From: an uncultured virus (IMG/VR IMGVR_UViG_3300025121_000017)
Taxonomy: Duplodnaviria; Heunggongvirae; Uroviricota; Caudoviricetes
Direction: 5' to 3' (one strand)
Length of the DNA stretch: 64,000 nt
IMG/VR virus record: IMGVR_UViG_3300025121_000017
Shown: positions 1 to 64,000 of the stretch, piece after piece
How positions within the stretch are numbered: position 1 is the stretch's first letter
Layout: every line of letters begins with the position of its first letter
Translations under genes and position numbers: made by a program
Notes under the pieces: generated by a model
What the model saw: only the letters and a program-made list of their open reading frames with translations
What the model was told of the DNA's origin: nothing
Database searches by the model: none

Positions 1-87
1 GGGGGGGGGGGGGGTGCTGCGGGCTGTCCGTGAGGCACGGTCTCCCGCAGCGGTAACGCTGCAATTGGATGTCGAGGAGACCACGCG

Positions 88-936
88 ATGACATTCCGCC
101 CCGGACACGTCCGCCTCGCTGAGTTCAGCGACCACGTCCGCACTATCGAGCGCGAACTCGCCGCCCTTCTCGCGCTCAAGGACGATGAGCCGAAAGGCAT
201 CGCGCCGACTGATACCTGGCTCGCCTATGGACGTCGCGTCAAGGAGGCGTACGGGGACGCTCCCGCCATGCGTGCCAGGGAAGACGCGTTGCGGCTCGAG
301 GCGCGGATGCTGGGCCTAACTGAGCTCAGCGGCTTCGACCTCGATCGCTGGTGTCGTGGCCAGGAGCTGAGTGCGAGCGGGCTCAGAAACGCGCATGCGG
401 CTGCTGTCCGGGAGGCCTGCGTGGACGCGGGCGAGTACCCGCCAGATGAGGTGCTCCAGGAAGCTGCGCCCCGCGTGTGGCGGGAAGTCTGCGAGCGGCG
501 TGAGGCGCAAGCCAGGCTCGAGGAGAGGCGAGGGCGCGCGAAGGTGATGGTTGCCCTACGCGCTAAGCTCCAGACGGAACTGGACAGCGGTCTCTGGCTC
601 TGGGGACGAGAAGACGCTACCTTGCGCATCAGCATGGCAGGCGCGCTCGTCCCGCTGGAGTCGCGCGTCAGAAGCCTGGCCACGGGGCTGGGAGTCGCGC
701 GTCCGGATGCTCGAGGAGCCGGGGTGTTTCATCTGGCGTCCGGACTCGTCATGTGCCGGCTCAGCCTCCTGGACGCGCGGTGCGTGGTCCTCGCCCTGGC
801 GAAGTTTCATCCCGAGCTGGACTGGAGGCGAACGGAGGTAGAAGTTCGGGGCGACGGGCGGTTTAAGTCCGCCCTGCGTCTCTGGGTAGATTTGTTTCAA
901 GACGGCGCCTGGCACGAAGAGTACCGGGCTTTTTAA
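88..936 (+). CDS. hypothetical protein
   Basis: 282-aa ORF with GAGGAG RBS; no family recognised. Confidence 0.7.
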   Translation: MTFRPGHVRLAEFSDHVRTIERELAALLALKDDEPKGIAPTDTWLAYGRRVKEAYGDAPAMRAREDALRLEARMLGLTELSGFDLDRWCRGQELSASGLRNAHAAAVREACVDAGEYPPDEVLQEAAPRVWREVCERREAQARLEERRGRAKVMVALRAKLQTELDSGLWLWGREDATLRISMAGALVPLESRVRSLATGLGVARPDARGAGVFHLASGLVMCRLSLLDARCVVLALAKFHPELDWRRTEVEVRGDGRFKSALRLWVDLFQDGAWHEEYRAF

Positions 937-963
937 AACGTTCCTTGGGAAGGACTCGATCGC

Positions 964-2703
964 ATGTCAAAACTCATCTGTTCGCTCACCGGGGTCGTTA
1001 CCCCCGACACTCTCGTCCTGGAGCTGACACCCGGCTATCAGGAGCTATCCGCGGCATACGGGCTCGGCAAGTCCCGCACGATCGAGGCCGTACGGGAGGC
1101 CTGCACCGAAGTCAAGAAGTACAGCACCACGCTGAGCTGGGATCTGGCGACTGACGCAGAACCCGCGGTCGCCGGCCTCAAGAAAAAGACCGTCGCACAG
1201 ACCGGTAGCGTCACGGTGCCCGGTGTCGATGGCGCGGACGCAGGCCTGAGCCTGACGCCTACCAGCGTGAGGCGCAAGAAGGGCGCGCCGAACGTTCGAC
1301 TGCTCAACGAGAGCCACTTCGTCGGACTCTGGCGTCCGGGGAAAGCCACGGAAGACGCCGCACGCCAGCAAGAGCTGGAGACGTTTGCCGCGATTACCGG
1401 CGTTCAGGCCAGCGCGACGGACCTGATCCCGGCAGAGCTATTGCCTTACGCGGCGATACCCGCGGCTGGGCTCATAACAGCCATGCAGAGCGAAGCGTCA
1501 AAGGCCTTGCATGCCGCGAAGCGGCAGAAGCTGGTCGACGTCGAAGCCCTGGACCGGAAGATCACGGTGTGCGCTGGGCAGGCAGACCCGGTTGACACGA
1601 CGGCTCCGCTCGACCTGAACGCGGCGGCGGCGCGCCGGGATGAGCTGGAAGCCGCGTTCGTGGAGCTGCGTGTTGCACGGGCTGCGCGAGAGGCCACCGA
1701 GGCGAGTCGCCGAGAGATGCGCGCACTCCACGCGGATGAGCCCCCGAGCCTGGACGCGGTCGACCAGGAGATCGTACGGGCTCGGGGGCGCGCAGAGCTG
1801 CTCGATGCGAGCGCTGCGCGCGTGAGGAAAGACGCGGGGGAGGATCCCAAGGTGGACGCGCTCCAGGAGGAGCACGCCGTCGCGGCAGATGCCGTGGCTG
1901 CCGGACTGGCGCAGATCGAAGACATGCGCCGCGAGCTCGCCAAGCTTGAAGGGCAGCAGGTGGAGCGTGAGAAGCAGCGTGACGCCTGCAAGACACGCCT
2001 GGACGCTGCGCAGAAGCGAAACGCGGACTGGCTCGCTGCGATGGAGACCGCGCGCGAGGCCACAGCTGAAGCCGAGCGGCTCCGGACTGGACTGCCGTCC
2101 CTGGAGCAGCAGCGCGCTGACATCGAGCGCCAGCGCCGAGAGTGGCAGGACCGCGAAGACAAGCTGAAGTCCGATGTCCAGGGTCCCACGTCCGAAGAGA
2201 TGGACGCTGCGAAGCAAGAGCTGGACCAGGCGCAGGAGGACGCGAAGCTCGCCAAGCGCCAGCTGCTCGAGCGGGAGCGCGCCACGGAAGAGGCTACGCT
2301 GCGCCTGCAGCGAGAGAAAGCCCAGGCCCTGGCGGACCAGCTCGAGGAAGCCGCAACGTCCGGGTTGCAGGACCGGGTCCAGGCTGTGCTCGAGAAAGCG
2401 AGCATCAAGGGGTGGAGCATTCAGGGCGGCGTTTTGTGCGCGCTGAGTCCGCGAAGGAAGTCTATGGTGGTGTTCCACCTGCTCAGCTCGTCCGAGAAAG
2501 CCGTCAAGACTCTCGAGCTCATGCTCGCTCACCGACAAGAGACTGACAAGGGCTATACCGCGCTTTTCCTCCCGCAGGAAGTGGGCGACGGGATGATCGC
2601 GGAGCAGAAGCGGGAAGTCTCCGCGTGGGCGCGTGGGGCGAACGTGCATATCTTGAGCGCGTCCGCGGCGGAGAATGACGCGTTGACGCTGGTCCAGTAT
2701 TAA
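964..2703 (+). CDS. SbcC/Rad50/SMC-like coiled-coil ATPase, degenerate motifs
   Basis: Walker A-like AAYGLGKS near N-terminus, long central coiled coil, signature-like LLSSSEK near C-terminus. Confidence 0.5.
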   Translation: MSKLICSLTGVVTPDTLVLELTPGYQELSAAYGLGKSRTIEAVREACTEVKKYSTTLSWDLATDAEPAVAGLKKKTVAQTGSVTVPGVDGADAGLSLTPTSVRRKKGAPNVRLLNESHFVGLWRPGKATEDAARQQELETFAAITGVQASATDLIPAELLPYAAIPAAGLITAMQSEASKALHAAKRQKLVDVEALDRKITVCAGQADPVDTTAPLDLNAAAARRDELEAAFVELRVARAAREATEASRREMRALHADEPPSLDAVDQEIVRARGRAELLDASAARVRKDAGEDPKVDALQEEHAVAADAVAAGLAQIEDMRRELAKLEGQQVEREKQRDACKTRLDAAQKRNADWLAAMETAREATAEAERLRTGLPSLEQQRADIERQRREWQDREDKLKSDVQGPTSEEMDAAKQELDQAQEDAKLAKRQLLERERATEEATLRLQREKAQALADQLEEAATSGLQDRVQAVLEKASIKGWSIQGGVLCALSPRRKSMVVFHLLSSSEKAVKTLELMLAHRQETDKGYTALFLPQEVGDGMIAEQKREVSAWARGANVHILSASAAENDALTLVQY

Positions 2704-2728
2704 TCTCTTCGTTGCGAAGGAACACATC

Positions 2729-3226
2729 ATGTCCAACCGTCTGAACCCCCAGGATCACCCGTCCGGCACACGATTCGTCCACTGTACCGTGATGTCCACA
2801 CGCACGCTGCTCGAGGCTACCGTGGTCGAGTGGAGCCCAGCAGGACTGGTCTGCATCCGGCGTCCGCACAGCTCACTACCGCAGTGGTTGGCGGATACCG
2901 ATCGCGATCTGATGGATGTGGTCGAAATCCTCCCGCCCAGTACGCAGAAGGCTGCTCCTGTGGATGACGGAATGACTCCGGACATGCCCGTCATCCAGAC
3001 ACTCTCTCAGCTGCTCAGAGTATGCGACGTGGCGGTGCATGTGAGTGTAGTCGACGACGTGCTCTTTGCGCGGCTACCTGTCAGCTTCCCGTCCAGTATG
3101 CAGGGCATGCTTATCGGACGTGTGCCTCCTGGCGCCGACGTGCACGCCCACGTCGAGCAGCTGAATGCCGCGCTGGCCCGGCTGCGCAGTGGGCGCGAAG
3201 CGATCGGGCGGGACAATGCCAGGTAA
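2729..3226 (+). CDS. hypothetical protein
   Basis: AAGGA RBS; tiles with neighbouring genes. Confidence 0.65.
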   Translation: MSNRLNPQDHPSGTRFVHCTVMSTRTLLEATVVEWSPAGLVCIRRPHSSLPQWLADTDRDLMDVVEILPPSTQKAAPVDDGMTPDMPVIQTLSQLLRVCDVAVHVSVVDDVLFARLPVSFPSSMQGMLIGRVPPGADVHAHVEQLNAALARLRSGREAIGRDNAR

Positions 3227-3443
3227 GATCCGCCTCATCCCGCCCGGCGAGCGCTACGGTTACCTGACGGCTGTCGAGTGCGTCGGGTCCGACATCCGCG
3301 TCCGGTGTGACTGCGGTGCTCGGAAGTTGTTGAAGAAGGGCGTCTGGGGTAAGCAGGTGAGGTGTGGGCATGGATGCCCGCTACCCATTGAGCAACAGGA
3401 GGGTTGTCGTGAGCTTGATCCGATACGGCACGGATGTGCCTGA
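3216..3443 (+). CDS. small Cys-rich protein resembling the N-terminal CDCG domain of phage HNH/AP2 proteins
   Basis: GERYGYLT...RCDCG...RCG motif. Confidence 0.5.
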   Translation: MPGKIRLIPPGERYGYLTAVECVGSDIRVRCDCGARKLLKKGVWGKQVRCGHGCPLPIEQQEGCRELDPIRHGCA

Positions 3444-3553
3444 GTGGCTGGGGTATTGTCTTCGAGCTGCTGTCCGGCACAGCGTGGCTGGGGCGCTTGA
3501 GGATGCGCGGTTCTATATGTCCCAATTCGCCCGCTGGGCGTGAAGGAAGCAAG

Positions 3554-3814
3554 ATGCATATTACGGCATTCGAGGAGGCGTCTCGACGCGAAGTCTGCAA
3601 GCTACAAGAGGAGACGGCCAAGGCGGAATACCTCGCAGCCACGCGCCGAGCTCGCTGGGCTGTCCTGCTGGGACTGAACCCGGAGCGGGACGCCGTCACT
3701 CAGCGCTGGTGCGTGGAGGCAGGGGACGTCCGGGGGTACGGCAGCACGCCTGAGGAGGCGATCGAGGCATTCGACGCAGCGATGTGCAGTCCGGGGGCAC
3801 AATGCACGCCGTAG
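3554..3814 (+). CDS. hypothetical protein
   Basis: AAGGA RBS before ATG 3554. Confidence 0.55.
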   Translation: MHITAFEEASRREVCKLQEETAKAEYLAATRRARWAVLLGLNPERDAVTQRWCVEAGDVRGYGSTPEEAIEAFDAAMCSPGAQCTP

Positions 3815-3920
3815 CCGAGCGCGACATGCCACGCCTCGAGCGTGACATCCAGCTTGCGAATGTCCGCGAATACCTGGCGTGCCTCGAGCGGCAGGCTGCA
3901 GTTACACCCGAGGTGTCTAC

Positions 3921-4385
3921 ATGGAACCCTGTTTCTTCTGCGGAAAGCTGCCAGACGCGCCCCTCTTCGAGCGCGAGCTGGAGAATACCCCGGTCCAATC
4001 CATAGGATCGGGCGTATCGCGCTACATCTGGGGACATCCGGCGTACCGCGCGCAGGTTGAGTGTCTGCACGTGACGGGCTTCGGAACGCATCAGGTGCAG
4101 GGATCTGTGCGTGCAGGGCGGACGGCGGAAGAGGCGATTGAGCTTGCTGTGCAGTCCTGGGACGAGGAGCAGCGAGAGAGGCGGGCGAAGCGGATGAGCT
4201 ACATTGCGGCGGAGAAGGTGCGGCTGCAAGGAGAGATCGCGGTGATAGAGGCGAGTGCGCACTGGATGCTTGACGTGTACAGCGCGCTTAGGCTACGGAA
4301 TGCCGCGCTTAGGCGGTTGTGCGAAGAGGAAGTGAGGCTGAAGGATCGATCTCACGGTTGCCCTGGCTTAGATCCGTCCAGCTAG
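3921..4385 (+). CDS. hypothetical CxxC protein
   Basis: GAGGT RBS; starts MEPCFFCG. Confidence 0.55.
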   Translation: MEPCFFCGKLPDAPLFERELENTPVQSIGSGVSRYIWGHPAYRAQVECLHVTGFGTHQVQGSVRAGRTAEEAIELAVQSWDEEQRERRAKRMSYIAAEKVRLQGEIAVIEASAHWMLDVYSALRLRNAALRRLCEEEVRLKDRSHGCPGLDPSS

Positions 4386-4536
4386 GCATTCGCCTCACCA
4401 GCTCGACCCCACCATCGTCCGCGCCACCTGAGTCTCCTCCCGCTGCACCAGCGCCCCCGCCCCACACGTAATGTCGATCGACATGAGAACCGCACTGAGC
4501 AGTACCAACAGCAGAGGGGTCCACCGCGACTGAACA

Positions 4537-4926
4537 CTACCCGCCTGTCCGGCGAGCACCGCCGCGTCCAGCTCCTCCACCTCCACCGGGTCGTCCGGGT
4601 CCAGGTAGGCCAACATCTTGGCGCGCATCGCGGCGCGCCTCATCCTCGCGGCGCTTGCGGAGGACTTCACGCGCGAGCTCTGTGTCGGCCTCGTGCTGGC
4701 GGGCTCTGGCACGAGCGACTTCAGTTCCGGCGCGAAACCGGTCAAGGACGGCGTCCCAGCCGGAGCCAAGGGCGGAGCTGATTCGCTCGACTCGGGTAAG
4801 GATGATGCCGACGAAGATCGCGACGGCGGGTCCCCATTCACGGGCGAGAGCGGCGAGATCTGGTTGGGTTGATGGCTCCACGGCGTCCTCAGCTGCTGCA
4901 GTTTCATTTTGGTCTGCCCCTCGCAT
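4537..4926 (-). CDS. putative membrane protein (holin-like?)
   Basis: One hydrophobic segment (PAVAIFVGIILT) then a charged tail; start uncertain. Confidence 0.35.
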   Translation of the reverse strand: MRGADQNETAAAEDAVEPSTQPDLAALAREWGPAVAIFVGIILTRVERISSALGSGWDAVLDRFRAGTEVARARARQHEADTELAREVLRKRREDEARRDARQDVGLPGPGRPGGGGGAGRGGARRTGG

Positions 4927-4994
4927 CGGATCGCTGAATTAAGCATAGCACCATTAGACGAATTGTCCAGACAGATGTGTCCGGACGGATAAAA

Positions 4995-5432
4995 CTATTT
5001 GTTACCGGCAGGGCACAGGTTGTTTTGCCAACACGGCCCTCCACGCTCGGGCACTCGCATATAAGCCACCACCTGCCCCGGATGCCACGCCAACCGCCCG
5101 ACGCGGTCGCTGAGCGGGCCTGCGCCGCTGAGCACGTCCAGACGCCCGCCAGGGAGCACGCTGACCACGAAGCCGACGTCGTCCGGCAGTGCAAGGCCTC
5201 CCGCTGCCCCTACACTCGACAGAAAGACCACGTCCCCGGGCTCAGGGTCCGAGACGAGCCAATCGGCGTTCCTGGCGGCAATCAGGCCGGCTGCTGAGTC
5301 CGTGAAGTCGAAGCCGTTGGGGAGAGGTTCGCCAGACTGCTCGAAGCAGAGGGAGACGAAGGCGGCGGAGCTGCGAGCGGGCTGAGATGCTGTGCGGAGC
5401 TGGGAGATGGCGATCTCGAGCGGGGTTGACAT
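4995..5432 (-). CDS. CHAP-fold protein lacking the catalytic Cys and His
   Basis: SSAAFVS (cf. WCAAFVS), PEPGDVVF, DDVGFV (cf. GHVGFV), VVAYMRVP. Confidence 0.55.
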   Translation of the reverse strand: MSTPLEIAISQLRTASQPARSSAAFVSLCFEQSGEPLPNGFDFTDSAAGLIAARNADWLVSDPEPGDVVFLSSVGAAGGLALPDDVGFVVSVLPGGRLDVLSGAGPLSDRVGRLAWHPGQVVAYMRVPERGGPCWQNNLCPAGNK

Positions 5433-5635
5433 GTGGGGATCCTGGGATGCGCCCGGAGAGGTGGCTGCGCGCGGGAGTGCGGCGGCGGGGTCCGGGTGAG
5501 CTTGTGAGGTGAGAATAGCTGAAGAGGTTGGTGGGTGTAAAGGGAGAAATGTGAGGAGCAGTGCGCGACTATGCGACGTTTCTCCAGAGTTGGTACCCCG
5601 GAGTGTCCCCAGGCGGAACAGAGGCGTTACGGGCT

Positions 5636-5733
5636 AGCGCCGATGGGGGGACTTTTGGGGGGACTTTTGGGGGGACTTTGCGAACGAGCGCCGATGGGGG
5701 GACTTTTGGGGGGACTTTTGGGGGGACTTTGCG
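5636..5733. repeat. 47-bp direct repeat x2 (period 51), each containing three GGGGGGACTTT(T) units; iteron-like
   Basis: Copies at 5636-5682 and 5687-5733 read directly from the sequence. Confidence 0.95.
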
Positions 5734-5998
5734 TGCAAGGCCATTCTCCCGCAAAACGATACTTTCCACCGTACTACAGCTAACATGTTGAAAAATCAGC
5801 AGATACTAGGAATTCGCACGTGCCGAAACTGGACTTTCTGTTGTAACATACCCCATTGCTGTACCTCAAGTCATCGCTTAAAATAGCGAAAATGGCACCT
5901 AATGCTCCTGAGTCATTTTGCCCAATTTACAGTAACACAGTAATATTTACCTCATTATTTAAGTATATATGTAATATTAGCCTCAAATAGGGGAATGA

Positions 5999-6106
5999 TG
6001 GGGGGAGTTGGGGGGACTTTTGTGTACTTTCCCGAATGTGTATGCAAGATTTTATTCTGTGTGTATACGTCCTGAAGTGGGGTAAAAGTCCCCCCAACTC
6101 CCCCCA
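5999..6106. repeat. perfect 23-bp inverted repeat of the same motif
   Basis: TGGGGGGAGTTGGGGGGACTTTT at 5999-6021 and its reverse complement at 6084-6106. Confidence 0.95.
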
Positions 6107-6206
6107 AGCACCCTAAAGCCTCCAAAAAAACACGTCCTCTCCGGACGAGAGTTGACCGCGGCGGGACGCCGGGCAGAGCGGGCACATAGGCGCGGGTGTG
6201 GGTAGG

Positions 6207-8081
6207 TTAGTATGGCGTCGTGGGGGTTTCGAGCTTCTTTATGGCGAGGGCGTTTTGCGCGTCAGCGACATCTGCCTGCAGCTTCGCCAATAGCGTCTCC
6301 AGCTCGGCGGCGCTCATACGCGTCAGATGCTCTGTGGAAGATTGGGGCGTAGAGGGTTGTGCTCCCTCCACGTGCTCGACTCTGTACATCGACTTGTTGG
6401 AGTGACCTGGTTTCTTGTGCAAACGATACTCGCCAATCGGCTGCACTCGGTTCACGTATTTCCTGAGAGCGTAGCCCGCGCGGATCGGGTCGATGCCGGT
6501 TAGCTTGTTGCTGCCGTCCCGGACCACTGTTTTCGGGTCGAGCTCGCGCAGCGCCTCCAGGAGAGGCTGGTGCTGTTGCGCCTCGATCGCTAGCTGCGCG
6601 AGGGGCACGGTCCGATCCGCTATGGCGGTGTGCCAGGCAGCCAGTACCGATGAGATGTTGACCTCGACGTCTTCTGCGTATTTCGCTAGGGCGACTTTGT
6701 TGGCCTCGAGGATGTCGGCTCCTCCCACCCACAAGATCGCCCTGCGCACGGCCCTGTCCCAGTCGTCGAAGCTGTCGAACGTGGACGGGTACCCCGTGCC
6801 GTCGGGCAGGCTGGCTTGTCCCTCAAGCAAGTACGCGCGCAATAAGGTGAGTGCGTCACGAAGGATGGGGCCTCGTACAGCGGGTGTGGCTAGGCGGGTG
6901 TACAGCGCGCGACTCTGGCCCTCTTCAGGTAGCTGCGCCTTGTCCGGTTGGTGCATCATCTCTACGGTCAGGAGTCTCCGCTCGAGTGTGGCTCCCTCTT
7001 TTACGCGGAAGTTGATGCCGGTCACAGTAAGGGCGATACCAGCCTTGTGCTCACCTGCGTGTTTGTTTTGGCCCATCTCTCGGATAGACCGCCCCTCGGC
7101 GGTGGTTAACGCAGCGAAGTCATCCCCGCCGAAGCCTCGCCCCGTTTCGGCTACATTGTCGACTAAAACCGAGCGCTTGCCCATCATGCACAACGCATCG
7201 ATATGCTTACTGAACTCCTCGCTGAATTTTTCGGAGTCTTCGCTGAGGCGCGGCGGGGACGCGATACGCCCGAAGGCGAGAACATGCGCCACCTGTGCGA
7301 ACGTTGTCTTTCCTGAGCACTTCTCGGTTGCAGTGACGGCAATGATAGGCGTCTGGAATTCCATCCCTGGGGCCGCGATGAAGCCCAATAACTGCGCCAG
7401 TTGAAGGTCTTTGGCGTACGGCTCGCACCTGGGAGAATGTCTGAACGTGGGCAGTGCGTCGCGTAGCCTGGCGTATGCGGCTACAGCGTCCTCTCGTGTA
7501 GCACCAACGTCTGCCAGGTGCGGTTCAATGTCCGGGAAGTGATGAAAGGTTTCGAGCCCCGCATCGTATCCTGAATGGAGGATGACGCGTCCTGCGCAGT
7601 CAATCGTCGGGTGCGCGACTATTTCCCGGAGCTCGCGTATGTCGGGCGTCGGGTGGGAGATTATCCGATCCAGGAGATCGTTAGGCGGGCCTATGGGGGC
7701 GAGAACGGTGTCTGTTGAGTCTGCGTTGATACGCGTGCCCGGCTTAAGCTCAAAGACTGTAACGGTCTCCGCGACGATGCCGCGCAAGATGGCTCGTGTT
7801 ACCGGACGAAACTTTGCATAGGTAGCCCCGCGTCGAAATTTATCTTTAGCGATGAATACTTCCACAAGCTCGGTGTCTCGCACGTACAGATCTGTGCGAC
7901 TCTTTAGGCGAGCTTGAACCTCTGCACTGGCTATGTCAACCGCAGAAGGTTTGTACGCGATCGACGCTTTGCCGCCCAAGAAACCTTGAGAGCGTTTTGC
8001 GTCTCGGATCTCAATTGCGCCGAACTGGTCGCGGACGGCGGAGAGATGGATAGCTGCCCCGGACTGTTGCTGTTTGGCCAC
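6207..8081 (-). CDS. P-loop NTPase, primase-associated replicative helicase-like
   Basis: Walker A TEKCSGKTT, Walker B VLVDNV, TGIN motif, LERR; GTG 8081 has a GAGG RBS at normal spacing whereas track start 8138 does not. Confidence 0.7.
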   Translation of the reverse strand: MAKQQQSGAAIHLSAVRDQFGAIEIRDAKRSQGFLGGKASIAYKPSAVDIASAEVQARLKSRTDLYVRDTELVEVFIAKDKFRRGATYAKFRPVTRAILRGIVAETVTVFELKPGTRINADSTDTVLAPIGPPNDLLDRIISHPTPDIRELREIVAHPTIDCAGRVILHSGYDAGLETFHHFPDIEPHLADVGATREDAVAAYARLRDALPTFRHSPRCEPYAKDLQLAQLLGFIAAPGMEFQTPIIAVTATEKCSGKTTFAQVAHVLAFGRIASPPRLSEDSEKFSEEFSKHIDALCMMGKRSVLVDNVAETGRGFGGDDFAALTTAEGRSIREMGQNKHAGEHKAGIALTVTGINFRVKEGATLERRLLTVEMMHQPDKAQLPEEGQSRALYTRLATPAVRGPILRDALTLLRAYLLEGQASLPDGTGYPSTFDSFDDWDRAVRRAILWVGGADILEANKVALAKYAEDVEVNISSVLAAWHTAIADRTVPLAQLAIEAQQHQPLLEALRELDPKTVVRDGSNKLTGIDPIRAGYALRKYVNRVQPIGEYRLHKKPGHSNKSMYRVEHVEGAQPSTPQSSTEHLTRMSAAELETLLAKLQADVADAQNALAIKKLETPTTPY

Positions 8082-8192
8082 TACTGTCCTCGATACTGGG
8101 TATGGTACAACGCGCCGCTGTGTTTGGGCGGCGCCCACGCCTCAGCTGGATAACGCCATCGAGTCGGCGGAGGTTCTGTGCGGAGAGTGGGC

Positions 8193-8221
8193 TTGACGGC
8201 GGAGACGAGCTGAGGTACATT
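8193..8221 (+). promoter_or_regulatory. sigma70-type promoter
   Basis: TTGACG-17-TACATT. Confidence 0.6.
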
Positions 8222-8227
8222 ACCAGG

Positions 8228-8303
8228 CAGGTCACGCACGTCGGCGCATTCGACGTCGGTCTTTCTAAGCCCGCCCGGCACCACCCGGGCGGGCTCTTCT
8301 TTC
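8228..8303 (+). ncRNA. candidate ~75-nt counter-transcribed RNA antisense to the helicase leader
   Basis: Lies between a consensus promoter and an intrinsic terminator; internal hairpin ACGTCG-GCGCATT-CGACGT. Confidence 0.5.
8268..8303 (+). terminator. intrinsic terminator
   Basis: AGCCCGCCCGG/CCGGGCGGGCT stem followed by CTTCTTT. Confidence 0.65.
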
Positions 8304-8387
8304 CCTCCACCTTACCTCCAACCCGCCAGCCCGTCAACCGGGAACAGCGCACTCGCGATAAAACTTCAGCTCACCGCTTATACTTGC

Positions 8388-8416
8388 TTGACGTTCCCCG
8401 CCGAGCACGCTATGCT
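8388..8416 (+). promoter_or_regulatory. sigma70-type promoter of the XRE operon
   Basis: TTGACG-17-TATGCT. Confidence 0.65.
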
Positions 8417-8448
8417 GCCAGCAGTTATGCTTAACAGGGAGAGCACGC

Positions 8449-8781
8449 ATGCGATATGGAGAGCTTTTGCGGCAGCGCAGGCAGCGCGCAGGCCAGACTC
8501 TGGCAGACGTTGCCGCCGTTGCGGGATTCACGATGGCCTATATCAGCGACATCGAGCGCAGCAATCGAGGTCCGCTCGAGGACAACGTCACCATTAGAAT
8601 CGCGGAGGCGCTGTCTGCGGACGCACTGGAGCTGCTTGCGGCTGCCGGGCAGGAGCGGGGACATTACCGCATTCCCGCTGGAGGTGAGTCGGCGCGCAAT
8701 GATGTGGCTGTGCTACTTGCGCGGAAGTGGATGACGCTTACGGCGGAGCAGGTGGAGCGTGTAAGGAGGGCGGTGAAGTGA
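8449..8781 (+). CDS. XRE-family HTH regulator
   Basis: LRQRRQRAGQTLADVA...YISDIER. Confidence 0.85.
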   Translation: MRYGELLRQRRQRAGQTLADVAAVAGFTMAYISDIERSNRGPLEDNVTIRIAEALSADALELLAAAGQERGHYRIPAGGESARNDVAVLLARKWMTLTAEQVERVRRAVK

Positions 8782-9509
8782 CTGATGCTCTGGAGCGCCG
8801 AATCGCTACACTGGAAGCTTCGCTGACAACGACCCGGGAGGAACTTGCTTACCTTCGGACACAGTGGCGTAGCCTGACATCCGGCGGCGTCTTCACGTAT
8901 GTGGCCCGAAGTGGGTGCGAGGTGAAGATAGGGCGGACAGGCAACCTGCATGCGCGGCTCCACAGTCTACGCACCGCTCGTCCGGATATCCAACTTGCCG
9001 TGGTAGCTTTTGCGGATGTAGAGGGTCTCCTGCACGCTCGCTTTTCGGCGCAGCGGACCGGGCGAGAGTGGTTCATAACTCCTGTTTGCGACGTGGTGGC
9101 TGCGCTTGACGCAATGCAGGTGGAGTACAGCATTGTAGAGACAAGCGTGCAAGGTGGACACTCTGCCGCTAACGAGGAGGACCCACTGCGGAATGCTGCA
9201 GCTCAGTTTGTCGCCAGCTGGTGGGAGACGTATGGCGGTACCCCAAAGACCATGCGCGCGGCGTTAGACTGCAATGGATGTATTTCGCTAGGGGCGTTCG
9301 ACACGATGCGGGATGCGGCTAAGGCGCTTGTGGAGCTGGGGTTTGGTCTGGCTGCGCCGCAGAAGAAGTTTAGTACATTTCGCCTCGTTACGATGCTGGA
9401 ACGCGTGCACTTACCCACGGGTGTTGCTGTACCGAAGGGACGTGTGTCTTTGCTCAAAACGGTCCGAAGACGTGGCAACGCTACATTGTGGCAGGCGGAG
9501 CTGCGGTAG
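8778..9509 (+). CDS. T5orf172/Mug113-like GIY-YIG domain protein
   Basis: YV...VKIGRT..LHARL..L...E.LLH..F...R.GREWF; GTG overlaps upstream stop. Confidence 0.75.
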   Translation: MTDALERRIATLEASLTTTREELAYLRTQWRSLTSGGVFTYVARSGCEVKIGRTGNLHARLHSLRTARPDIQLAVVAFADVEGLLHARFSAQRTGREWFITPVCDVVAALDAMQVEYSIVETSVQGGHSAANEEDPLRNAAAQFVASWWETYGGTPKTMRAALDCNGCISLGAFDTMRDAAKALVELGFGLAAPQKKFSTFRLVTMLERVHLPTGVAVPKGRVSLLKTVRRRGNATLWQAELR

Positions 9510-9550
9510 ATAGTACCCGGCGTCTGTGCCCTCAAAAAGGAGAATTCATC

Positions 9551-10000
9551 GTGGCTATGTATCTGTACACGCGTGGTCAATGGGAAGAGACGCAATCTAT
9601 TCCCGATCAGCAAGATAATGAGGATGAAGACACCTGGCTCCTCAGGTGTGGCTACATACCTGTCGCCGACAAAGTCGGCGGGGAGTACACAGAAAGAGAC
9701 CTGCGTTGGTATCGATCCGCCCAGGGAGATTCTTACTTGATAGAAGTCTGCCCCGCGGGCTCCTCCATCACCTTTGTGGTGGCCGCAGACACTCCGAGCT
9801 TGCTCATGTTTCTGCGCGATTTTGCTCCAGTGTTCGTGCTGCCGGATATCGCGGCGAGCATCGAGGATTTGCAGCAGACAACGCGTAGGGCGTTTCGAGC
9901 GTTGCATGGCCACGACGCGGCGAACGTCTGCGCCAAGTGCGACCCCGCGCGGTGGAGCGCGCAGCGGAAGCAAGAAGCCGCACTGAAAGGCCCCACATGA
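9551..10000 (+). CDS. hypothetical protein
   Basis: AAGGAG RBS before GTG. Confidence 0.6.
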   Translation: MAMYLYTRGQWEETQSIPDQQDNEDEDTWLLRCGYIPVADKVGGEYTERDLRWYRSAQGDSYLIEVCPAGSSITFVVAADTPSLLMFLRDFAPVFVLPDIAASIEDLQQTTRRAFRALHGHDAANVCAKCDPARWSAQRKQEAALKGPT

Positions 10001-10383
10001 CACTCCCCATCTCCGATCTCCTCCACCGCCTAGCCCTGGGCCACATCCACACCTTACCCCTCGGCACCGCCGGCGGTAACGCGCAGCATCACCGCTCCCG
10101 CCGCCCTGAGCCTGGCGACTTTGTGCTGGTCGATGGGACGCTCGGGACACCGCCTGAGCGCTGCATGGGAGTGCTCGTGGGGCTCAGCCCTCCGTTGCCT
10201 CCGCCGGACGAGAAAGACGTGCACGAGTATAGCCGTACATGGGCGATTGATTGCCTGGATGGCGTGCGCAGGGATTGGTCCAACGTTCGTGTTATTGCGC
10301 TGCCGGTGGGGAATCCGTTCGGAGAATTGAATGAAAGGTTCCGGCTTCCTTTAGCGGAGGGGTGCCGTGCCAAAGTTCGTTGA
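9997..10383 (+). CDS. hypothetical protein
   Basis: ATGA overlap with upstream gene. Confidence 0.6.
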   Translation: MTLPISDLLHRLALGHIHTLPLGTAGGNAQHHRSRRPEPGDFVLVDGTLGTPPERCMGVLVGLSPPLPPPDEKDVHEYSRTWAIDCLDGVRRDWSNVRVIALPVGNPFGELNERFRLPLAEGCRAKVR

Positions 10384-11137
10384 TCTTCTGGCTGCGGTCA
10401 TCGATCGTGATGGCCCAGACTGCCAGCACTGCGGCGGTCTTGTGTTTCCCCAGGATCACTTGCTGCGGCGGAAGGTCCACCACGAGGACGGTGGCCGCCG
10501 TGAGGTAGCTAATCTCGTCCTGGTGCATCGGTGCTGCGGACAGAAGCTCGAAGCCGCGTACCAAGCAGCACGCTCAGTGCCAGCACCCGCGGCGGCAGTG
10601 ACGCGTCAGGAAAAAACGCTCGCGTCTATCGTCGCCCGAGACGGCGATACGTGCCAACATTGCGGCGTGCGCGTCGCTCCAGCAGACGCCTTCCTGCGGC
10701 GGAAGGTGCGCAAGCAAGAGGGCGGCGGTCGAACGCCGGATAACCTTATCCTGGTCCACCGGCGGTGCGAGGAGCAGCTCGAGTGCGTGTACTGGCTGCC
10801 AGAGGAGACGGCGCCTCCGGAGCCGCCGCCAGCCCCTGTCACGCCGAAGTCGAGCCCTCGTCTCTGCGATGCGCGCATCCGCCGCGTGCTTACACCTGAA
10901 GACGTTGTGCGGGGAGCTTGCGGCAAGAAAGTTTTCTCGAATAAGAAGGACGCGAAGACGGCCGCGAATCGACTGGCGCACCGCGGTAACGGTGAGCTGC
11001 GCGCATACCCCTGCGACGTCTGTGCGGGCGGCGTGTGGCATCTCAGTAGTCGGGTCGACCCTTTTGCGCCGGACATGAGCCAGAAGCGCCCACGGCGGCG
11101 TGAAAGAGAGCTACTTTCCGTTGATGACGATCTATGA
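10367..11137 (+). CDS. tandem degenerate HNH domains plus C-terminal Zn finger
   Basis: Two RDG..CQHCG...GG....NL.LVHR.C units; CGKK...YPCDVC...WHL. Confidence 0.7.
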   Translation: MPKFVDLLAAVIDRDGPDCQHCGGLVFPQDHLLRRKVHHEDGGRREVANLVLVHRCCGQKLEAAYQAARSVPAPAAAVTRQEKTLASIVARDGDTCQHCGVRVAPADAFLRRKVRKQEGGGRTPDNLILVHRRCEEQLECVYWLPEETAPPEPPPAPVTPKSSPRLCDARIRRVLTPEDVVRGACGKKVFSNKKDAKTAANRLAHRGNGELRAYPCDVCAGGVWHLSSRVDPFAPDMSQKRPRRRERELLSVDDDL

Positions 11138-11142
11138 TTAAT

Positions 11143-11176
11143 TGTCATTGACAAACTTTCAGAAACATTCTATCTT
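11143..11176 (+). promoter_or_regulatory. GTCATTGACA-class promoter
   Basis: TGTCATTGACA-17-TATCTT. Confidence 0.75.
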
Positions 11177-11203
11177 CTACTTACTTGTTTCCTGGAGATT
11201 AAC

Positions 11204-11512
11204 GTGCGCGGTTACTCTTTCGACTCTCATCTCGACTCCGACCAGGAGCCCATCGACGTCCCAGACGTCACCTGCGTCGGCGCAACCTCCCTGGCACTGC
11301 ACGTCCGCCTCGCCAACGGTCGCGAGCGCTGGGTGCCGCGCTCGACACTGCACGACTCGTCGGAGCTCCAGCAGGAGGGTGATGAAGGGGTGCTGTCAGT
11401 GCATGCGTGGTGGGCCGAGGAAGTGGAGATCGAGGCGCTTGCTGCGATGGGGCCGGAGCAGAGCGCGAAGCTGCCGGATGAGCTTGAGGAGATGTTGGCG
11501 GGGATGGCGTGA
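11204..11512 (+). CDS. hypothetical acidic protein
   Basis: GGAG RBS; first gene after promoter. Confidence 0.65.
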   Translation: MRGYSFDSHLDSDQEPIDVPDVTCVGATSLALHVRLANGRERWVPRSTLHDSSELQQEGDEGVLSVHAWWAEEVEIEALAAMGPEQSAKLPDELEEMLAGMA

Positions 11513-11862
11513 GCGACGCCTGGCTCTTCCGCCACGTTCAAGCCAACTCCTCGCGCTGGGAGTCGCTTCCGGACGTGCGAAGCTACCGCAGCCTGCGCCG
11601 GTACGTCCGCGGGATGGGTGTCCACATTGGGCGTCGCTGGCGGTACCGCTTGCCGGACCCGATCCTGGATAGCTTCACGGTGCCTGTGCTGTCGTGTTAT
11701 CGCTATCTCACGCTTCGGCGGAAGGGTGCGGTGCTCGGGTGGGGCGCGGAGGAGCTGGAGGTTGAGGACGTGCCGGTAAGTGTCCGGACGCGCCATGCAG
11801 CCGCGCTGAGGCGAAAAGCCCGCGCGGCGCTCAAATTCTTAAAGGAAATTGACCGTGACTGA
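11509..11862 (+). CDS. hypothetical protein
   Basis: GTGA overlap with upstream gene. Confidence 0.6.
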   Translation: MSDAWLFRHVQANSSRWESLPDVRSYRSLRRYVRGMGVHIGRRWRYRLPDPILDSFTVPVLSCYRYLTLRRKGAVLGWGAEELEVEDVPVSVRTRHAAALRRKARAALKFLKEIDRD

Positions 11863-12142
11863 CTACATTCGTCTGTTTCTCTTCATCGCGGTCCTCATTT
11901 TGACACCGCTGACCGTTTACGCCTGGCTGCGCGCCGTGGACGCTATTTTCTCCTGGTGGGGGCGTCGCGCGCTTCCGATCGAGCCTGGGCAGTGCTGGTG
12001 TCGGGTCGCGTCGGGCGGTGAATGCGTGATGACGTCCGGGGTTGACACCCGCGGTAACGTTTGGTTCGTGCATGAGGGTGAGACGAAGACTATGTGGCTC
12101 TCTGAGCGTTTATTTCGGCGGCTCTTTCGTCGAGTCAAGTGA
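11849..12142 (+). CDS. hypothetical membrane protein
   Basis: N-terminal hydrophobic helix. Confidence 0.6.
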   Translation: MTVTDYIRLFLFIAVLILTPLTVYAWLRAVDAIFSWWGRRALPIEPGQCWCRVASGGECVMTSGVDTRGNVWFVHEGETKTMWLSERLFRRLFRRVK

Positions 12143-12151
12143 GGGGTTAGC

Positions 12152-12433
12152 GTGAAGGAATTAACTGGACACTCGAGCAACATCTTCCTCGTACCTGATG
12201 CGGATACGCAGAGACTCGCAGCCAGCCTGGAGATCGTGCTCATCGTGTCAGAGCCTGAGTACCTCGTTGCGGACGGCAAGCTTGCGCGAGTACGCCAGCT
12301 GTCGACGCTTCGGTTTTCTGCGACGCCGGGGCCGCTTCGGGCGTTCATTGCGGACTTGACACGGCAGGTGGAAGAGGCGGAGCGACTCGCAGAAGTTGTG
12401 AAACGTGGGGATTGGGCTGACTCAACATCCTAG
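12152..12433 (+). CDS. hypothetical protein
   Basis: GAGGGG RBS; operon tiling. Confidence 0.6.
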   Translation: MKELTGHSSNIFLVPDADTQRLAASLEIVLIVSEPEYLVADGKLARVRQLSTLRFSATPGPLRAFIADLTRQVEEAERLAEVVKRGDWADSTS

Positions 12434-12446
12434 AAAGGTCGATTCA

Positions 12447-13127
12447 ATGGCAAAGACACGGCTGACCAAAGACATCAAAGATAGCATGCGCAAGCTCGCT
12501 GCGAAGCAGCTTGACCTCCCGGAATTCCGCGCAGCGGAAGAGACAGCGCTCGAGGCGTTTCAGCGTGCCTTCACGGCGTGGCTCCCGGGCGTCCTGCCTG
12601 AGGCGGACATGGAGGTACTGCGCCTGTACCGATACACTACGTCCCCCGACATTGCGTGGGCGCGCGTCCACGTTACTGATGGCGTACTGGCGTCCTGCCC
12701 GGAACCTCAGCGGAGCCGGCAGACCGATCATCGGTTGGTACCGATACCGAAGATGGGGATTCCGCAGCGCTGGCATGGGTACCACGGAAACGGGTGTCTC
12801 GATATGTGCGAGGTTCAGCGCATGGTGGGCTTCACAGAGATCGCACAGCTGGCCGAGACCTTCAACCCCTGGTGTGCCGCGCACGATGCACATAAAGCTG
12901 CGCGCGCCGAGGCGCTCGAGGACTTCAACCGACTCCTCGCTGCGTGCAATACGGTTGAGGATGTTGCGGAGACGTGGCCAGGGGCGGCGATCTTCCTGCC
13001 GCGGCAGGTGGAGCCCGCGGACGATGGCGTGAAGGCGCGTGTGGCGGAGGCGTTTCGCGCGGGGAGGTTCGCCCCCGACGCAGAAGCGGTGGCGACGCAG
13101 GCGGACGACACGGAGACGGACTGGTGA
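12447..13127 (+). CDS. Nmad5-like (nucleotide-modification-associated domain 5) protein
   Basis: N-terminal TRLTKDIK and C-terminal NTVEDVAETWPGA. Confidence 0.55.
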   Translation: MAKTRLTKDIKDSMRKLAAKQLDLPEFRAAEETALEAFQRAFTAWLPGVLPEADMEVLRLYRYTTSPDIAWARVHVTDGVLASCPEPQRSRQTDHRLVPIPKMGIPQRWHGYHGNGCLDMCEVQRMVGFTEIAQLAETFNPWCAAHDAHKAARAEALEDFNRLLAACNTVEDVAETWPGAAIFLPRQVEPADDGVKARVAEAFRAGRFAPDAEAVATQADDTETDW

Positions 13128-13165
13128 CCGCCGCGCCAAAACGATGAATGGAGAGGAGGGGGGCC

Positions 13166-13723
13166 ATGTTGCGACTCGATCGGCGAAGAGATGAAATTCT
13201 GGGGCACGTGCCGGACTGGTTAAGAGATCCGCTCGAGTCCAGTGGCTTACCCTGGGGCGTCTGCGGCGGTACAGTCCGTGATGTGCTCCGCGGCGTCGCT
13301 CCGCGTGATGTGGATGTGATTTCGTTTCTATCGACGCGGCGACTGCTGGCGTTGATGGCGGACCTGCACCCGAACGCACAGGTGAAGGGGCCGTACACAG
13401 CAGGCGGACGCGGCAAGACGCCGATCCCAATGGCGGAGTGGCGCGCTAAGAGCGACGTTGAGCCGCTTGTCATTCTGGTTCAAGGCGTCGAGCTGTGGTC
13501 CTGCCTCGAGTATGGCTGGACGCGTCCGCCAGACGGGAGGGTCGTCGAGTTCGACTTCACGTGCAACGCGATGGCGGTCTGGAATACTGGGCATCTTTCG
13601 GCGGACAGTGCGGACATTGACCACGTGGAAGCGGGGCGGATGGCGGTAGTGAACTCGCCTCGCGCGCTCCGTCCGCACCGGCAGGCGCATATGGAGAACA
13701 AGGGGTTTGTACTTGTACCGTAA
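13166..13723 (+). CDS. nucleotidyltransferase, poly(A) polymerase/CCA-adding head domain only
   Basis: GGTVRD...PRDVDV...FDFTCNAMA. Confidence 0.75.
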   Translation: MLRLDRRRDEILGHVPDWLRDPLESSGLPWGVCGGTVRDVLRGVAPRDVDVISFLSTRRLLALMADLHPNAQVKGPYTAGGRGKTPIPMAEWRAKSDVEPLVILVQGVELWSCLEYGWTRPPDGRVVEFDFTCNAMAVWNTGHLSADSADIDHVEAGRMAVVNSPRALRPHRQAHMENKGFVLVP

Positions 13724-13733
13724 GGAGCTGGCT

Positions 13734-14009
13734 ATGGATCAAGAAGACTTGTACGCGCAGACGCAGGACGCGACCGACACCGAAGAGGTGCTATTCGTGG
13801 ACGACGCGGGATGCCCGGTTCGCCTCGTTACTTATCTTCCGTCTGGCAGGCAGGACGTGCAAGTTCAGACCGGACCCGCGCACGATAGGGCGCTTGCCCG
13901 CGCTCGAGAGTTGATGAGAGAGCGCGGCTGTGGGTTACGGGACACTGGAAGCGTTGGCATGTTTGGCTGGTACTATGCGGTAGAGCCTTTGCAGGAGGCG
14001 AGCACATGA
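13734..14009 (+). CDS. hypothetical protein
   Basis: TAAGGAG RBS. Confidence 0.6.
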   Translation: MDQEDLYAQTQDATDTEEVLFVDDAGCPVRLVTYLPSGRQDVQVQTGPAHDRALARARELMRERGCGLRDTGSVGMFGWYYAVEPLQEAST

Positions 14010-14314
14010 AAACAGTCGAGGAGATGAGCATTGAAGATCTCGAAACTGCGCTGCGAGCACGCCTCCAGGAGAAGCAAGCGAAAGCTGCCCCCTGGCCACG
14101 TCCCCTTGTCATGTGGGCGCAGACCAACAAAGTATTTGAAACAGACGCCGGGCCGAAGTTCGAGCGGGAGGCCTGGGGAGCCGGGCAGGCCCCGGGTCTG
14201 TTCCGTCATCTCGGCGCGGAAGTCGAGCTGACGTTCAGTGTCAACGAGGACGGTGAAGCACAGGTGGCTGTGCTGCGCTGCGACGGCTCGTTGTGGGTCC
14301 GGGAGAAGAAATGA
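14006..14314 (+). CDS. hypothetical protein
   Basis: AGGAGG RBS, ATGA-type overlap. Confidence 0.65.
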   Translation: MKTVEEMSIEDLETALRARLQEKQAKAAPWPRPLVMWAQTNKVFETDAGPKFEREAWGAGQAPGLFRHLGAEVELTFSVNEDGEAQVAVLRCDGSLWVREKK

Positions 14315-14826
14315 TACAGCAATGCCGCCAAGCCACCCGCCTCGCCTTCCGCCTTCACTGGCACGAGACGCACAAGTCTCCCATCTCCAACCGCACCTTC
14401 TGGCGGCGCGTCCCGACATACGCGCAGCTCGGTGCCACGGCGCTGTACCACGGACTTCCGGACGAGGATCTACGCGAGGCGCGCGCCGTGGGTGTGTCGA
14501 TGTTTGACCGTCCCACCTTCCGCGACTGGCAAGAGGTGCACCCGGGCACGCGCCGTCCTGGCCCGAACGCGTACGGGCGCAGCGCATGGCTGCACGAGGC
14601 CACGGGTGCGGTGGTTACGCTGTTCTTGGACTCCCGGCAGCGGGAGATAGCCGTAGAGTGCGGTGCACTACGGCACGTCATCTGGACGAAAGGTCCCGCA
14701 TACGGCTGGGTTGACGCGTTCGCGCGGGCGCTGAAGACGATGGGCGGCGCGCCGAAGTCTGGGGCGTGGAGGCGGATGTTCGGGCCGACGTGGAAGCTCG
14801 CGCGGAAGGGATGCGCACATGCGTAG
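14311..14826 (+). CDS. hypothetical protein
   Basis: ATGA overlap with upstream gene. Confidence 0.6.
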   Translation: MIQQCRQATRLAFRLHWHETHKSPISNRTFWRRVPTYAQLGATALYHGLPDEDLREARAVGVSMFDRPTFRDWQEVHPGTRRPGPNAYGRSAWLHEATGAVVTLFLDSRQREIAVECGALRHVIWTKGPAYGWVDAFARALKTMGGAPKSGAWRRMFGPTWKLARKGCAHA

Positions 14827-15064
14827 CCGAAGCGATCGTCTTTGGAACGCGTACCTCGAGCGTGTCTTTGGGCACGTGGGTTATGCCATAAAGCCGCCAC
14901 TCGGGCCGCTGCCGGGTTGGGCGCGTGAAGCTCCGGTGCCGCTGGCGGAACGGATAACCTACCGCGTCAGGTATGTGTGGTGGGCGCTGCACTGTCGAGT
15001 CGATAGGTACCTCGGACGGGCGAGGCAGGCGCGATGGAAGGCAGAACGAGACTGGCCGCAATAA
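14819..15064 (+). CDS. hypothetical protein
   Basis: Operon tiling. Confidence 0.5.
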   Translation: MRSRSDRLWNAYLERVFGHVGYAIKPPLGPLPGWAREAPVPLAERITYRVRYVWWALHCRVDRYLGRARQARWKAERDWPQ

Positions 15065-15080
15065 TATTGAGGTGTCTGCG

Positions 15081-15458
15081 ATGAGGCATAGACCTGTTTT
15101 GTCCAATGTAGGAATGATGGCGCTCCTCCTGTCTGGACTTCCGAGTACAGCACTGAGCGCGCCAGCCGCCGAAACTGAAGAGGAGCGGCGAGCCCGGCTG
15201 GCGCGCCTGGACGCAGAGGACTTCGCGCGCCGTGAGGCTGCGCAGCAGCGCCAGATTGCGCCAAAGACTGTGCACGCCTTGCGTGCCACGCTCGAGTCGC
15301 CTTGCCTCGTATCCGCAGACGGGGCTCACACCGTCGAGACTCGAGCCAACGGACGCATCTGCACACTCTGCCGGACCTGGGGTCCGCTGTTGATCCCGCC
15401 GGAGACGCGGCAGCAGAGACGGGCGGCGGAGCGCGAAAAGAAGAGTCGAAAGCGTTGA
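15081..15458 (+). CDS. hypothetical protein
   Basis: GAGGT RBS. Confidence 0.55.
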   Translation: MRHRPVLSNVGMMALLLSGLPSTALSAPAAETEEERRARLARLDAEDFARREAAQQRQIAPKTVHALRATLESPCLVSADGAHTVETRANGRICTLCRTWGPLLIPPETRQQRRAAEREKKSRKR

Positions 15459-15482
15459 CACTCAGCCGAAGGACAGTGTATT

Positions 15483-15695
15483 ATGCAAGACACATTATTG
15501 CACACAGAAGCTCTGGCAGGTGCCATTCGCGTTAAACGAGGCGCCGAGTCGCTGCGAGACGCCGCGATGAAGATCGGCGTAGGTTTCGCTACGCTGAGCC
15601 GTATCGAACGCGGAAAGACGCCAAGCCTCGAGGCCTACGTACGTGTCTGCCTGTGGCTCGGTAAACCGCTTGAGACCTATATCGCGATTGACTGA
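15483..15695 (+). CDS. XRE-family HTH regulator
   Basis: SLRDAA..IGVGFATLSRIERGKTPS. Confidence 0.85.
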   Translation: MQDTLLHTEALAGAIRVKRGAESLRDAAMKIGVGFATLSRIERGKTPSLEAYVRVCLWLGKPLETYIAID

Positions 15696-15703
15696 GGGGT
15701 GCC

Positions 15704-16201
15704 GTGTGGCGCAGCTTGACCTGTTTGGGGGTGACAGTGCTGACAATCGACGAAGAGACGTTCCTGCGAGGGCTGCTGGAGACAGACAATGCACGTCTGC
15801 TGCGCGAGATACACACAGCACTGGACAGTCGGGCGGCGTGGCTGCCAGTAGCACTGCGGAAGGCGCAGCTCAGTGGCGTGATCTGGGGACAGGAGACTGC
15901 GCCGCGGGTGTGCCCTGCGCCGGGAACGGAGACGTTACTCGAGTTGCAGAGATGGGCGGCACGCCAGCTGGCGGAGAAGCTAATATCGCTATGCTTGTTG
16001 ATGAAAGCATCGGCGGAGTCGGAGGAGACGCACGCAGTGGACTTCACGAAAACGCCATCGCGCAAGGAAATGCAGGAGGGGATACTCCACTTGAAAGAGG
16101 AGTATGCGCGTCCGACGGCGATTCATCTGGAGGAGCATGTGGCGCAAGCGCTCGAGAACGAGATCCTGCTCCTGGGGCACAGCCCGATCGATGTCCCATA
16201 A
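15704..16201 (+). CDS. possible overlapping +1-frame ORF
   Basis: Shares the RBS (GTGTG double start); reads more protein-like than the primase frame here. Confidence 0.35.
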   Translation: MWRSLTCLGVTVLTIDEETFLRGLLETDNARLLREIHTALDSRAAWLPVALRKAQLSGVIWGQETAPRVCPAPGTETLLELQRWAARQLAEKLISLCLLMKASAESEETHAVDFTKTPSRKEMQEGILHLKEEYARPTAIHLEEHVAQALENEILLLGHSPIDVP

Positions 16202-19200
16202 CACACGTCGCCACGTGCCAGGAGCCCTGGCTCACAGCTCTGCTTGACGGCCAGAAGACGGTAGAGACTCGCTGGGCCAACGACACACGCCCACCCTATA
16301 ACCGTGTGCAACAAGGGGACCGCCTCATCTTCAAGGCAGGCGGAATGCTCCTGGGCGAGGCCTTTGTTACGCACGCACGGGGCTACAGCATCGCTTCCGG
16401 AGAGTCCGTACCGGACGTGCGGCGGGAGGCACTGCTGGACGATTGGGACGCGCGAGTTCAGGCGCATAAATATGTTACGCTGATCTGGCTTGACGCTGCG
16501 CGGCGCTATGCAGTGCCGGTGCGCTTTACTGGCCCCATGCGCCCTAGTTGGGTTGTGGATTGGAGAGATAAAGATGGACACATCCGGCGCGTGGTACGAT
16601 CCATTTCGAGTCTATCCAGAGCTGAGGACGAGGTACGGTCAACACTTGCTTTGCCTTCGGAGCAGGCTGGAGACTGCACGAGCGGTACTAGCGGGTTCGC
16701 CCCCAACGGGGCACTGGACAGAGAAACAGATCCGCAAGTCGGAGAAGGTTACAGCGCGGTGGGCTTGGACGGACGAGCCCTAGAAACCGAAGGGATCGCC
16801 GATGCCGACACTGCGAGAATGGCTATGCCTGCGGACGGTGAACACGTTCAAGGGCTCGATACTGTTACCGCCGCGCCCTCTCCCGAAGCGCGTGGTGGAC
16901 TCATTGCTGGCCCTACGCCCGCAGGAGACACAGTCCCGACAGAAGCTGCAGGACTTGACGTGGAGAGAGGCGATGCTGCTGCGGGCGGAGTTGGCACTGC
17001 TGTAGCCCCGCACCGCTACGTCCTCCTCTCCCCCGACGCCATCTTCCTCGCTTCCCCCGCCGACTACTGCCGCCACGTCGTCGCCTGCTACCTCCAGCGC
17101 GTGCCAATCTCCGGAGCCGACCGCCTCCCGCAAGCCTCCGCGCTTTGGGAGAAGTGCCGCGTTGAGCTGGGCGACGCTGAAGAGATGCCGCCGGACATCC
17201 CCGACGAGCGGTGGATCGACTTCATCTCTCTGCTCGAGCGCACCGGACGCGTCAAGAAGGTCTGGCCTGAGATCGCCACCCGACGCAAAGAGCGCAAGAA
17301 CTGCGCCAAACTCGCGGACGCGATCCTGGATACACGGCTCACGGCGTCCGCCTTGGGCCTGGCGGAGAACGAGTGCCCCGCCTGCCGGGAGTGCGATGAC
17401 ACCATGAAGCACTTCGGAGGCGACGGCGGTAAGGCGAAGTGGAAGCACTTCCGCGGGCACTGCGGGGACGGCGGCGGGCCGGCGAAGATGGCTGAGCTGG
17501 TCCTCGGTAAGGACGGCGCCGCAGCGTTTCTCTCGGACCAGGTAGGCGAGCAAACTCCGGCTCCTCCGGAGTGGCCGCAGGAAGACATGAGCCGAGTCAG
17601 CGATGACCCGGACGAAGAGGAAGACGATGAAGAGGGAGCACCTGCCGAGCCGAAGAAGGCCTGGTACGGTCCGGCCCATGTGGCGCGGGCATGGGAAGCG
17701 TGCCGTTCGCTCGATGAACTGCCGGAGTACAGGCCTGGCATGCGTGTCGAGCTCGCGGGAAGCGCGCTAACCTGGCCGGCGGACGTGCGGATTTGTACCG
17801 TTAACTGCGAAGGGGTGATGGGCAAGGGCGTCGCCGCTGCGTTCAAGGAGGCATATCCGGGGCTGCTCGAGGCGTATCAGGTTGCGTGTCGCGGCGAAAC
17901 GAGCACCACGTGTCGCGTGCATGTCGGCCAGCCGCACGATGTTCTGGCAACACGTCCCTCTGTTCTGGGGAATCCATTTTCTCATCTGGAGCGATCGACG
18001 GCGGACGTTTATGTGGCGACGCGAGACGAGGCTTGCGATGCGCACGAGTTCTGGCTGCGCACCGGAGAATTGAGCGAGGCATGCCGGGCTCAGTTCACGT
18101 CAGAAGCGCTCCAGGCGCTCGAGGCACAGCGGCGAGATGTGCTGGCTCATCTGCCGGATCTGTGGGGGAAGCGCATCGCTTGCGTGTGCCGGGCTGAGGA
18201 GCGCTGCCACGTAGACACGCTGGTCCGCTTGGCTGACGAGACACACACGGGCCTGGTGTCGGCGGCAAGCGTGCCTCGCGTAGAGCACGACGGTGTTACG
18301 CACCTCAACATCTACAGCCAGGCTGAGACAGAGCTGGGGCGTTTCTGGTCAAACTTCCAGTACGCGCCGACTCGAACCGAGGACGGTCCGTTCGACTCGA
18401 TCGAGGGCCTCTGGTACTATCTGCTTTCCGCGCCGACGCCTGCGCGTGAGAAGCTCAGGACATTGTCCGGCTACGAGGCCAAGCAGTACGGGCGGACTCT
18501 GCCACGTGAGGACTGGCGAGACACCGCCGATTTTCGGCGCAAGGTCTGCGCAGCACTTCACCTCAAGGGTGAGGCGAGCCCGCGCATGCTGGCAGCGCTG
18601 AAGGCATCGACGCTCCCGCTCGATCACTATTATGTCTACGGTGACGCTGCAAAGCGTCCAGAGCGCGGACGGTGGATGCTTCAATGCCTCGAAGCTATGC
18701 GGCGAGGAACACCGGCACCGGTCGAGCTTCGCCCCGGGGGTGTGTTTCGCTGGGACGCGCCGGACGGCACTGTCGTCTTGTGCGCTGCCACGAAGGACGC
18801 GTGGAAAGAACCGTCGCGATATACCTGGGTCGAGGCGTGCGCCGCCGAACTGCGCAGGCACGTCGACACCCTGCACGCTGAGCGTCGACGGCTGCGTGTG
18901 GCTCTGCCTGCGCTCGGCTGTCAGAACGGCAAGCTCGACTGGGAGGGCGTGCTGGTCCGGCTCGAGTACGCGTTTCGAGGTTGCAAGGCTGACGTGGTGG
19001 TCCTGTCTCCGGACGCGGAGAAGCGCGCGAGCACTGTGGACGACCCGGTGGCGCGGTATGTCGACTCCAGGCAGCTCTTGTCCCCGGAGATCGACGCGCG
19101 CGCCGCGGACAGCGACACGCCTCTCCGTCTCGGACTCGAGCCGCTGTTGGCGCAGGCGCCGGCCCTGGTGACGCCTATCCGGGACGCGGCTGGCGTTGTG

Positions 19201-20262
19201 TGCAACCTACAGCTGCGCTTCGTGCGCCCGGTGCAGGATAAGAGTGGGCGCACGAAGACCAAGTTTTTAAACGGCGGCAACCCGGGCGCAACGTACGGCG
19301 AGGATGGTCTACCGTTCGCGTACGGCGAGCCGCACAAGCTCGACGGCGCGGAGCTCGCTCTATTTTTCGAGGGAGGCCCCGACACGCACGCGGGAATGCT
19401 GCTAGCGCGGGAAATGGAGGATGCCATCGCGCTCGGGACTCTGGACGCGGGCCACATGGTGAAGCTCGCGGACCTGGTGCATCGATGCCTGGCGCCTCCG
19501 AAACGCGCGATGGTGTTCCCCCACAAGGATGCGGTGCAGTCGCACCAAGGGCGCTATTATAGCCAGGGCCACGAGGCGGGAGAGAAGCTCCACGGCGCGC
19601 TGATCTGGGGAGACTTACCCGCGCAGGCCGAAGTGGTGCTCGTAGGTACGGGGCACCGACAGGACGCGCGGATCGGGATGGAAGAGTCGCAGAGTGATCG
19701 GGTGTTCAACGCGCTGGTGGACGACGCGGTGGACGTCGTCCGTCATGTTCAGGAACGCTGCAAGATCGTCCGAGGTGTCTCTGGCATGGCGCTGTTCTGG
19801 GACCAGGCGTTAGCGCAGGCTTTCAACTTCCTTGGGGTCCCCTGGACGGCTGCGCTGCCTTTTGACGGGCAGGAAGAGCGCTGGTCCGAGGCGTCGAGGG
19901 CCAGGTGGCGGAAGATTCTGTCCGGCGCGACGGAGCAGCACGTCGTGTGCCCTGGACCGTACCGAGACGGGGTGCTTCAGGCGCGCAACGAGTGGATGGC
20001 GAGGCGAGGGACGCATACGATTGCTCTGTGGGACGGAAGTCCGGGAGGCACGGCGAATTACTTGCGGTACAACGCAGAGAGCGTTAAGACGCCGGTGTTC
20101 AACGCGTGGAAGGTCTGGACGAAGGCGTATAAGCTGTGGGAATGGAATGAAGCGTTGGACGCGTTGGGGCTGGAGCGGCGAGATGGGTGGGACGTCGCGG
20201 ACGTGTTGAAGATGGTTGGGAGAGAGAGGCTGCTGGGTGAGGTACTGCGGCAGCTGAAGTAA
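15706..20262 (+). CDS. multidomain primase: ASCH, Zn-binding, split Macro containing DUF4326 and NADAR-like, TOPRIM with inserted YspA/SLOG
   Basis: ASCH GQKTVETR; CPAC..HC; VNCEGVMGKG and PALGCQNG; GNPF..GKRIACVC..CH; HLNIYS..LGRFWSNF..SIEGLWY; FEGGPD; TGHR..GMA..ARNEWM..WDGSPGGT. GTG 15706 follows GAGGGG. Confidence 0.8.
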   Translation: MAQLDLFGGDSADNRRRDVPARAAGDRQCTSAARDTHSTGQSGGVAASSTAEGAAQWRDLGTGDCAAGVPCAGNGDVTRVAEMGGTPAGGEANIAMLVDESIGGVGGDARSGLHENAIAQGNAGGDTPLERGVCASDGDSSGGACGASARERDPAPGAQPDRCPITHVATCQEPWLTALLDGQKTVETRWANDTRPPYNRVQQGDRLIFKAGGMLLGEAFVTHARGYSIASGESVPDVRREALLDDWDARVQAHKYVTLIWLDAARRYAVPVRFTGPMRPSWVVDWRDKDGHIRRVVRSISSLSRAEDEVRSTLALPSEQAGDCTSGTSGFAPNGALDRETDPQVGEGYSAVGLDGRALETEGIADADTARMAMPADGEHVQGLDTVTAAPSPEARGGLIAGPTPAGDTVPTEAAGLDVERGDAAAGGVGTAVAPHRYVLLSPDAIFLASPADYCRHVVACYLQRVPISGADRLPQASALWEKCRVELGDAEEMPPDIPDERWIDFISLLERTGRVKKVWPEIATRRKERKNCAKLADAILDTRLTASALGLAENECPACRECDDTMKHFGGDGGKAKWKHFRGHCGDGGGPAKMAELVLGKDGAAAFLSDQVGEQTPAPPEWPQEDMSRVSDDPDEEEDDEEGAPAEPKKAWYGPAHVARAWEACRSLDELPEYRPGMRVELAGSALTWPADVRICTVNCEGVMGKGVAAAFKEAYPGLLEAYQVACRGETSTTCRVHVGQPHDVLATRPSVLGNPFSHLERSTADVYVATRDEACDAHEFWLRTGELSEACRAQFTSEALQALEAQRRDVLAHLPDLWGKRIACVCRAEERCHVDTLVRLADETHTGLVSAASVPRVEHDGVTHLNIYSQAETELGRFWSNFQYAPTRTEDGPFDSIEGLWYYLLSAPTPAREKLRTLSGYEAKQYGRTLPREDWRDTADFRRKVCAALHLKGEASPRMLAALKASTLPLDHYYVYGDAAKRPERGRWMLQCLEAMRRGTPAPVELRPGGVFRWDAPDGTVVLCAATKDAWKEPSRYTWVEACAAELRRHVDTLHAERRRLRVALPALGCQNGKLDWEGVLVRLEYAFRGCKADVVVLSPDAEKRASTVDDPVARYVDSRQLLSPEIDARAADSDTPLRLGLEPLLAQAPALVTPIRDAAGVVCNLQLRFVRPVQDKSGRTKTKFLNGGNPGATYGEDGLPFAYGEPHKLDGAELALFFEGGPDTHAGMLLAREMEDAIALGTLDAGHMVKLADLVHRCLAPPKRAMVFPHKDAVQSHQGRYYSQGHEAGEKLHGALIWGDLPAQAEVVLVGTGHRQDARIGMEESQSDRVFNALVDDAVDVVRHVQERCKIVRGVSGMALFWDQALAQAFNFLGVPWTAALPFDGQEERWSEASRARWRKILSGATEQHVVCPGPYRDGVLQARNEWMARRGTHTIALWDGSPGGTANYLRYNAESVKTPVFNAWKVWTKAYKLWEWNEALDALGLERRDGWDVADVLKMVGRERLLGEVLRQLK

Positions 20263-20280
20263 CGTATAGTGAGGTAACGC

Positions 20281-20961
20281 ATGGAGACGGAGACTTTCCC
20301 GCACAGGGTGGAGTGGTGCTCGTGGACACCGGAAGAGACGGGCGAATCGACAGCGGTTCCTGCGTTGCTCGAAAGAGCCAGGCAGCAGATTGACCAGTTG
20401 ACGGAACGCATCCGGGAACTCGAAGAAAGCAAGGTCGACAAGCAGACTGCGCTGGAGTTGAGCCGACGCGTACCTCTGACGGCACAGGCGCTGGAGGAGC
20501 GGTTGGAGGCAGCACGTGAGGCGGTGCGAGACCAAACGCGTGAGACGGTTGCGCGCTATGCAGAGGAAGCCCGCGTGGGGCGCGAGGCAAGCGGGGATGT
20601 GCGCACTTTACAGCGTCGCGTCACCGAGCTGGAGCGAGAGCTAAAGACCGCGCAACAAGCGCTCGCTGCGCCCGAGGCAGAGTGGGAGCGACGGCGGGCT
20701 CGATTGCTTGACCTGCACGCGCAAGACTTGGCGTACATTCAGCGTGGGACTGAGCTGGCAAAACTTGAGCATCTTAAAGCCCTGGATGAGCTCAGAGCGT
20801 CGCACGCCAAGGCAGCGATCGCAACAGATGCGACGATTCAACGGCTCAGGCAGTCATTGTCTACTGTGCGAGAAGTGGTTGCGCAGGAGGAGCGCGAGAA
20901 GTTGTGTGCGCAGGTGACTCGTTACCTGAGCGATGCGCACGTCGATGGCAGCGAAGATTAA
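20281..20961 (+). CDS. coiled-coil hypothetical protein
   Basis: GAGGT RBS; heptad-rich. Confidence 0.7.
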   Translation: METETFPHRVEWCSWTPEETGESTAVPALLERARQQIDQLTERIRELEESKVDKQTALELSRRVPLTAQALEERLEAAREAVRDQTRETVARYAEEARVGREASGDVRTLQRRVTELERELKTAQQALAAPEAEWERRRARLLDLHAQDLAYIQRGTELAKLEHLKALDELRASHAKAAIATDATIQRLRQSLSTVREVVAQEEREKLCAQVTRYLSDAHVDGSED

Positions 20962-20972
20962 TTCTCAAAATA

Positions 20973-21006
20973 GTCATTGACATTCTATCTTCATTCTCGT
21001 TATAAT
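20973..21006 (+). promoter_or_regulatory. GTCATTGACA-class promoter
   Basis: GTCATTGACA-18-TATAAT. Confidence 0.75.
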
Positions 21007-21097
21007 CTCTCCACAAGAACGCACCGTGTGTCCGTGCAGTTTCGTTCAGGTTTGCGATGCCGCTCACGGTGCGTTCGCTTATTTAAGCTGAGGTCGC

Positions 21098-22039
21098 ATG
21101 TCCGCAGAGCTCGTGAACGTCTTGGTCGATGTGGTAACCGCAGGCGGGGAGCGCATAATCGTCGGCGTGCCTTGTGCCACGCGGGAGATTGATTTGGCGC
21201 AGCCGTCGACTGCCAAACCAACGGCAACGATTAAACGCAGCAGCTCGCCTCAATACCCGATGCCCTGTCATTCTTGGATCGGCGGCAAGAGACATCTTGT
21301 TCCGCACGTCTTAAGTCTTCTGCCGGCTCGGATCCGCACCTTCCGCTCCCCATTCCTGGGCGCCGGAGCCGTGGAACTCGCTGCACTCTCGCTCAAACGG
21401 CACGACCACGCTGTCCTCAGCGACGTCAACGCGTGGCTTATCCGCCAGTGGGGTGAAGTATGCGCAGATCCTGCCGTGGTTCATGCGGACCTGTTGCGCC
21501 TCGAGGAACGGCAGGATCACGCGGAGGCGCGCCGGGAGCTGAACCGCGGAGGCTGGAGCCCTGGTCTACTCGCCTGGATAGTGACGAGATCGTTCTCGGG
21601 GATGTTTCGCGTGAACCGGTCAGGCAAGTTCAACGCGCCGTACGACGCGGCGAAGAAACGGCCGCTGCCGGGACTGGCGCGCCTTGAGCTCGTGCGAGAC
21701 ACCGTGGCTGGGGCGCGGATCTCCTGTCGAGACTTCCTCGAGGCGTTGCCCGAAGTGGAGGAGGGTGACGTTCAGTTTCTGGATCCGCCCTACATCAACA
21801 CCTTCGACGGGTACAGCGCGTGCGGTTGGGGCGTGCCGCAGGTGGAGACACTGTTTGATGGTATTCGGTTGGCGCAGGTGAAAGGCGCTACGTCGATCTT
21901 GACCGAGACGGTGGAGATCCTGCCGTGGGTCGAGGGGCTGACCGGGAATGTTGAGGTGCTCCAGCGGGCGAAGGGGCACGTGATGAACGGGGCAAGGAAG
22001 ATTAAGCAGATGGAAGTGATTGTGACGGTGAGGCCATAG
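21098..22039 (+). CDS. dam: DNA adenine methyltransferase (D12/Dam class)
   Basis: WIGGKR, PFLGAGAV, FRVNRSGKFNAPY, FLDPPY. Confidence 0.9.
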   Translation: MSAELVNVLVDVVTAGGERIIVGVPCATREIDLAQPSTAKPTATIKRSSSPQYPMPCHSWIGGKRHLVPHVLSLLPARIRTFRSPFLGAGAVELAALSLKRHDHAVLSDVNAWLIRQWGEVCADPAVVHADLLRLEERQDHAEARRELNRGGWSPGLLAWIVTRSFSGMFRVNRSGKFNAPYDAAKKRPLPGLARLELVRDTVAGARISCRDFLEALPEVEEGDVQFLDPPYINTFDGYSACGWGVPQVETLFDGIRLAQVKGATSILTETVEILPWVEGLTGNVEVLQRAKGHVMNGARKIKQMEVIVTVRP

Positions 22040-22047
22040 AGGACACC

Positions 22048-22248
22048 ATGTGGGCACTACCGCTGATTTGTTGGTACAGCCTCCTGGCTGTAGAGGCTGG
22101 AGATGTAATTTACACGTGGGAGCGCGCAGACGGCACCACAGTTGAGTGCACTGACGTTAGTCCGGTGCGCCCACCTTTTTTAATGGACGCGCGCTCCAAG
22201 GGGATCGTGGTCAAGCTGTTGAGGCACAGGACGGCACGCGTGCCGTGA
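22048..22248 (+). CDS. hypothetical protein
   Basis: GAGGA RBS. Confidence 0.5.
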   Translation: MWALPLICWYSLLAVEAGDVIYTWERADGTTVECTDVSPVRPPFLMDARSKGIVVKLLRHRTARVP

Positions 22249-22263
22249 AATGAGAGGGACACT

Positions 22264-23031
22264 ATGCCTGACTGGATCTGTACCTGGCCCAAAATCAAGG
22301 ACCACGACCGCCCGCTCATCTGGCGCGCCGTCGACTGCCTGCCCTCTGCTCGCTCGGGTCGCTGGCTCTACCCCGTCCGGTATGCGGACGGCGCACAGGA
22401 GCCTTTTCCGCACCCGGCGACAGAAGTTCACTTCCACGCGCCCGGGTCCACGTCCTCTCAGGGCTACGGCGGGCGCAAGATGGATTTTACGCTCGATGAC
22501 GGCTCGGTCGAGCACACGCAGGGGCCGTGGCACGGCTCGGCTGAGAGTCTGCTGCAGGACACCGGCGTAGACATGCAGGATAAGTACCTGACGTTCTGTG
22601 TCATCGGGACCGGGCACGAGCGTAACCCGGAACGTGTGACAGGCGTGCTGCACCAGGATGTCGATTACGTCGTGAGCGAGTTTGACCGCCCGCAGAAGCT
22701 CGCGCAGCAATATGCGGACCGGTTGCGTAAGTCGGTGTACCTTTGGGCCGCTACGGCAGGTGGCGGGCGCATGTGCTGGGTGAGGCCGACGGAGCTGGAA
22801 GCGGCGGCGGATGAACTCTTCCGGACACGGGGACACAAGATGGCGCACTGTGCAGTTGCTACGCGGCTGGCTGCGGAAGGATTTGAGGTGCAGGCCAGGC
22901 TCCACGGGACCAGTGATTGGAGCGATCAGAAGCGCGTGACCCTGGCGTCGGATAGCATGCTGTTCGTTCCGGTGGGGTATACTCTCAATTGCTTTGACGT
23001 TGTGGCGATGCCGCCGACGCAGGAGGTATAG
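22264..23031 (+). CDS. hypothetical protein
   Basis: GAGGG RBS; 255 aa. Confidence 0.65.
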   Translation: MPDWICTWPKIKDHDRPLIWRAVDCLPSARSGRWLYPVRYADGAQEPFPHPATEVHFHAPGSTSSQGYGGRKMDFTLDDGSVEHTQGPWHGSAESLLQDTGVDMQDKYLTFCVIGTGHERNPERVTGVLHQDVDYVVSEFDRPQKLAQQYADRLRKSVYLWAATAGGGRMCWVRPTELEAAADELFRTRGHKMAHCAVATRLAAEGFEVQARLHGTSDWSDQKRVTLASDSMLFVPVGYTLNCFDVVAMPPTQEV

Positions 23032-23033
23032 CC

Positions 23034-23351
23034 TTGACCTGGGACGCACAGATCGCGGCGCTGAAACGTTCGGGTGGGCCGAAGCCCGTTCCAATGCGAC
23101 CGCCTTATACCGCGCCAGACGGCTGGAATCCCATGGCGTCCGCGCCGATGCGTAGTCAGCATATTCGTGTGGTGTGCAGGGACGGCACGGTGCATGAGGA
23201 CGCTCATTGGACGTCGGACCTATCTGGCGAAGAACAGCCAGCATTTCAAGGATGGTTTATCCCGTGTGGAGGTCACTTCGCGCAGATTGAAGAGCCCGTG
23301 GGTTGGCTACCTCGCACTAATAGAGTAGGAAAGGAGGCGTCATGTCCATAA
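23034..23351 (+). CDS. hypothetical protein (DUF551-like)
   Basis: GWNPMASAP...PVGWLP. Confidence 0.5.
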   Translation: MTWDAQIAALKRSGGPKPVPMRPPYTAPDGWNPMASAPMRSQHIRVVCRDGTVHEDAHWTSDLSGEEQPAFQGWFIPCGGHFAQIEEPVGWLPRTNRVGKEASCP

Positions 23352-23630
23352 CTGTCTACCGTATTCGGGATGTTGCCTACAGCCCTAAACTCGAGACAAA
23401 AGACGTAGTGAGGCTGACCGCGTCTTTTGTCTTTTTTGCCGGATGGGAGGCGCGAAGGATGCGCGTCGGGATACGATACTACGTCATGGTGCGCATCGGA
23501 AGAGGCTGCCTTGGCGGAAGGAAGGCAGAGGCTTGTGGACGCGGTTGCTGCGACTGAGCGTGCTCTAGCCGAGAAGCGAGCGGACCTGTCCCGCTTCAAT
23601 GCCTGCTTTCCCGCTTCGGGTGTGGGGTGA
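23342..23630 (+). pseudogene. small gene split by a frameshift in a T6 run
   Basis: Removing one T at 23432-23437 joins ...TASFVF to LPDGRREG... Confidence 0.5.
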
Positions 23631-23636
23631 GCCCCT

Positions 23637-24104
23637 ATGCAAGACACTGAGCATGATACCCCCGCCTGCTTCCTGTGCAGCGCCCCTGCTCGTTACTTCG
23701 GGCCGCTTCTTAGCGGCGGCGCGCCCAGATGCATCTGGGAAATCCAATGCTGCGACTGCGGTGCAAGCGTTCAAGGATGTGCAGAGACGTCGGACGAAGC
23801 TCAAGCGTGTGCCCTGGCGAAGTGGAGCCGACGTCCAGCTCGTCTCGCTGAGTTAATGTCCTGGCTCGAGGCTCGAGGGCTTCCCGCGAACTACCCGCTT
23901 CACCCAGGCGAGGAGCTGCCATGGGGCTGGGTCGTGTTCGACGCGGACATGCAGGTTACCGGGCACGGGACAGCGCCAGAAGGTTCATACGCGCGGCTAC
24001 ACGACGACGCCGATAGCGCGCGGCGCTGGGACCACGCATTGCTTACTGCGGAACAGCGCGCGGCGGCGCTCAAGCTGGCGAGGACTCCTCATGCAGAGCT
24101 GTAG
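23637..24104 (+). CDS. Lar-like Zn-ribbon protein
   Basis: CFLC...CCDCGA...A..W. Confidence 0.45.
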   Translation: MQDTEHDTPACFLCSAPARYFGPLLSGGAPRCIWEIQCCDCGASVQGCAETSDEAQACALAKWSRRPARLAELMSWLEARGLPANYPLHPGEELPWGWVVFDADMQVTGHGTAPEGSYARLHDDADSARRWDHALLTAEQRAAALKLARTPHAEL

Positions 24105-24816
24105 CAATCTCATAATCGGGGCAGAGATCGCAGATTTCAGCATCCGCTGGAACTACGTCGCCAGGTCGTTCCCAGGCGCACTCCCGTACGCGGTGTATCG
24201 CGACAAAGAACTTGTGGGCATGTACGCGCACGCGCCAGCCTGCCCTCAGGGCGAGACGGTGCGCTGGGAGCGGAGATACGGCAGCCACACTCATGTTCTT
24301 TGGCTGTCGCCTGATCTTAACTGGTCGCTTGAATACGGACGCTTGGACTGGCCCGATGCGGACCAACGCGTCGTCCTGGTCGGTGAGATGAATCCGTACC
24401 GGGGTCGCCCGGACTTTGACATGTACGATCTTCCTGTGCGCGCTTCAGGGCATCGGTTGCGCACCCTCGTGCTGGGTGTTCCTCGCGTGGAATACTACCG
24501 GCGCTTCGTGCGGCGCAACCTGTGCGTCGAGAAGTGGTCCGCGCCTGCTGCGAGGAAGCGGGCTGCGGAATTGTGCGAAGAATTCCCCACGCAGACCTTC
24601 GTGCTTCTCGGGAAGAAGGTGCGGGACGCGTTCGGTATCTACTCTGTCAAGGACTTCGACGTGATACAGCGGGAGCGCACTGTGGTGTTGTTGCCGCATC
24701 CGTCTGGACTTTGTCGTGCTTGGGGCGAGGACGGAGCGTTCGCGCGGGCGAGAGCTGTTCTGGGGGAGGCTTGTCCGTGGCTGAGTGATGTGCTGGGGAC
24801 GCGGTGTAACGACTGA
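24091..24816 (+). CDS. uracil-DNA-glycosylase-superfamily protein with N-terminal extension
   Basis: VLVGEMNP, SGHRL, RNLC, VLLG, LPHPSG. Confidence 0.7.
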   Translation: MQSCSNLIIGAEIADFSIRWNYVARSFPGALPYAVYRDKELVGMYAHAPACPQGETVRWERRYGSHTHVLWLSPDLNWSLEYGRLDWPDADQRVVLVGEMNPYRGRPDFDMYDLPVRASGHRLRTLVLGVPRVEYYRRFVRRNLCVEKWSAPAARKRAAELCEEFPTQTFVLLGKKVRDAFGIYSVKDFDVIQRERTVVLLPHPSGLCRAWGEDGAFARARAVLGEACPWLSDVLGTRCND

Positions 24817-24826
24817 AGGGAACGCA

Positions 24827-25462
24827 ATGTACTCAGTGGCGATAAACAAACTGTTGGCCGCAGCAGAGGCGCATGGGCTACAAGTCCTCGTGCGCAGCCC
24901 GGAGATCGGGGACAGCGTGATTGGCCAGATAGATTACGCAGCGCAGACGATCAAGATCAACACACCGTCCGCAGAGCTTGCGTGCGTAGCCCTGGCGCAT
25001 GAACTCGGGCATTGGGCGTGGTTTACACGGCAGAGGCTACCCGCAGAGGAAGTTGAGGTACGGACTACGAGTGCGGCGCGGGAAAGGCGCGCGTACCTGT
25101 ACGGGTGGGCCATTCTCTGCAAGCTGGCCCCAGGGACGGTGACTAGGGCTGTTTGGCGTCGCTGGCACGCAGCGGAGAAGGGGTGCACGTTGGAGGACAC
25201 TACACCGACAGTAGGCTGGTGGTCTACATTCTGCTGTGTCCGCGATTTGAGCCGCATAAGCACGGAAGAGGAGCTTCAGGATTACTTGGAGCAGACCACT
25301 GAATTCCAAGCTACGGGCATGGGGATGGGATACCGGTTCTGGCCGGACGAAGCTTCTGCGCTGCGCGCACTGCGGGAGGACGAGGACGCTGATATGCAAG
25401 TCAGGATCGACGCACGCCTGGAGTGCGTATCAGCTGGCGTGGGGGTGCCTTGGGATGAGTGA
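24827..25462 (+). CDS. ImmA/IrrE-like HExxH metallopeptidase
   Basis: IKIN...LAHELGH...ERRA. Confidence 0.65.
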   Translation: MYSVAINKLLAAAEAHGLQVLVRSPEIGDSVIGQIDYAAQTIKINTPSAELACVALAHELGHWAWFTRQRLPAEEVEVRTTSAARERRAYLYGWAILCKLAPGTVTRAVWRRWHAAEKGCTLEDTTPTVGWWSTFCCVRDLSRISTEEELQDYLEQTTEFQATGMGMGYRFWPDEASALRALREDEDADMQVRIDARLECVSAGVGVPWDE

Positions 25463-25871
25463 TCGTTGCACCGGACACTGCTGCAAGCGCGTACAGCTCC
25501 CGTTCCACCCGGACGAGGTGCCGGCTATGCTCGAGGAGTATCGGCGCGTGCAGGCCGGATACAAGCCGCGAGACGCGTCGGTGCCTGTGTACCGAGAGCT
25601 GCCGAAGATTCTCGAATGCTTTCAGTACACTGACTCGAGCGTGGTGTCTGCCGCGGACGGGCAGGACATCGGCAGGCTCCAGCACTACTACACGTGCCGG
25701 AAGCTCGCTAAGAATGGCGACTGTACGATCTATGCGGATAGGCCAGCTATGTGCCAGCGTTACCCGAACGAGCGCTATTGTTTGTACCGAGACTGTACGT
25801 GGGAAGAGTGGCGTTGCCCCGATGATGTCTGGGGGCAGTGGCAGGCGAAGATGGCGGGGTTTGATGTATGA
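25455..25871 (+). CDS. YkgJ-family cysteine-cluster protein
   Basis: CTGHCC...C..L...CTIYADRPAMCQRYP. Confidence 0.8.
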   Translation: MSDRCTGHCCKRVQLPFHPDEVPAMLEEYRRVQAGYKPRDASVPVYRELPKILECFQYTDSSVVSAADGQDIGRLQHYYTCRKLAKNGDCTIYADRPAMCQRYPNERYCLYRDCTWEEWRCPDDVWGQWQAKMAGFDV

Positions 25872-26290
25872 AAGAGCGCATAGAATCAAGATGGGTCGGA
25901 CCTGTAGTAGAGCGTCCTCTCTACTTTGGCTGCATTGACCTGCCTGGGCACCACCTGTGGGCTTCTGATCGTCATTGGGCTACCGACCAGGAGGCACGCT
26001 TCCTCTATCGCCTGGACACGCCCGCAGCACAGGCGCGACTCCTCCCAGATAATGTGACTCAACCCGAAGGCTTCGCTCAGGTGACCTACGTTCCGAATTG
26101 GGACGTGACCATCCTGGCCTTCTGGGATCGTTCAGTCGACACCCGCCGCGGCGCTTGGTCCGGGTTTATCCTGCCTGGCCGCGTGGAGGGGCTCGATGCA
26201 CTGGAGCAAGCTCGCGCCCACTTCCCCACCATCTGGGCGCGGTACACCTTCCCCATCACTTTAGCTCCACCGCTCGCCATAAATCCTTGA
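25868..26290 (+). CDS. hypothetical protein
   Basis: Overlapping start; LYFGC...GH...FWDRSVD. Confidence 0.65.
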   Translation: MKERIESRWVGPVVERPLYFGCIDLPGHHLWASDRHWATDQEARFLYRLDTPAAQARLLPDNVTQPEGFAQVTYVPNWDVTILAFWDRSVDTRRGAWSGFILPGRVEGLDALEQARAHFPTIWARYTFPITLAPPLAINP

Positions 26291-26316
26291 CACTAGGCAC
26301 GATCCACGCGTAATCT
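26287..26316 (+). promoter_or_regulatory. sigma70-type promoter
   Basis: TTGACA-18-TAATCT. Confidence 0.6.
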
Positions 26317-26353
26317 AACCGTACCGTGCTCTGCGTTGTACCCAAGGAGTTTC

Positions 26354-26845
26354 GTGCCCGACCTGACTTCCGCAGCGATGCAGCACTTCATGTCCAACGC
26401 ATTGGGGGACGCGCGCACCACCTCGAAGCCGTCCGAGCGCAACCGCGTTGTGGAGGAGTGGGTTCCAGTGGAAGACCCCCTCGAGGCGGCGCACAGTGTT
26501 GTTGCGCATCTCTTCGAGGAGCCGACACGCGCGGGACGCCGGGCCGCCGCGAAACGCAAGCGCGCGGTGACGGGGTGGGGAATCGACGCGGACGGGGCGG
26601 ATACGTTCTGTGGAAAGGTCTGCTGCGCGCAGACAGCACTAGACGCGACGCGCCGAGGGCTTCGCACGCGTAACTGGTATCGGAGCCCGGACTACACGGC
26701 GGACGCTGTGCTGTGTGCGCTGTGCGACGGACCGGCCTCGCCCGGGAAGCTGTGCTGCGGAGTCGCTCCCAGGCGCAACGATGAGCTCGTGTGCCGCAGC
26801 TGCCTTGCGGTGTACAAGCGGCAGCAGCGGACAGTGCCTGTCTGA
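26354..26845 (+). CDS. hypothetical Cys-rich protein
   Basis: AAGGAG before GTG 26354; CxxC pairs. Confidence 0.55.
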   Translation: MPDLTSAAMQHFMSNALGDARTTSKPSERNRVVEEWVPVEDPLEAAHSVVAHLFEEPTRAGRRAAAKRKRAVTGWGIDADGADTFCGKVCCAQTALDATRRGLRTRNWYRSPDYTADAVLCALCDGPASPGKLCCGVAPRRNDELVCRSCLAVYKRQQRTVPV

Positions 26846-26857
26846 AACAATTTGCTA

Positions 26858-26873
26858 GGCCGACACGATGGCC
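26858..26873 (+). promoter_or_regulatory. GGCCGACACGATGGCC hairpin, copy 1
   Basis: Exact 16-mer also at 38075; both in leaders of structural genes. Confidence 0.5.
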
Positions 26874-26923
26874 GGACGTCTCTCATGTAGGGGCATCCGG
26901 CTATTTGCGCTTCAGGGGTCCGT

Positions 26924-28771
26924 TTGTCGCGAAAGTCAAAAAACCGCAGCGCCGTCAATCTCAACGGCAGCTCCCCGGCGCTCGGGTACGACGCCGAGAC
27001 GCTGTCGTATTTCCGACGACTCGGCGTGGTGGTCGACCGCGACGGACTCCCGCAGATGACACCCGCGACGCCCGCGCTGCTCCAGATCGAGCGACTTCGG
27101 CAGACACAGACACGGCGTGTCCCGTCCGCGCCGAAGTATTTATTTCCGGACGCAGCGGGCAAAGGTGTCACGCGAAACGCCTGGGGCGAGCCGCTCACGG
27201 ACAAGCACTTGCGGCAGTACGGGCGCAAGAGTCCGGTGGCGGTCAAGGCCCGCTATGCCTGCGTGTCTCAAGTCAGCTCAGGGTGCGAGCTCATACGTGG
27301 CACGAAGCGACACTCAAGCGGTTCTCAGGCGGGGCTTCGCGTCGTTCATAAAAATTGGACACGCGACGAGCCGGTACCGCAGGGATTCGAGAAATACATT
27401 CGGCGCGCCGAAGACATGCTCGAGACGCCGTTTGAGGGCGACGCGCACGCGCCTCCGGTGCTGTCATTGCAGCAGCTCGTGCAAGGGTTCTACGGCGATA
27501 CGTTCGACCTGAACCGTGGCGTCATCGAACCCGTGCGCCGCGGAGGGGACGTCGTCGGGCTGCGTCCAGCGGACGGCGGCATCATTATTCCCGCGTGGGA
27601 CGTGGTCCGCCGCTGGACCGGTTACCATGGGACACTTACCCACGACGGGGTTGACGTTTCGAAAGTACCGGCGAGTGTGCGCGCAGACGTCGTCTCGCAG
27701 GACATTCGCACACGCATGGGGAGCAGCGGATACGGCGATCCTGGTGTGGACCTGGCCTCCGATGACCTGGAGTGGGTCATTTACCGCGATGGTGTCATTG
27801 ACGGAGGGTTCAACCGCGGTGAGCTGATCGTGCTGCCCATGATGACAAGCACGGACATCGAGTTCGCAGGGCATCCACCGAGCTATTTGCAGCTCGGCAT
27901 GGAATTCGTGGCAATGAGCTGGACGATCCACGACTTCCACGGGCGCAAGTTCACCGACGCAGCCTGGAACAGCATGATCCTGGCGGTCATTGGCGAGGGG
28001 TACGACGACGAAGGCTTCGATGATTTCCTCTCCAACTACCGCATGGCGGGCAAGGGCTACCAACGCGCTGGGAAGCCGGCCATCGTCCGGCTGCAAGAGG
28101 GGTCTGAGCTCAAGTCGATCGACACACGCCCGCCGGTCGCGGATGCAGAGTTCCGAACGCTCCAGGAGCAGATAGAGGCTGGGTTCTGCGCTATCATCCG
28201 GCGACACCCGGAGATCATCAACGGCAAGACGCCCTCTGCGTCTGGGTCATCTCTCAACGGCCCGTCTGAGGAACTCCGCATCCAGGTCTCTCGCGAAGAG
28301 GGGCAGGTTACAGACGTTCGGCACGTCGCAGCGTACTTGACGCAGTTCGTCAAGTTGGCGGTGCACCCGGACCTGCGTGTGGTCGCGATCTTTCCGTCGG
28401 CGGATCGAGGCGCGCTGGCGGACGTGCTCAATAAAGAGGTGCAACACCTCAAGACGCCGAACCAGGCGAGTGTCGAGCAGGGCGAGGAGCCCATGGGGTT
28501 CTACCTGCCGCGCGCCGAGTTCAACAAAGCGAGCGACGAAGACAAGAAGCGGTATTTCGAGAACCCGAATAACTACCCGGTGGATCCGAACTATCTCAAG
28601 ATTGTCCAGTTCGCTATGTCGCTCAATAAAGGCGCGGAAGACGCGCAGCAGCCTCCGCCCAAGCCAGGGCCGGACGGGAAATCGATACCTGAGAAGCCAA
28701 GCCCGTTGACGCTGGAGCATGCGCCGGGGCTTAAGCAAGAACAGCCAGAGGGGGGGGGAGACGCAATCTAG
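26924..28771 (+). CDS. phage portal protein
   Basis: VVGLRPADGGII, G.PPSYLQ, DAEF..LQE..CAI...PE.I, KTPNQ...G.EP; 615 aa. Confidence 0.75.
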   Translation: MSRKSKNRSAVNLNGSSPALGYDAETLSYFRRLGVVVDRDGLPQMTPATPALLQIERLRQTQTRRVPSAPKYLFPDAAGKGVTRNAWGEPLTDKHLRQYGRKSPVAVKARYACVSQVSSGCELIRGTKRHSSGSQAGLRVVHKNWTRDEPVPQGFEKYIRRAEDMLETPFEGDAHAPPVLSLQQLVQGFYGDTFDLNRGVIEPVRRGGDVVGLRPADGGIIIPAWDVVRRWTGYHGTLTHDGVDVSKVPASVRADVVSQDIRTRMGSSGYGDPGVDLASDDLEWVIYRDGVIDGGFNRGELIVLPMMTSTDIEFAGHPPSYLQLGMEFVAMSWTIHDFHGRKFTDAAWNSMILAVIGEGYDDEGFDDFLSNYRMAGKGYQRAGKPAIVRLQEGSELKSIDTRPPVADAEFRTLQEQIEAGFCAIIRRHPEIINGKTPSASGSSLNGPSEELRIQVSREEGQVTDVRHVAAYLTQFVKLAVHPDLRVVAIFPSADRGALADVLNKEVQHLKTPNQASVEQGEEPMGFYLPRAEFNKASDEDKKRYFENPNNYPVDPNYLKIVQFAMSLNKGAEDAQQPPPKPGPDGKSIPEKPSPLTLEHAPGLKQEQPEGGGDAI

Positions 28772-28796
28772 CTCCGTTTAACATGTGCATCTGGCC

Positions 28797-30037
28797 GCAA
28801 ACACTGGTATAATACATACGTCACGATCACCTGAGGTTTCATGATCCGCGCCCACAAGATCCGCCTAAACCCCACCCCCGATCAGGAAGTCTACTTCCGG
28901 AAGGCCTGCGGCATCGCCCGCTTCGCCTTCAACTGGGGGCGCGCCAAGTGGGAGGAAGAGTTCAAGGCTGGGAACAAGCCGTCCGCTTTCGGCTTGAAGA
29001 AAGCGTTCAACGCCTTCAAGTCCGATCTCCCTTGGATTTATGAAGTGACCAAGTGCGCGGCGGAGGGTGCCTTCTCTGATCTGGGGTCAGCCTTCTCCAG
29101 CTTCTTTCGCGAGATCAAGTCCGGCAAGGTAGGTTATCCCAAGTTCAAGTCAAAGCATCGATCCAAGCCCACCTTCTACCTGGCAAACGACCAATTCTCG
29201 ATCGACGGACACACCCTGCACGTCCCCAAGCTTGGCCCCGTCAATATGACCGAACCCCTCCGCTTTGTCGGCAAGATCCTGTCCGGACGGATCAGTCTCA
29301 AGTCCGGGTACTGGTGGGTGTCGATCCAAGTCGAGTTACCCGATCCCGTTCCCGTCCCTCACACAGGTCCCGCCATCGGCATCGATCTCGGCCTGAAAGA
29401 GCTGGCGGTCTGCTCGGACGGGAGGCGGTTCCAAAATCCGAGGCATCTCCAGGTTGGTCTGAGGAAGATAAGATCTCTGTCTCGAGCCCTTGCTCGGAAA
29501 GTCAAAGGCAGCGCGAACTGGCTGAAAGCCAAGGCAAGACTCGCGCGCGCCCATTATCGGATCGCCTGCAGAAGATCCGACGTGGTCCACAAGATGACGA
29601 CTGAGCTTGCACGAGGGGCAAGCCTGATCGGCCTGGAAAGTCTCAATGTCTGCGGTATGCTCCAGAACAGAAGACTGGCCCGATCGATCTCGGATGCGGT
29701 CTGGGGTGAGATCAAACGTCAGCTCGGCTATAAAGCACCTGATCGAGGCGTACAGATCGACCGGTGGTTCCCCTCGAGCCGGCTCTGCAGATTCTGCGGT
29801 ACGATCAACCAGGAGCTGGCGCTGGCGGATCGAACCTGGACTTGTGCCTGCGGGGTGGAACACGATCGCGATTGGAACGCTTCAGTAAATATCAGGGACG
29901 AGGCGATCCGAATTTTGAGTCAAGTCCCGGTGATGGCTATGTCGGGACCTAAATACGCCTGTGGAGAGATCAGTGCACTGGACTGACTCTGTGAAGCAGG
30001 AATTGAAGCATACTTTTTGGGTATGTAGAAAGTAGCA
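28797..30037 (+). mobile_element. solo TnpB locus 1 (IS200/IS605/IS607-derived, no transposase)
   Basis: Similarity to locus 2 runs from GCAAACACTGGTATAAT to AGTAGCA. Confidence 0.75.
28841..29986 (+). CDS. tnpB: RNA-guided endonuclease TnpB
   Basis: HTH start; RuvC GIDLG, LESL, DRDWNAS intact; CRFC/CACG Zn finger. Confidence 0.95.
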   Translation: MIRAHKIRLNPTPDQEVYFRKACGIARFAFNWGRAKWEEEFKAGNKPSAFGLKKAFNAFKSDLPWIYEVTKCAAEGAFSDLGSAFSSFFREIKSGKVGYPKFKSKHRSKPTFYLANDQFSIDGHTLHVPKLGPVNMTEPLRFVGKILSGRISLKSGYWWVSIQVELPDPVPVPHTGPAIGIDLGLKELAVCSDGRRFQNPRHLQVGLRKIRSLSRALARKVKGSANWLKAKARLARAHYRIACRRSDVVHKMTTELARGASLIGLESLNVCGMLQNRRLARSISDAVWGEIKRQLGYKAPDRGVQIDRWFPSSRLCRFCGTINQELALADRTWTCACGVEHDRDWNASVNIRDEAIRILSQVPVMAMSGPKYACGEISALD

Positions 30038-30057
30038 GGGGGAAGAGTGAGTACGCC
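29924..30057 (+). ncRNA. omega-RNA 3' scaffold plus predicted guide (5' end unknown)
   Basis: Hairpins GTCCCG/CGGGAC, TCAGT/ACTGA and GCATACT/GGTATGT conserved in both loci. Confidence 0.65.
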
Positions 30058-30760
30058 GTTAATCGCAAAAGTCGAGCACATCGTTGTGCACCACAGCGCG
30101 GGGAATCCCGCAGATACGATCGAGGACATCGATCGAGTCCACGCGGACCGAGGATTCGCCTGGTCCCATGGCGGCAAGTCCGGGCACTGCGGCTATCACC
30201 GCGTGTACCGCACCGACGGCATCGTGGAACACGGGCGCCCGCTCGAGACCATGGGCGCGCATGCCGGCCCGAAACCTGGCGGTCCGGACGGCGCGCTTTA
30301 CCCGGGCGTCAATAAGACGAGCTGGGGCGTGATATTCGTGGGTAATTTCTCGAAGCAAAGCGCGTGGGCCGACGCGCAACGCGACGCAGGGCTCGCAGAC
30401 ATTGCCGATCTGTGCGAGCGAGCCGGCCTGGGGGCTGAGGGCGTTCTCGGGCACAATGAGGTGCCTGGTGCGGCGACGGCGTGCCCTGGCGCACATGTGT
30501 CGATGGATGATGTGCGGCGGGATGTCGGGAGGATCCTGGAGGCGCGCAAGGCTGCGCAGCTGGCAGAGGGGCCGACGCTCACGAAAGGGCAGATCGACAC
30601 AGCCATCGCTGGGTGCCACGCTTTCGCCGCAGTGCTCACCGTCTTAGGTGAGGCCTTGGGCAAGAATGGCGTTGTAGCTGCAGGAGAGACAGTAGATGCG
30701 CTGTGCGATGCGCTTGACGAGATAATGACTCCTGAACCAAATTCAAGTGAGGCGAATTGA
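30047..30760 (+). CDS. N-acetylmuramoyl-L-alanine amidase endolysin (Amidase_2)
   Basis: IVVHHSA, GYH, GRP...GAHA, GNF, GHNE...CPG. Confidence 0.9.
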   Translation: MSTPLIAKVEHIVVHHSAGNPADTIEDIDRVHADRGFAWSHGGKSGHCGYHRVYRTDGIVEHGRPLETMGAHAGPKPGGPDGALYPGVNKTSWGVIFVGNFSKQSAWADAQRDAGLADIADLCERAGLGAEGVLGHNEVPGAATACPGAHVSMDDVRRDVGRILEARKAAQLAEGPTLTKGQIDTAIAGCHAFAAVLTVLGEALGKNGVVAAGETVDALCDALDEIMTPEPNSSEAN

Positions 30761-30762
30761 CC

Positions 30763-31164
30763 ATGGCAACTCCGTCTTTTGTGCTGAAGAACACCCTGTC
30801 CTACGTGCGCGATACTGGCGCAACTGCCCAAGTCACGAACGACAACACCGAGTATACCCTGCTGCCTGGCGCGGGCTATCTCCTCAAGCAGGAGATTACG
30901 CTCGCAGTGGGCGCCACGAATACAGCGGTGACACTGGCGGTGGACACCGCCGCGGTCCTGGTCGAAGAGGTGACCGGGGCGGACGAGGGCGTGCTGATGA
31001 AGATCGGCTCCACATCAGCGACGGCGGTCCGCCTCAAGAAGTTCATGGTCTGGCCTCCGCTAATCGACACGGTTGGGCTCGCGGCGTCGACAGTGCTCTA
31101 CTTCACCAGCGAGGCTGCGAGCGAGATTAAGATCGCCATCACGACCATCAATACGGACGCCTGA
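30763..31164 (+). CDS. putative virion protein
   Basis: Thr/Val/Ala-rich; structural region. Confidence 0.55.
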   Translation: MATPSFVLKNTLSYVRDTGATAQVTNDNTEYTLLPGAGYLLKQEITLAVGATNTAVTLAVDTAAVLVEEVTGADEGVLMKIGSTSATAVRLKKFMVWPPLIDTVGLAASTVLYFTSEAASEIKIAITTINTDA

Positions 31165-31168
31165 GCCT

Positions 31169-31522
31169 ATGGCCACTACGTCAACATTCTACTACGGGCC
31201 TTGCAGCGGCTGCGGACGCCGACGCCTCGACGACGTCCGCTGCTGCGGGCGCCCGCTAGACGCGAAGCGCGCGTACAAGTTTCGCTTCGACGGCTCACTC
31301 GCCGTCCGCAAGCCGGGAGACCCGGTGCTCTGGCGGCTGCGGTGTCGTTCCCTCGAGCAGGCGAAACGTGGCGCTGCGGAGATTGTTGACGGGTTCGAGA
31401 AGCGGCAGCCTCCCCTCGACGCGGTCCACCGAGGCGTGGTGGAGGGGGAGATGCTGAAGGGGCGAGAGCCGGAAGTGGCGGTACCCCACGTGTGGGTATC
31501 GCTGAGCGCACTATTTGACTGA
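31169..31522 (+). CDS. hypothetical protein with MLKG motif
   Basis: CxxC; C-terminal EMLKG...VSLSALFD. Confidence 0.6.
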   Translation: MATTSTFYYGPCSGCGRRRLDDVRCCGRPLDAKRAYKFRFDGSLAVRKPGDPVLWRLRCRSLEQAKRGAAEIVDGFEKRQPPLDAVHRGVVEGEMLKGREPEVAVPHVWVSLSALFD

Positions 31523-31532
31523 GGACTTCGCT

Positions 31533-31823
31533 ATGCAAGGACGAACTCGCCCCAACCGCGTGACCGCAGCATCGACGGCTGGCGGAACTGAGCTGTTCCC
31601 GTACAACCCGGGCCGGCTGAACTTCGCGTTCTCTGTGACCGGGGAAGACGTCCGCGTCACGACCGACGGCAGCGCGCCGTCCGCGACTAACGGTATGGTC
31701 GTGCCAGCGGGGGGCTCTATATTTCGAGACTTCAGCGGCGGCATCACGACTGGGCGTGTGCGCGTATGGTCGACGGGCGGGACTGCGGTGGTAGACGGCG
31801 AAGAACTCGTTCAGTTCGTGTGA
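31533..31823 (+). CDS. putative small virion protein
   Basis: GAGGA RBS; DGSAPSATNG motif. Confidence 0.6.
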   Translation: MQGRTRPNRVTAASTAGGTELFPYNPGRLNFAFSVTGEDVRVTTDGSAPSATNGMVVPAGGSIFRDFSGGITTGRVRVWSTGGTAVVDGEELVQFV

Positions 31824-31837
31824 CGTGCGTGCTAATT

Positions 31838-31871
31838 TGTCATTGACAATTAATCTGCACCGCCGCACACT
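31838..31871 (+). promoter_or_regulatory. GTCATTGACA-class promoter
   Basis: TGTCATTGACA-17-CACACT (weaker -10). Confidence 0.6.
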
Positions 31872-31905
31872 GTACCGAACCGATTATTTTTTCTCTGAGG
31901 CTAGC

Positions 31906-34900
31906 ATGCTCCACTACAACATAAGTCTATCCGCGCTGCTTGATGAGTCTCCTGCCGAGAAGGGACACCGTATGCCCGAAGAGGACGTCGCTGGCTGGCG
32001 CACCAACCCAGAGACGCATACGGTGTTTCCGATCACGGAGGCACAAGAGCGGGCTCATCCCGTGCGCGACCCGGAAAAGCACCGCGAGATCGTACGTGCA
32101 GTCGCGTCGCATGCCACGGGAGCTCGAGGCGGCGACCACACCCGGACGGACCGCCACGCGGAGCGGTCGATCGGCAAGGAGGAGCTGCACCGTATCGCGA
32201 CGGAACGGGGACAAACAGCGCGGGCGGAGCGGCATGCGCCTGTGGAGCGGCAGGACTCAGCCTCTACCGAACGCCCCGGTCCTGACACCGCGCCCCACAA
32301 GCTATCTCCCGCGGACTACGACCCGCACGTCCACGGACTGACGGAAGAGCATCGCGGACGCATCGCCGACTCCGTCAAGGAGCTGGCCAAGCGCAAGGAC
32401 GCTGCGCTCGAGGCACTCTCCGCCCGCCCCGACGTACTCAAGCGGTTGAAGGCCAAGGACGCCGAAGAAGCACTCCAGAAGCTCGAGAGCGACCCCTACA
32501 CGCCGAAGGGGCTGGACGATGTTCTGGCACCGTACCGGAGCGGCAAGCGGTCCTACGCCCAGTTCCTCGCAGACCGGGATCACGGGAAGCTGTCGGCGGA
32601 GGCAGTGGAGCGTGGGGAGGAGGTGCACACGCACGCGATGACGCCTGAGCTGGCCAAGCGTGCGGAGATGGTTAAGCGGCGGAATGAGCTCGGGCACACG
32701 ATGTCACTTGAGGAGTACCACAAGCATCACGCGGACATTCTCCCGGACGCGGAACACGCCCAGGTTAAAGCCGCTGCGGAAACGCCTATCGACTCAGGGC
32801 GGGGAGCGGCAGCCGATAAACACAATGCAACGCGAGAGGCTGCCTACAACAAGCTGCAGGACGACAGGGGGCGCCGGCATACGGCGGAGGCTGCTCACCG
32901 GGCCGGGGTAGTCGCTGCGATCCAGCGAGGCGCCCACGTGCCAGACGAGGCCCTCGCCGCGCACGGCGATCTCGCGCACATCTTCGATCGGACTGACGCG
33001 AGCGGACGTCGTAGCGTCGACGATGAGACCCGGCACCGCTTGGCCAAGAACATCCAGGCGGCGGAGAAGAAGGGCGGTAACCCGTATAGTCAGGCGTCCA
33101 GTGTGACACTCGCACACGAAGCGGTGCCGTTTTTCCGACCGGAAGGTCGTCCTGACGTTGCCGCGACGATGCACATGTTCGCCGGGCTGAACGAGCACGA
33201 GCATACCGTGCGCCCGGCCATGAACGGACAAGGTAAGATTCACTTTGTGGAACACTCCCGGATCAAGGCCGATACTCCGCATTCCGGCTGGGTCAAGGGC
33301 GAGAAGACGTTGGGCGACTCGTACGATGACGCGATGAAGTCACTGGCGCATGACCTGGGCCGGCACAAAGGTGCGGTGTTCCATGACCCTGTGGCGAAGG
33401 AATACGCAGAGAAAATGCGCGGAGACCTGGCCAAGCTGGGCTCCCCGGATAAGGGCACGCCTGCTCACAAGATGTCAGCAGCGGATTACCTGGCTCGGAG
33501 GCTCGAGGGTCCCAAGGGTAAGTACGGCACAGAAGAGACCGGACTGGACAATGTGCCGGGGTATGGTCGGCACCTTGCTGGCAATGTGGCGAAGATCCTC
33601 GAGGAAAATACGAACAGATACCACACCGGGCCGAGCGAACGTATTCGAAACGCGGGTATGGGCGGAGGCTTGCTGGCTGATTTCACGGAGGGATCGTACA
33701 GCAAGCACGCTTATGAGGCAGAAAAGTCAGCTAAGGCTGCCGGAGAGGAGATCAGCCCCGAGGCCTTTGACAACCCTCATCTTGCGCATCGCATGCCGAA
33801 GCACGTAGCAGAAGCCCGGCAGAAAGTGCGGGAAGAGCGGCTACGTGCCAAAGAAGCGGAACCCCTTACGCTCACCGAGGTGGCGAATCGGGCTTGGAAG
33901 GATCCGTCCAAGGTCTCAACGGAAGATCTGCAGCGGCTCCACGCCCATGTCAAAGAGGCAAAGAATAACCCGAACATGGAGCGCCGGGTAGGTGACGAGC
34001 TGAATAAGCGCGAGCCAAAGACGGACCCCAAGCCCAAGCCCCGCCTCAACATCCCCCTCTCCCGCGTCACCCACGGCGAGCAGTACGACGAACTCGCCCG
34101 CCGCATCAAGCAACGCCTCGAGCGCGCACACGGACACGAGGCGGACATTACCATCGGGGGAGACGGCTTCGACGTCAACTCCAACGCCGATGGCGCTGAC
34201 TGGAATCGTCTAGTCGACTCCGGCCAAAAGCACAAGGGCGAGGCCATCGCGGAGATGGAGGCGGAAGAGAACGCTAAGCAGGCCAAGCCCGCCCCGCTCG
34301 ATCGCATGCGCGCCAGCATCGCTTCCCGTCGCCCTCAGGCTGACCCTGACTTCCATCAGCCGATCGGCACGGCCCACGTACCGCTGCCCGCGCAGCAGGG
34401 GCTCTTCGGTCCCGCTACGTCCGGGGGCTCGACTGATGCCGAGCTGGCCTTGAAGAAGCGCACGCACCCGACGGAGGGGGACCAGTACGCGGTGCACATG
34501 AAGCGCGCGGACTCGCCGAGCTGGGAGCTGCACCCGGAACCTGGAGCGGCGAAGATCGACGAGGACGAAGACGATAATCCGATCCTGGGCGACAAGCAGC
34601 ACTGGCACGGGTCCGCGGACGAGGCGCTCGAGGCGTTTGCACGGGAGCACCATAAGGATGCCTCGTGGCCGAAGTACGAGGGTGCTGACGAACACACCGA
34701 GCGGGAAGGCAACGCAGACGGACGCATGCGCATTGATGGACACGAAGACGCCCAGCAAGCCTTCGCTGACGAGCACAAGCGCGTGCAGGAAGCGTTTACG
34801 CATAGGACCTCCCGAGAGAAAGCGCGACAGCAGGACGCCGCGAAAACGAAGGAACGCACCGCAGCAGACCGCGCGTATAAGGAAAAGACGCGCAAAGCGG

Positions 34901-35292
34901 AAGTCTGGCGCAAATGGCTTGATGAGCTGGACTCTCGCCACAATGACGGCGGTGAGCGCCGGGCCTCGCTAAGCGTGACAGACCCCGTGTCTGGCAAGAA
35001 AGTGGACCGTCCGGCTCATGTGTTCAAGCACGCTGGGTCCGATGAAGCCTATGCGGTACACGCGCACCGAGAGATGCCGAAGACGTACAAGGCGCAGCTC
35101 GCCCATCGGGAGAAATATCCTGACCAGCAGTTCGCGGTGACGCATCTTCCGTCCGGCAGGGTCGTCTCGACCCACGGCGAGAGCTACCAGGCGGAGCACC
35201 ATGCGAAGGCTTATCGGCGCTACGGCGAGCAGCACGCCGCGAAGCTGCAGGAGGCATTCCGGGAGAGCACGCCTCCGGATCTGAGTAAGTAG
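31906..35292 (+). CDS. large His/charged protein, putative internal virion cargo
   Basis: GAGG RBS; AEKG followed by AGWRTNPETHTVFP, paralogous to 63898-64000. Confidence 0.7.
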   Translation: MLHYNISLSALLDESPAEKGHRMPEEDVAGWRTNPETHTVFPITEAQERAHPVRDPEKHREIVRAVASHATGARGGDHTRTDRHAERSIGKEELHRIATERGQTARAERHAPVERQDSASTERPGPDTAPHKLSPADYDPHVHGLTEEHRGRIADSVKELAKRKDAALEALSARPDVLKRLKAKDAEEALQKLESDPYTPKGLDDVLAPYRSGKRSYAQFLADRDHGKLSAEAVERGEEVHTHAMTPELAKRAEMVKRRNELGHTMSLEEYHKHHADILPDAEHAQVKAAAETPIDSGRGAAADKHNATREAAYNKLQDDRGRRHTAEAAHRAGVVAAIQRGAHVPDEALAAHGDLAHIFDRTDASGRRSVDDETRHRLAKNIQAAEKKGGNPYSQASSVTLAHEAVPFFRPEGRPDVAATMHMFAGLNEHEHTVRPAMNGQGKIHFVEHSRIKADTPHSGWVKGEKTLGDSYDDAMKSLAHDLGRHKGAVFHDPVAKEYAEKMRGDLAKLGSPDKGTPAHKMSAADYLARRLEGPKGKYGTEETGLDNVPGYGRHLAGNVAKILEENTNRYHTGPSERIRNAGMGGGLLADFTEGSYSKHAYEAEKSAKAAGEEISPEAFDNPHLAHRMPKHVAEARQKVREERLRAKEAEPLTLTEVANRAWKDPSKVSTEDLQRLHAHVKEAKNNPNMERRVGDELNKREPKTDPKPKPRLNIPLSRVTHGEQYDELARRIKQRLERAHGHEADITIGGDGFDVNSNADGADWNRLVDSGQKHKGEAIAEMEAEENAKQAKPAPLDRMRASIASRRPQADPDFHQPIGTAHVPLPAQQGLFGPATSGGSTDAELALKKRTHPTEGDQYAVHMKRADSPSWELHPEPGAAKIDEDEDDNPILGDKQHWHGSADEALEAFAREHHKDASWPKYEGADEHTEREGNADGRMRIDGHEDAQQAFADEHKRVQEAFTHRTSREKARQQDAAKTKERTAADRAYKEKTRKAEVWRKWLDELDSRHNDGGERRASLSVTDPVSGKKVDRPAHVFKHAGSDEAYAVHAHREMPKTYKAQLAHREKYPDQQFAVTHLPSGRVVSTHGESYQAEHHAKAYRRYGEQHAAKLQEAFRESTPPDLSK

Positions 35293-35345
35293 AAACGCCA
35301 CTCATGCTCGACTCGATGAGCTAAACTGAACCTCTCGAGGTCTGC

Positions 35346-36857
35346 ATGAGCTCCATTACATTCGCCCCAGGCGTCGCCCTGGACCCTCTCACAGGTAAGC
35401 TTCCCACGTCCGTGATTCCGGCAGTCGCGCTCACCGAGACATACCCGGTCGCGGACGCCGCCGCACGGCTGGCGCTCGACGTTGAGATTGGGGATCTCGC
35501 GATCCAAGCTGACACAGGGGTCAACTACATCCTCTCCGCGCTGCCCGCGTCGGTGGACGGAAACTGGATCCCGATGGGAGCGACACCCTCGACCACGTCA
35601 ACGCATGGAGGTGTGGGGAACGCGGGGAAGACGCTCGTCCTGGACGCGGCGGGGAAGGCGGACGGACGCGAGCTGAGTGTCGACGGTGCTAAGCTCGACC
35701 TGATCGAGGCAGCCGCAGACGTGACGGACTTCGCAAATGTGTCCGCTGCGCTGGCCGCTGCGACTGGGGGCGTATCGCTGAACGGGCAAACCCTCACGGC
35801 AGATGTGGCCGGGACTGCCAGCGGGAATCTGACGTCGTTCCAAGGACGTGCCGCGCAGGCTGCTGTGCTCACGAAGGCTGACGTTACGGGGACGGGGCTC
35901 ACGTACTCGGACGTGGGCGCGGAGGTCTCGGGCGCTGCGGCGGCGGTGCAGACGAACTTGACTGCGCATATGGACGACGTGACTGCGGCGCACGCGGCGA
36001 GCGCGATTTCTTACACTCCGGACGGCGGAGTGGCGGCTACCAACGTGCAGGACGCGATTGATGAGCTGGATACTGATAAGGTCGCAACGTCTGCTTTGGG
36101 GGACGCTTCCGGAGTTGCGACGCTTGACGGCAGTACGCTTGTGGTTCAGAACCCCGCGAACGCTACGCAGACCCCTACCGCGTCGAAGATTCCGATCGCT
36201 AATAGTGGCAATGCGCAGCTGGCGCAGGGGTGGATCGCTTCTGGGGCGGCAAGTGCCGATCGCGTGCCGGTCAGCGACGGCGCAGGTGGGACGTCGTGGC
36301 AAGCGGTGCCGGCCACGGCAGGAGTGGCGAGCCTTGCGAAGACGGGCGGCGCCGCGCGGACAGGCGCACTGACCCTTACGGAGGGGACGAATGTCACGAT
36401 CACGGATAATGGAGACGGGACGTTCACGATCGCAGCGTCAGGAAGTGGGTCCGCTTTGACAGGTGGCCACGGAGAGTGGCGTAGCGGTATCAGCAAGGGG
36501 ACTACGAAGACCGCCATCATGCGGTGGACCACCACGGTACATGATACGCACGGAGGGTATTGGACATTCACGGACAGCGTCGCGGACGGATCGTACTGGA
36601 CCATCTTGGCCGCGGGGCTATACTCGTTCGCGTTCTCGTTAAACTCAACTGGGACGTCGACAATAAAGCGCGCAACCGCACTGAACAATAACGCTGCGTC
36701 CGGGGATACGGACCAGCTCGCGAGTGGGAACGGTAACAGATTCAATGTTTCAGTGGATGTATGGTGCGCAATTAATGACATCGTCTGGGTAGCGAATGAC
36801 GGTACTCCGGGTGCCTACGCTGAGATAAACCGCATTAGCGTAGCTCGGTTGCGTTAG
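35346..36857 (+). CDS. fibre-like structural protein
   Basis: Ala/Thr/Gly-rich; ATNVQDAIDEL, GVATLD, DGAKLD motifs. Confidence 0.65.
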   Translation: MSSITFAPGVALDPLTGKLPTSVIPAVALTETYPVADAAARLALDVEIGDLAIQADTGVNYILSALPASVDGNWIPMGATPSTTSTHGGVGNAGKTLVLDAAGKADGRELSVDGAKLDLIEAAADVTDFANVSAALAAATGGVSLNGQTLTADVAGTASGNLTSFQGRAAQAAVLTKADVTGTGLTYSDVGAEVSGAAAAVQTNLTAHMDDVTAAHAASAISYTPDGGVAATNVQDAIDELDTDKVATSALGDASGVATLDGSTLVVQNPANATQTPTASKIPIANSGNAQLAQGWIASGAASADRVPVSDGAGGTSWQAVPATAGVASLAKTGGAARTGALTLTEGTNVTITDNGDGTFTIAASGSGSALTGGHGEWRSGISKGTTKTAIMRWTTTVHDTHGGYWTFTDSVADGSYWTILAAGLYSFAFSLNSTGTSTIKRATALNNNAASGDTDQLASGNGNRFNVSVDVWCAINDIVWVANDGTPGAYAEINRISVARLR

Positions 36858-36907
36858 TTCCATAAATATCTCATTGAGCGGCTCGGTGCCTAATTTCCTC
36901 GAAAAAT

Positions 36908-36941
36908 TGTCATTGACATCTTTCCTCTCTTTCGGTACTGT
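36908..36941 (+). promoter_or_regulatory. GTCATTGACA-class promoter
   Basis: TGTCATTGACA-17-TACTGT. Confidence 0.75.
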
Positions 36942-36977
36942 TGAGCACGCGCTTAACTTCCACCAAAGGAGAAGACC

Positions 36978-38003
36978 ATGGCCACCCGCGTGCTCAGCAA
37001 GGACGACGACAAGTTGCGCCCCAGGCACTTCGTCAACATTTCCCGAATCAGTGCCGTCACCGATCCCAGCAACATCCTCTTCGACTCGCGCGTCCTGGAG
37101 CCGCCTGACCGCGTTCTGGTCGAGAAAATAGACCGGGAAGGCTTCACCACGGCACTCCTGGTCCGCCCGGACGGAGAGGACTACGGGACCATCGACGGGC
37201 GGCGACGTCGCGCAGCCGCGAGGGAGCTCGTCAGGATCTACGCCGAACACGGTGTCGACCGAGACTTTACCGGGCCGATCTCTGTGCCAGACTCTGTCTT
37301 CGGCGAGATGACGCTGCACGGACGTGGACTCGACCGAGCCGCTGGCTTTGTCGGTGTGTTCGTCGAGGTCGTTAATGTGTCGGACGCGGAAGCGTTCGAC
37401 CTGATGATCGGTGCGAACGAGAGTGCCAAACCCTACACCGATCTACAGCGCGCCGCGCTCATCCAGCGCGCGACGGAGATCGCTGTCAGGGTCGACGGCG
37501 TCTATCGCGTGCGAACGCTTGCCGAGGCGTGCAAGCCCTTCAATCTCTCCTCGAGCCAGGGCGGACAGCTGCTCAAGCTCCTGCGCACCGACGACATCGT
37601 GCAGGCCCGCGTGGACTCCGGCGAGATGCAAGTCTCCGCCGCCGCCGCTCTGTCGGAGCTGCCCCGAGAGCAGCAGCGCCAGGTCGTGGCAGAAGCTGAC
37701 GCCGCCGGGCAGAAGGTCACGACGAACCGCGCGAAGATGGCGGCGCGCCCGGACGGGCCGATGCCTGCGTCGACGCGGCAGCAGGTCTGCCGGTTCATCT
37801 TCGACGATCGTGCGTCCTGGAAGCAGGCGTCCGCCAACCTGGACAACATGAAAGCCCTCTTCGGCTTCTTCGCAACGGGGGAGAAAGACGTGTTCTCCTA
37901 CAGCCCACGCATGGAGCGTCTGGTCGAGGAGGTAACGACGGCGGTTAAGGAGAAACGCAAGCCGAAGAGTGTCGAGGCCGTCACGCAATTCGACGAAGAA
38001 TAG
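36978..38003 (+). CDS. ParB/Srx-family protein
   Basis: I.REG...LLVR...[11 protein letters not shown]rg patch, later HTH-like region and [10 protein letters not shown]. Confidence 0.7.
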
Positions 38004-38074
38004 CGCACTTTCCGCTTCCCCTTCCCTAACTTTCCGTGTATCCTCACGGAAAAGGTTCTTTCATCCCTACCTAC

Positions 38075-38090
38075 GGCCGACACGATGGCC
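38075..38090 (+). promoter_or_regulatory. GGCCGACACGATGGCC hairpin, copy 2
   Basis: Exact repeat of 26858-26873. Confidence 0.5.
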
Positions 38091-38115
38091 TCTGACACTC
38101 GTCTGGAGGCCCTCA

Positions 38116-39177
38116 ATGTCGGCTCCCCTTGGCTCTAGCTTCAGCGGTTTCCCTTTTGGCATCAGTGTTCCACGGTTTCGTCTGGAGGTGCCGGACGCGC
38201 GTGGCAACCCCTCGTACTTCGAGGGAATCGTCGGCTCAGGCGTGCCGTCCGGTGCGTACGAGCTGGACAGCGACGATGCTGTCTACATCGACAAGGACGC
38301 CTCGAGCGCGGATGGGCGCATCTACTTCACCGATGACAGAGGCGTGACCTGGGTCTCGTTCCAGTCTGGCAGTGTCGACCCCACGCTTGCCGCGCTCGCC
38401 GCACTCAACTCGACTGCAGGTATGGTCGTGCAGACGGCTGCGGACACGTTCACCAAGCGGACGCTGACGGGAACGGAGAATCAAGTTAACGTGGCGAACG
38501 GCACGGGCGCATCGGCGGATCCCACGCTTTCACTGCCCCAGGACATCCACACGGCGGCTACTCCGACGTTCGCTGGAGTCACGGCAACAGGAATCCTCGT
38601 CGCGTCCAGCACCTCCGTTGCGGCTACCAAGCCGCTGAGCACCACGAACGGTGTCACCTCGGGTGTGGTGCAGAAGGTCGGCGGGCGTCGGGATGTCAAT
38701 ACCGCGGGAGGTTCGTCACTCACCAACTCGACGGCAGAGACCGTGCTCGTAACGTCTGCACTCGAGGCTGGGTGTTTCCCTGCCGCCGGCTCGACGCTCT
38801 ACTTCAAGCACGCGTTCAAGGTCACGGCAGAGACCGGAGCGACCACGCTCCTCCTCAACACACGTCTTACTGCGACGACTCTCGTCGGAACGCCGATCGT
38901 TGTTGTGCCCGCGACTGACGTCGCGGATGGCGACGTGGTCATCATCGAAGGACACCTCACCGCGTACGGCGCGGCGGGGGCCAGCGTCAACATCGTCGGC
39001 AGCGGGCACTACAACGTCCCTGCGCAGTCCGGGGCGGGGACCACTGTCCCTTGGACACTGAACGCCACGGCCCGCGCGACAAATGCAGCTCTCATCCTCG
39101 AGACATCGGGTACGTGGTCCGTCGCGGATGCCAATGCGGTTGAGCTCCTCCACAAAGTGGTCGACGGGCCGTACTGA
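38116..39177 (+). CDS. fibre-like structural protein
   Basis: [33 protein letters not shown]. Confidence 0.65.
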
Positions 39178-39192
39178 TTCCGTTGAGGCACC

Positions 39193-39741
39193 ATGCACAT
39201 ACGCCACCGGAACCAAAACAGCACAACATACCCGGACGGGCTCCGCACGCCACACGTGCGTCTCGTCACGAGCGTCTCGCGCTACCCTGAGAATGACCTT
39301 GAGGCTGTTACGGGGGACGGAGAGCCGGACGACACGGTCGAGCTGAACGTTGATCGCGCGCTGTACGTGCGCCGTAGCGGGGCCGGGTCCGCCCGGTTTT
39401 ACTTCACGGAGGACCGGGGAGAGTCCTGGGAGGCGCAGACCACAAGTAACACCGGGCCGATGCGTGTCACGACATACGCGTCGACTGGGGTGTACCCCGC
39501 TGCGGTTGTGATTCGCCAGTGGCTCGACCTCACGGGCGCGGGAGGCGCCTGCGTGCTTCCTGCATCGGAGGGGCTCAGCGTCATGGACGCGTGTGCGGTA
39601 TGCTGCATCGGTGGGGCGGTCACGCTTTCCACGCCCGACGGCGCGACGATCAACGGGTCTGCGACTTTCGTGTTCGTCGGAGGAAGCTACGAGCAGTACG
39701 TGTTTTTCTGGACAGGGGTAGAGTGGCGCGCTTCAGGCTGA
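39193..39741 (+). CDS. putative structural protein
   Basis: N-half resembles 38116 product; C-half resembles 39862 product. Confidence 0.6.
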   Translation: MHIRHRNQNSTTYPDGLRTPHVRLVTSVSRYPENDLEAVTGDGEPDDTVELNVDRALYVRRSGAGSARFYFTEDRGESWEAQTTSNTGPMRVTTYASTGVYPAAVVIRQWLDLTGAGGACVLPASEGLSVMDACAVCCIGGAVTLSTPDGATINGSATFVFVGGSYEQYVFFWTGVEWRASG

Positions 39742-39861
39742 CGTGCTCCCTGCAAGTTTCTGGGCGTGTGCCCGGGGTAAGCTCCGCGTGCGGCTGGCGG
39801 CCCGAGGAGTACAACGTGCCGGTAACGGCTCTAACTCGCCAGCTTTTGGAGGTTCACGCGT

Positions 39862-40365
39862 ATGGGCGTATTAATGTCTCCTGTCGCTAAGACTCTGGTC
39901 GTCCAGACGTCGCAAGCGCTTATGCGGACGACCGGCCTCGGCCATTCCGCATTCATGGAAACCATCTTCGACGACGCTGACGCGGATACCGTGTTGGCCA
40001 CCCTCGGCGGCGGTACCTCTGGTATCGCTGTGTTCAAGGACACGACTGCCGCGGCTATCCGGACTGAGATCGGTGCTGGCGTGGGTTACACCTTCGCGGC
40101 GACGGAAACCGCGTCGTTCAACCTGGTGGATGGGGTATCGTCTCTGATCGACAGTTCGGGGGGCGCCGTTGTGGCGACCTTGCCGGCTGCGGGCGCTGGC
40201 AAGAAGCTTCGGGCCAAGATCAGCGTTGCCGGCAACAACGTCACGGTCACTCGGGCCGGTGCGGACACCGTCGAGGGCGCGACCACATACGTGATGTCGC
40301 AGGTTGGGGAGAACTACGCCTTCGAGGTCGACAACTCCGGGACCAATTGGGCTATCTTCGGTTAA
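39862..40365 (+). CDS. putative structural protein
   Basis: GGAGG RBS; TLPAA...VTVTRAGADTVEG. Confidence 0.65.
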   Translation: MGVLMSPVAKTLVVQTSQALMRTTGLGHSAFMETIFDDADADTVLATLGGGTSGIAVFKDTTAAAIRTEIGAGVGYTFAATETASFNLVDGVSSLIDSSGGAVVATLPAAGAGKKLRAKISVAGNNVTVTRAGADTVEGATTYVMSQVGENYAFEVDNSGTNWAIFG

Positions 40366-40419
40366 TCCAGGCGGCGGTGCGCTCGACTGAGTGCATACGC
40401 TTGTCAGGATCGGTTCTAT

Positions 40420-40455
40420 GGGTCGGGCTCAGTTTGCTGGGTCCGGCCCTATTTT
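40420..40455 (+). terminator. intrinsic terminator
   Basis: GGGTCGGGCTCAG-TTTG-CTGGGTCCGGCCC followed by TATTTT. Confidence 0.65.
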
Positions 40456-40467
40456 CCACTCTTCTCC

Positions 40468-40496
40468 TTGCCAACCTACGCCTGATGCGGTACGAT
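40468..40496 (+). promoter_or_regulatory. sigma70-type promoter
   Basis: TTGCCA-17-TACGAT. Confidence 0.6.
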
Positions 40497-40526
40497 CTCC
40501 CTAAACTCTCACGAGGAAGCCTACCG

Positions 40527-40925
40527 ATGGCAAAACACAAGCTCGCAGTTGATCAGATGCTCACGATGCTGCTAGCCGAGGGTTGGCAGCAGGAAGCCCC
40601 TACCGCGCAGCAGTGGCTGGCGCATCCAGGCACCTGGCACGTCAGAAATCCTGGAGATCCAGAGCTGTATGGGTGCCGCCCGGCGACGATTCCTTCCGTA
40701 CTCAAGCCCGGCGGCGTGTGCAGACCGTACAAGAAACCCGTGTCGGCGAAAGAGACACAGCAGCGCGTTGCGTCCGTGGCGGAAGAGATGATCTCGAGGG
40801 TTGATCGCCTGCAGACCTTTCACGGACTGGTGTCTCGGGATGACGTGGCGGCGCTGATCGAGGCTGCGTTCGGACGGAAGGCCCCGCCTGCAGCGGAAGA
40901 GCAGGCGAGCGGGGAAGAGTCCTAA
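40527..40925 (+). CDS. hypothetical protein
   Basis: GAGGA RBS after own promoter. Confidence 0.6.
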   Translation: MAKHKLAVDQMLTMLLAEGWQQEAPTAQQWLAHPGTWHVRNPGDPELYGCRPATIPSVLKPGGVCRPYKKPVSAKETQQRVASVAEEMISRVDRLQTFHGLVSRDDVAALIEAAFGRKAPPAAEEQASGEES

Positions 40926-40951
40926 CCCGACACACGCTTTTTCGATAAAAA

Positions 40952-40984
40952 GTCATTGACATCTTTTATCTCCCCGCGCATACT
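40952..40984 (+). promoter_or_regulatory. GTCATTGACA-class promoter
   Basis: GTCATTGACA-17-CATACT. Confidence 0.65.
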
Positions 40985-41536
40985 CATCTTGCATTCGACC
41001 TCAAGTCACCATTTAAACCTGACCGGGAGGCTGCCATGTGACCTTCACGCGGAGAGATTTTTGTGACGCTACTCCTCTTATTGCTTGTCGCGCTGGTCTT
41101 TCTACTCCGGGGACACACCCACGGCGGGAAGGATCGTCCGTTGCCTTTGTGCACCGGACTGCTGCCCCTACCTCCGGGCCAGGTAGGGGATGGGCGCGTC
41201 GCCTGCGTCCGAGTGTTTCAGCGCTGGTGGCTCTGCTTATGCTTTGACACGACCCCCGCGCGGACGGGGCCGGGATAGCCCGGCGACGCTCGCCTCGAGT
41301 GTGACGAGGACAAGAGCCTACTCCTCGGTGCAGAGTAATGCGCCGGCGTTGACTGAACGCTCGAGGCCCTCATGTCTCGAGTGTTCGCCTGAACGCAACC
41401 GGACCTGATATGGTGGCGCCTCGGCTGGCGATCGAAGTGATGGCTCTCCCGTGTTTGGGCGGGTGTAGCGATCGAGACCATGTGCTTCAACTGCTCGGGC
41501 GGTTCATGCCGCAGGGGCCGGAGAAAGGTGAGAAAG

Positions 41537-42610
41537 ATGCGATTCCTTAGGAGTAAATGGCTTGCGGGCATTGTGCTCGCTGCCGGGGTGATACTGTTCG
41601 CGTGGCCCGTGTCGGGCGGGCTGGTAAACAAACCTTATCCGATCTCTGCGGGCGGCACTGGTGCGACGTCGGCAGGGGCGGCGCTAACCGCGCTTGGAGC
41701 CAGCCCAATACCTACATGGTCGGGCGCGCAAGTGATGTCCGCATATGGTGAGTACACGCTCACGCACCCTACACTCACCGACGGAAAGGGGACCGCGCAC
41801 GCGATCAAGACAGTCGATCCTCTCATGGTGGCACTGCTCCACTTCGATGGGGCGGATGGGGCGACAACTACCACGGATTCGAGCGGAAACGCTCACACCG
41901 TCACAGTGGCCGGAAATGCGCGACTCGAAACGACATCTCCGAAATATGGGAGCGCATACCTCTATCTCGATGGTACAGGTGACTATGTCACGATGCCGAA
42001 TACCAAGTTTACGCCAGGGCTCGGGAACTTCACAGTTGAGGCGTGGGTCAATCCCACAAATCTTTCGGCACAAAGAGTGATTTTTTCGGTCTCAAAAGAT
42101 GGTTCAAGTGGAAATGAAGTCATTTTGTATGTCAATGCCACAACCGGATATCTCGCGGCATACAGCGCGGGCTCCGGCAGCTACGGCAACCAGTCATCGA
42201 CGACAGCATTGACCGCCGGAAGCTGGGTTCACGTCGCGATGGTCAAGAATGGCGGGACGACGAAGCTATATGTCGGCGGAGTCGAGGTCAAGTCGTTCAC
42301 CGACGGGTACACATACTCGGGCTGGAGTACCGCGGCGATGGTCGGCAAGGACGCGGGAGCATCCGGATATGACTTCCTTGGAGGCATTGACGAGTTTGCG
42401 TTCCATTCCTATGCAAAGTACACAACGGCCTTTACACCTCCGACAGGGGCGTTGACTGTGCCGACAGCTGACATGTACGCGCAGATGCGAGTCGTTCCAT
42501 TTGGCACAACATCGGCGTCAGACGTGGTATACGTGCAGAGCCTGACAGCGGAAACGACGCTGTTTCGAGTGCCGAATGCAGCGACCTATAATTTTGCGAT
42601 GAAGCCGTAA
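41537..42610 (+). CDS. LamG/concanavalin-A-like domain protein
   Basis: LLHFDG, LDGTGDY, FTVEAWV, WVHVA...LYVGG, GGIDE. Confidence 0.85.
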   Translation: MRFLRSKWLAGIVLAAGVILFAWPVSGGLVNKPYPISAGGTGATSAGAALTALGASPIPTWSGAQVMSAYGEYTLTHPTLTDGKGTAHAIKTVDPLMVALLHFDGADGATTTTDSSGNAHTVTVAGNARLETTSPKYGSAYLYLDGTGDYVTMPNTKFTPGLGNFTVEAWVNPTNLSAQRVIFSVSKDGSSGNEVILYVNATTGYLAAYSAGSGSYGNQSSTTALTAGSWVHVAMVKNGGTTKLYVGGVEVKSFTDGYTYSGWSTAAMVGKDAGASGYDFLGGIDEFAFHSYAKYTTAFTPPTGALTVPTADMYAQMRVVPFGTTSASDVVYVQSLTAETTLFRVPNAATYNFAMKP

Positions 42611-42648
42611 TCCGACGTGACGCGGTGTTTTTGACACAGAGGTGCGTT

Positions 42649-42861
42649 ATGTTCGAAGTCACAGAGTACGACAACGACAATTTCGGGCCGGGGCGATGGT
42701 CGTTTTACGCGCCGTCCGCTTCCACAAAAGATCTGGAGCGCTGGTACTCACTAGACGTCTCCATGCAAGAGACTGTGCGTCTGCACCTGCTGAGCAATGC
42801 ACAGCTTTGGTTCTTTTTGAAGGACGGCGCGATCGTATACCTGAGCTTGGCGGATGCATAA
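42649..42861 (+). CDS. hypothetical protein
   Basis: GAGGT RBS. Confidence 0.5.
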   Translation: MFEVTEYDNDNFGPGRWSFYAPSASTKDLERWYSLDVSMQETVRLHLLSNAQLWFFLKDGAIVYLSLADA

Positions 42862-43242
42862 CATGGACCAAGCTCGCTTAAAATTCTTGGCCGACGTTGA
42901 CGCGGTGCTGCGTGACCCTCAGCTCAGCATCGAGCAGCAGGAGGCGCATGTGCTGCGGCTGGCCGAAGCGCGCAGAGACGCGATGTTCAATGAGAATATG
43001 CGAAAGATGTTGAAACCAGGAGCGCCACGATGCTTAAGCCCCGTATCTTCGTAATGCCATGGCCCCTCAAGCTGTACACTCCGCCTCGTGCGCGTGACTA
43101 TCGCGCGAAGTCGTCTAAGGTGCGCTGGCGTATTCGTCGGCAGCTGAGGCGGCAAGCCGAGAACAGGCTCACCGCAAATCAGCGGCTGTGGCGAGAACTG
43201 GACGCGAAGTCGCAGTGCTTGTTCGGGCCGGGTGGTGTAGTT

Positions 43243-43302
43243 TACGCGACGCCGCGGGTTGCAGCAGAACTACGCGACGCCGCGGGTTGCAGCAGAACTA
43301 CG
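43243..43302. repeat. 28-bp tandem duplication
   Basis: TACGCGACGCCGCGGGTTGCAGCAGAAC x2 plus TACG. Confidence 0.9.
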
Positions 43303-43614
43303 GCGTGAGCTAGGAGGTTAGGCATGCTTGAGATTCTGCAGTTTGTGTTCTCATCGTTTTGGGTCTGGGCCGGGACGGGACGGCGGTGCTTGTGGCTGTG
43401 GCGAGTTGGTCCGTCTCTGGACTGATTCGGATCTCATTCAACACGACTCAGGAGAAGGAATGACCCCCAACGCACAAACACCATTCGTCTATGTGATTGC
43501 TCCACCAGAGATCAGCTGGACAGAACGGCTGCGTCCGTGGCGGGAGGCCGCGCAAGAGTACGCTGCGCAAGCTTCAGAAGATCCTGAACCTGCCACCGAG
43601 GCGAGGAGTGCCCA

Positions 43615-43929
43615 ATGCCCACACGACCAGAAATAGCCCTCCCGGACGGGTGCACCGACGCGTCAGACTGGCTCGAGGACAACGTGATTCTTGCGCACCA
43701 TAGGGTCGAGCTCGAGATCGAGAAGCTGATCAAGGAACATCCGGGAGCTGCCGCCCAATGGTGGGGCAGTTGGGTCGATGCTGAAGTATACGAGTCCGCC
43801 TGGCGCGTCGAGCATGTGAAGCTGCACGTCGAGGGGCATCGGGTGTACTTTACCTGGCCGGGGACCGCTGAACGTGAGCGCATCGCTGACTTCTGGGGGC
43901 ATGGAGACGCACTGCGCCTGGTATGGTAA
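43615..43929 (+). CDS. hypothetical protein
   Basis: GAGGAG RBS. Confidence 0.6.
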   Translation: MPTRPEIALPDGCTDASDWLEDNVILAHHRVELEIEKLIKEHPGAAAQWWGSWVDAEVYESAWRVEHVKLHVEGHRVYFTWPGTAERERIADFWGHGDALRLVW

Positions 43930-43930
43930 G

Positions 43931-43966
43931 GAAACGAGCAGCGCCCACGTGCCACTGCGCTGCTCG
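43931..43966 (-). terminator. leftward hairpin terminator
   Basis: 10-bp perfect stem CGAGCAGCGC/GCGCTGCTCG, then TTTC on the minus strand. Confidence 0.5.
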
Positions 43967-43972
43967 GTGGGG

Positions 43973-44026
43973 TTATCCGCCCCAAACGAACGAGCCTACC
44001 ATGATGATCAGTAGAATGAAATCCAT
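43973..44026 (-). CDS. 17-aa hydrophobic peptide MDFILLIIMVGSFVWGG
   Basis: Extended RBS AAAGGAGGTGAT at 44042-44031; followed by terminator hairpin. Confidence 0.6.
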   Translation of the reverse strand: MDFILLIIMVGSFVWGG

Positions 44027-44107
44027 GTACATCACCTCCTTTGCCTAGTAGATCGGCAGGGGCCGGCCCTGCCTTGAGCGAAAACATCTTTCTCAGAAGG
44101 ACTCCAC

Positions 44108-44548
44108 ATGGCAAAAAGATCCTGGCCCAGGTACACCGGGCTAATGTCAGACGACGGCGCAGTTTGCGTGACGTCGACAAAGCACCGTGTCACGCTTTAC
44201 CATCCTGAAACGTTAGCCACCCGGACCTGTGCCTTCAGCAGCGTTCCCTGGGCGTCAAATCGCTCCAACATAGCCCTATTGGCCGGCATGCTTATGGAGA
44301 TCGCCTGCCTTAAGAGCGGGGAGGCCTGGGACCGCGGAACAGCTGCGCCGCAGGTAGTGTCTGGCATTCACCCCAGCACGACATTGTTTCTGTACGAGGC
44401 AGGTGCGCGTGGCGCGATCTTTCCCCGGTATCTGTGGACGGATGTGGTCTTCGACGTATGCGGGGCGCTCTGTCAGGCGATCGGGCGAGAACTACGCGTG
44501 CCTAAGCTCACAGGACAGAACGATACGCGCTCGTGTGGGCTGGTGTGA
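44108..44548 (+). CDS. hypothetical protein
   Basis: AAGGA RBS. Confidence 0.6.
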   Translation: MAKRSWPRYTGLMSDDGAVCVTSTKHRVTLYHPETLATRTCAFSSVPWASNRSNIALLAGMLMEIACLKSGEAWDRGTAAPQVVSGIHPSTTLFLYEAGARGAIFPRYLWTDVVFDVCGALCQAIGRELRVPKLTGQNDTRSCGLV

Positions 44549-44565
44549 ATTTATTTCTATTAAAA

Positions 44566-44599
44566 TGTCATTGACATTCTAATCGACTCCCTGTAATCT
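44566..44599 (+). promoter_or_regulatory. GTCATTGACA-class promoter
   Basis: TGTCATTGACA-17-TAATCT. Confidence 0.75.
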
Positions 44600-44632
44600 T
44601 AGTCCATCAACCTGAACGAGCGGAGCAACGAC

Positions 44633-45592
44633 ATGGCACGCTACTCAAAGAAGGCAATCAGCGAGGCGGGAAGAGTGTTCGGCGAGACGGCAGGGACGGG
44701 CGGATCCGCGCGTCCGCAGCGAGACGACATCCGGCACATCGGCGCAGCTCTTGCGCAGACCAATGGCGTTTCGGAGTCACGCGATATTTCGGACTACAGT
44801 CACGCCTACGCGGACGGCTTCTTCAAAGCGTTCGACGCTGCGCGGAAGACCCGAGAGAAGAGTGCTGCAGAGGAGCAGTACCTCGCTGAGATCAATTCGG
44901 AGCGCGGCGCCCACTCCGACAAGGGCCTCATGACGCTGCGCCTCCTGGGCAGCAAGCCGAGCCTCTGCCGGCACGTTCCGCTCAAGCGGGTTGTCGAGTC
45001 CCGTACGGCGGAGATGCCTGTGAGCTGCGCTGCCTGCGGCGGTACCGGCAAGCGCCAGATTGCCTGCGCGCAGCCTCAGGGCGTTCGCGCGCGCGATCTG
45101 GAGCAAAACGGGTTCAAGCACTTGTATTCTGGGCACGACACGCCTGTATACGCTGAATCTGGTGAGCGGGTGGAGCGCTACAGCGGTTGCGTCCGCCTCG
45201 AGCCTTGCCAGGGTGGGTGCAAGCCGGAAAAATACTGGTTCGACCCCCTCGCCATAAACCTCGCGACTGGGGAGCGTGTCGGCGAAGTCCGACACTGCGG
45301 CAAAGACTGGTACAAGGTTCAGCAATATCGCTACTGTCACCTGAAGTCCTGCACCTGGCCGATCGCCTACTTCGTCCCGCAGTGGACGGCGGGCGCCGAG
45401 TTCAGCACGTCTCGCTATGCCCTGGCGGACTGCCAGCTCTGCGGCAAGCGGATTCCGTCCGGTGAATTCGCACCGGTGGAGGCGACAAGCCAGGACGGAA
45501 CGATCCACGCCTTGTGGCTTGGGCTCGACTGCGCCAGGAAGATTCGGGTCGAAGCGCCGAACCTGCCTGAGGGCGGGCAGCTGGTGAAGTGA
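44633..45592 (+). CDS. hypothetical Zn-finger protein
   Basis: CAACGGTG, CQLCGKRI...GLDCA. Confidence 0.65.
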   Translation: MARYSKKAISEAGRVFGETAGTGGSARPQRDDIRHIGAALAQTNGVSESRDISDYSHAYADGFFKAFDAARKTREKSAAEEQYLAEINSERGAHSDKGLMTLRLLGSKPSLCRHVPLKRVVESRTAEMPVSCAACGGTGKRQIACAQPQGVRARDLEQNGFKHLYSGHDTPVYAESGERVERYSGCVRLEPCQGGCKPEKYWFDPLAINLATGERVGEVRHCGKDWYKVQQYRYCHLKSCTWPIAYFVPQWTAGAEFSTSRYALADCQLCGKRIPSGEFAPVEATSQDGTIHALWLGLDCARKIRVEAPNLPEGGQLVK

Positions 45593-45617
45593 ATGTCCAT
45601 AACTACAAGGAGACGCT

Positions 45618-46262
45618 ATGAGGCACAGATACGACATGGGATTCCTCGAGGCCGAGTCCGGCAGACGCACTGCCCCTACGCTCCGCCCGCTCAAGGGCAC
45701 CACGACGTTTCACAGCGATTGGCGGTTTCCTGCCGCTGCTCGCCGCGTACTTGACTCGATCGAGGCAGAGATCGCGCGCATCGTTGACACTTTGGACCGC
45801 TACTATGCCCCTGCGACGTTGTTCACCGTGCAGGCGTGCGGCGGTACCTCAGAGCCGGTCTACACGTACCACGCGGACGGTAACAGCGCGGACGAGCCTT
45901 CCCGCCGGTACCGCCTGTGGATTGCTTACCGCCTCGTGGGCACTAACCCGGTCGAAGCGTGGGAAGCCATCAAAGGGCGTGTGCCGGACAACGGCATTCT
46001 GTTCGACATCGACTTTACGCTACGAGACGCGGGAGGTGCGATCGTAGCGGGCGGTGGGAACAGTCCGGTAGTGGAATGCCGCGTGGCGCTTCCGTGCCGC
46101 AGCGACGCGCAGCGGAAAGGCGTAGAACGCGTAGGGTTGTGGCAGCACGGGCTCCAGAACTTCAAGGCGTCCGTTACGGAGCTGGCGCAGGCTACCGAAG
46201 CAATCGACGATCTGTTGCAATGGGCGGCACGTGTCCGCCGCGTCGAGGCGCTGAATGGGTGA
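45618..46262 (+). CDS. hypothetical protein
   Basis: AAGGAG RBS. Confidence 0.65.
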   Translation: MRHRYDMGFLEAESGRRTAPTLRPLKGTTTFHSDWRFPAAARRVLDSIEAEIARIVDTLDRYYAPATLFTVQACGGTSEPVYTYHADGNSADEPSRRYRLWIAYRLVGTNPVEAWEAIKGRVPDNGILFDIDFTLRDAGGAIVAGGGNSPVVECRVALPCRSDAQRKGVERVGLWQHGLQNFKASVTELAQATEAIDDLLQWAARVRRVEALNG

Positions 46263-46767
46263 CCCCAACCGCCACCACACTCTCGCCGCCGAGATCCTCC
46301 GTCAGTTCCCTCCCGCGCAGTTCCCCCGCGTCGCGGACGTTGCTGGAGGCCAAGGACGGCTATCGCTCCTGCTGGCTGCGGCTGGCTACAGCCCGACGGT
46401 GTTCGACCTGCGCGCCACGGATCTACCGAAGCGAGAGCGCAAAGACGTGCGGATCGGTAAACGCCCTGGCTTCGCGCGCTTGCAGCGCCGCTTCGACCCT
46501 GGGCAGGACGCTCGAGACTTTGACCTCGTAGTGGGGCTGCACCCGGACGGCGCGACGGAGGCTATCGTGCACGCCGCGGACTACGCGGCAGTCCTGTGCG
46601 TGCCGTGTTGCAATTATTGGGTAGGCCCGGAGATAGCGGGGCGAAGCGTGGTGGAGGCGATCCGGCACGTGTGGCACGATCGAGACATTCAGTGGAGCGA
46701 GAAGACGCTGCCGATGTCCGGCGCCAACCTCGTGCTCGCAACGAGAGGACTGACACATGCAGTTTAA
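46255..46767 (+). CDS. class I SAM-dependent methyltransferase-like protein
   Basis: VADVAGGQGRLS, LVVGLHPDGATE, VPCC. Confidence 0.7.
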   Translation: MGDPNRHHTLAAEILRQFPPAQFPRVADVAGGQGRLSLLLAAAGYSPTVFDLRATDLPKRERKDVRIGKRPGFARLQRRFDPGQDARDFDLVVGLHPDGATEAIVHAADYAAVLCVPCCNYWVGPEIAGRSVVEAIRHVWHDRDIQWSEKTLPMSGANLVLATRGLTHAV

Positions 46768-47056
46768 GTACAGCATGCTTTCCGCGACTCCAACTCCCGA
46801 GGAGCTCGCTCCGTTTACGGCGGGAGATCGTGTCGACTTGGCGGCGCTGCGCCTCAGTCTGACGCAGGCCTTCCCTGGCGCGAATGTCTTTGTCAGTCCA
46901 GGCAGCGGCTACCCATCGGATGTCTCGTCCGTGCCTATCGCGCAGGTGGGACGGATTGGAGTCTCTGTGTTTCTGAACGGCACGCGCGCTACACACCTGG
47001 ATGTCGACCTTCCTGCGGTCGAGAGTGGGTATACGCGGTTCTGGGTGAATGCGTAA
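46757..47056 (+). CDS. hypothetical protein
   Basis: GAGGA RBS. Confidence 0.55.
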   Translation: MQFKYSMLSATPTPEELAPFTAGDRVDLAALRLSLTQAFPGANVFVSPGSGYPSDVSSVPIAQVGRIGVSVFLNGTRATHLDVDLPAVESGYTRFWVNA

Positions 47057-47060
47057 AATC

Positions 47061-47094
47061 GTCATTGACATTTAAACGGTTCATTCAGTATATT
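47061..47094 (+). promoter_or_regulatory. GTCATTGACA-class promoter
   Basis: GTCATTGACA-18-TATATT. Confidence 0.7.
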
Positions 47095-47123
47095 TTAATC
47101 TCACCTGAACGCGGAGAAATGTC

Positions 47124-47477
47124 ATGTCCGTTACGCTGCGCTTTCCTTTCTACGTTGAAGACGCTGAGTGCGAGATCCATTGCACCTACACTCCGGGGAG
47201 CCCAGGCAAGCTCTACGGACCGCCGGAGGATTGCTACCCGCCGACTCCGGCGGAGATGGAGTTCATATCGGCGACGTGTGGCGGTGTTCGGTTCGACACG
47301 CCTGACAAGTTCGCTGTCTGGGCCAGTCAACAGCGCGACGAAGCGACGCCTACTGAGACTCTGCTTCTGCAAATCGCTGAGCTGGCGGAGCGGGAGTACG
47401 CAGACACGTGCGAGGCCGCACAGGATGACGAAGATGATCGTCGCGCAGAGATGCGCAGAGAGCTGAGCGAAGATTAA
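47124..47477 (+). CDS. hypothetical acidic protein
   Basis: GGAG RBS; YGPPEDCYP motif. Confidence 0.65.
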   Translation: MSVTLRFPFYVEDAECEIHCTYTPGSPGKLYGPPEDCYPPTPAEMEFISATCGGVRFDTPDKFAVWASQQRDEATPTETLLLQIAELAEREYADTCEAAQDDEDDRRAEMRRELSED

Positions 47478-47483
47478 CGCTAC

Positions 47484-47801
47484 GTGCCGCGGAAGATGGG
47501 GGATGCTATGCGAACAGGCTGGGCATTCGACGAGAACACTGAGAGCTGGACGTTCGAGGCAGTTGATGCGTGGAGGCTCCGCGTGGACGTAACGCGGCAA
47601 GACATTCAGTTTCTGTCGCCGAGCGAGAGTTGGGAAGTGGATGTCGACGACGTTGACGTGAACGTCCTTGGCGAGAGCCAAGGGCACTGGAGCACGCACG
47701 CAGTGAAGGTGTACATCCCGATCCTCTTGCTGTGCGAGTTCGTTCACGCGCACGAGGCTCGGACGCGTGGACAGCTAGAGGAGTGGCTCCGCGGGGTGTG
47801 A
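47484..47801 (+). CDS. hypothetical acidic protein
   Basis: Operon tiling; start uncertain. Confidence 0.55.
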   Translation: MPRKMGDAMRTGWAFDENTESWTFEAVDAWRLRVDVTRQDIQFLSPSESWEVDVDDVDVNVLGESQGHWSTHAVKVYIPILLLCEFVHAHEARTRGQLEEWLRGV

Positions 47802-47838
47802 CAGCTTCGCCGACACGCAGGGAGTCGCGAAGTATCGT

Positions 47839-48285
47839 GTGGGCAGAGAACATGTGAAGTTAACCAAGGAGATGACCGTGAACGCGACTGAAGTCCACGA
47901 CACTTTAGTGTCATGCCTGTACACGAATGAGGAGATTGACGCGTGCCTCGCTGAAGGCCTCGACGTGCCGAAAGACGCGATCGTCGTTGACGGGATAATG
48001 CGCGCCTTCGGCTTCCACCCGGCGCGACTCGAGGCCGCGCGTCCGCAGGTGAAGGCCTGGATCAAAGAAATGGATCCGGCTTTCCTCACGAGCGGTGGAG
48101 GCGGAATGAGCTTCCTCAACCTTTGCATGCTTGCGGACGGCACGCATTGGGCGGAGCACCCGACATGTGAAGCGTTCGTGGTCCTCGCCTTCGGGCTCAA
48201 GTTGGGCAGCTTTCCGATGCCGCGGGAGATGTGGAAGGTGCTGCCTGGGCAGATGCCATATGTTACGTTGGTGGACGCGGAATGA
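47839..48285 (+). CDS. hypothetical protein
   Basis: FGFHP.RLE...GGGMSFLNLC; start uncertain. Confidence 0.65.
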   Translation: MGREHVKLTKEMTVNATEVHDTLVSCLYTNEEIDACLAEGLDVPKDAIVVDGIMRAFGFHPARLEAARPQVKAWIKEMDPAFLTSGGGGMSFLNLCMLADGTHWAEHPTCEAFVVLAFGLKLGSFPMPREMWKVLPGQMPYVTLVDAE

Positions 48286-48574
48286 TTACGAAGACTGAAG
48301 ACTTCACGGCAGAGTGGGACGAGACCTACGAGTGCTACGGTCCGTTGACCGTGACCTTGCCTCGCCCTACTCCTCCGCGGGATGCCGATGGGCGGCTGAC
48401 TTGTGGGGTGAATGGGTTACCGCTGGCAGCGCCGATGATTGAGTGTATGGTGCCTCCTGTCTATATTCGGGAGCAGCCGCTGCTTGTGCTCGAGTTGACA
48501 GAAGGCTGGAACGTCTCTTAGGTAGAGCGGGTTGCTCTTTAACGCTATGGTGACTGGATTGGAGAATCGATCCG

Positions 48575-49087
48575 ATGCCTGACTCAACATCCTGGTCCTA
48601 CTACCTGCCCAATATCCAGTACGGCGGCTGGGCGCAAATCATCCTCACGCGAAACGGCATGTTCGCTGCGGTATCGGACTTCGGCAACTATGCCTACGCC
48701 TGGCGCAGCCACGGCTACGACGACTTTCGTCAGTTCGTCGCTGGGCTGGCGCGAGACCCTGACTATTTCGTCTGCAAGGTGGCCCCAAAGCAAGAATACG
48801 ACGGCGAGGCGACGCTGCGCGCCATACGAGAGCACATCCTCGAGTATCGCGCCGATAACGGGTATACGCGTCAGTTTGCGCGCGAGGAGTGGGACCGCCT
48901 TGAGCTCTACGAGCTGGAGGACGCGTCCGGCTTCAGTGAGTGGCGCAGGGCGACGGCGATCCTTGACGCGTATGAGTTCGCGTGTAGCCGGCCCGACCCG
49001 GATGCTGTAGCGTTCGCGGGGCAGGTGCTGCCCAGGCTGCGTGATGTGCTGATCTGGCAGATGTGGGGTGAGTCGTGCGCACCTTGA
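48575..49087 (+). CDS. hypothetical protein
   Basis: GGAG RBS; SDFGNYAY.W motif. Confidence 0.65.
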   Translation: MPDSTSWSYYLPNIQYGGWAQIILTRNGMFAAVSDFGNYAYAWRSHGYDDFRQFVAGLARDPDYFVCKVAPKQEYDGEATLRAIREHILEYRADNGYTRQFAREEWDRLELYELEDASGFSEWRRATAILDAYEFACSRPDPDAVAFAGQVLPRLRDVLIWQMWGESCAP

Positions 49088-49252
49088 GCTACCTCTACGA
49101 GTACGATCCGGCTCGAGGCGTCCTGGTGCCGCGGCGTTGGTACCGCACGCGTCCAGGGCTCCTTTGGCCCTGGCTGGTGTTGGGTAGTCTGGCTTTCAAT
49201 GCTGGTATGATGCTGTTGCAGCGGATCTGGTAGCCTGGCCTTCACTTCTTCC

Positions 49253-49281
49253 ATGACAGCGTACACTTCTCGTGCTAAACT
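49253..49281 (+). promoter_or_regulatory. sigma70-type promoter of the polyprotein cluster
   Basis: ATGACA-17-TAAACT. Confidence 0.5.
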
Positions 49282-49317
49282 CAGCTATTCCGCCGCACAC
49301 GCTGAGGACGCTCTCTC

Positions 49318-52300
49318 ATGGCACAGTCTACCGACACACAGCCTGGGCAACACTGGATTACTGTCCGGGGCCACCATATTCAGATCGACGAGTCTGGGAA
49401 GATTTTGAAGGGCGGCAACAAGCTCGGGCTGAAGCGTCTTGAGAAGCCTTTGAGCGACCGACAAAAAGAAACGCTGCGAAAGGATAAAGAGCTCAAAGCG
49501 TTATACGACAACGATACGACGCGGCACGCTTTTACCGAAAACGGGACCAGCACGATGTGGGGGCGCCACCCCACGAAATTCTACGATTACTTGTTAGAGG
49601 AGGATCCTGAGCTCCATGCGTACGTGGACGAAACGCACTCAGCGGTCAACCGTCGTTTAGCCGACCCGAAGCGCATTCAGGAGCAGGCGCATCGTGCAGC
49701 TGAGGAACGGTATGAAGCTCAGGGACACGCCCCGGACCACGACGAAGCGCCCGCGAAATTGCGCGGTAAAAAGGTGTGGCTCTACCACGGTACGTCCGGA
49801 AAGTTTCACGACGATGTAATGGCAGAAGGCCTACGCATTAAACGTGGCGTGCGCAGCAACCCCGGCACCTCAGGCTCCAACGTCAGCGCTAGCCCCCATA
49901 TCAAGCTCACGTCTAACCCAGCGCAAGCGCACAAGTACGCGAGTTACGCCTCCAATAAACATGGAGGCGACCCAACAGTCTATCGAGTGTTGGTGGACGG
50001 AGATGACCTGGCTTGGGATACTGACGACGCTGATATCAAAAGCGGGCGCGAGCAGTACGCAACCTCACATGTTCGCCCAGATCAACTTATGGAAGTGAAC
50101 GGCGAGCGCATTCGCCCGATGGAAAAGGGCCTGCCTCACGACGTCAGCGCCGAGAAACGTGACCACGGCAAGTTCACCTCCGGCGCGAGCGTCCCCGGCG
50201 ACGCTCACCAGCTCACCTCCGATGTCCGTTCCTGGATCGCTGACCAGGGCAATGCCACCCACAAGCTCCTCAAGCCAGAGTACCGCCGCAAGGTGGAGGC
50301 TGGGGCCGTTCCTACCACCGGACACTGCTACGGGGCGAGCGAGGCGGTCTGGCACGCCACCGGAGGCGAGAAGCGCAGCCCCTGGCAGGCGCACGTCGTC
50401 CGGCACGAGGGCGGGACTCACTGGTTCTTGAAGCACAAGCAGTCTGGGGAGGTGCTGGACCCGACGCATGATCAGTTTGCGTCACCTGTCTCGTACCAGA
50501 GCGGCAAGGCCTGCGGATTTCTCACGCGAGTGCCGAGCCAGCACGCGCAGGCGATTTTGCGTGGAGTCGGTAGGGGTGACGCGATTGAGGCGGCAAAGGA
50601 GCATGCGGCGACCGTGCCATCGAAGTTTGCTGTAGCGAAGGCGAAACGCGCCGAAACGGAGCTGGCCAAGGGTGACGCGCACGACGTCTCCACTGAGAAA
50701 CGCGACGCCGACGGTCGTTGGACTCGAGACGGCTCAGCGCCTGTAAAGAGCCGCCGCAACCTCCTCGCCAACGCTATCACGGCTGATCTCCACGCCAACG
50801 GGGCTGTTAACCTCCTCGGGCGCAGTGTACCTAACGCGGACGCGCTCGCTAAGCTGTGCCAGGTGTTCCGCAACCCGTCTTACGAGACGCTTCGCTACGT
50901 CTTCGTGCGCCGCGGCAAGATCGTTGGAATGACCGGCGTGAGCTCACGCCTGCCTTCGCACGCGCGAGTCTTCCCCGTTGGGGATAAAGAAGGCGGTGGC
51001 TGGCTACGCTCGCATATGCAGAACTGCGACGCTGACGGCTATTACATGCTGCACAACCACCCGTCCGGGAACCCTACACCATCGCGTGCAGACCTTGCAA
51101 CGACACAGTATCTCGCTGCCTCCGTCCCAGGGTGTAAAGGGCATCTCGTCATCGATCACACCAAGTATTCCGTAATCTCGAAGGACGGGCAGGACTATGA
51201 GACTCTGGCCCTGGAGCGGGACGGGAGCCCTGATAACTTGCACGTACCGTCCGTTCCCCACCCGCTTTTGGGGAAACGCATCGCGGAGCCGGCAGACTTG
51301 GCCGCAATCGGGCTCAGCCTGGAGACTTCGGACAATTACGCAGTTTTAGTCGGGATTTCAGCTACGGGGCACGTGCGTGGATTGATGGAGGTGAGCAACG
51401 ACGTGCTCACCCACCCCGTGCGTGGCCTCGCCGCGGTGCGTGCATTTTCCCGCCAGTGTGGCTCAGCCTCCGTCTCAGCCGTCGTTCCTAAGAGCTTCGT
51501 GGACGAGCCTGAGCTTCGCGGACGGGGTGCGTTGTTAATCAGAAACGGGTCCCTGGTGGACGTCGTTACTCCCGAAGGTGATTCGTTGTTTGCCTCAGGG
51601 GAGCGCCCGGGTTACGGAATGCTTCACGGCAAGCCAGAACAGAAGATGCAAGCGCGAGAAGTGGACACCGTCGGGCATCGCGCAGCAGAGATGGCCAAGG
51701 GCGCCCCTCACGACACCTCCGATGAGAAACGCGACAAAGGCGGGAAATTCTCCGCCGTGGAGGGGCGCACCGGCGCAGCCACTCAGGCGGACGTGGACTC
51801 CTGGATCCACGATCAGGGCGCTATTCACATTCCCGGAGGCCACGACAAACGGCACGACGCCCACGTCCGCGTGATGGAGCGTAAGCCTGGTCACGTCCGG
51901 GTGAACTACGCGGATTACGACGCGGGCGGTGTGTGGATGCCGGAAGCGTCGCTGAAACACTTTGTCAATGATCTCTCTGGGCACGTGGACGGCAAGGCGG
52001 ACTCTGGGGATAAGCACGTGGACGCGGTGCTGAGAGGAGAAGGGCAGTACCTGGGGCGCGGGGACGACGGACTAGCTTTTCGCGTCGGCGACAAAGTGGT
52101 CAAGGTGAGCTCTACCGTGCCGTTTCAGCCCATGAACGAGGGGCATCGCAGCCCGGAGCAGGCCCGGGACCGACTGCTCGAGCAGGCACGGAATCACAAC
52201 GCCCTGCACGCAGCGGGTATCCCGGGCGTTGCCCCAGTGCGGACGCTTGTGCACGGGGACAAGGCGTTCCAGATTCAACAGCACTACGACACTACGACGA

Positions 52301-55300
52301 AGCTTTCTCGCGCGCAGGTGGAGCAGGTGCGGGACTCGGTCGCAGCCATGCACCAGGCTGGCTGGCACGTGCGTGACCAGGTCCAAGTTGGAGTCGATAA
52401 GGACGGCCAGATTCAGCACTATGACCTCGGGAAGGCACATCGGCTCCCAGAGGAAGGACAGGCCGCGAAATGGGCGCGCGAAGATGACGTGGACCACGTC
52501 AAGATGCTGATGAAGGACCACGGGCACGAGCCGCTCTCGATGTACTCGCCCTGGGCCACTAAGACGCAGGAAGACGTCGACAACATGTGGACAATGACAG
52601 GCGAGAATCTGTCTGACGATGAGCTGCGTGACATGTTCCAGAAGCACCCGGATCTCGAGGAGACTGAGCTGGAAGACGCAAAGGCTGCGCGGGACGCTCA
52701 CGCGCATGTGATCATGCGCGACAAACGCCCGTACAAAGAGCTGAGTGAAATGCAAGGGCGCTACTTCAAGTTTAAGAAACGCATACAGGCAGCTGCGCAG
52801 TACGCGCGGGAGAACACAATGGAAAAAGGCGCAGACTTCGCCCAAGACACCTTCCCAGCCACGTCTGGGCGCAAGCCAACGGAGCGAGCGATGCGCGCTG
52901 CACCGAGCATGTTCACCCTCGCACAACAGGCACTAGATATACTCCCAATGGAGGCCGGCGCGCGTTCTCCTGGCCAGCTCATGCACGAGATGGCGTTGGC
53001 GTCACGCGCCATGGACAAGGGCACCGACGGCAAACAGCGCTTTATCACCCTCGGCGAGGGAGAAGATCGCCACGTCGTGCCTGTCGGCCCGGATGGCAAG
53101 CTGCAGGGCGACCCGCCTCTGTCCGTGATGCACAAGATCCACGCCGGGACGACGGACGCGGGCAAGAAAGCCGAGTGGGCGCGGAAGATCGCGGAGCACG
53201 CGGATACGCCGAAGCCTGTGGCCGAAGAGAAGCGGCCCCTCGAGCGCATGCGCGAGATCGTGGCCGAGCGCACGGAGAAGCCGCAGCCCGTCCGAGCAGG
53301 TGACGCTAAGGAAGGCGATCTGTACACGACGGTGCCAGGCGGGCACGAGGTGAAAATCGGGAAGAGGACCAAAGACGGTGGTGTCATGGTTACCCGGACG
53401 AAGGATAAGAAGGAAGTGAGGGTGGCGGAGGGGCAGATGCTGGCGGCTAAGCCCGCAGCTGAGCCGCAGACGCAGCAGCCGGTGGAGTCGAAAGAGCCTT
53501 CTGTGGCGGAGCGGGAAGAGGAACGTGTCGCGAAGCCTGAGCCGAAGCCCGAGCCGGGTTCTTCTCTTCAGGACATGTCCGACCAAGAGCTGATAGCCGC
53601 GTTTCATCCCGCACGCAATGCCTTCGGTCCGGGAGGCCCCGCGGCTCAGAGCAGAGAAGCGTGGGCCGACGCGGAGAAGCATATTAATGCGCTACGCGCT
53701 GAGGGGATTCAACGCGACATGAACCTGGAGCGGAGCAAGAGCCCGCCGCGCAGCCCAGAGCAAATTAAGAAAGAGATGGCGAAACTGCAAGTGAGACTCG
53801 ACCGCGTTAACGCGCGGGGGCAGGACGGGTCCGGCGAATATAAACACCTGTCACGCGCGCAAGCCACCACGCGGGCCGCGCAGGGCGGGCAGCTCGCTGC
53901 GGGGCTGGCGCCCCTTCGTGACGAACTGTACCGAGCGGAGCATCCGGAAGAGCACATTGAGGGGGCCTACACCGCGCCGATACAGGGTCCCAACGGGCAG
54001 GACTTGTGGCAGTGGGCTCCTAGGCACCTGGGCTCGCTCTCGCCGGAGATGGCGGAGAAGTACCCGTACGAGGTGGTCAAGGCAATCGCTCGAGGCGAGG
54101 GCGGCGTCCAGGAATTGATTGCGACGACGCCGGGCGTCTTAGCTGCGCTGGAGAAGTTTAAGCGCCGCGTGGGAGACACGCAGGCCGTGCGGGAAGTAGA
54201 GGAGAGGATCAAGGCTGCAATGCCGAAAGAGCCCCCTGTGCCAGAGCGGAAAGAGGAGGTCGCAGCGAAGCCTGAGCCGAAGCCTGCATCGCGTCCAGCA
54301 CCCGAAAAGACCCGCGCGAAGCTTCAAGCACTCGCCAAGCCTGAACAGGAGGCCGAAAGTGTCCTAGATGAACGTTCCGGGCGTCGCGTCCACGACGACG
54401 TAGGCGAAAAGATTGGCGGGGCGCGAAAGGACAAGTGGGCTGAAGTGCATGCGGGCAACATCGATGCTCTGGAGGCGGAGGGGTCAGGTGAGGCTTTTAA
54501 GCATGTTACCAAGGAGAAGGTCTTAGGGCGACACGATCCGGCGAACGACCGCATGCTCGGCAGTACACCCGGGGCATCTTACGTCAAGCGCGCCATATAT
54601 GCCGCTATCGGAGCGCGTCCGTCGATGCCGGAGACAACGAGCAACATGCGTCAGGTAGAGCCGCTGGTGCAGCGGCTGTTCCCAGGCGAGAAGTTCACCG
54701 CAGACTCGCCGCTGGCGCGGTCGCTCTACATCTCTGGTATTGACCGCATCAAGAAGGGGTTAGACGCCTGCCAGACAGTAGCTGACGTGGAGCGATTCCT
54801 GGACGATTGGAAGGATGAGCACAAAGGCAAGTGGCAGAGCGAGGAACGAGTCACGGCTGAGATGGGCGCGGACTTGGAAAAACGTTACCCAGCTGAATGG
54901 AGCGCTGGGTACAGCTATGTCTTCGCAGACGGGCAAAAGTACAAGGTATCTGACGCGGCACTTCAGCGCGATGGTTACCGAATCGGGTATCGTACCGAGA
55001 ACGACAAAACCGTGTCTGTGCTGCGAAAAGATGCCGAAGATCTTGCGACACGGTACCGTCCGATATTCGAGAGCGCGGTGCTTGGAAAACGGTGGCATGA
55101 AGGTGTGCTGAAATCCTTTAAAGGCGCGTTCGGTGACACACTTCGAGAGGCCCGCCGCCGCGAGACTGACGACGCACATTGGGCTACAGCGTATCCGGAG
55201 TGGGCAGGTGGCGAGGCAGAACGCGCCACTCGTGAGCGAGATCCTGTGCAGAAATATGTCGTTACACGCGCTGGCGGTGTCCCAGAGCGCGTGGGTGGGA

Positions 55301-56328
55301 CGCCGATTCCGTCCAGTGTGACCGGGGACGCGTTGATGGACCGCTTCGGGCTGCGCGCGGTGGAATACGGTAACTGGGTCAACGACGCGGACGCTGGTAA
55401 ACATCTGCACCACGCCTACGGGGCGCTTACAGACCTGGCCGGGCTGCTAGGTGCCGATCCGAAAGATGTTGCAAGTAATGGCAAGCTGGCGCTTGCGTTC
55501 GGTGCTCGAGGCTCTGGGCACGCCATGGCGCACTATGAGCCCGATCGGCGCGTTATTAACCTGACACATACACGCGGCGGTGGCACACTTAGTCACGAGT
55601 GGGCGCATGCGCTTGACCATGCGTTAACGGAGCACGGATTCACCGTAGAGAAACGTTTTACGCGACGCGGCACATTCGCGTCGCACGGGGAAGCCCCGAA
55701 GCTCCACTCGGACACGCAGCGCGCTTTCCAGGAGGCGATGAAAGCGATTGCCGCGCCATCTGAGCTGTCTCCGCAAGGACGCGAAGAGCTAGAGCGTCGC
55801 AAAGCAGAGGTCCAGGCCCTGTACCCGAAATGGGACAAGGAACGTGGGCACGAGGTTTACAAGCAGGACACCGCCCGGTACAATGCAGCGGCGAAATCAT
55901 TCAACAGCTGGTCAAAAGAGCATCTTCACGACCAGAAGCGCTCTAAGTTTGCAAGTGACGCTGCCAAGATGGGCGACTACTGGGAACGTCCGCATGAGAT
56001 GTTTGCCAGGGCATTTGAATCGTGGGCTGAGGATCGGCTGGCACAGCGCGGGCAGAAGAACACGTACCTGGTGACGGGTACAGCTCAAAAGTACCGATGG
56101 GCCAAGAAGGATAAAGACGGGATGACATGGGAAGATCTCGAGCCATACCCGCATGGCGAGGAGCGGAAGCGCATCCACGGCGCGATCGACAAGCTCGTTG
56201 AGACACTGGCCAGGACGGGCGATATGAAGAAGGGCCTCGAACGGCTCGCCGAGCGCAGCACGGCTCCGTCTCGACGTACTTTTGCTGAGATGCTGCGCAG
56301 GAGTCATCCGCAGCTCTCATTAAGGTAG
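49318..56328 (+). CDS. 2336-aa polyvalent protein: ART-like, papain-like, JAB/MPN, kinase-like, LPD1-like zincin
   Basis: LYHGT..GL (49783); GHCY..THW..DPT (50326-50460); HNHPSG..PS.AD (51052); YLGRG..VVK..YDLG (52045-52440); DVGEKIGGARKD (54397); VEYGNW..HEWAH..EMFARAFE (55340-56030). Confidence 0.85.
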   Translation: MAQSTDTQPGQHWITVRGHHIQIDESGKILKGGNKLGLKRLEKPLSDRQKETLRKDKELKALYDNDTTRHAFTENGTSTMWGRHPTKFYDYLLEEDPELHAYVDETHSAVNRRLADPKRIQEQAHRAAEERYEAQGHAPDHDEAPAKLRGKKVWLYHGTSGKFHDDVMAEGLRIKRGVRSNPGTSGSNVSASPHIKLTSNPAQAHKYASYASNKHGGDPTVYRVLVDGDDLAWDTDDADIKSGREQYATSHVRPDQLMEVNGERIRPMEKGLPHDVSAEKRDHGKFTSGASVPGDAHQLTSDVRSWIADQGNATHKLLKPEYRRKVEAGAVPTTGHCYGASEAVWHATGGEKRSPWQAHVVRHEGGTHWFLKHKQSGEVLDPTHDQFASPVSYQSGKACGFLTRVPSQHAQAILRGVGRGDAIEAAKEHAATVPSKFAVAKAKRAETELAKGDAHDVSTEKRDADGRWTRDGSAPVKSRRNLLANAITADLHANGAVNLLGRSVPNADALAKLCQVFRNPSYETLRYVFVRRGKIVGMTGVSSRLPSHARVFPVGDKEGGGWLRSHMQNCDADGYYMLHNHPSGNPTPSRADLATTQYLAASVPGCKGHLVIDHTKYSVISKDGQDYETLALERDGSPDNLHVPSVPHPLLGKRIAEPADLAAIGLSLETSDNYAVLVGISATGHVRGLMEVSNDVLTHPVRGLAAVRAFSRQCGSASVSAVVPKSFVDEPELRGRGALLIRNGSLVDVVTPEGDSLFASGERPGYGMLHGKPEQKMQAREVDTVGHRAAEMAKGAPHDTSDEKRDKGGKFSAVEGRTGAATQADVDSWIHDQGAIHIPGGHDKRHDAHVRVMERKPGHVRVNYADYDAGGVWMPEASLKHFVNDLSGHVDGKADSGDKHVDAVLRGEGQYLGRGDDGLAFRVGDKVVKVSSTVPFQPMNEGHRSPEQARDRLLEQARNHNALHAAGIPGVAPVRTLVHGDKAFQIQQHYDTTTKLSRAQVEQVRDSVAAMHQAGWHVRDQVQVGVDKDGQIQHYDLGKAHRLPEEGQAAKWAREDDVDHVKMLMKDHGHEPLSMYSPWATKTQEDVDNMWTMTGENLSDDELRDMFQKHPDLEETELEDAKAARDAHAHVIMRDKRPYKELSEMQGRYFKFKKRIQAAAQYARENTMEKGADFAQDTFPATSGRKPTERAMRAAPSMFTLAQQALDILPMEAGARSPGQLMHEMALASRAMDKGTDGKQRFITLGEGEDRHVVPVGPDGKLQGDPPLSVMHKIHAGTTDAGKKAEWARKIAEHADTPKPVAEEKRPLERMREIVAERTEKPQPVRAGDAKEGDLYTTVPGGHEVKIGKRTKDGGVMVTRTKDKKEVRVAEGQMLAAKPAAEPQTQQPVESKEPSVAEREEERVAKPEPKPEPGSSLQDMSDQELIAAFHPARNAFGPGGPAAQSREAWADAEKHINALRAEGIQRDMNLERSKSPPRSPEQIKKEMAKLQVRLDRVNARGQDGSGEYKHLSRAQATTRAAQGGQLAAGLAPLRDELYRAEHPEEHIEGAYTAPIQGPNGQDLWQWAPRHLGSLSPEMAEKYPYEVVKAIARGEGGVQELIATTPGVLAALEKFKRRVGDTQAVREVEERIKAAMPKEPPVPERKEEVAAKPEPKPASRPAPEKTRAKLQALAKPEQEAESVLDERSGRRVHDDVGEKIGGARKDKWAEVHAGNIDALEAEGSGEAFKHVTKEKVLGRHDPANDRMLGSTPGASYVKRAIYAAIGARPSMPETTSNMRQVEPLVQRLFPGEKFTADSPLARSLYISGIDRIKKGLDACQTVADVERFLDDWKDEHKGKWQSEERVTAEMGADLEKRYPAEWSAGYSYVFADGQKYKVSDAALQRDGYRIGYRTENDKTVSVLRKDAEDLATRYRPIFESAVLGKRWHEGVLKSFKGAFGDTLREARRRETDDAHWATAYPEWAGGEAERATRERDPVQKYVVTRAGGVPERVGGTPIPSSVTGDALMDRFGLRAVEYGNWVNDADAGKHLHHAYGALTDLAGLLGADPKDVASNGKLALAFGARGSGHAMAHYEPDRRVINLTHTRGGGTLSHEWAHALDHALTEHGFTVEKRFTRRGTFASHGEAPKLHSDTQRAFQEAMKAIAAPSELSPQGREELERRKAEVQALYPKWDKERGHEVYKQDTARYNAAAKSFNSWSKEHLHDQKRSKFASDAAKMGDYWERPHEMFARAFESWAEDRLAQRGQKNTYLVTGTAQKYRWAKKDKDGMTWEDLEPYPHGEERKRIHGAIDKLVETLARTGDMKKGLERLAERSTAPSRRTFAEMLRRSHPQLSLR

Positions 56329-56338
56329 GCACATACCT

Positions 56339-57581
56339 GCAAACACTGGTATAATGCACACGTCGTAGTTATCTGAGGTGTCATGATCCGCGCCCACAAA
56401 ATCCGCCTCAATCCCACCCCCGATCAGGAAGTCTACTTTCGCAAGGCCTGCGGCATCGCTCGGTTCGCATTCAACTGGATGCGCGCAAAGTGGGAGGAAG
56501 ACTTCAAGTCGGGAGGCAAGCCGTCCGCGCTGGCTCTGGTCAAGGATCTACGTGCAGTGAAAGCCGATCATTTCCCGTGGATAGCGGAGGTGACGAAATG
56601 CGCCTTGGACGGGGCCAGGATTGATCTGGGATCCGCCTTCTCAAACTTCTTTCGAGAAGCCAAGTCCGGCAAAGTAGGTTATCCCAAATTCAAGTCAAAG
56701 CATCGATCCAAGCCTGCCTTCTACTTGGCGAACGACAAGTTTTCAGTCGATGCCCATACCTTGCACGCTCCCAAGCTCGGCCCGGTCAACATGACCGAAC
56801 CTCTCCGCTTTGTTGGCAAGATCCTCTCCGGGCGGATCAGCTTTAAATCCGGCTACTGGTGGGTATCGATCCAGGTTGAGTTACCCGATCCTGCTCCCGT
56901 ACCTCATACGGGTCCAGCGATCGGAATCGACCTCGGCTTGAAAGAACTGGCAGTTTGCTCGGACGGGAGACGGTTCCCGAATCCAAGGCACTTCCATGCT
57001 GGTCTGAGGAAGATAAAATCTCTGTCTCGCTCCCTAAGCAGGAAAGTTCAGGGCAGCGCGAACTGGCTGAAAGCCAAGGCCAAGCTCGCGCGTGCCCATT
57101 ATCGGATCGCCTGCAGGAGATCCGATGCGATCCATAAGACGACGACTGATCTCGCAAAGGGAGCAAGCTTGATCGGACTGGAAAGTCTCAATGTCTGCGG
57201 TATGATGCAGAACAAGAGACTGGCTCGGTCGATCTCGGACGCTGTCTGGGGTGAGATCAAGCGCCAGCTCGGCTATAAAGCCCCCGATCGGTGCGTGCAG
57301 ATCGATCGATGGTTCCCCTCGAGCAGATTGTGTAGGTTCTGCGGCACGATCAACGCGGATCTCACGCTGGCGGACCGAACCTGGACATGCACCTGCGGGG
57401 CCGTCCACGATCGCGACTTGAACGCTTCAATCAACATCAGGGATGAAGCGATCCGAATTTTGAACCGAGTCCCGGTTATGGCTATGTCGGGACTTTAATA
57501 CGCCTGTGGAGGGATCAGTGCACTGGGCTGACTCGAGGAAGCAGGAATTGATGCATACTTTTGGGTATGTAGAGAGTAGCA
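56339..57581 (+). mobile_element. solo TnpB locus 2
   Basis: Paralogous to 28797-30037 with the same boundaries of similarity. Confidence 0.75.
56383..57498 (+). CDS. tnpB: RNA-guided endonuclease TnpB
   Basis: GIDLG, LESL, DRDLNAS intact; Zn finger. Confidence 0.95.
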   Translation: MIRAHKIRLNPTPDQEVYFRKACGIARFAFNWMRAKWEEDFKSGGKPSALALVKDLRAVKADHFPWIAEVTKCALDGARIDLGSAFSNFFREAKSGKVGYPKFKSKHRSKPAFYLANDKFSVDAHTLHAPKLGPVNMTEPLRFVGKILSGRISFKSGYWWVSIQVELPDPAPVPHTGPAIGIDLGLKELAVCSDGRRFPNPRHFHAGLRKIKSLSRSLSRKVQGSANWLKAKAKLARAHYRIACRRSDAIHKTTTDLAKGASLIGLESLNVCGMMQNKRLARSISDAVWGEIKRQLGYKAPDRCVQIDRWFPSSRLCRFCGTINADLTLADRTWTCTCGAVHDRDLNASINIRDEAIRILNRVPVMAMSGL

Positions 57582-57601
57582 AACGGAGAAGGCGCGCAGC
57601 G
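57469..57601 (+). ncRNA. omega-RNA 3' scaffold plus predicted guide
   Basis: Same hairpins as locus 1; diverges after AGTAGCA. Confidence 0.65.
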
Positions 57602-57741
57602 AGAAACTGCATAAGGTGGAGGAACTCGTAGCGCTTAGAAAGGGGAAGGAGATGGAGAAGGGCCTTGGTCGCCTCGCTGAGCGCAGCGCGTCTTCGTCTC
57701 GTCTCACATTCGCTGAATTGCTGTACAGGAGATCCGCATGA
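57580..57741 (+). pseudogene. orphan 3' end of a polyprotein gene
   Basis: MEKGLGRLAERSASSSRLTFAELLYR matches the C-terminus of the 49318 product at 18 of 26 aa; stop overlaps ATG 57738. Confidence 0.65.
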
Positions 57742-60254
57742 GCCTGGTCCGCATGAGAGAGCTCCTCAAAGGCGACGACAAGCCCCGCTTCATCACCCTG
57801 GGCGAAGGCCCCGACCGCAAGGTCGTGCCGCTTGGCCCTGACGGTAATCTCCACGGCGACCCGCCGGAGCACGTGCGTGCGAAGATCGAAGCCGGTACGA
57901 AGGACCCGGAGAAGAGGGCGGCGTGGGCTGCGAGACGTGCGGGCGCAGCCCCGACGCACGAGGCCGGCGAGCCCGACCCGCACGCAGAGCACAGAGAGAA
58001 GCTCGTCAAGCGAGTGCGTGAGCTCGGGAACAGCGCCAGAGCGGAGCAGGTGTTCGGGAAACCTCAAAGATACGTCAGGCGCGGACGAGACCCTGAGACA
58101 GGACAGTCGCTCCTCGACACGGTCGACCAGCCGCGCAGCTGGCCCTTCGAAGCTGTGCCGTGGGACGCTAAGTTCGGCCTCGAGCACGATGATCGTTTCG
58201 AGCCGGACCCGCGCCGTGAAGGTGCCTGGCGGATCAAAGGCGAGTCCACGCTGCAAGATCGTCCGTGGGAGCTGATGAGAGACGCGCACCACGATGCGTT
58301 GTACCACTACAACCACGAACGCGACATGGCGCTCTACCACCCGAAGGCCAAGCAGGCGGACGCCGACTGGGCACTCCAGTCCACGCGCGGCGAATTGGCA
58401 CGCTTGCTCCATACAGCCACAACGTACTCCTGGAACGTGCCGCCCGCTGTGAAGAAGGACGCGGAAGCGTATAGTTCCGCGTGGGACCGCGCGTACAGCC
58501 AGGGCAAGTGGCGGGACAAGCACCCGCCGGAGGATGCGGAGGGGAAACTCGAGGCTGCACGAAGTAAGCTGGTCGCGCACGCCAAACGGCTCCGTGGCAC
58601 GCCAGAGGGTGATGCACTTTTCCGGCACGTCGGGGACAGGTACTCCACCCCCGTCGAGGATGCGCTTGACAGGTATGCAGAGCACGAGCAGGCACACGCA
58701 GAGGCGAAAAAGGCAGTCGACGCTGTTGCGGTACGGTACCCTGAGAAGGGGGACTGGCAGTCGACGGTGCAAGCCGCGCTGGACCGCGGCGAGCCGCTGC
58801 CGTATGGCGCCGCCAAGGCTCTCTGGACTGAGTTCAAGGATACACACGGGCACAGCGCGTCCTTCAAGGCTTACATGGACGTGCACGCGCAACACCCGGC
58901 TGATATGAGCCCAGAGACCGCCGCACGCAACGCGACTGTGCGCAAGGTCCCGATCGGGCAGGGGCATGTCTTCTCTGCCGAGTTCCAACACCCGCACGGA
59001 ACGTGGCAGGAGACCGTCACGCCTGAGGGGGACGAACGTTACACGATGACAGAGGACCAGGCGCGCGATAAGGCGCAGCAGCAGATACGTGAGCGCGGGC
59101 AGAAGAAGCCGTCTAATGTCCCGGACTGGTTCGCACAGGAGCATCCAGAGCACGGTGCTTCGCTCAAGGACATGCTGCGTGTGGAAGGTGATAGCGACGA
59201 CCCTGCCGTGCGCGCCGGGGTCGCTTCTCTCGCGAAGTTCCCCGCACCGCTACTCGCCGCGCTGCGTACTCACGGCATGAACGGCATCCACATCGGGAAC
59301 GTCAACACTCCGGACCTCGACGACCTGGGGTATCTGCGGGACATCAAACGAACCGCCGAGGCGTGGGACGACCGCGCTACCTGGGACGAGATCGGCGGGG
59401 CCTTCTCGCACAGCAACAACGTCGCAGCCACAGGGACGCTACAGGAACGAATGGCGCCGAGCCGTGCGGCGCATGTGACTCTTCACGAAGTCGGGCATGC
59501 GCTCGGGGACAATCTTGGATTAAATGACCACCCAGAGCTGATCGCTGCCCACACTCGTCTCGCCAAAGGGCATAGACTCGTGCCTTACCTGCACCGGACA
59601 GGCGAAGGGGATGACATCGGGCGACGAGAGCTGTTGGCGGAAGGCTTCGCGCACCTACTCGGGCACGGTCCGACGCATGCAGCGTCACTGTATGATAGAG
59701 CGTACGTGCGCTTCCTTCAGCGTCACATTGCCCACTACGGCGGCCCGGCTGTTCCGGCGGCTACTCCAGCTGATTTGCCGTTCGATGAGTATGCCACGGA
59801 GGAGCGGAAGACGGTTGCGCACAAGCTTCTGGCCGATCGTGCGCGTAAGTTGGACGTTCAGCTCGCACAGAACGCGGTGACGGAGGCAGAGGAGCAACTC
59901 ACTCGCCATCAACAGGCTGCGCGCGAGGACAGCTGGAGCTGGGACGAGTCTCAGAAAGAGCGTCACGCAAAGACGACGCAAGACAGCGAGAGCGAACTTA
60001 AACACTTCCAAAAAGAACTACGCGAAGCCAAGAAACACGAGTACACTGCTGCTTATTTGGGGGTTACAGGTGCTCTCCAAGGCGCGCACAACAGTTGGGC
60101 ACGCCTGGCGGATCTTGAAACCGGCGAGACCCCAATCGGCGATGAAGACGACCGCGCGATTCTGCGTGCGTGGGCCAAGCGCGTAGAAGAGCGGCACGTC
60201 GACCCGGAGCTGCACGCTCGCCTCAAGAAATTCATGAAGGCCAACAAGATTTGA
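57738..60254 (+). CDS. 838-aa polyvalent protein with anthrax-LF-like zincin metallopeptidase
   Basis: LLKG then RFITLGEG..VVP.GPDG.L.GDPP (also at ~53040); TLHEVGHALG (59484)...ELLAEGFA. Confidence 0.8.
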   Translation: MSLVRMRELLKGDDKPRFITLGEGPDRKVVPLGPDGNLHGDPPEHVRAKIEAGTKDPEKRAAWAARRAGAAPTHEAGEPDPHAEHREKLVKRVRELGNSARAEQVFGKPQRYVRRGRDPETGQSLLDTVDQPRSWPFEAVPWDAKFGLEHDDRFEPDPRREGAWRIKGESTLQDRPWELMRDAHHDALYHYNHERDMALYHPKAKQADADWALQSTRGELARLLHTATTYSWNVPPAVKKDAEAYSSAWDRAYSQGKWRDKHPPEDAEGKLEAARSKLVAHAKRLRGTPEGDALFRHVGDRYSTPVEDALDRYAEHEQAHAEAKKAVDAVAVRYPEKGDWQSTVQAALDRGEPLPYGAAKALWTEFKDTHGHSASFKAYMDVHAQHPADMSPETAARNATVRKVPIGQGHVFSAEFQHPHGTWQETVTPEGDERYTMTEDQARDKAQQQIRERGQKKPSNVPDWFAQEHPEHGASLKDMLRVEGDSDDPAVRAGVASLAKFPAPLLAALRTHGMNGIHIGNVNTPDLDDLGYLRDIKRTAEAWDDRATWDEIGGAFSHSNNVAATGTLQERMAPSRAAHVTLHEVGHALGDNLGLNDHPELIAAHTRLAKGHRLVPYLHRTGEGDDIGRRELLAEGFAHLLGHGPTHAASLYDRAYVRFLQRHIAHYGGPAVPAATPADLPFDEYATEERKTVAHKLLADRARKLDVQLAQNAVTEAEEQLTRHQQAAREDSWSWDESQKERHAKTTQDSESELKHFQKELREAKKHEYTAAYLGVTGALQGAHNSWARLADLETGETPIGDEDDRAILRAWAKRVEERHVDPELHARLKKFMKANKI

Positions 60255-60264
60255 GGATCTCGCT

Positions 60265-63200
60265 ATGTCCGATTCGATCCTGGTGAGCGACACGCTGCCC
60301 GATGGCACGCACATCGACTATTACCGTAAGCGCACGTCTGCGGACATCGACCCGCCGACGACAGCGGAGATGGCGTTGCAGGGCATCCGGGAGAGTCTGG
60401 CGGAGGAGAGTGACAGCTTCAAGGGCCGTACCTCCGCCCCCGTCCTCCACCACCTCCGCCGCCTCGGACACGACGATGCCTCTATCGCCGCCATGCCCGC
60501 GTCCGACCTGGCCCGCCACGCCGCAGCCGCGCGGCATCGCGTCCAGGTTGACCCGTTCCCTGGCTTCAACCGCGTCGAGCACCCTTTCGTCGGGCGCATC
60601 GTATGGCACGGCCTGCCGATCGGCGTCGAGAACGAGGCCGGCAGTCATCGCGAAGGCGTGGACAAGGACGGCACACCGTGGCGCTGTATGGTCCCGTCCC
60701 ACTACGGCGAGCTGCAAGGCATGCCAGGCCCTGGCAACGCTGGGCTCACGGACGCCTATTCGCCGGACGGTGACCGCTGGGATCTGATGGTCGATCCACA
60801 CGGTCACCACGACGCGCCGGACCCGATGGCGCACACCGTCCGGCAGATGAACGAGACCGGGGAGTTCGACGAGCCGAAGACGGTGCTGGGCTCGCCATCG
60901 GCCGGGTCCGCCAGAGCGCTCTACCTAGCACACTTCAACGACGGGAAGGCTGAACAACGCTTCGGTGGGATGATCTCGCACCCGATCGAAGAGTTTAAGA
61001 GCGTCATCTCGGACCCGGAGAGGCGGGCGGCGCTGCTTGAGCAGCTGCGGACCGGGGAGGGCATGGAGTCTCCGGGGCCAATGCCTGTGGTCGATTTGAC
61101 GGAGCAGAGCAGGGGGGACGGGAGGATCGCGCTGCCGCACCCGGGGGTGGGGACGCGGTATGACATCCGGACTGGACTCGAGCGGATGTTTGACGCGCAC
61201 CTGAATGGGGCGGGACGGCTGCTGGTCCGGCGGAGCGAGCTGCAGAAAGGCTTTGACCCGAGCGAGGCACGTGACGCGCATGGGCGGTGGACAGCAGAGC
61301 TGCGAAGCAAAGTGGCAGCCTGGCACGGGCTCGACCTTCCAATACACGGAGATGAGATCGACGGTGTCAACGTCGACGACTACGCGTCGGCCCACCAAGA
61401 GGATACGATCTCAGCGTTCGCCAAGGCGCTGGGAGTGCCCTACACAGAAGCGGAGCCGCACGCCGTCCAGGCTGTCGAAGAGTATGCGAGCCGCGTGCGT
61501 GCCGCCGGAGATGACCTGCGGATGGTCCGCAACAAATCTTTCCCCGCGAAGGTGCGCAAGATGCAAGAAATTGGACAGCACCACGCCGAGGAGGATGGGG
61601 AAGACATTTCTCCCATGGAAGTGCACCACCGTGCCCACCACATTCTGCACCACAGCGGAGTGCAGACGGGCGACACCGAGTACCGTAAGCTGGTGAAGGC
61701 GTATGAAGACGCGCATCGCCGCCCCGCAAAAGCCATGGCCAAGGGTACCCCCGGCGTCGGCGTCTCGGATAGCGGACCGAGCACCCCGCAGGATCTGGAG
61801 GGCGCTCCGCACCGGCTCGACGGACGATCGCTGGACTTTCGCCCCGGTGTCCGGGAGGAGCTCGAGAAGCTGGCGGAAAAGGGCCGGGACGTGTCCGGGG
61901 AGGCGAGGGACAGTAAGGGGCGCTGGACCGGCGAGCCCTGGCAGCGCAACGCGCGCGATCACGAGGCCGCCGCCACAGAGACAGAGCACGCCCCCGTGTT
62001 CGATGAGGACACCGCGAGGAAGATACGCGCCGCGTGGGGCAGTCAGACGAAGATCAAGAAGGTGGCGATGGAGCACGCGCGCGCCGCAGGGGCCGCCGGA
62101 CTCTTTGGCATGCCGGAGGCGCAATTCTACTCGAGGGCTCGCGCCTACATGGAGTCCGGGAAGATTCCCACGCTCGCCGTAGAGAAAGAGATGCCGTTCA
62201 GCGAGTCACTGGCGCGCAAGGAGGCCGCTCGAAAGGAATGGGTGGCGTCCACTACCGCAGCGTTCCACGCGGGAAAACCTGTGCCGTTCACGCACTTAAA
62301 CTCCGCGCAGGAAACGCGGAAGCTCCCAAAAGAGCTGGCGCGGACCATGGGCCACGCGGACTATGTCAAGCGGATGACTGATCGTCACGGCGCGTCCGCT
62401 GACGTCGCGAGCCAGGTGTGGGCACAAGAGCACCCTGGCGTGCCCCTGTCTGCCGCTCCGACGCAAGAAGACGCCCTCCGCAGTATGTCCGATGAGGAGC
62501 TCGACGCCGCGGTGATCGACGCGTACCAGGCGGACCCTGATTCTGCGCGTGAAGAGACCCGTGCGCTGTTCGCGGAGTCGGATCGGCGGCACGCGATGCA
62601 CAAGGGCCGCGACACCTCCTCAGAGCCTCGCGACGCACACGGGCGGTGGACCGAAGTCGCCTCCCACGCCGAGCGCCACGGCGACCTCAAATACACTCAT
62701 TACTCCACCCGAGACGGCTCCCTGCAGCCCGATCGCGGTCCAGCTCTGCGCGTCGGGGTGTCCCACGTCAACGAAGCGGTAGAGCGGGGCCACATCGAGC
62801 CCTACATCGGAGACGGCTACGAGATCGGCGGCTCCGTCCGGTACAGACACGCGACACCGGACAGCTCAACCCGGCAGGAGCGCGCAGAACGGGGCACGCT
62901 GCTGGCACTGGCAGACTTCCACGCGAGGGAGGTGCAGAAGCACGAGGAACGGTGGGGCGCGAGTGAGACGTACCGTCCGGCCATTCATCGGAGCCAGGTG
63001 CTCAACTCGGGACTGGCGAGCGCTAAGACGCTCGAGAAGCTGGAGAAGCGGGGGTTGATCGAGGGGAACACGACGCGGACCACGCACAGCGAACTGAGGA
63101 AAATGGCGAACACGTTCGGGAAGTGGAACGGGACGAAGTCGTATGAGAGCAGCGAGACGATCTACCGGATGACGCCGAGGGGGCTGGAGGAGGCGGAGAA

Positions 63201-64000
63201 GTTGCGGGGAGAGAAAAATGCGGAGAAGGGGGTACAGCCTCACGACGTAGAGGACGAGAACCGCGACCGAGGCGGCAAGTTCTCGACGACGGAAGGACGC
63301 ACCGAAGAGGGTCCCGATGCTGCGCAGGTGTCCAACTGGATTCACGATCAAGGGTCCAAGGAGGTCAAGCACCCCGGACTCAAGCCCACAGAGATTGGAG
63401 AGCATGGTGCGACGTTCAGAACTGGCCATCCGGTCGACGTGCACTACCATCGCAACACTGAGAAAGCGCCCAAGGCGAAGCACCTGACCCAAGATTTCGG
63501 GCAGGCAATCGAACCTTCTGGACGCTATATGCTGCACGACCACGATCGAGGCGCGCCTGCGTTTCCGGGGTGGGAGAAGGGAAAAGTGCAGTTCAAGAAT
63601 CCCATCGTACTCGAGCACGGCACTACGACGTCCGAGCCCCATGGGTGGAAGGCGCGCTTATCGGCCGCGTTTGGCGGTAAGAAGGGCAAGGCATTGTCCA
63701 AGGCTATCGCGGAGCGCGGACACGACGGAATCGTCACAGTAGAGGAGTACCAGCATGCGGGAAAGACGCATCGGAATACGTCCGAGATTGTAGATTTGAC
63801 ACACCTTCAGGCTCGCGGCATGGATAAGGGTAGCTACGCAGAACGTCGATCCTGGCTTCAGCAGGCAGCGGGACGCCCCGTTGTGGTAGAATCCGACGCC
63901 GAGAAAGGCCGCCGCCTCGACCCCGACTCCATAGCCGGCTGGCGCACGAATCCCGAAACCCACACCATCTTCCCCGTCACGGAGTCTCAAGCCAAAGAGC
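60265..64000 (+). CDS. polyvalent protein, >1245 aa, 3'-truncated: inorganic pyrophosphatase-like and ART-PolyVal-like domains
   Basis: Manually translated, no stop to window end; GLPIGVEN.AGS.R.G...HYG...DGD...FDE.K (60600-61000); FKNP...GHDGIV...SEIV (63590-63795). Confidence 0.85.
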   Translation, partial: MSDSILVSDTLPDGTHIDYYRKRTSADIDPPTTAEMALQGIRESLAEESDSFKGRTSAPVLHHLRRLGHDDASIAAMPASDLARHAAAARHRVQVDPFPGFNRVEHPFVGRIVWHGLPIGVENEAGSHREGVDKDGTPWRCMVPSHYGELQGMPGPGNAGLTDAYSPDGDRWDLMVDPHGHHDAPDPMAHTVRQMNETGEFDEPKTVLGSPSAGSARALYLAHFNDGKAEQRFGGMISHPIEEFKSVISDPERRAALLEQLRTGEGMESPGPMPVVDLTEQSRGDGRIALPHPGVGTRYDIRTGLERMFDAHLNGAGRLLVRRSELQKGFDPSEARDAHGRWTAELRSKVAAWHGLDLPIHGDEIDGVNVDDYASAHQEDTISAFAKALGVPYTEAEPHAVQAVEEYASRVRAAGDDLRMVRNKSFPAKVRKMQEIGQHHAEEDGEDISPMEVHHRAHHILHHSGVQTGDTEYRKLVKAYEDAHRRPAKAMAKGTPGVGVSDSGPSTPQDLEGAPHRLDGRSLDFRPGVREELEKLAEKGRDVSGEARDSKGRWTGEPWQRNARDHEAAATETEHAPVFDEDTARKIRAAWGSQTKIKKVAMEHARAAGAAGLFGMPEAQFYSRARAYMESGKIPTLAVEKEMPFSESLARKEAARKEWVASTTAAFHAGKPVPFTHLNSAQETRKLPKELARTMGHADYVKRMTDRHGASADVASQVWAQEHPGVPLSAAPTQEDALRSMSDEELDAAVIDAYQADPDSAREETRALFAESDRRHAMHKGRDTSSEPRDAHGRWTEVASHAERHGDLKYTHYSTRDGSLQPDRGPALRVGVSHVNEAVERGHIEPYIGDGYEIGGSVRYRHATPDSSTRQERAERGTLLALADFHAREVQKHEERWGASETYRPAIHRSQVLNSGLASAKTLEKLEKRGLIEGNTTRTTHSELRKMANTFGKWNGTKSYESSETIYRMTPRGLEEAEKLRGEKNAEKGVQPHDVEDENRDRGGKFSTTEGRTEEGPDAAQVSNWIHDQGSKEVKHPGLKPTEIGEHGATFRTGHPVDVHYHRNTEKAPKAKHLTQDFGQAIEPSGRYMLHDHDRGAPAFPGWEKGKVQFKNPIVLEHGTTTSEPHGWKARLSAAFGGKKGKALSKAIAERGHDGIVTVEEYQHAGKTHRNTSEIVDLTHLQARGMDKGSYAERRSWLQQAAGRPVVVESDAEKGRRLDPDSIAGWRTNPETHTIFPVTESQAKE

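Follow-up and report, generated by a model that had tools for sequence, protein, structure and literature searches.

The cargo proteins encoded in a 64,000-nt stretch of DNA from an uncultured virus (IMG/VR record IMGVR_UViG_3300025121_000017; Caudoviricetes), hereafter the window, to which all positions refer, are built of modules that each begin with a conserved tag, a claim of the initial annotation that alignment and domain searches corroborate. Locally, a short amphipathic helix that closes with (M/L/A)-x-K-G forms the junction unit, together with one of three start tags behind it (Table 1); the type-1 tag represents, in this window, a pre-effector unit that is widespread. These polyvalent proteins may be cargo whose junction-marked modules are cut apart, probably upstream of the tag, a reading to which we give an even chance. 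The polyproteins would enter the procapsid together with the head-assembly proteins, the junction unit would act as the handling signal of each module, and the chain would probably be cut inside the junction, behind the conserved Lys and immediately ahead of the tag, by a phage protease, either the prohead protease or the zincins that form part of the cargo proteins. The released effectors would each start with the tag, which may be retained for a later step such as retention, ejection or contact with a conserved partner. Self-processing of polyvalent proteins by zincins has been proposed in passages of Iyer et al. 2017 (PMC5512222).

Cargo proteins, junctions and domains in the window

Three genes encode the cargo proteins, and a separate charged protein, upstream of the range that had drawn attention, is a fourth cargo protein of the same tagged system. 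The surroundings are those of a phage (endolysin, a tail-fibre-like LamG protein, HNH), and no prohead protease, capsid or portal gene is recognisable within the 64-kb window.

Table 1. Features of the cargo region; nucleotide positions refer to the window, residue numbers to the protein named
Feature	Position	Strand	x-x-K-G site, with the two residues before K-G	Remarks
Separate charged protein, 1128 aa	31906..35292	+	AEKG	17-residue leader, AEKG, then type-3 tag
Type-3 tag in the 1128-aa protein	31960-32049	+	AEKG	after the leader
P0001, polyvalent protein, 2336 aa	49318..56328	+
Type-2 start tag, P0001 N-terminus (HWITVRGHHIQIDESGKILKG)	49351..49413	+		no KG upstream
Type-1 tag 1 (KGLPHDVSAEKRDHGKF)	50125..50175	+	MEKG 50119	WIADQG helix after
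Type-1 tag 2 (KGDAHDVSTEKRDADGRW)	50668..50721	+	LAKG 50662
Type-1 tag 3 (KGAPHDTSDEKRDKGGKF)	51697..51750	+	MAKG 51691	long form with WIHDQG
Junction	52819..52830	+	MEKG 52819	no recognised tag behind
Junction, then type-2 tag (…RFITLGEGEDRHVVPVGPDGKLQGDPP)	53011..53118	+	MDKG 53011
Junction, then C-terminal tail of P0001	56224..56325	+	MKKG 56224	31-residue tail (GLERLAERS…TFAEML…)
ART/PARP-like	P0001 ~aa 99-210			E 0.0055, below Pfam cut-off
YunG-type thiol-enzyme fold	P0001 aa 302-438
RadC/JAB	P0001 aa 569-602			E 1.6e-6
SteC/OspG-like	P0001 ~aa 840-1170			Atlas lead only, SteC/OspG clusters, score 0.93
Zincin HEWAH	P0001 aa 2093			within CLCA_X/LPD5-like region aa 1983-2123, phrog_18947
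LPD1 (PF18796)	P0001 aa 2214-2299			E 1.3e-21
TnpB/IS605-OrfB element	56339..57581	+		ORF 56383-57498; inserted between first and second cargo genes
Remnant (…EMEKGLGRLAERS…TFAELL…)	57580..57741	+	MEKG 57652	diverged duplicate of P0001 C-terminal tail
Second cargo protein, 838 aa	57738..60254	+
LLKG + type-2 tag	57762-57866	+	LLKG 57762	N-terminus of second cargo protein
Zincin HEVGH	second cargo protein aa 583			phrog_4415 peptidase, E 3.2e-5
P0003, polyvalent protein, at least 1245 aa	60265..64000	+	also SFKG 60415, MAKG 61735, MDKG 63820	open at 3' window end; InPase + unassigned modules + four type-1 tags
InPase	P0003 aa 110-248			E 6.2e-22
Type-1 tag 4 (KGFDPSEARDAHGRW)	61246..61290	+	LQKG 61240
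Type-1 tag 5 (KGRDVSGEARDSKGRW)	61879..61926	+	AEKG 61873
Type-1 tag 6 (KGRDTSSEPRDAHGRW)	62602..62649	+	MHKG 62596
Type-1 tag 7 (KGVQPHDVEDENRDRGGKF)	63226..63282	+	AEKG 63220	long form with WIHDQG
Junction, then type-3 tag (…AGWRTNPETHTIFPVTESQ)	63898..64000	+	AEKG 63898	cut by window end

All 16 x-x-K-G sites that the initial annotation had listed are present where it placed them, and 15 of them lie in the three cargo ORFs; the remaining one, MEKG 57652, belongs to a gene remnant and not to an intact gene. The enrichment that it presupposed holds in part: the KG dipeptide is not enriched in the cargo ORFs (27 observed against 22.5 +/- 4.5 expected, a count reached by 186 of 1000 shuffles), whereas M-x-K-G (8 against 0.47) and [ML]-x-K-G (12 against 1.87) are strongly so, their counts being reached in 0 of 1000 shuffles. 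The sequences downstream of the M-x-K-G copies are mutually unrelated, and the remaining 15,459 aa of greedy window ORFs hold a single M-x-K-G, within a macro domain.

Such a 6- to 17-fold enrichment of M/L-x-K-G ahead of unrelated sequences, together with the AEKG that closes the leader of the separate 1128-aa protein, is what one would look for if a Lys-specific prohead protease cleaved every x-x-K|G, in capsid and scaffold propeptides as well, and left effectors that start with Gly and the tag. We regard this version as rather unlikely: 12 KG dipeptides of the cargo ORFs fall outside the list, two of them within tags and ten distant from any junction or tag, and the window contains no gene recognised as a prohead protease.

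The type-1 tag, K-G-x(1-4)-D-[VTP]-x-x-E-x-R-D-x(1-2)-G-[KR]-[FW], occurs in seven copies confined to P0001 and P0003, and alignment of the seven upholds the tags proposed earlier, with K, G, D, E, R, D and G invariant. One copy has RD-x-G instead of RD-x-x-G, and a six-frame scan of the window returned six regular copies, all in these two proteins and none elsewhere. The stretch WI[AH]DQG does follow three of the seven, and in the single module modelled it is predicted to form the first helix of a folded domain. The type-2 tag (RFITLGEG…VVP.GPDG) is present in three copies and the type-3 tag (AGWRTNPETH) in two. Homologues of one module that occur on their own (124-144 aa) carry no tag, so the tags are additions at the joints.

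As proposed, the domains sit between the motifs, no Pfam or PHROG domain being broken by a tag, but their identities stand only in part. RadC/JAB, LPD1 and InPase are significant, whereas the PARP/ART-like match is below the cut-off; the module called papain-like is a YunG-family domain whose modelled fold is nearest to LapG, transglutaminase and NAT-type thiol enzymes (Z <= 5.7); the kinase-like module is a candidate resting on the Atlas lead; and the ART-PolyVal assignment of the last module finds no Pfam match at E <= 0.1. The P0001 LPD5/LPD1 module has tblastn matches in LPD5-domain proteins of Stx phages, including phi24B gp47, and the window's cargo proteins give no match to Phage_Mu_F (PF04233).

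Three hallmarks of polyvalent proteins are found here: two or more unrelated domains (RadC, LPD1 and PARP-like in P0001, InPase in P0003), an LPD domain (LPD1) and zincin modules (HEWAH, HEVGH). Polyvalent proteins as described in passages of Iyer et al. 2017 (PMC5512222) likewise join many unrelated conflict domains in one polypeptide, among them RadC, InPase, LPD1, ART-like and zincin domains, and are predicted to be delivered with the DNA and to be processed by their built-in zincin peptidases. The difference lies in the defined junction unit that every module carries here; the passages searched in that paper name no inter-domain sequence signal, a point on which its supplementary files may bear.

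Spread and shape of the unit

In its widespread form the unit consists of an amphipathic helix, a Lys, the core [HFY]D[VP]SxE[PA]RDxxG[KR]WT and a Gly-rich linker. An exact-pattern search of IMG/VR returned 57 stretches, equal to 45 distinct copies, and a profile search matched at least 562 protein clusters at E <= 1e-3 and 84 at <= 1e-10; a single protein can have as many as 11 matched stretches. Among 149 proteins with 438 strict tag copies, a single protein carries up to 9, at a median spacing of 247 aa; in 48% of the proteins the N-terminal 60 aa already contain the first copy, but in only 1 of the 149 do the C-terminal 60 aa contain the last. What follows the tag in relatives is a highly varied repertoire, e.g. 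ART, Acb1, zincin and toxin domains and 2'-5' ligases, and the zincin motif HExxH, which points to candidate proteases for the cut, is present in 49 of the 153 tagged proteins examined, where shuffles give about 10. Searches of Pfam, NCBIfam and the PDB found no entry with the unit and no solved structure containing the motif, nor was the unit found described in the literature searched; it is apparently an undescribed marker that, in head proteins of phages as in toxins of bacteria, stands before the effector or toxin domain.

The placement of the tag agrees with a cut just upstream of it, of which protein starts right at the tag are the expected product: the protein start lies within 40 residues of the tag in 55 of 153 proteins, in several of them at residue 2-5. 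A Lys is found 6-14 residues upstream of the tag in 328 of the 438 copies and is absent there from the other 110. Outside the window, Gly follows that Lys in only 25 of the 328 (Tyr, Ala and Phe are commoner), which speaks against obligatory cleavage at K|G by a prohead protease. Several tagged proteins begin with the core alone, without the helix-Lys part, which is accordingly dispensable at N-termini.

The same N-termini, where the core is kept with nothing to cut off, would also suit a binding peptide that is never cut and that docks the module or polyprotein to a conserved partner, for instance the inside of the capsid, the portal, the ejection machinery or some factor of the host; the proteins would then travel intact. 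The conserved stretch of about 20-30 residues exceeds the usual protease site, and AlphaFold2 on a 52-row motif alignment predicts a helix leading into a turn, its confidence being good across the core (pLDDT 88). There are precedents for intact transfer: passages of Iyer et al. 2017 (PMC5512222) have some polyvalent proteins, e.g. N4 virion RNA polymerase, packaged uncut, and N4 virion RNA polymerase and TraC1/ArdC transferred whole, and phi24B gp47, a 2811-aa homologue of the LPD5/LPD1 module, was detected in virions by mass spectrometry, in a paper whose passages on it make no mention of its processing. Docking is nevertheless doubtful in our judgement, for docking a polyprotein would take a single tag where up to nine may be present, some tagged fusions have an anchor already (MuF, portal, capsid), and none of the solved structures in the PDB contains the motif.

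Head genes and known delivery systems

In relatives, the tag is fused to head proteins. It stands directly after Phage_Mu_F and before an ART toxin (Phage_Mu_F-carrying tagged relatives are L006, L024, L036, P0035, P0128 and P0152), forms the N-terminus of S78 protease-capsid fusions and occurs in portal fusions; tagged genes are placed among terminase, portal, protease and capsid genes. A modular, tagged cargo delivered by the head, as gene context would suggest, fits this setting, and so does the presence of phi24B gp47 in virions. In a complete 96-kb relative, G001, the tagged polyproteins have the portal gene on one side and the protease/scaffold-capsid genes on the other and repeat an invariant …LADIMK[GAV] ahead of variable tags.

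This invariance, the S78-type proteases that accompany many tagged proteins and the precedent of the HK97 protease, which cuts its capsid protein after Lys, count in favour of a Lys-specific prohead protease. The suggestion that the junction also marks capsid or scaffold precursors nevertheless fails in this complete genome: DIMK[GA] occurs six times, always in the two cargo genes, and is missing from the capsid, protease/scaffold and portal genes. This absence also tells against our preferred reading of a cut upstream of the tag.

The arrangement has several known counterparts. In MuF polymorphic toxins, as treated in passages of Zhang et al. 2012 (PMC3482391) and of PMC5576092, an effector or toxin extends a head-assembly protein and its packaging is presumed, as in the tagged relatives; the window's cargo proteins differ in lacking a MuF domain, and the passages of Jamet et al. 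2017 (PMC5576092) make no mention of a motif, cleavage or a linker. T4 internal proteins, which carry a capsid-targeting sequence, and the ejection proteins of the giant phages phiKZ/SPN3US, which the prohead protease cuts, likewise bear a short N-terminal signal with a protease site, are packed in the head and are injected. In those systems Glu precedes the cut and the proteins are encoded one per gene; here, by contrast, one polyprotein holds the signal several times, the conserved residue is Lys, and behind it comes a further tag of 15 residues. No sequence signal is known to have been tied previously to the packing, separation or release of polyvalent proteins and MuF toxins, for which a unit of about 30 residues is now defined. 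With the tag one can also search for counter-defence enzymes that are injected, as Acb1, ARTs, 2'-5' ligases and zincins follow it.

Chromosomal toxins, module exchange and the TnpB insertion

The tag is not purely a capsid feature, since it is also present in chromosomal toxin-immunity loci, which a purely capsid-based role would leave unexplained; it thereby links phage cargo with a family of chromosomal toxins. In alphaproteobacterial loci it stands exactly between a conserved N-terminal domain and a variable toxin domain (EC869-like or Tox-REase-5, with CdiI or Imm52 adjoining), and within 2.5 kb on either side there are housekeeping genes and no phage genes. The layout matches that of the pre-toxin junction motifs of polymorphic toxins, VENN in CdiA and DPxGL in Rhs, which lie directly upstream of the variable toxin domain, but the sequence is another, the copies per protein are many and there is a link to phage head genes.

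These loci, the very varied domains behind the tag and the divergence of P0004 from its near-identical relative P0003 some 15 residues after the third tag might suggest that the junction units are mainly recombination joints for swapping effector cassettes, like pre-toxin motifs, with little biochemical role. We find this very improbable: the amino-acid sequence of the tag is conserved in several bacterial phyla and in many phage groups, the DNA of the seven window copies differs widely, and E, R, D, G and W are strictly retained, a sign of selection acting on the peptide itself. Hardly credible at all is that the units are ordinary flexible linkers without specific function, repeated through recent internal duplication; the tags do lie between domains and low-complexity sequence follows them, but the motif is common to 562 clusters, a breadth of conservation that disfavours this idea, the same unit stands ahead of unrelated domains, and the invariant residues of the seven window copies persist at 23-51% overall identity.

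A wider form of the cargo reading, which we think decidedly unlikely, would make the unit a general 'cargo cassette' signal by which a module in a tailed-phage head is loaded, cut free just upstream of the tag and ejected; particles of phages or gene-transfer agents would then deliver the chromosomal toxins that carry the unit. If it were true, injected effectors could be recognised by the tag in any phage genome, and proteins of choice could be brought into capsids with it.

The cargo region has itself been interrupted by the TnpB element (OrfB_IS605 E 3.1e-26, Cas12f-like TNB E 2.4e-15, HTH E 6.7e-13), of which a second copy, 83% identical, lies at 28797-30037. Downstream of the insertion, the remnant holds its MEKG in a frame that differs from those of the intact cargo ORFs, and its TGA overlaps the ATG of the second cargo gene.

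Junction sites and gene layout of the cargo proteins

The three cargo (polyvalent) proteins that run from 49318 to the window end, namely P0001, an 838-aa protein and P0003, had been described in the initial annotation as modules punctuated by x-x-K-G tetrapeptides, partly followed by a conserved tag and read as K|G cut sites for a prohead protease. With some corrections the observation is confirmed: 16 of the 16 tetrapeptides are present where they had been placed, although MEKG at 57652 falls in another frame, within a remnant of the P0001 tail behind a TnpB element, and the pattern K-G-x(1-4)-D-[VTP]-x-x-E-x-R-D-x(1-2)-G-[KR]-[FW] occurs seven times, with K, G, D, E, R, D and G unchanged throughout and an overall identity of 23-51%. 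A six-frame scan of the window yielded no copy of this type-1 tag beyond P0001 and P0003.

A shuffle control gave a divided answer, for the KG dipeptide is not enriched (27 observed versus 22.5 +/- 4.5 expected, a count matched in 186 of 1000 shuffles) but M-x-K-G (8 versus 0.47) and [ML]-x-K-G (12 versus 1.87) are, with 0 of 1000 shuffles reaching either count; a single M-x-K-G, within a macro domain, occurs in the other 15,459 aa of greedy ORFs from the window. Seven sites of the enriched tetrapeptide directly precede a type-1 tag. A second tag, RFITLGEG…VVP.GPDG, stands behind the tetrapeptide at P0001 aa 1234 and at the N-terminus of the 838-aa protein, and the P0001 N-terminus has it without KG in front. 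A third, AGWRTNPETH, is found in P0003, at its end, and in a 1128-aa protein, where a short leader plus AEKG precedes it; the other sequences behind the tetrapeptide are one C-terminal tail and four unique sequences. As the tetrapeptide precedes unrelated sequences, x-x-K-G is not just a component of the type-1 tag. An internal start codon at the Met of M-x-K-G was dropped as unsupported. A motif R[WF][IV]T[ILM]xGxx[IV]x[IV]…G at module starts (49351-49413, 53017-53118 and 57768-57866) also occurs in three unrelated tagged proteins (P0032, P0097 and P0133) and may represent an alternative junction tag.

Coordinates of cargo genes and related features in the window
Feature	Position	Strand	Description
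Further polyvalent protein	15643-20262	+	1539 aa
Protein of no known family	26924-28771	+	615 aa
Second TnpB/IS605-OrfB copy	28797-30037		
Protein with third tag	31906-35292		1128 aa
P0001	49318-56328	+	ORF, 2336 aa
TnpB/IS605-OrfB element	56339-57581		between P0001 and 838-aa genes
Second cargo protein	57738-60254	+	ORF, 838 aa
P0003	60265 to window end	+	ORF, >=1245 aa

The window has a GC content of about 58-67% and a phage-like gene content (amidase endolysin, LamG tail-fibre-like protein, D12 methylase, HNH, T5orf172), and no terminase, portal, protease or capsid gene is recognisable within its 64 kb. Behind the TnpB element that parts the cargo genes, the final ~40 codons of P0001 recur as a diverged duplicate, in a different frame, whose stop codon overlaps the start of the 838-aa gene at its ATG; this suggests acquisition via recombination with a variant genome and not simple insertion; the second copy of the element is 83% identical to it. 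P0001 is recorded on seven contigs in the protein collection, the longest being 184,768 bp, and the genome of its phage is probably ~185 kb or more. A 60-base stretch from the window end had no exact match in metagenome and viral contigs, P0003 has no close relatives in IMG/VR or JGI metagenomes, and P0001 aa 1100-1500, used as a protein query, matched solely P0001 itself. Elsewhere in the window, the 1539-aa polyvalent protein (macro/DarG-like, DUF4326, YpsA-SLOG, phosphatase-like) carries no junction tags and only two KG dipeptides, and the 615-aa protein has a junction-like site of its own, away from the polyproteins, where …AMSLNKG precedes a Pro/Lys-rich C-terminal tail of 46 residues. 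Three unassigned window proteins gave no useful match in a PDB sequence search.

The cargo proteins belong, as new members, to the polyvalent-protein class. Pfam finds RadC/JAB (E 1.6e-6), LPD1 (E 1.3e-21) and InPase (E 6.2e-22) in them, with a PARP match below threshold (0.0055), and the HExxH sites of P0001 (aa 2093) and the 838-aa protein (aa 583) both lie inside regions matching CLCA_X/LPD5-like or peptidase families. Of the other domain labels, the 'papain-like' module of P0001 is of the YunG family, with LapG, transglutaminases, NATs and protein glutaminases as its top structural matches, all at Z <=5.7; the 'kinase-like' label is a lead from the Atlas, to SteC/OspG clusters (score 0.93); and 'ART-PolyVal' receives no support from Pfam for the last module. 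Stand-alone homologues of the YunG-type module (124-144 aa) all lack the tag, its AlphaFold2 model has a pLDDT of about 90 across the domain, and Foldseek returned nothing for that model at E <= 1e-3.

Spread and position of the junction unit

A query of the seven tags led to metagenomic proteins in which [FY]DP[ND]EPRDxxGRWT or HDVSxExRDxxGKWT is repeated many times, and an exact degenerate DNA pattern matched 57 stretches in IMG/VR, amounting to 45 distinct copies. Searching 1.84 billion cluster representatives with a 52-row motif profile gave 562 proteins at E <= 1e-3 (84 at <= 1e-10), and as many as 11 stretches matched within one protein. Position statistics over 438 strict copies in 149 proteins give a consensus of a hydrophobic stretch, K (at -7 or -8 in about 54%), [HFY]D[VP][SP]x[EQ][PA]RDxxG[RK]W(96%)T(79%) and G at +9 to +11, and AlphaFold2 renders the motif alignment as a helix and then a turn (pLDDT 88 across the core). 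The median spacing from copy to copy is 247 aa; the first copy lies <=30 aa from the N-terminus in 26% of the proteins and <=60 aa in 48%, and the last lies <=60 aa from the C-terminus in 1 of 149. Since the unit (amphipathic helix, Lys, tag core and Gly-rich linker) is almost never C-terminal and often near the N-terminus, its placement makes it a prefix to the following domain. As many as 55 of 153 proteins start <=40 residues from a tag; some natural N-termini are the tag core itself, others a hydrophobic leader of 4-10 residues ending in K.

In 328 of the 438 copies a Lys stands 6-14 residues upstream of the core, and the residue behind it is Y (83), A (77), F (31), R (31) or G (25); KG is a local variety of the unit. 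The strict form of the earlier model, whereby a prohead protease would cut at K|G, is one candidate reading. The Gly is not conserved, and about one copy in four has no such Lys; both points weigh against a cut. Two further candidates were dropped, namely a DNA-binding peptide, given the net acidic core, and Asp-Pro self-cleavage, D-P being limited to the FDP variant.

The tag is covered by no Pfam or NCBIfam model, and its profile matched 0 PDB chains at E <= 10. A search of open-access main texts by motif spelling (RDxxGRW and variants) retrieved no paper, and the motif is not described in the literature retrieved on capsid targeting, cargo and MuF toxins; the available portion of Jamet et al. 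2017 (PMC5576092) on MuF toxins nowhere mentions motif, cleavage or linker. The unit appears widespread and seems to have gone undescribed. Two phages, Xanthomonas phage Rb1 and Gordonia phage Skog, possess domain homologues without the tag. Against isolated phages, tblastn with the 32-aa tag found no match, the query being too short or filtered, and tblastn with P0013 and P0011 against phages matched solely capsid/protease or unrelated domains.

Head-gene company and proposed release of the modules

In relatives, terminase, portal, protease and capsid genes surround the tagged genes, and the tag is N-terminal in S78 protease-capsid fusions (L001, L011, L028, L052), immediately behind Phage_Mu_F at three loci (L006, L036, L024), and upstream of ADPrib_exo_Tox or ART-PolyVal domains. 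Partner domains in 46 proteins (every third of 145 new representatives, oversized ones skipped) were ART-PolyVal (9), Phage_Mu_F (4), Acb1 and DUF7178 (3 each), and InPase, Zeta toxin, ADPrib_exo_Tox and 2'-5' RNA ligase (2 each), together with portal, MuF_C, S78_2, sigma-70, topoisomerase IB, CCA-adding enzyme, GNAT and C39-like peptidase. HExxH is present in 49 of 153 tagged proteins versus about 10 in shuffles. Tag and zincin (HExxH) modules alternate in arrays in P0022, P0019, P0065 and P0054, P0022 having six of each in register.

The closest analogue is G001, a viral genome of 96 kb that is complete and has direct terminal repeats, in which a 2324-aa polyvalent protein and its 737-aa neighbour are encoded between the portal and protease/scaffold-capsid genes; in both, a nearly invariant …(E)K[AS]LT[LI]xDIMK[GAV] recurs ahead of variable tags. 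Against the idea that the junction site also marks head-protein precursors, all six occurrences of DIMK[GA] there lie in the two cargo genes and none in the capsid, protease or portal genes.

The position of the unit ahead of domains, the N-termini at the tag, the upstream Lys, the company of zincin and S78 domains and the fusions to head proteins are compatible with a junction unit that would mark each effector module of head-delivered polyproteins; the earlier interpretation is supported in part, this portion of it fitting the relatives, but the Gly of K-G is not conserved outside the window. The most economical reading is that cleavage occurs just upstream of the tag, such that every effector would keep the tag as its N-terminus. 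Iyer et al. 2017 (PMC5512222), in the portion available, propose zincin self-processing of polyvalent proteins, naming no junction signal there, and Zhang et al. 2012 (PMC3482391), likewise in part, treat MuF delivery with papain-like peptidases as releasing enzymes. Alternatively, the tag could be a binding peptide of a polyprotein that stays uncut, and certain polyvalent proteins are delivered uncut according to the same portion of Iyer et al.; a complex prediction of the P0001 zincin region with Zn and a junction peptide (score 0.00) weighs neither way. The unit could also be a recombination joint. P0004, an 829-aa protein near-identical to P0003 (window 60265-62700), diverges ~15 residues past the third tag and ends soon after, and this point beside the tag is a possible cassette-swap breakpoint.

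Tagged toxins on bacterial chromosomes

A scan for EPRDxxGRWT in one genome per prokaryotic species gave at least 121 stretches, of which 80 loci were read; among the matches listed, 55 of 76 in-frame ones show the extended context [FY][ND]P[DN], and most of the organisms are Alphaproteobacteria, the rest including Actinobacteria and Planctomycetota. An alphaproteobacterial family combines a conserved ~115-aa N-terminal domain, which belongs to no known family, with the helix-K-tag unit and variable C-termini that include EC869-like and Tox-REase-5 nuclease toxins; CdiI or Imm52 genes adjoin these toxin genes, and the 2.5-kb flanks hold housekeeping genes. Lying between a conserved N-terminal domain and a variable toxin, the tag would, judging by this layout, also be a pre-toxin junction in chromosomal polymorphic toxins. 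Example loci of the family are L090, L135, L084 and L065, on GTDB genome contigs.
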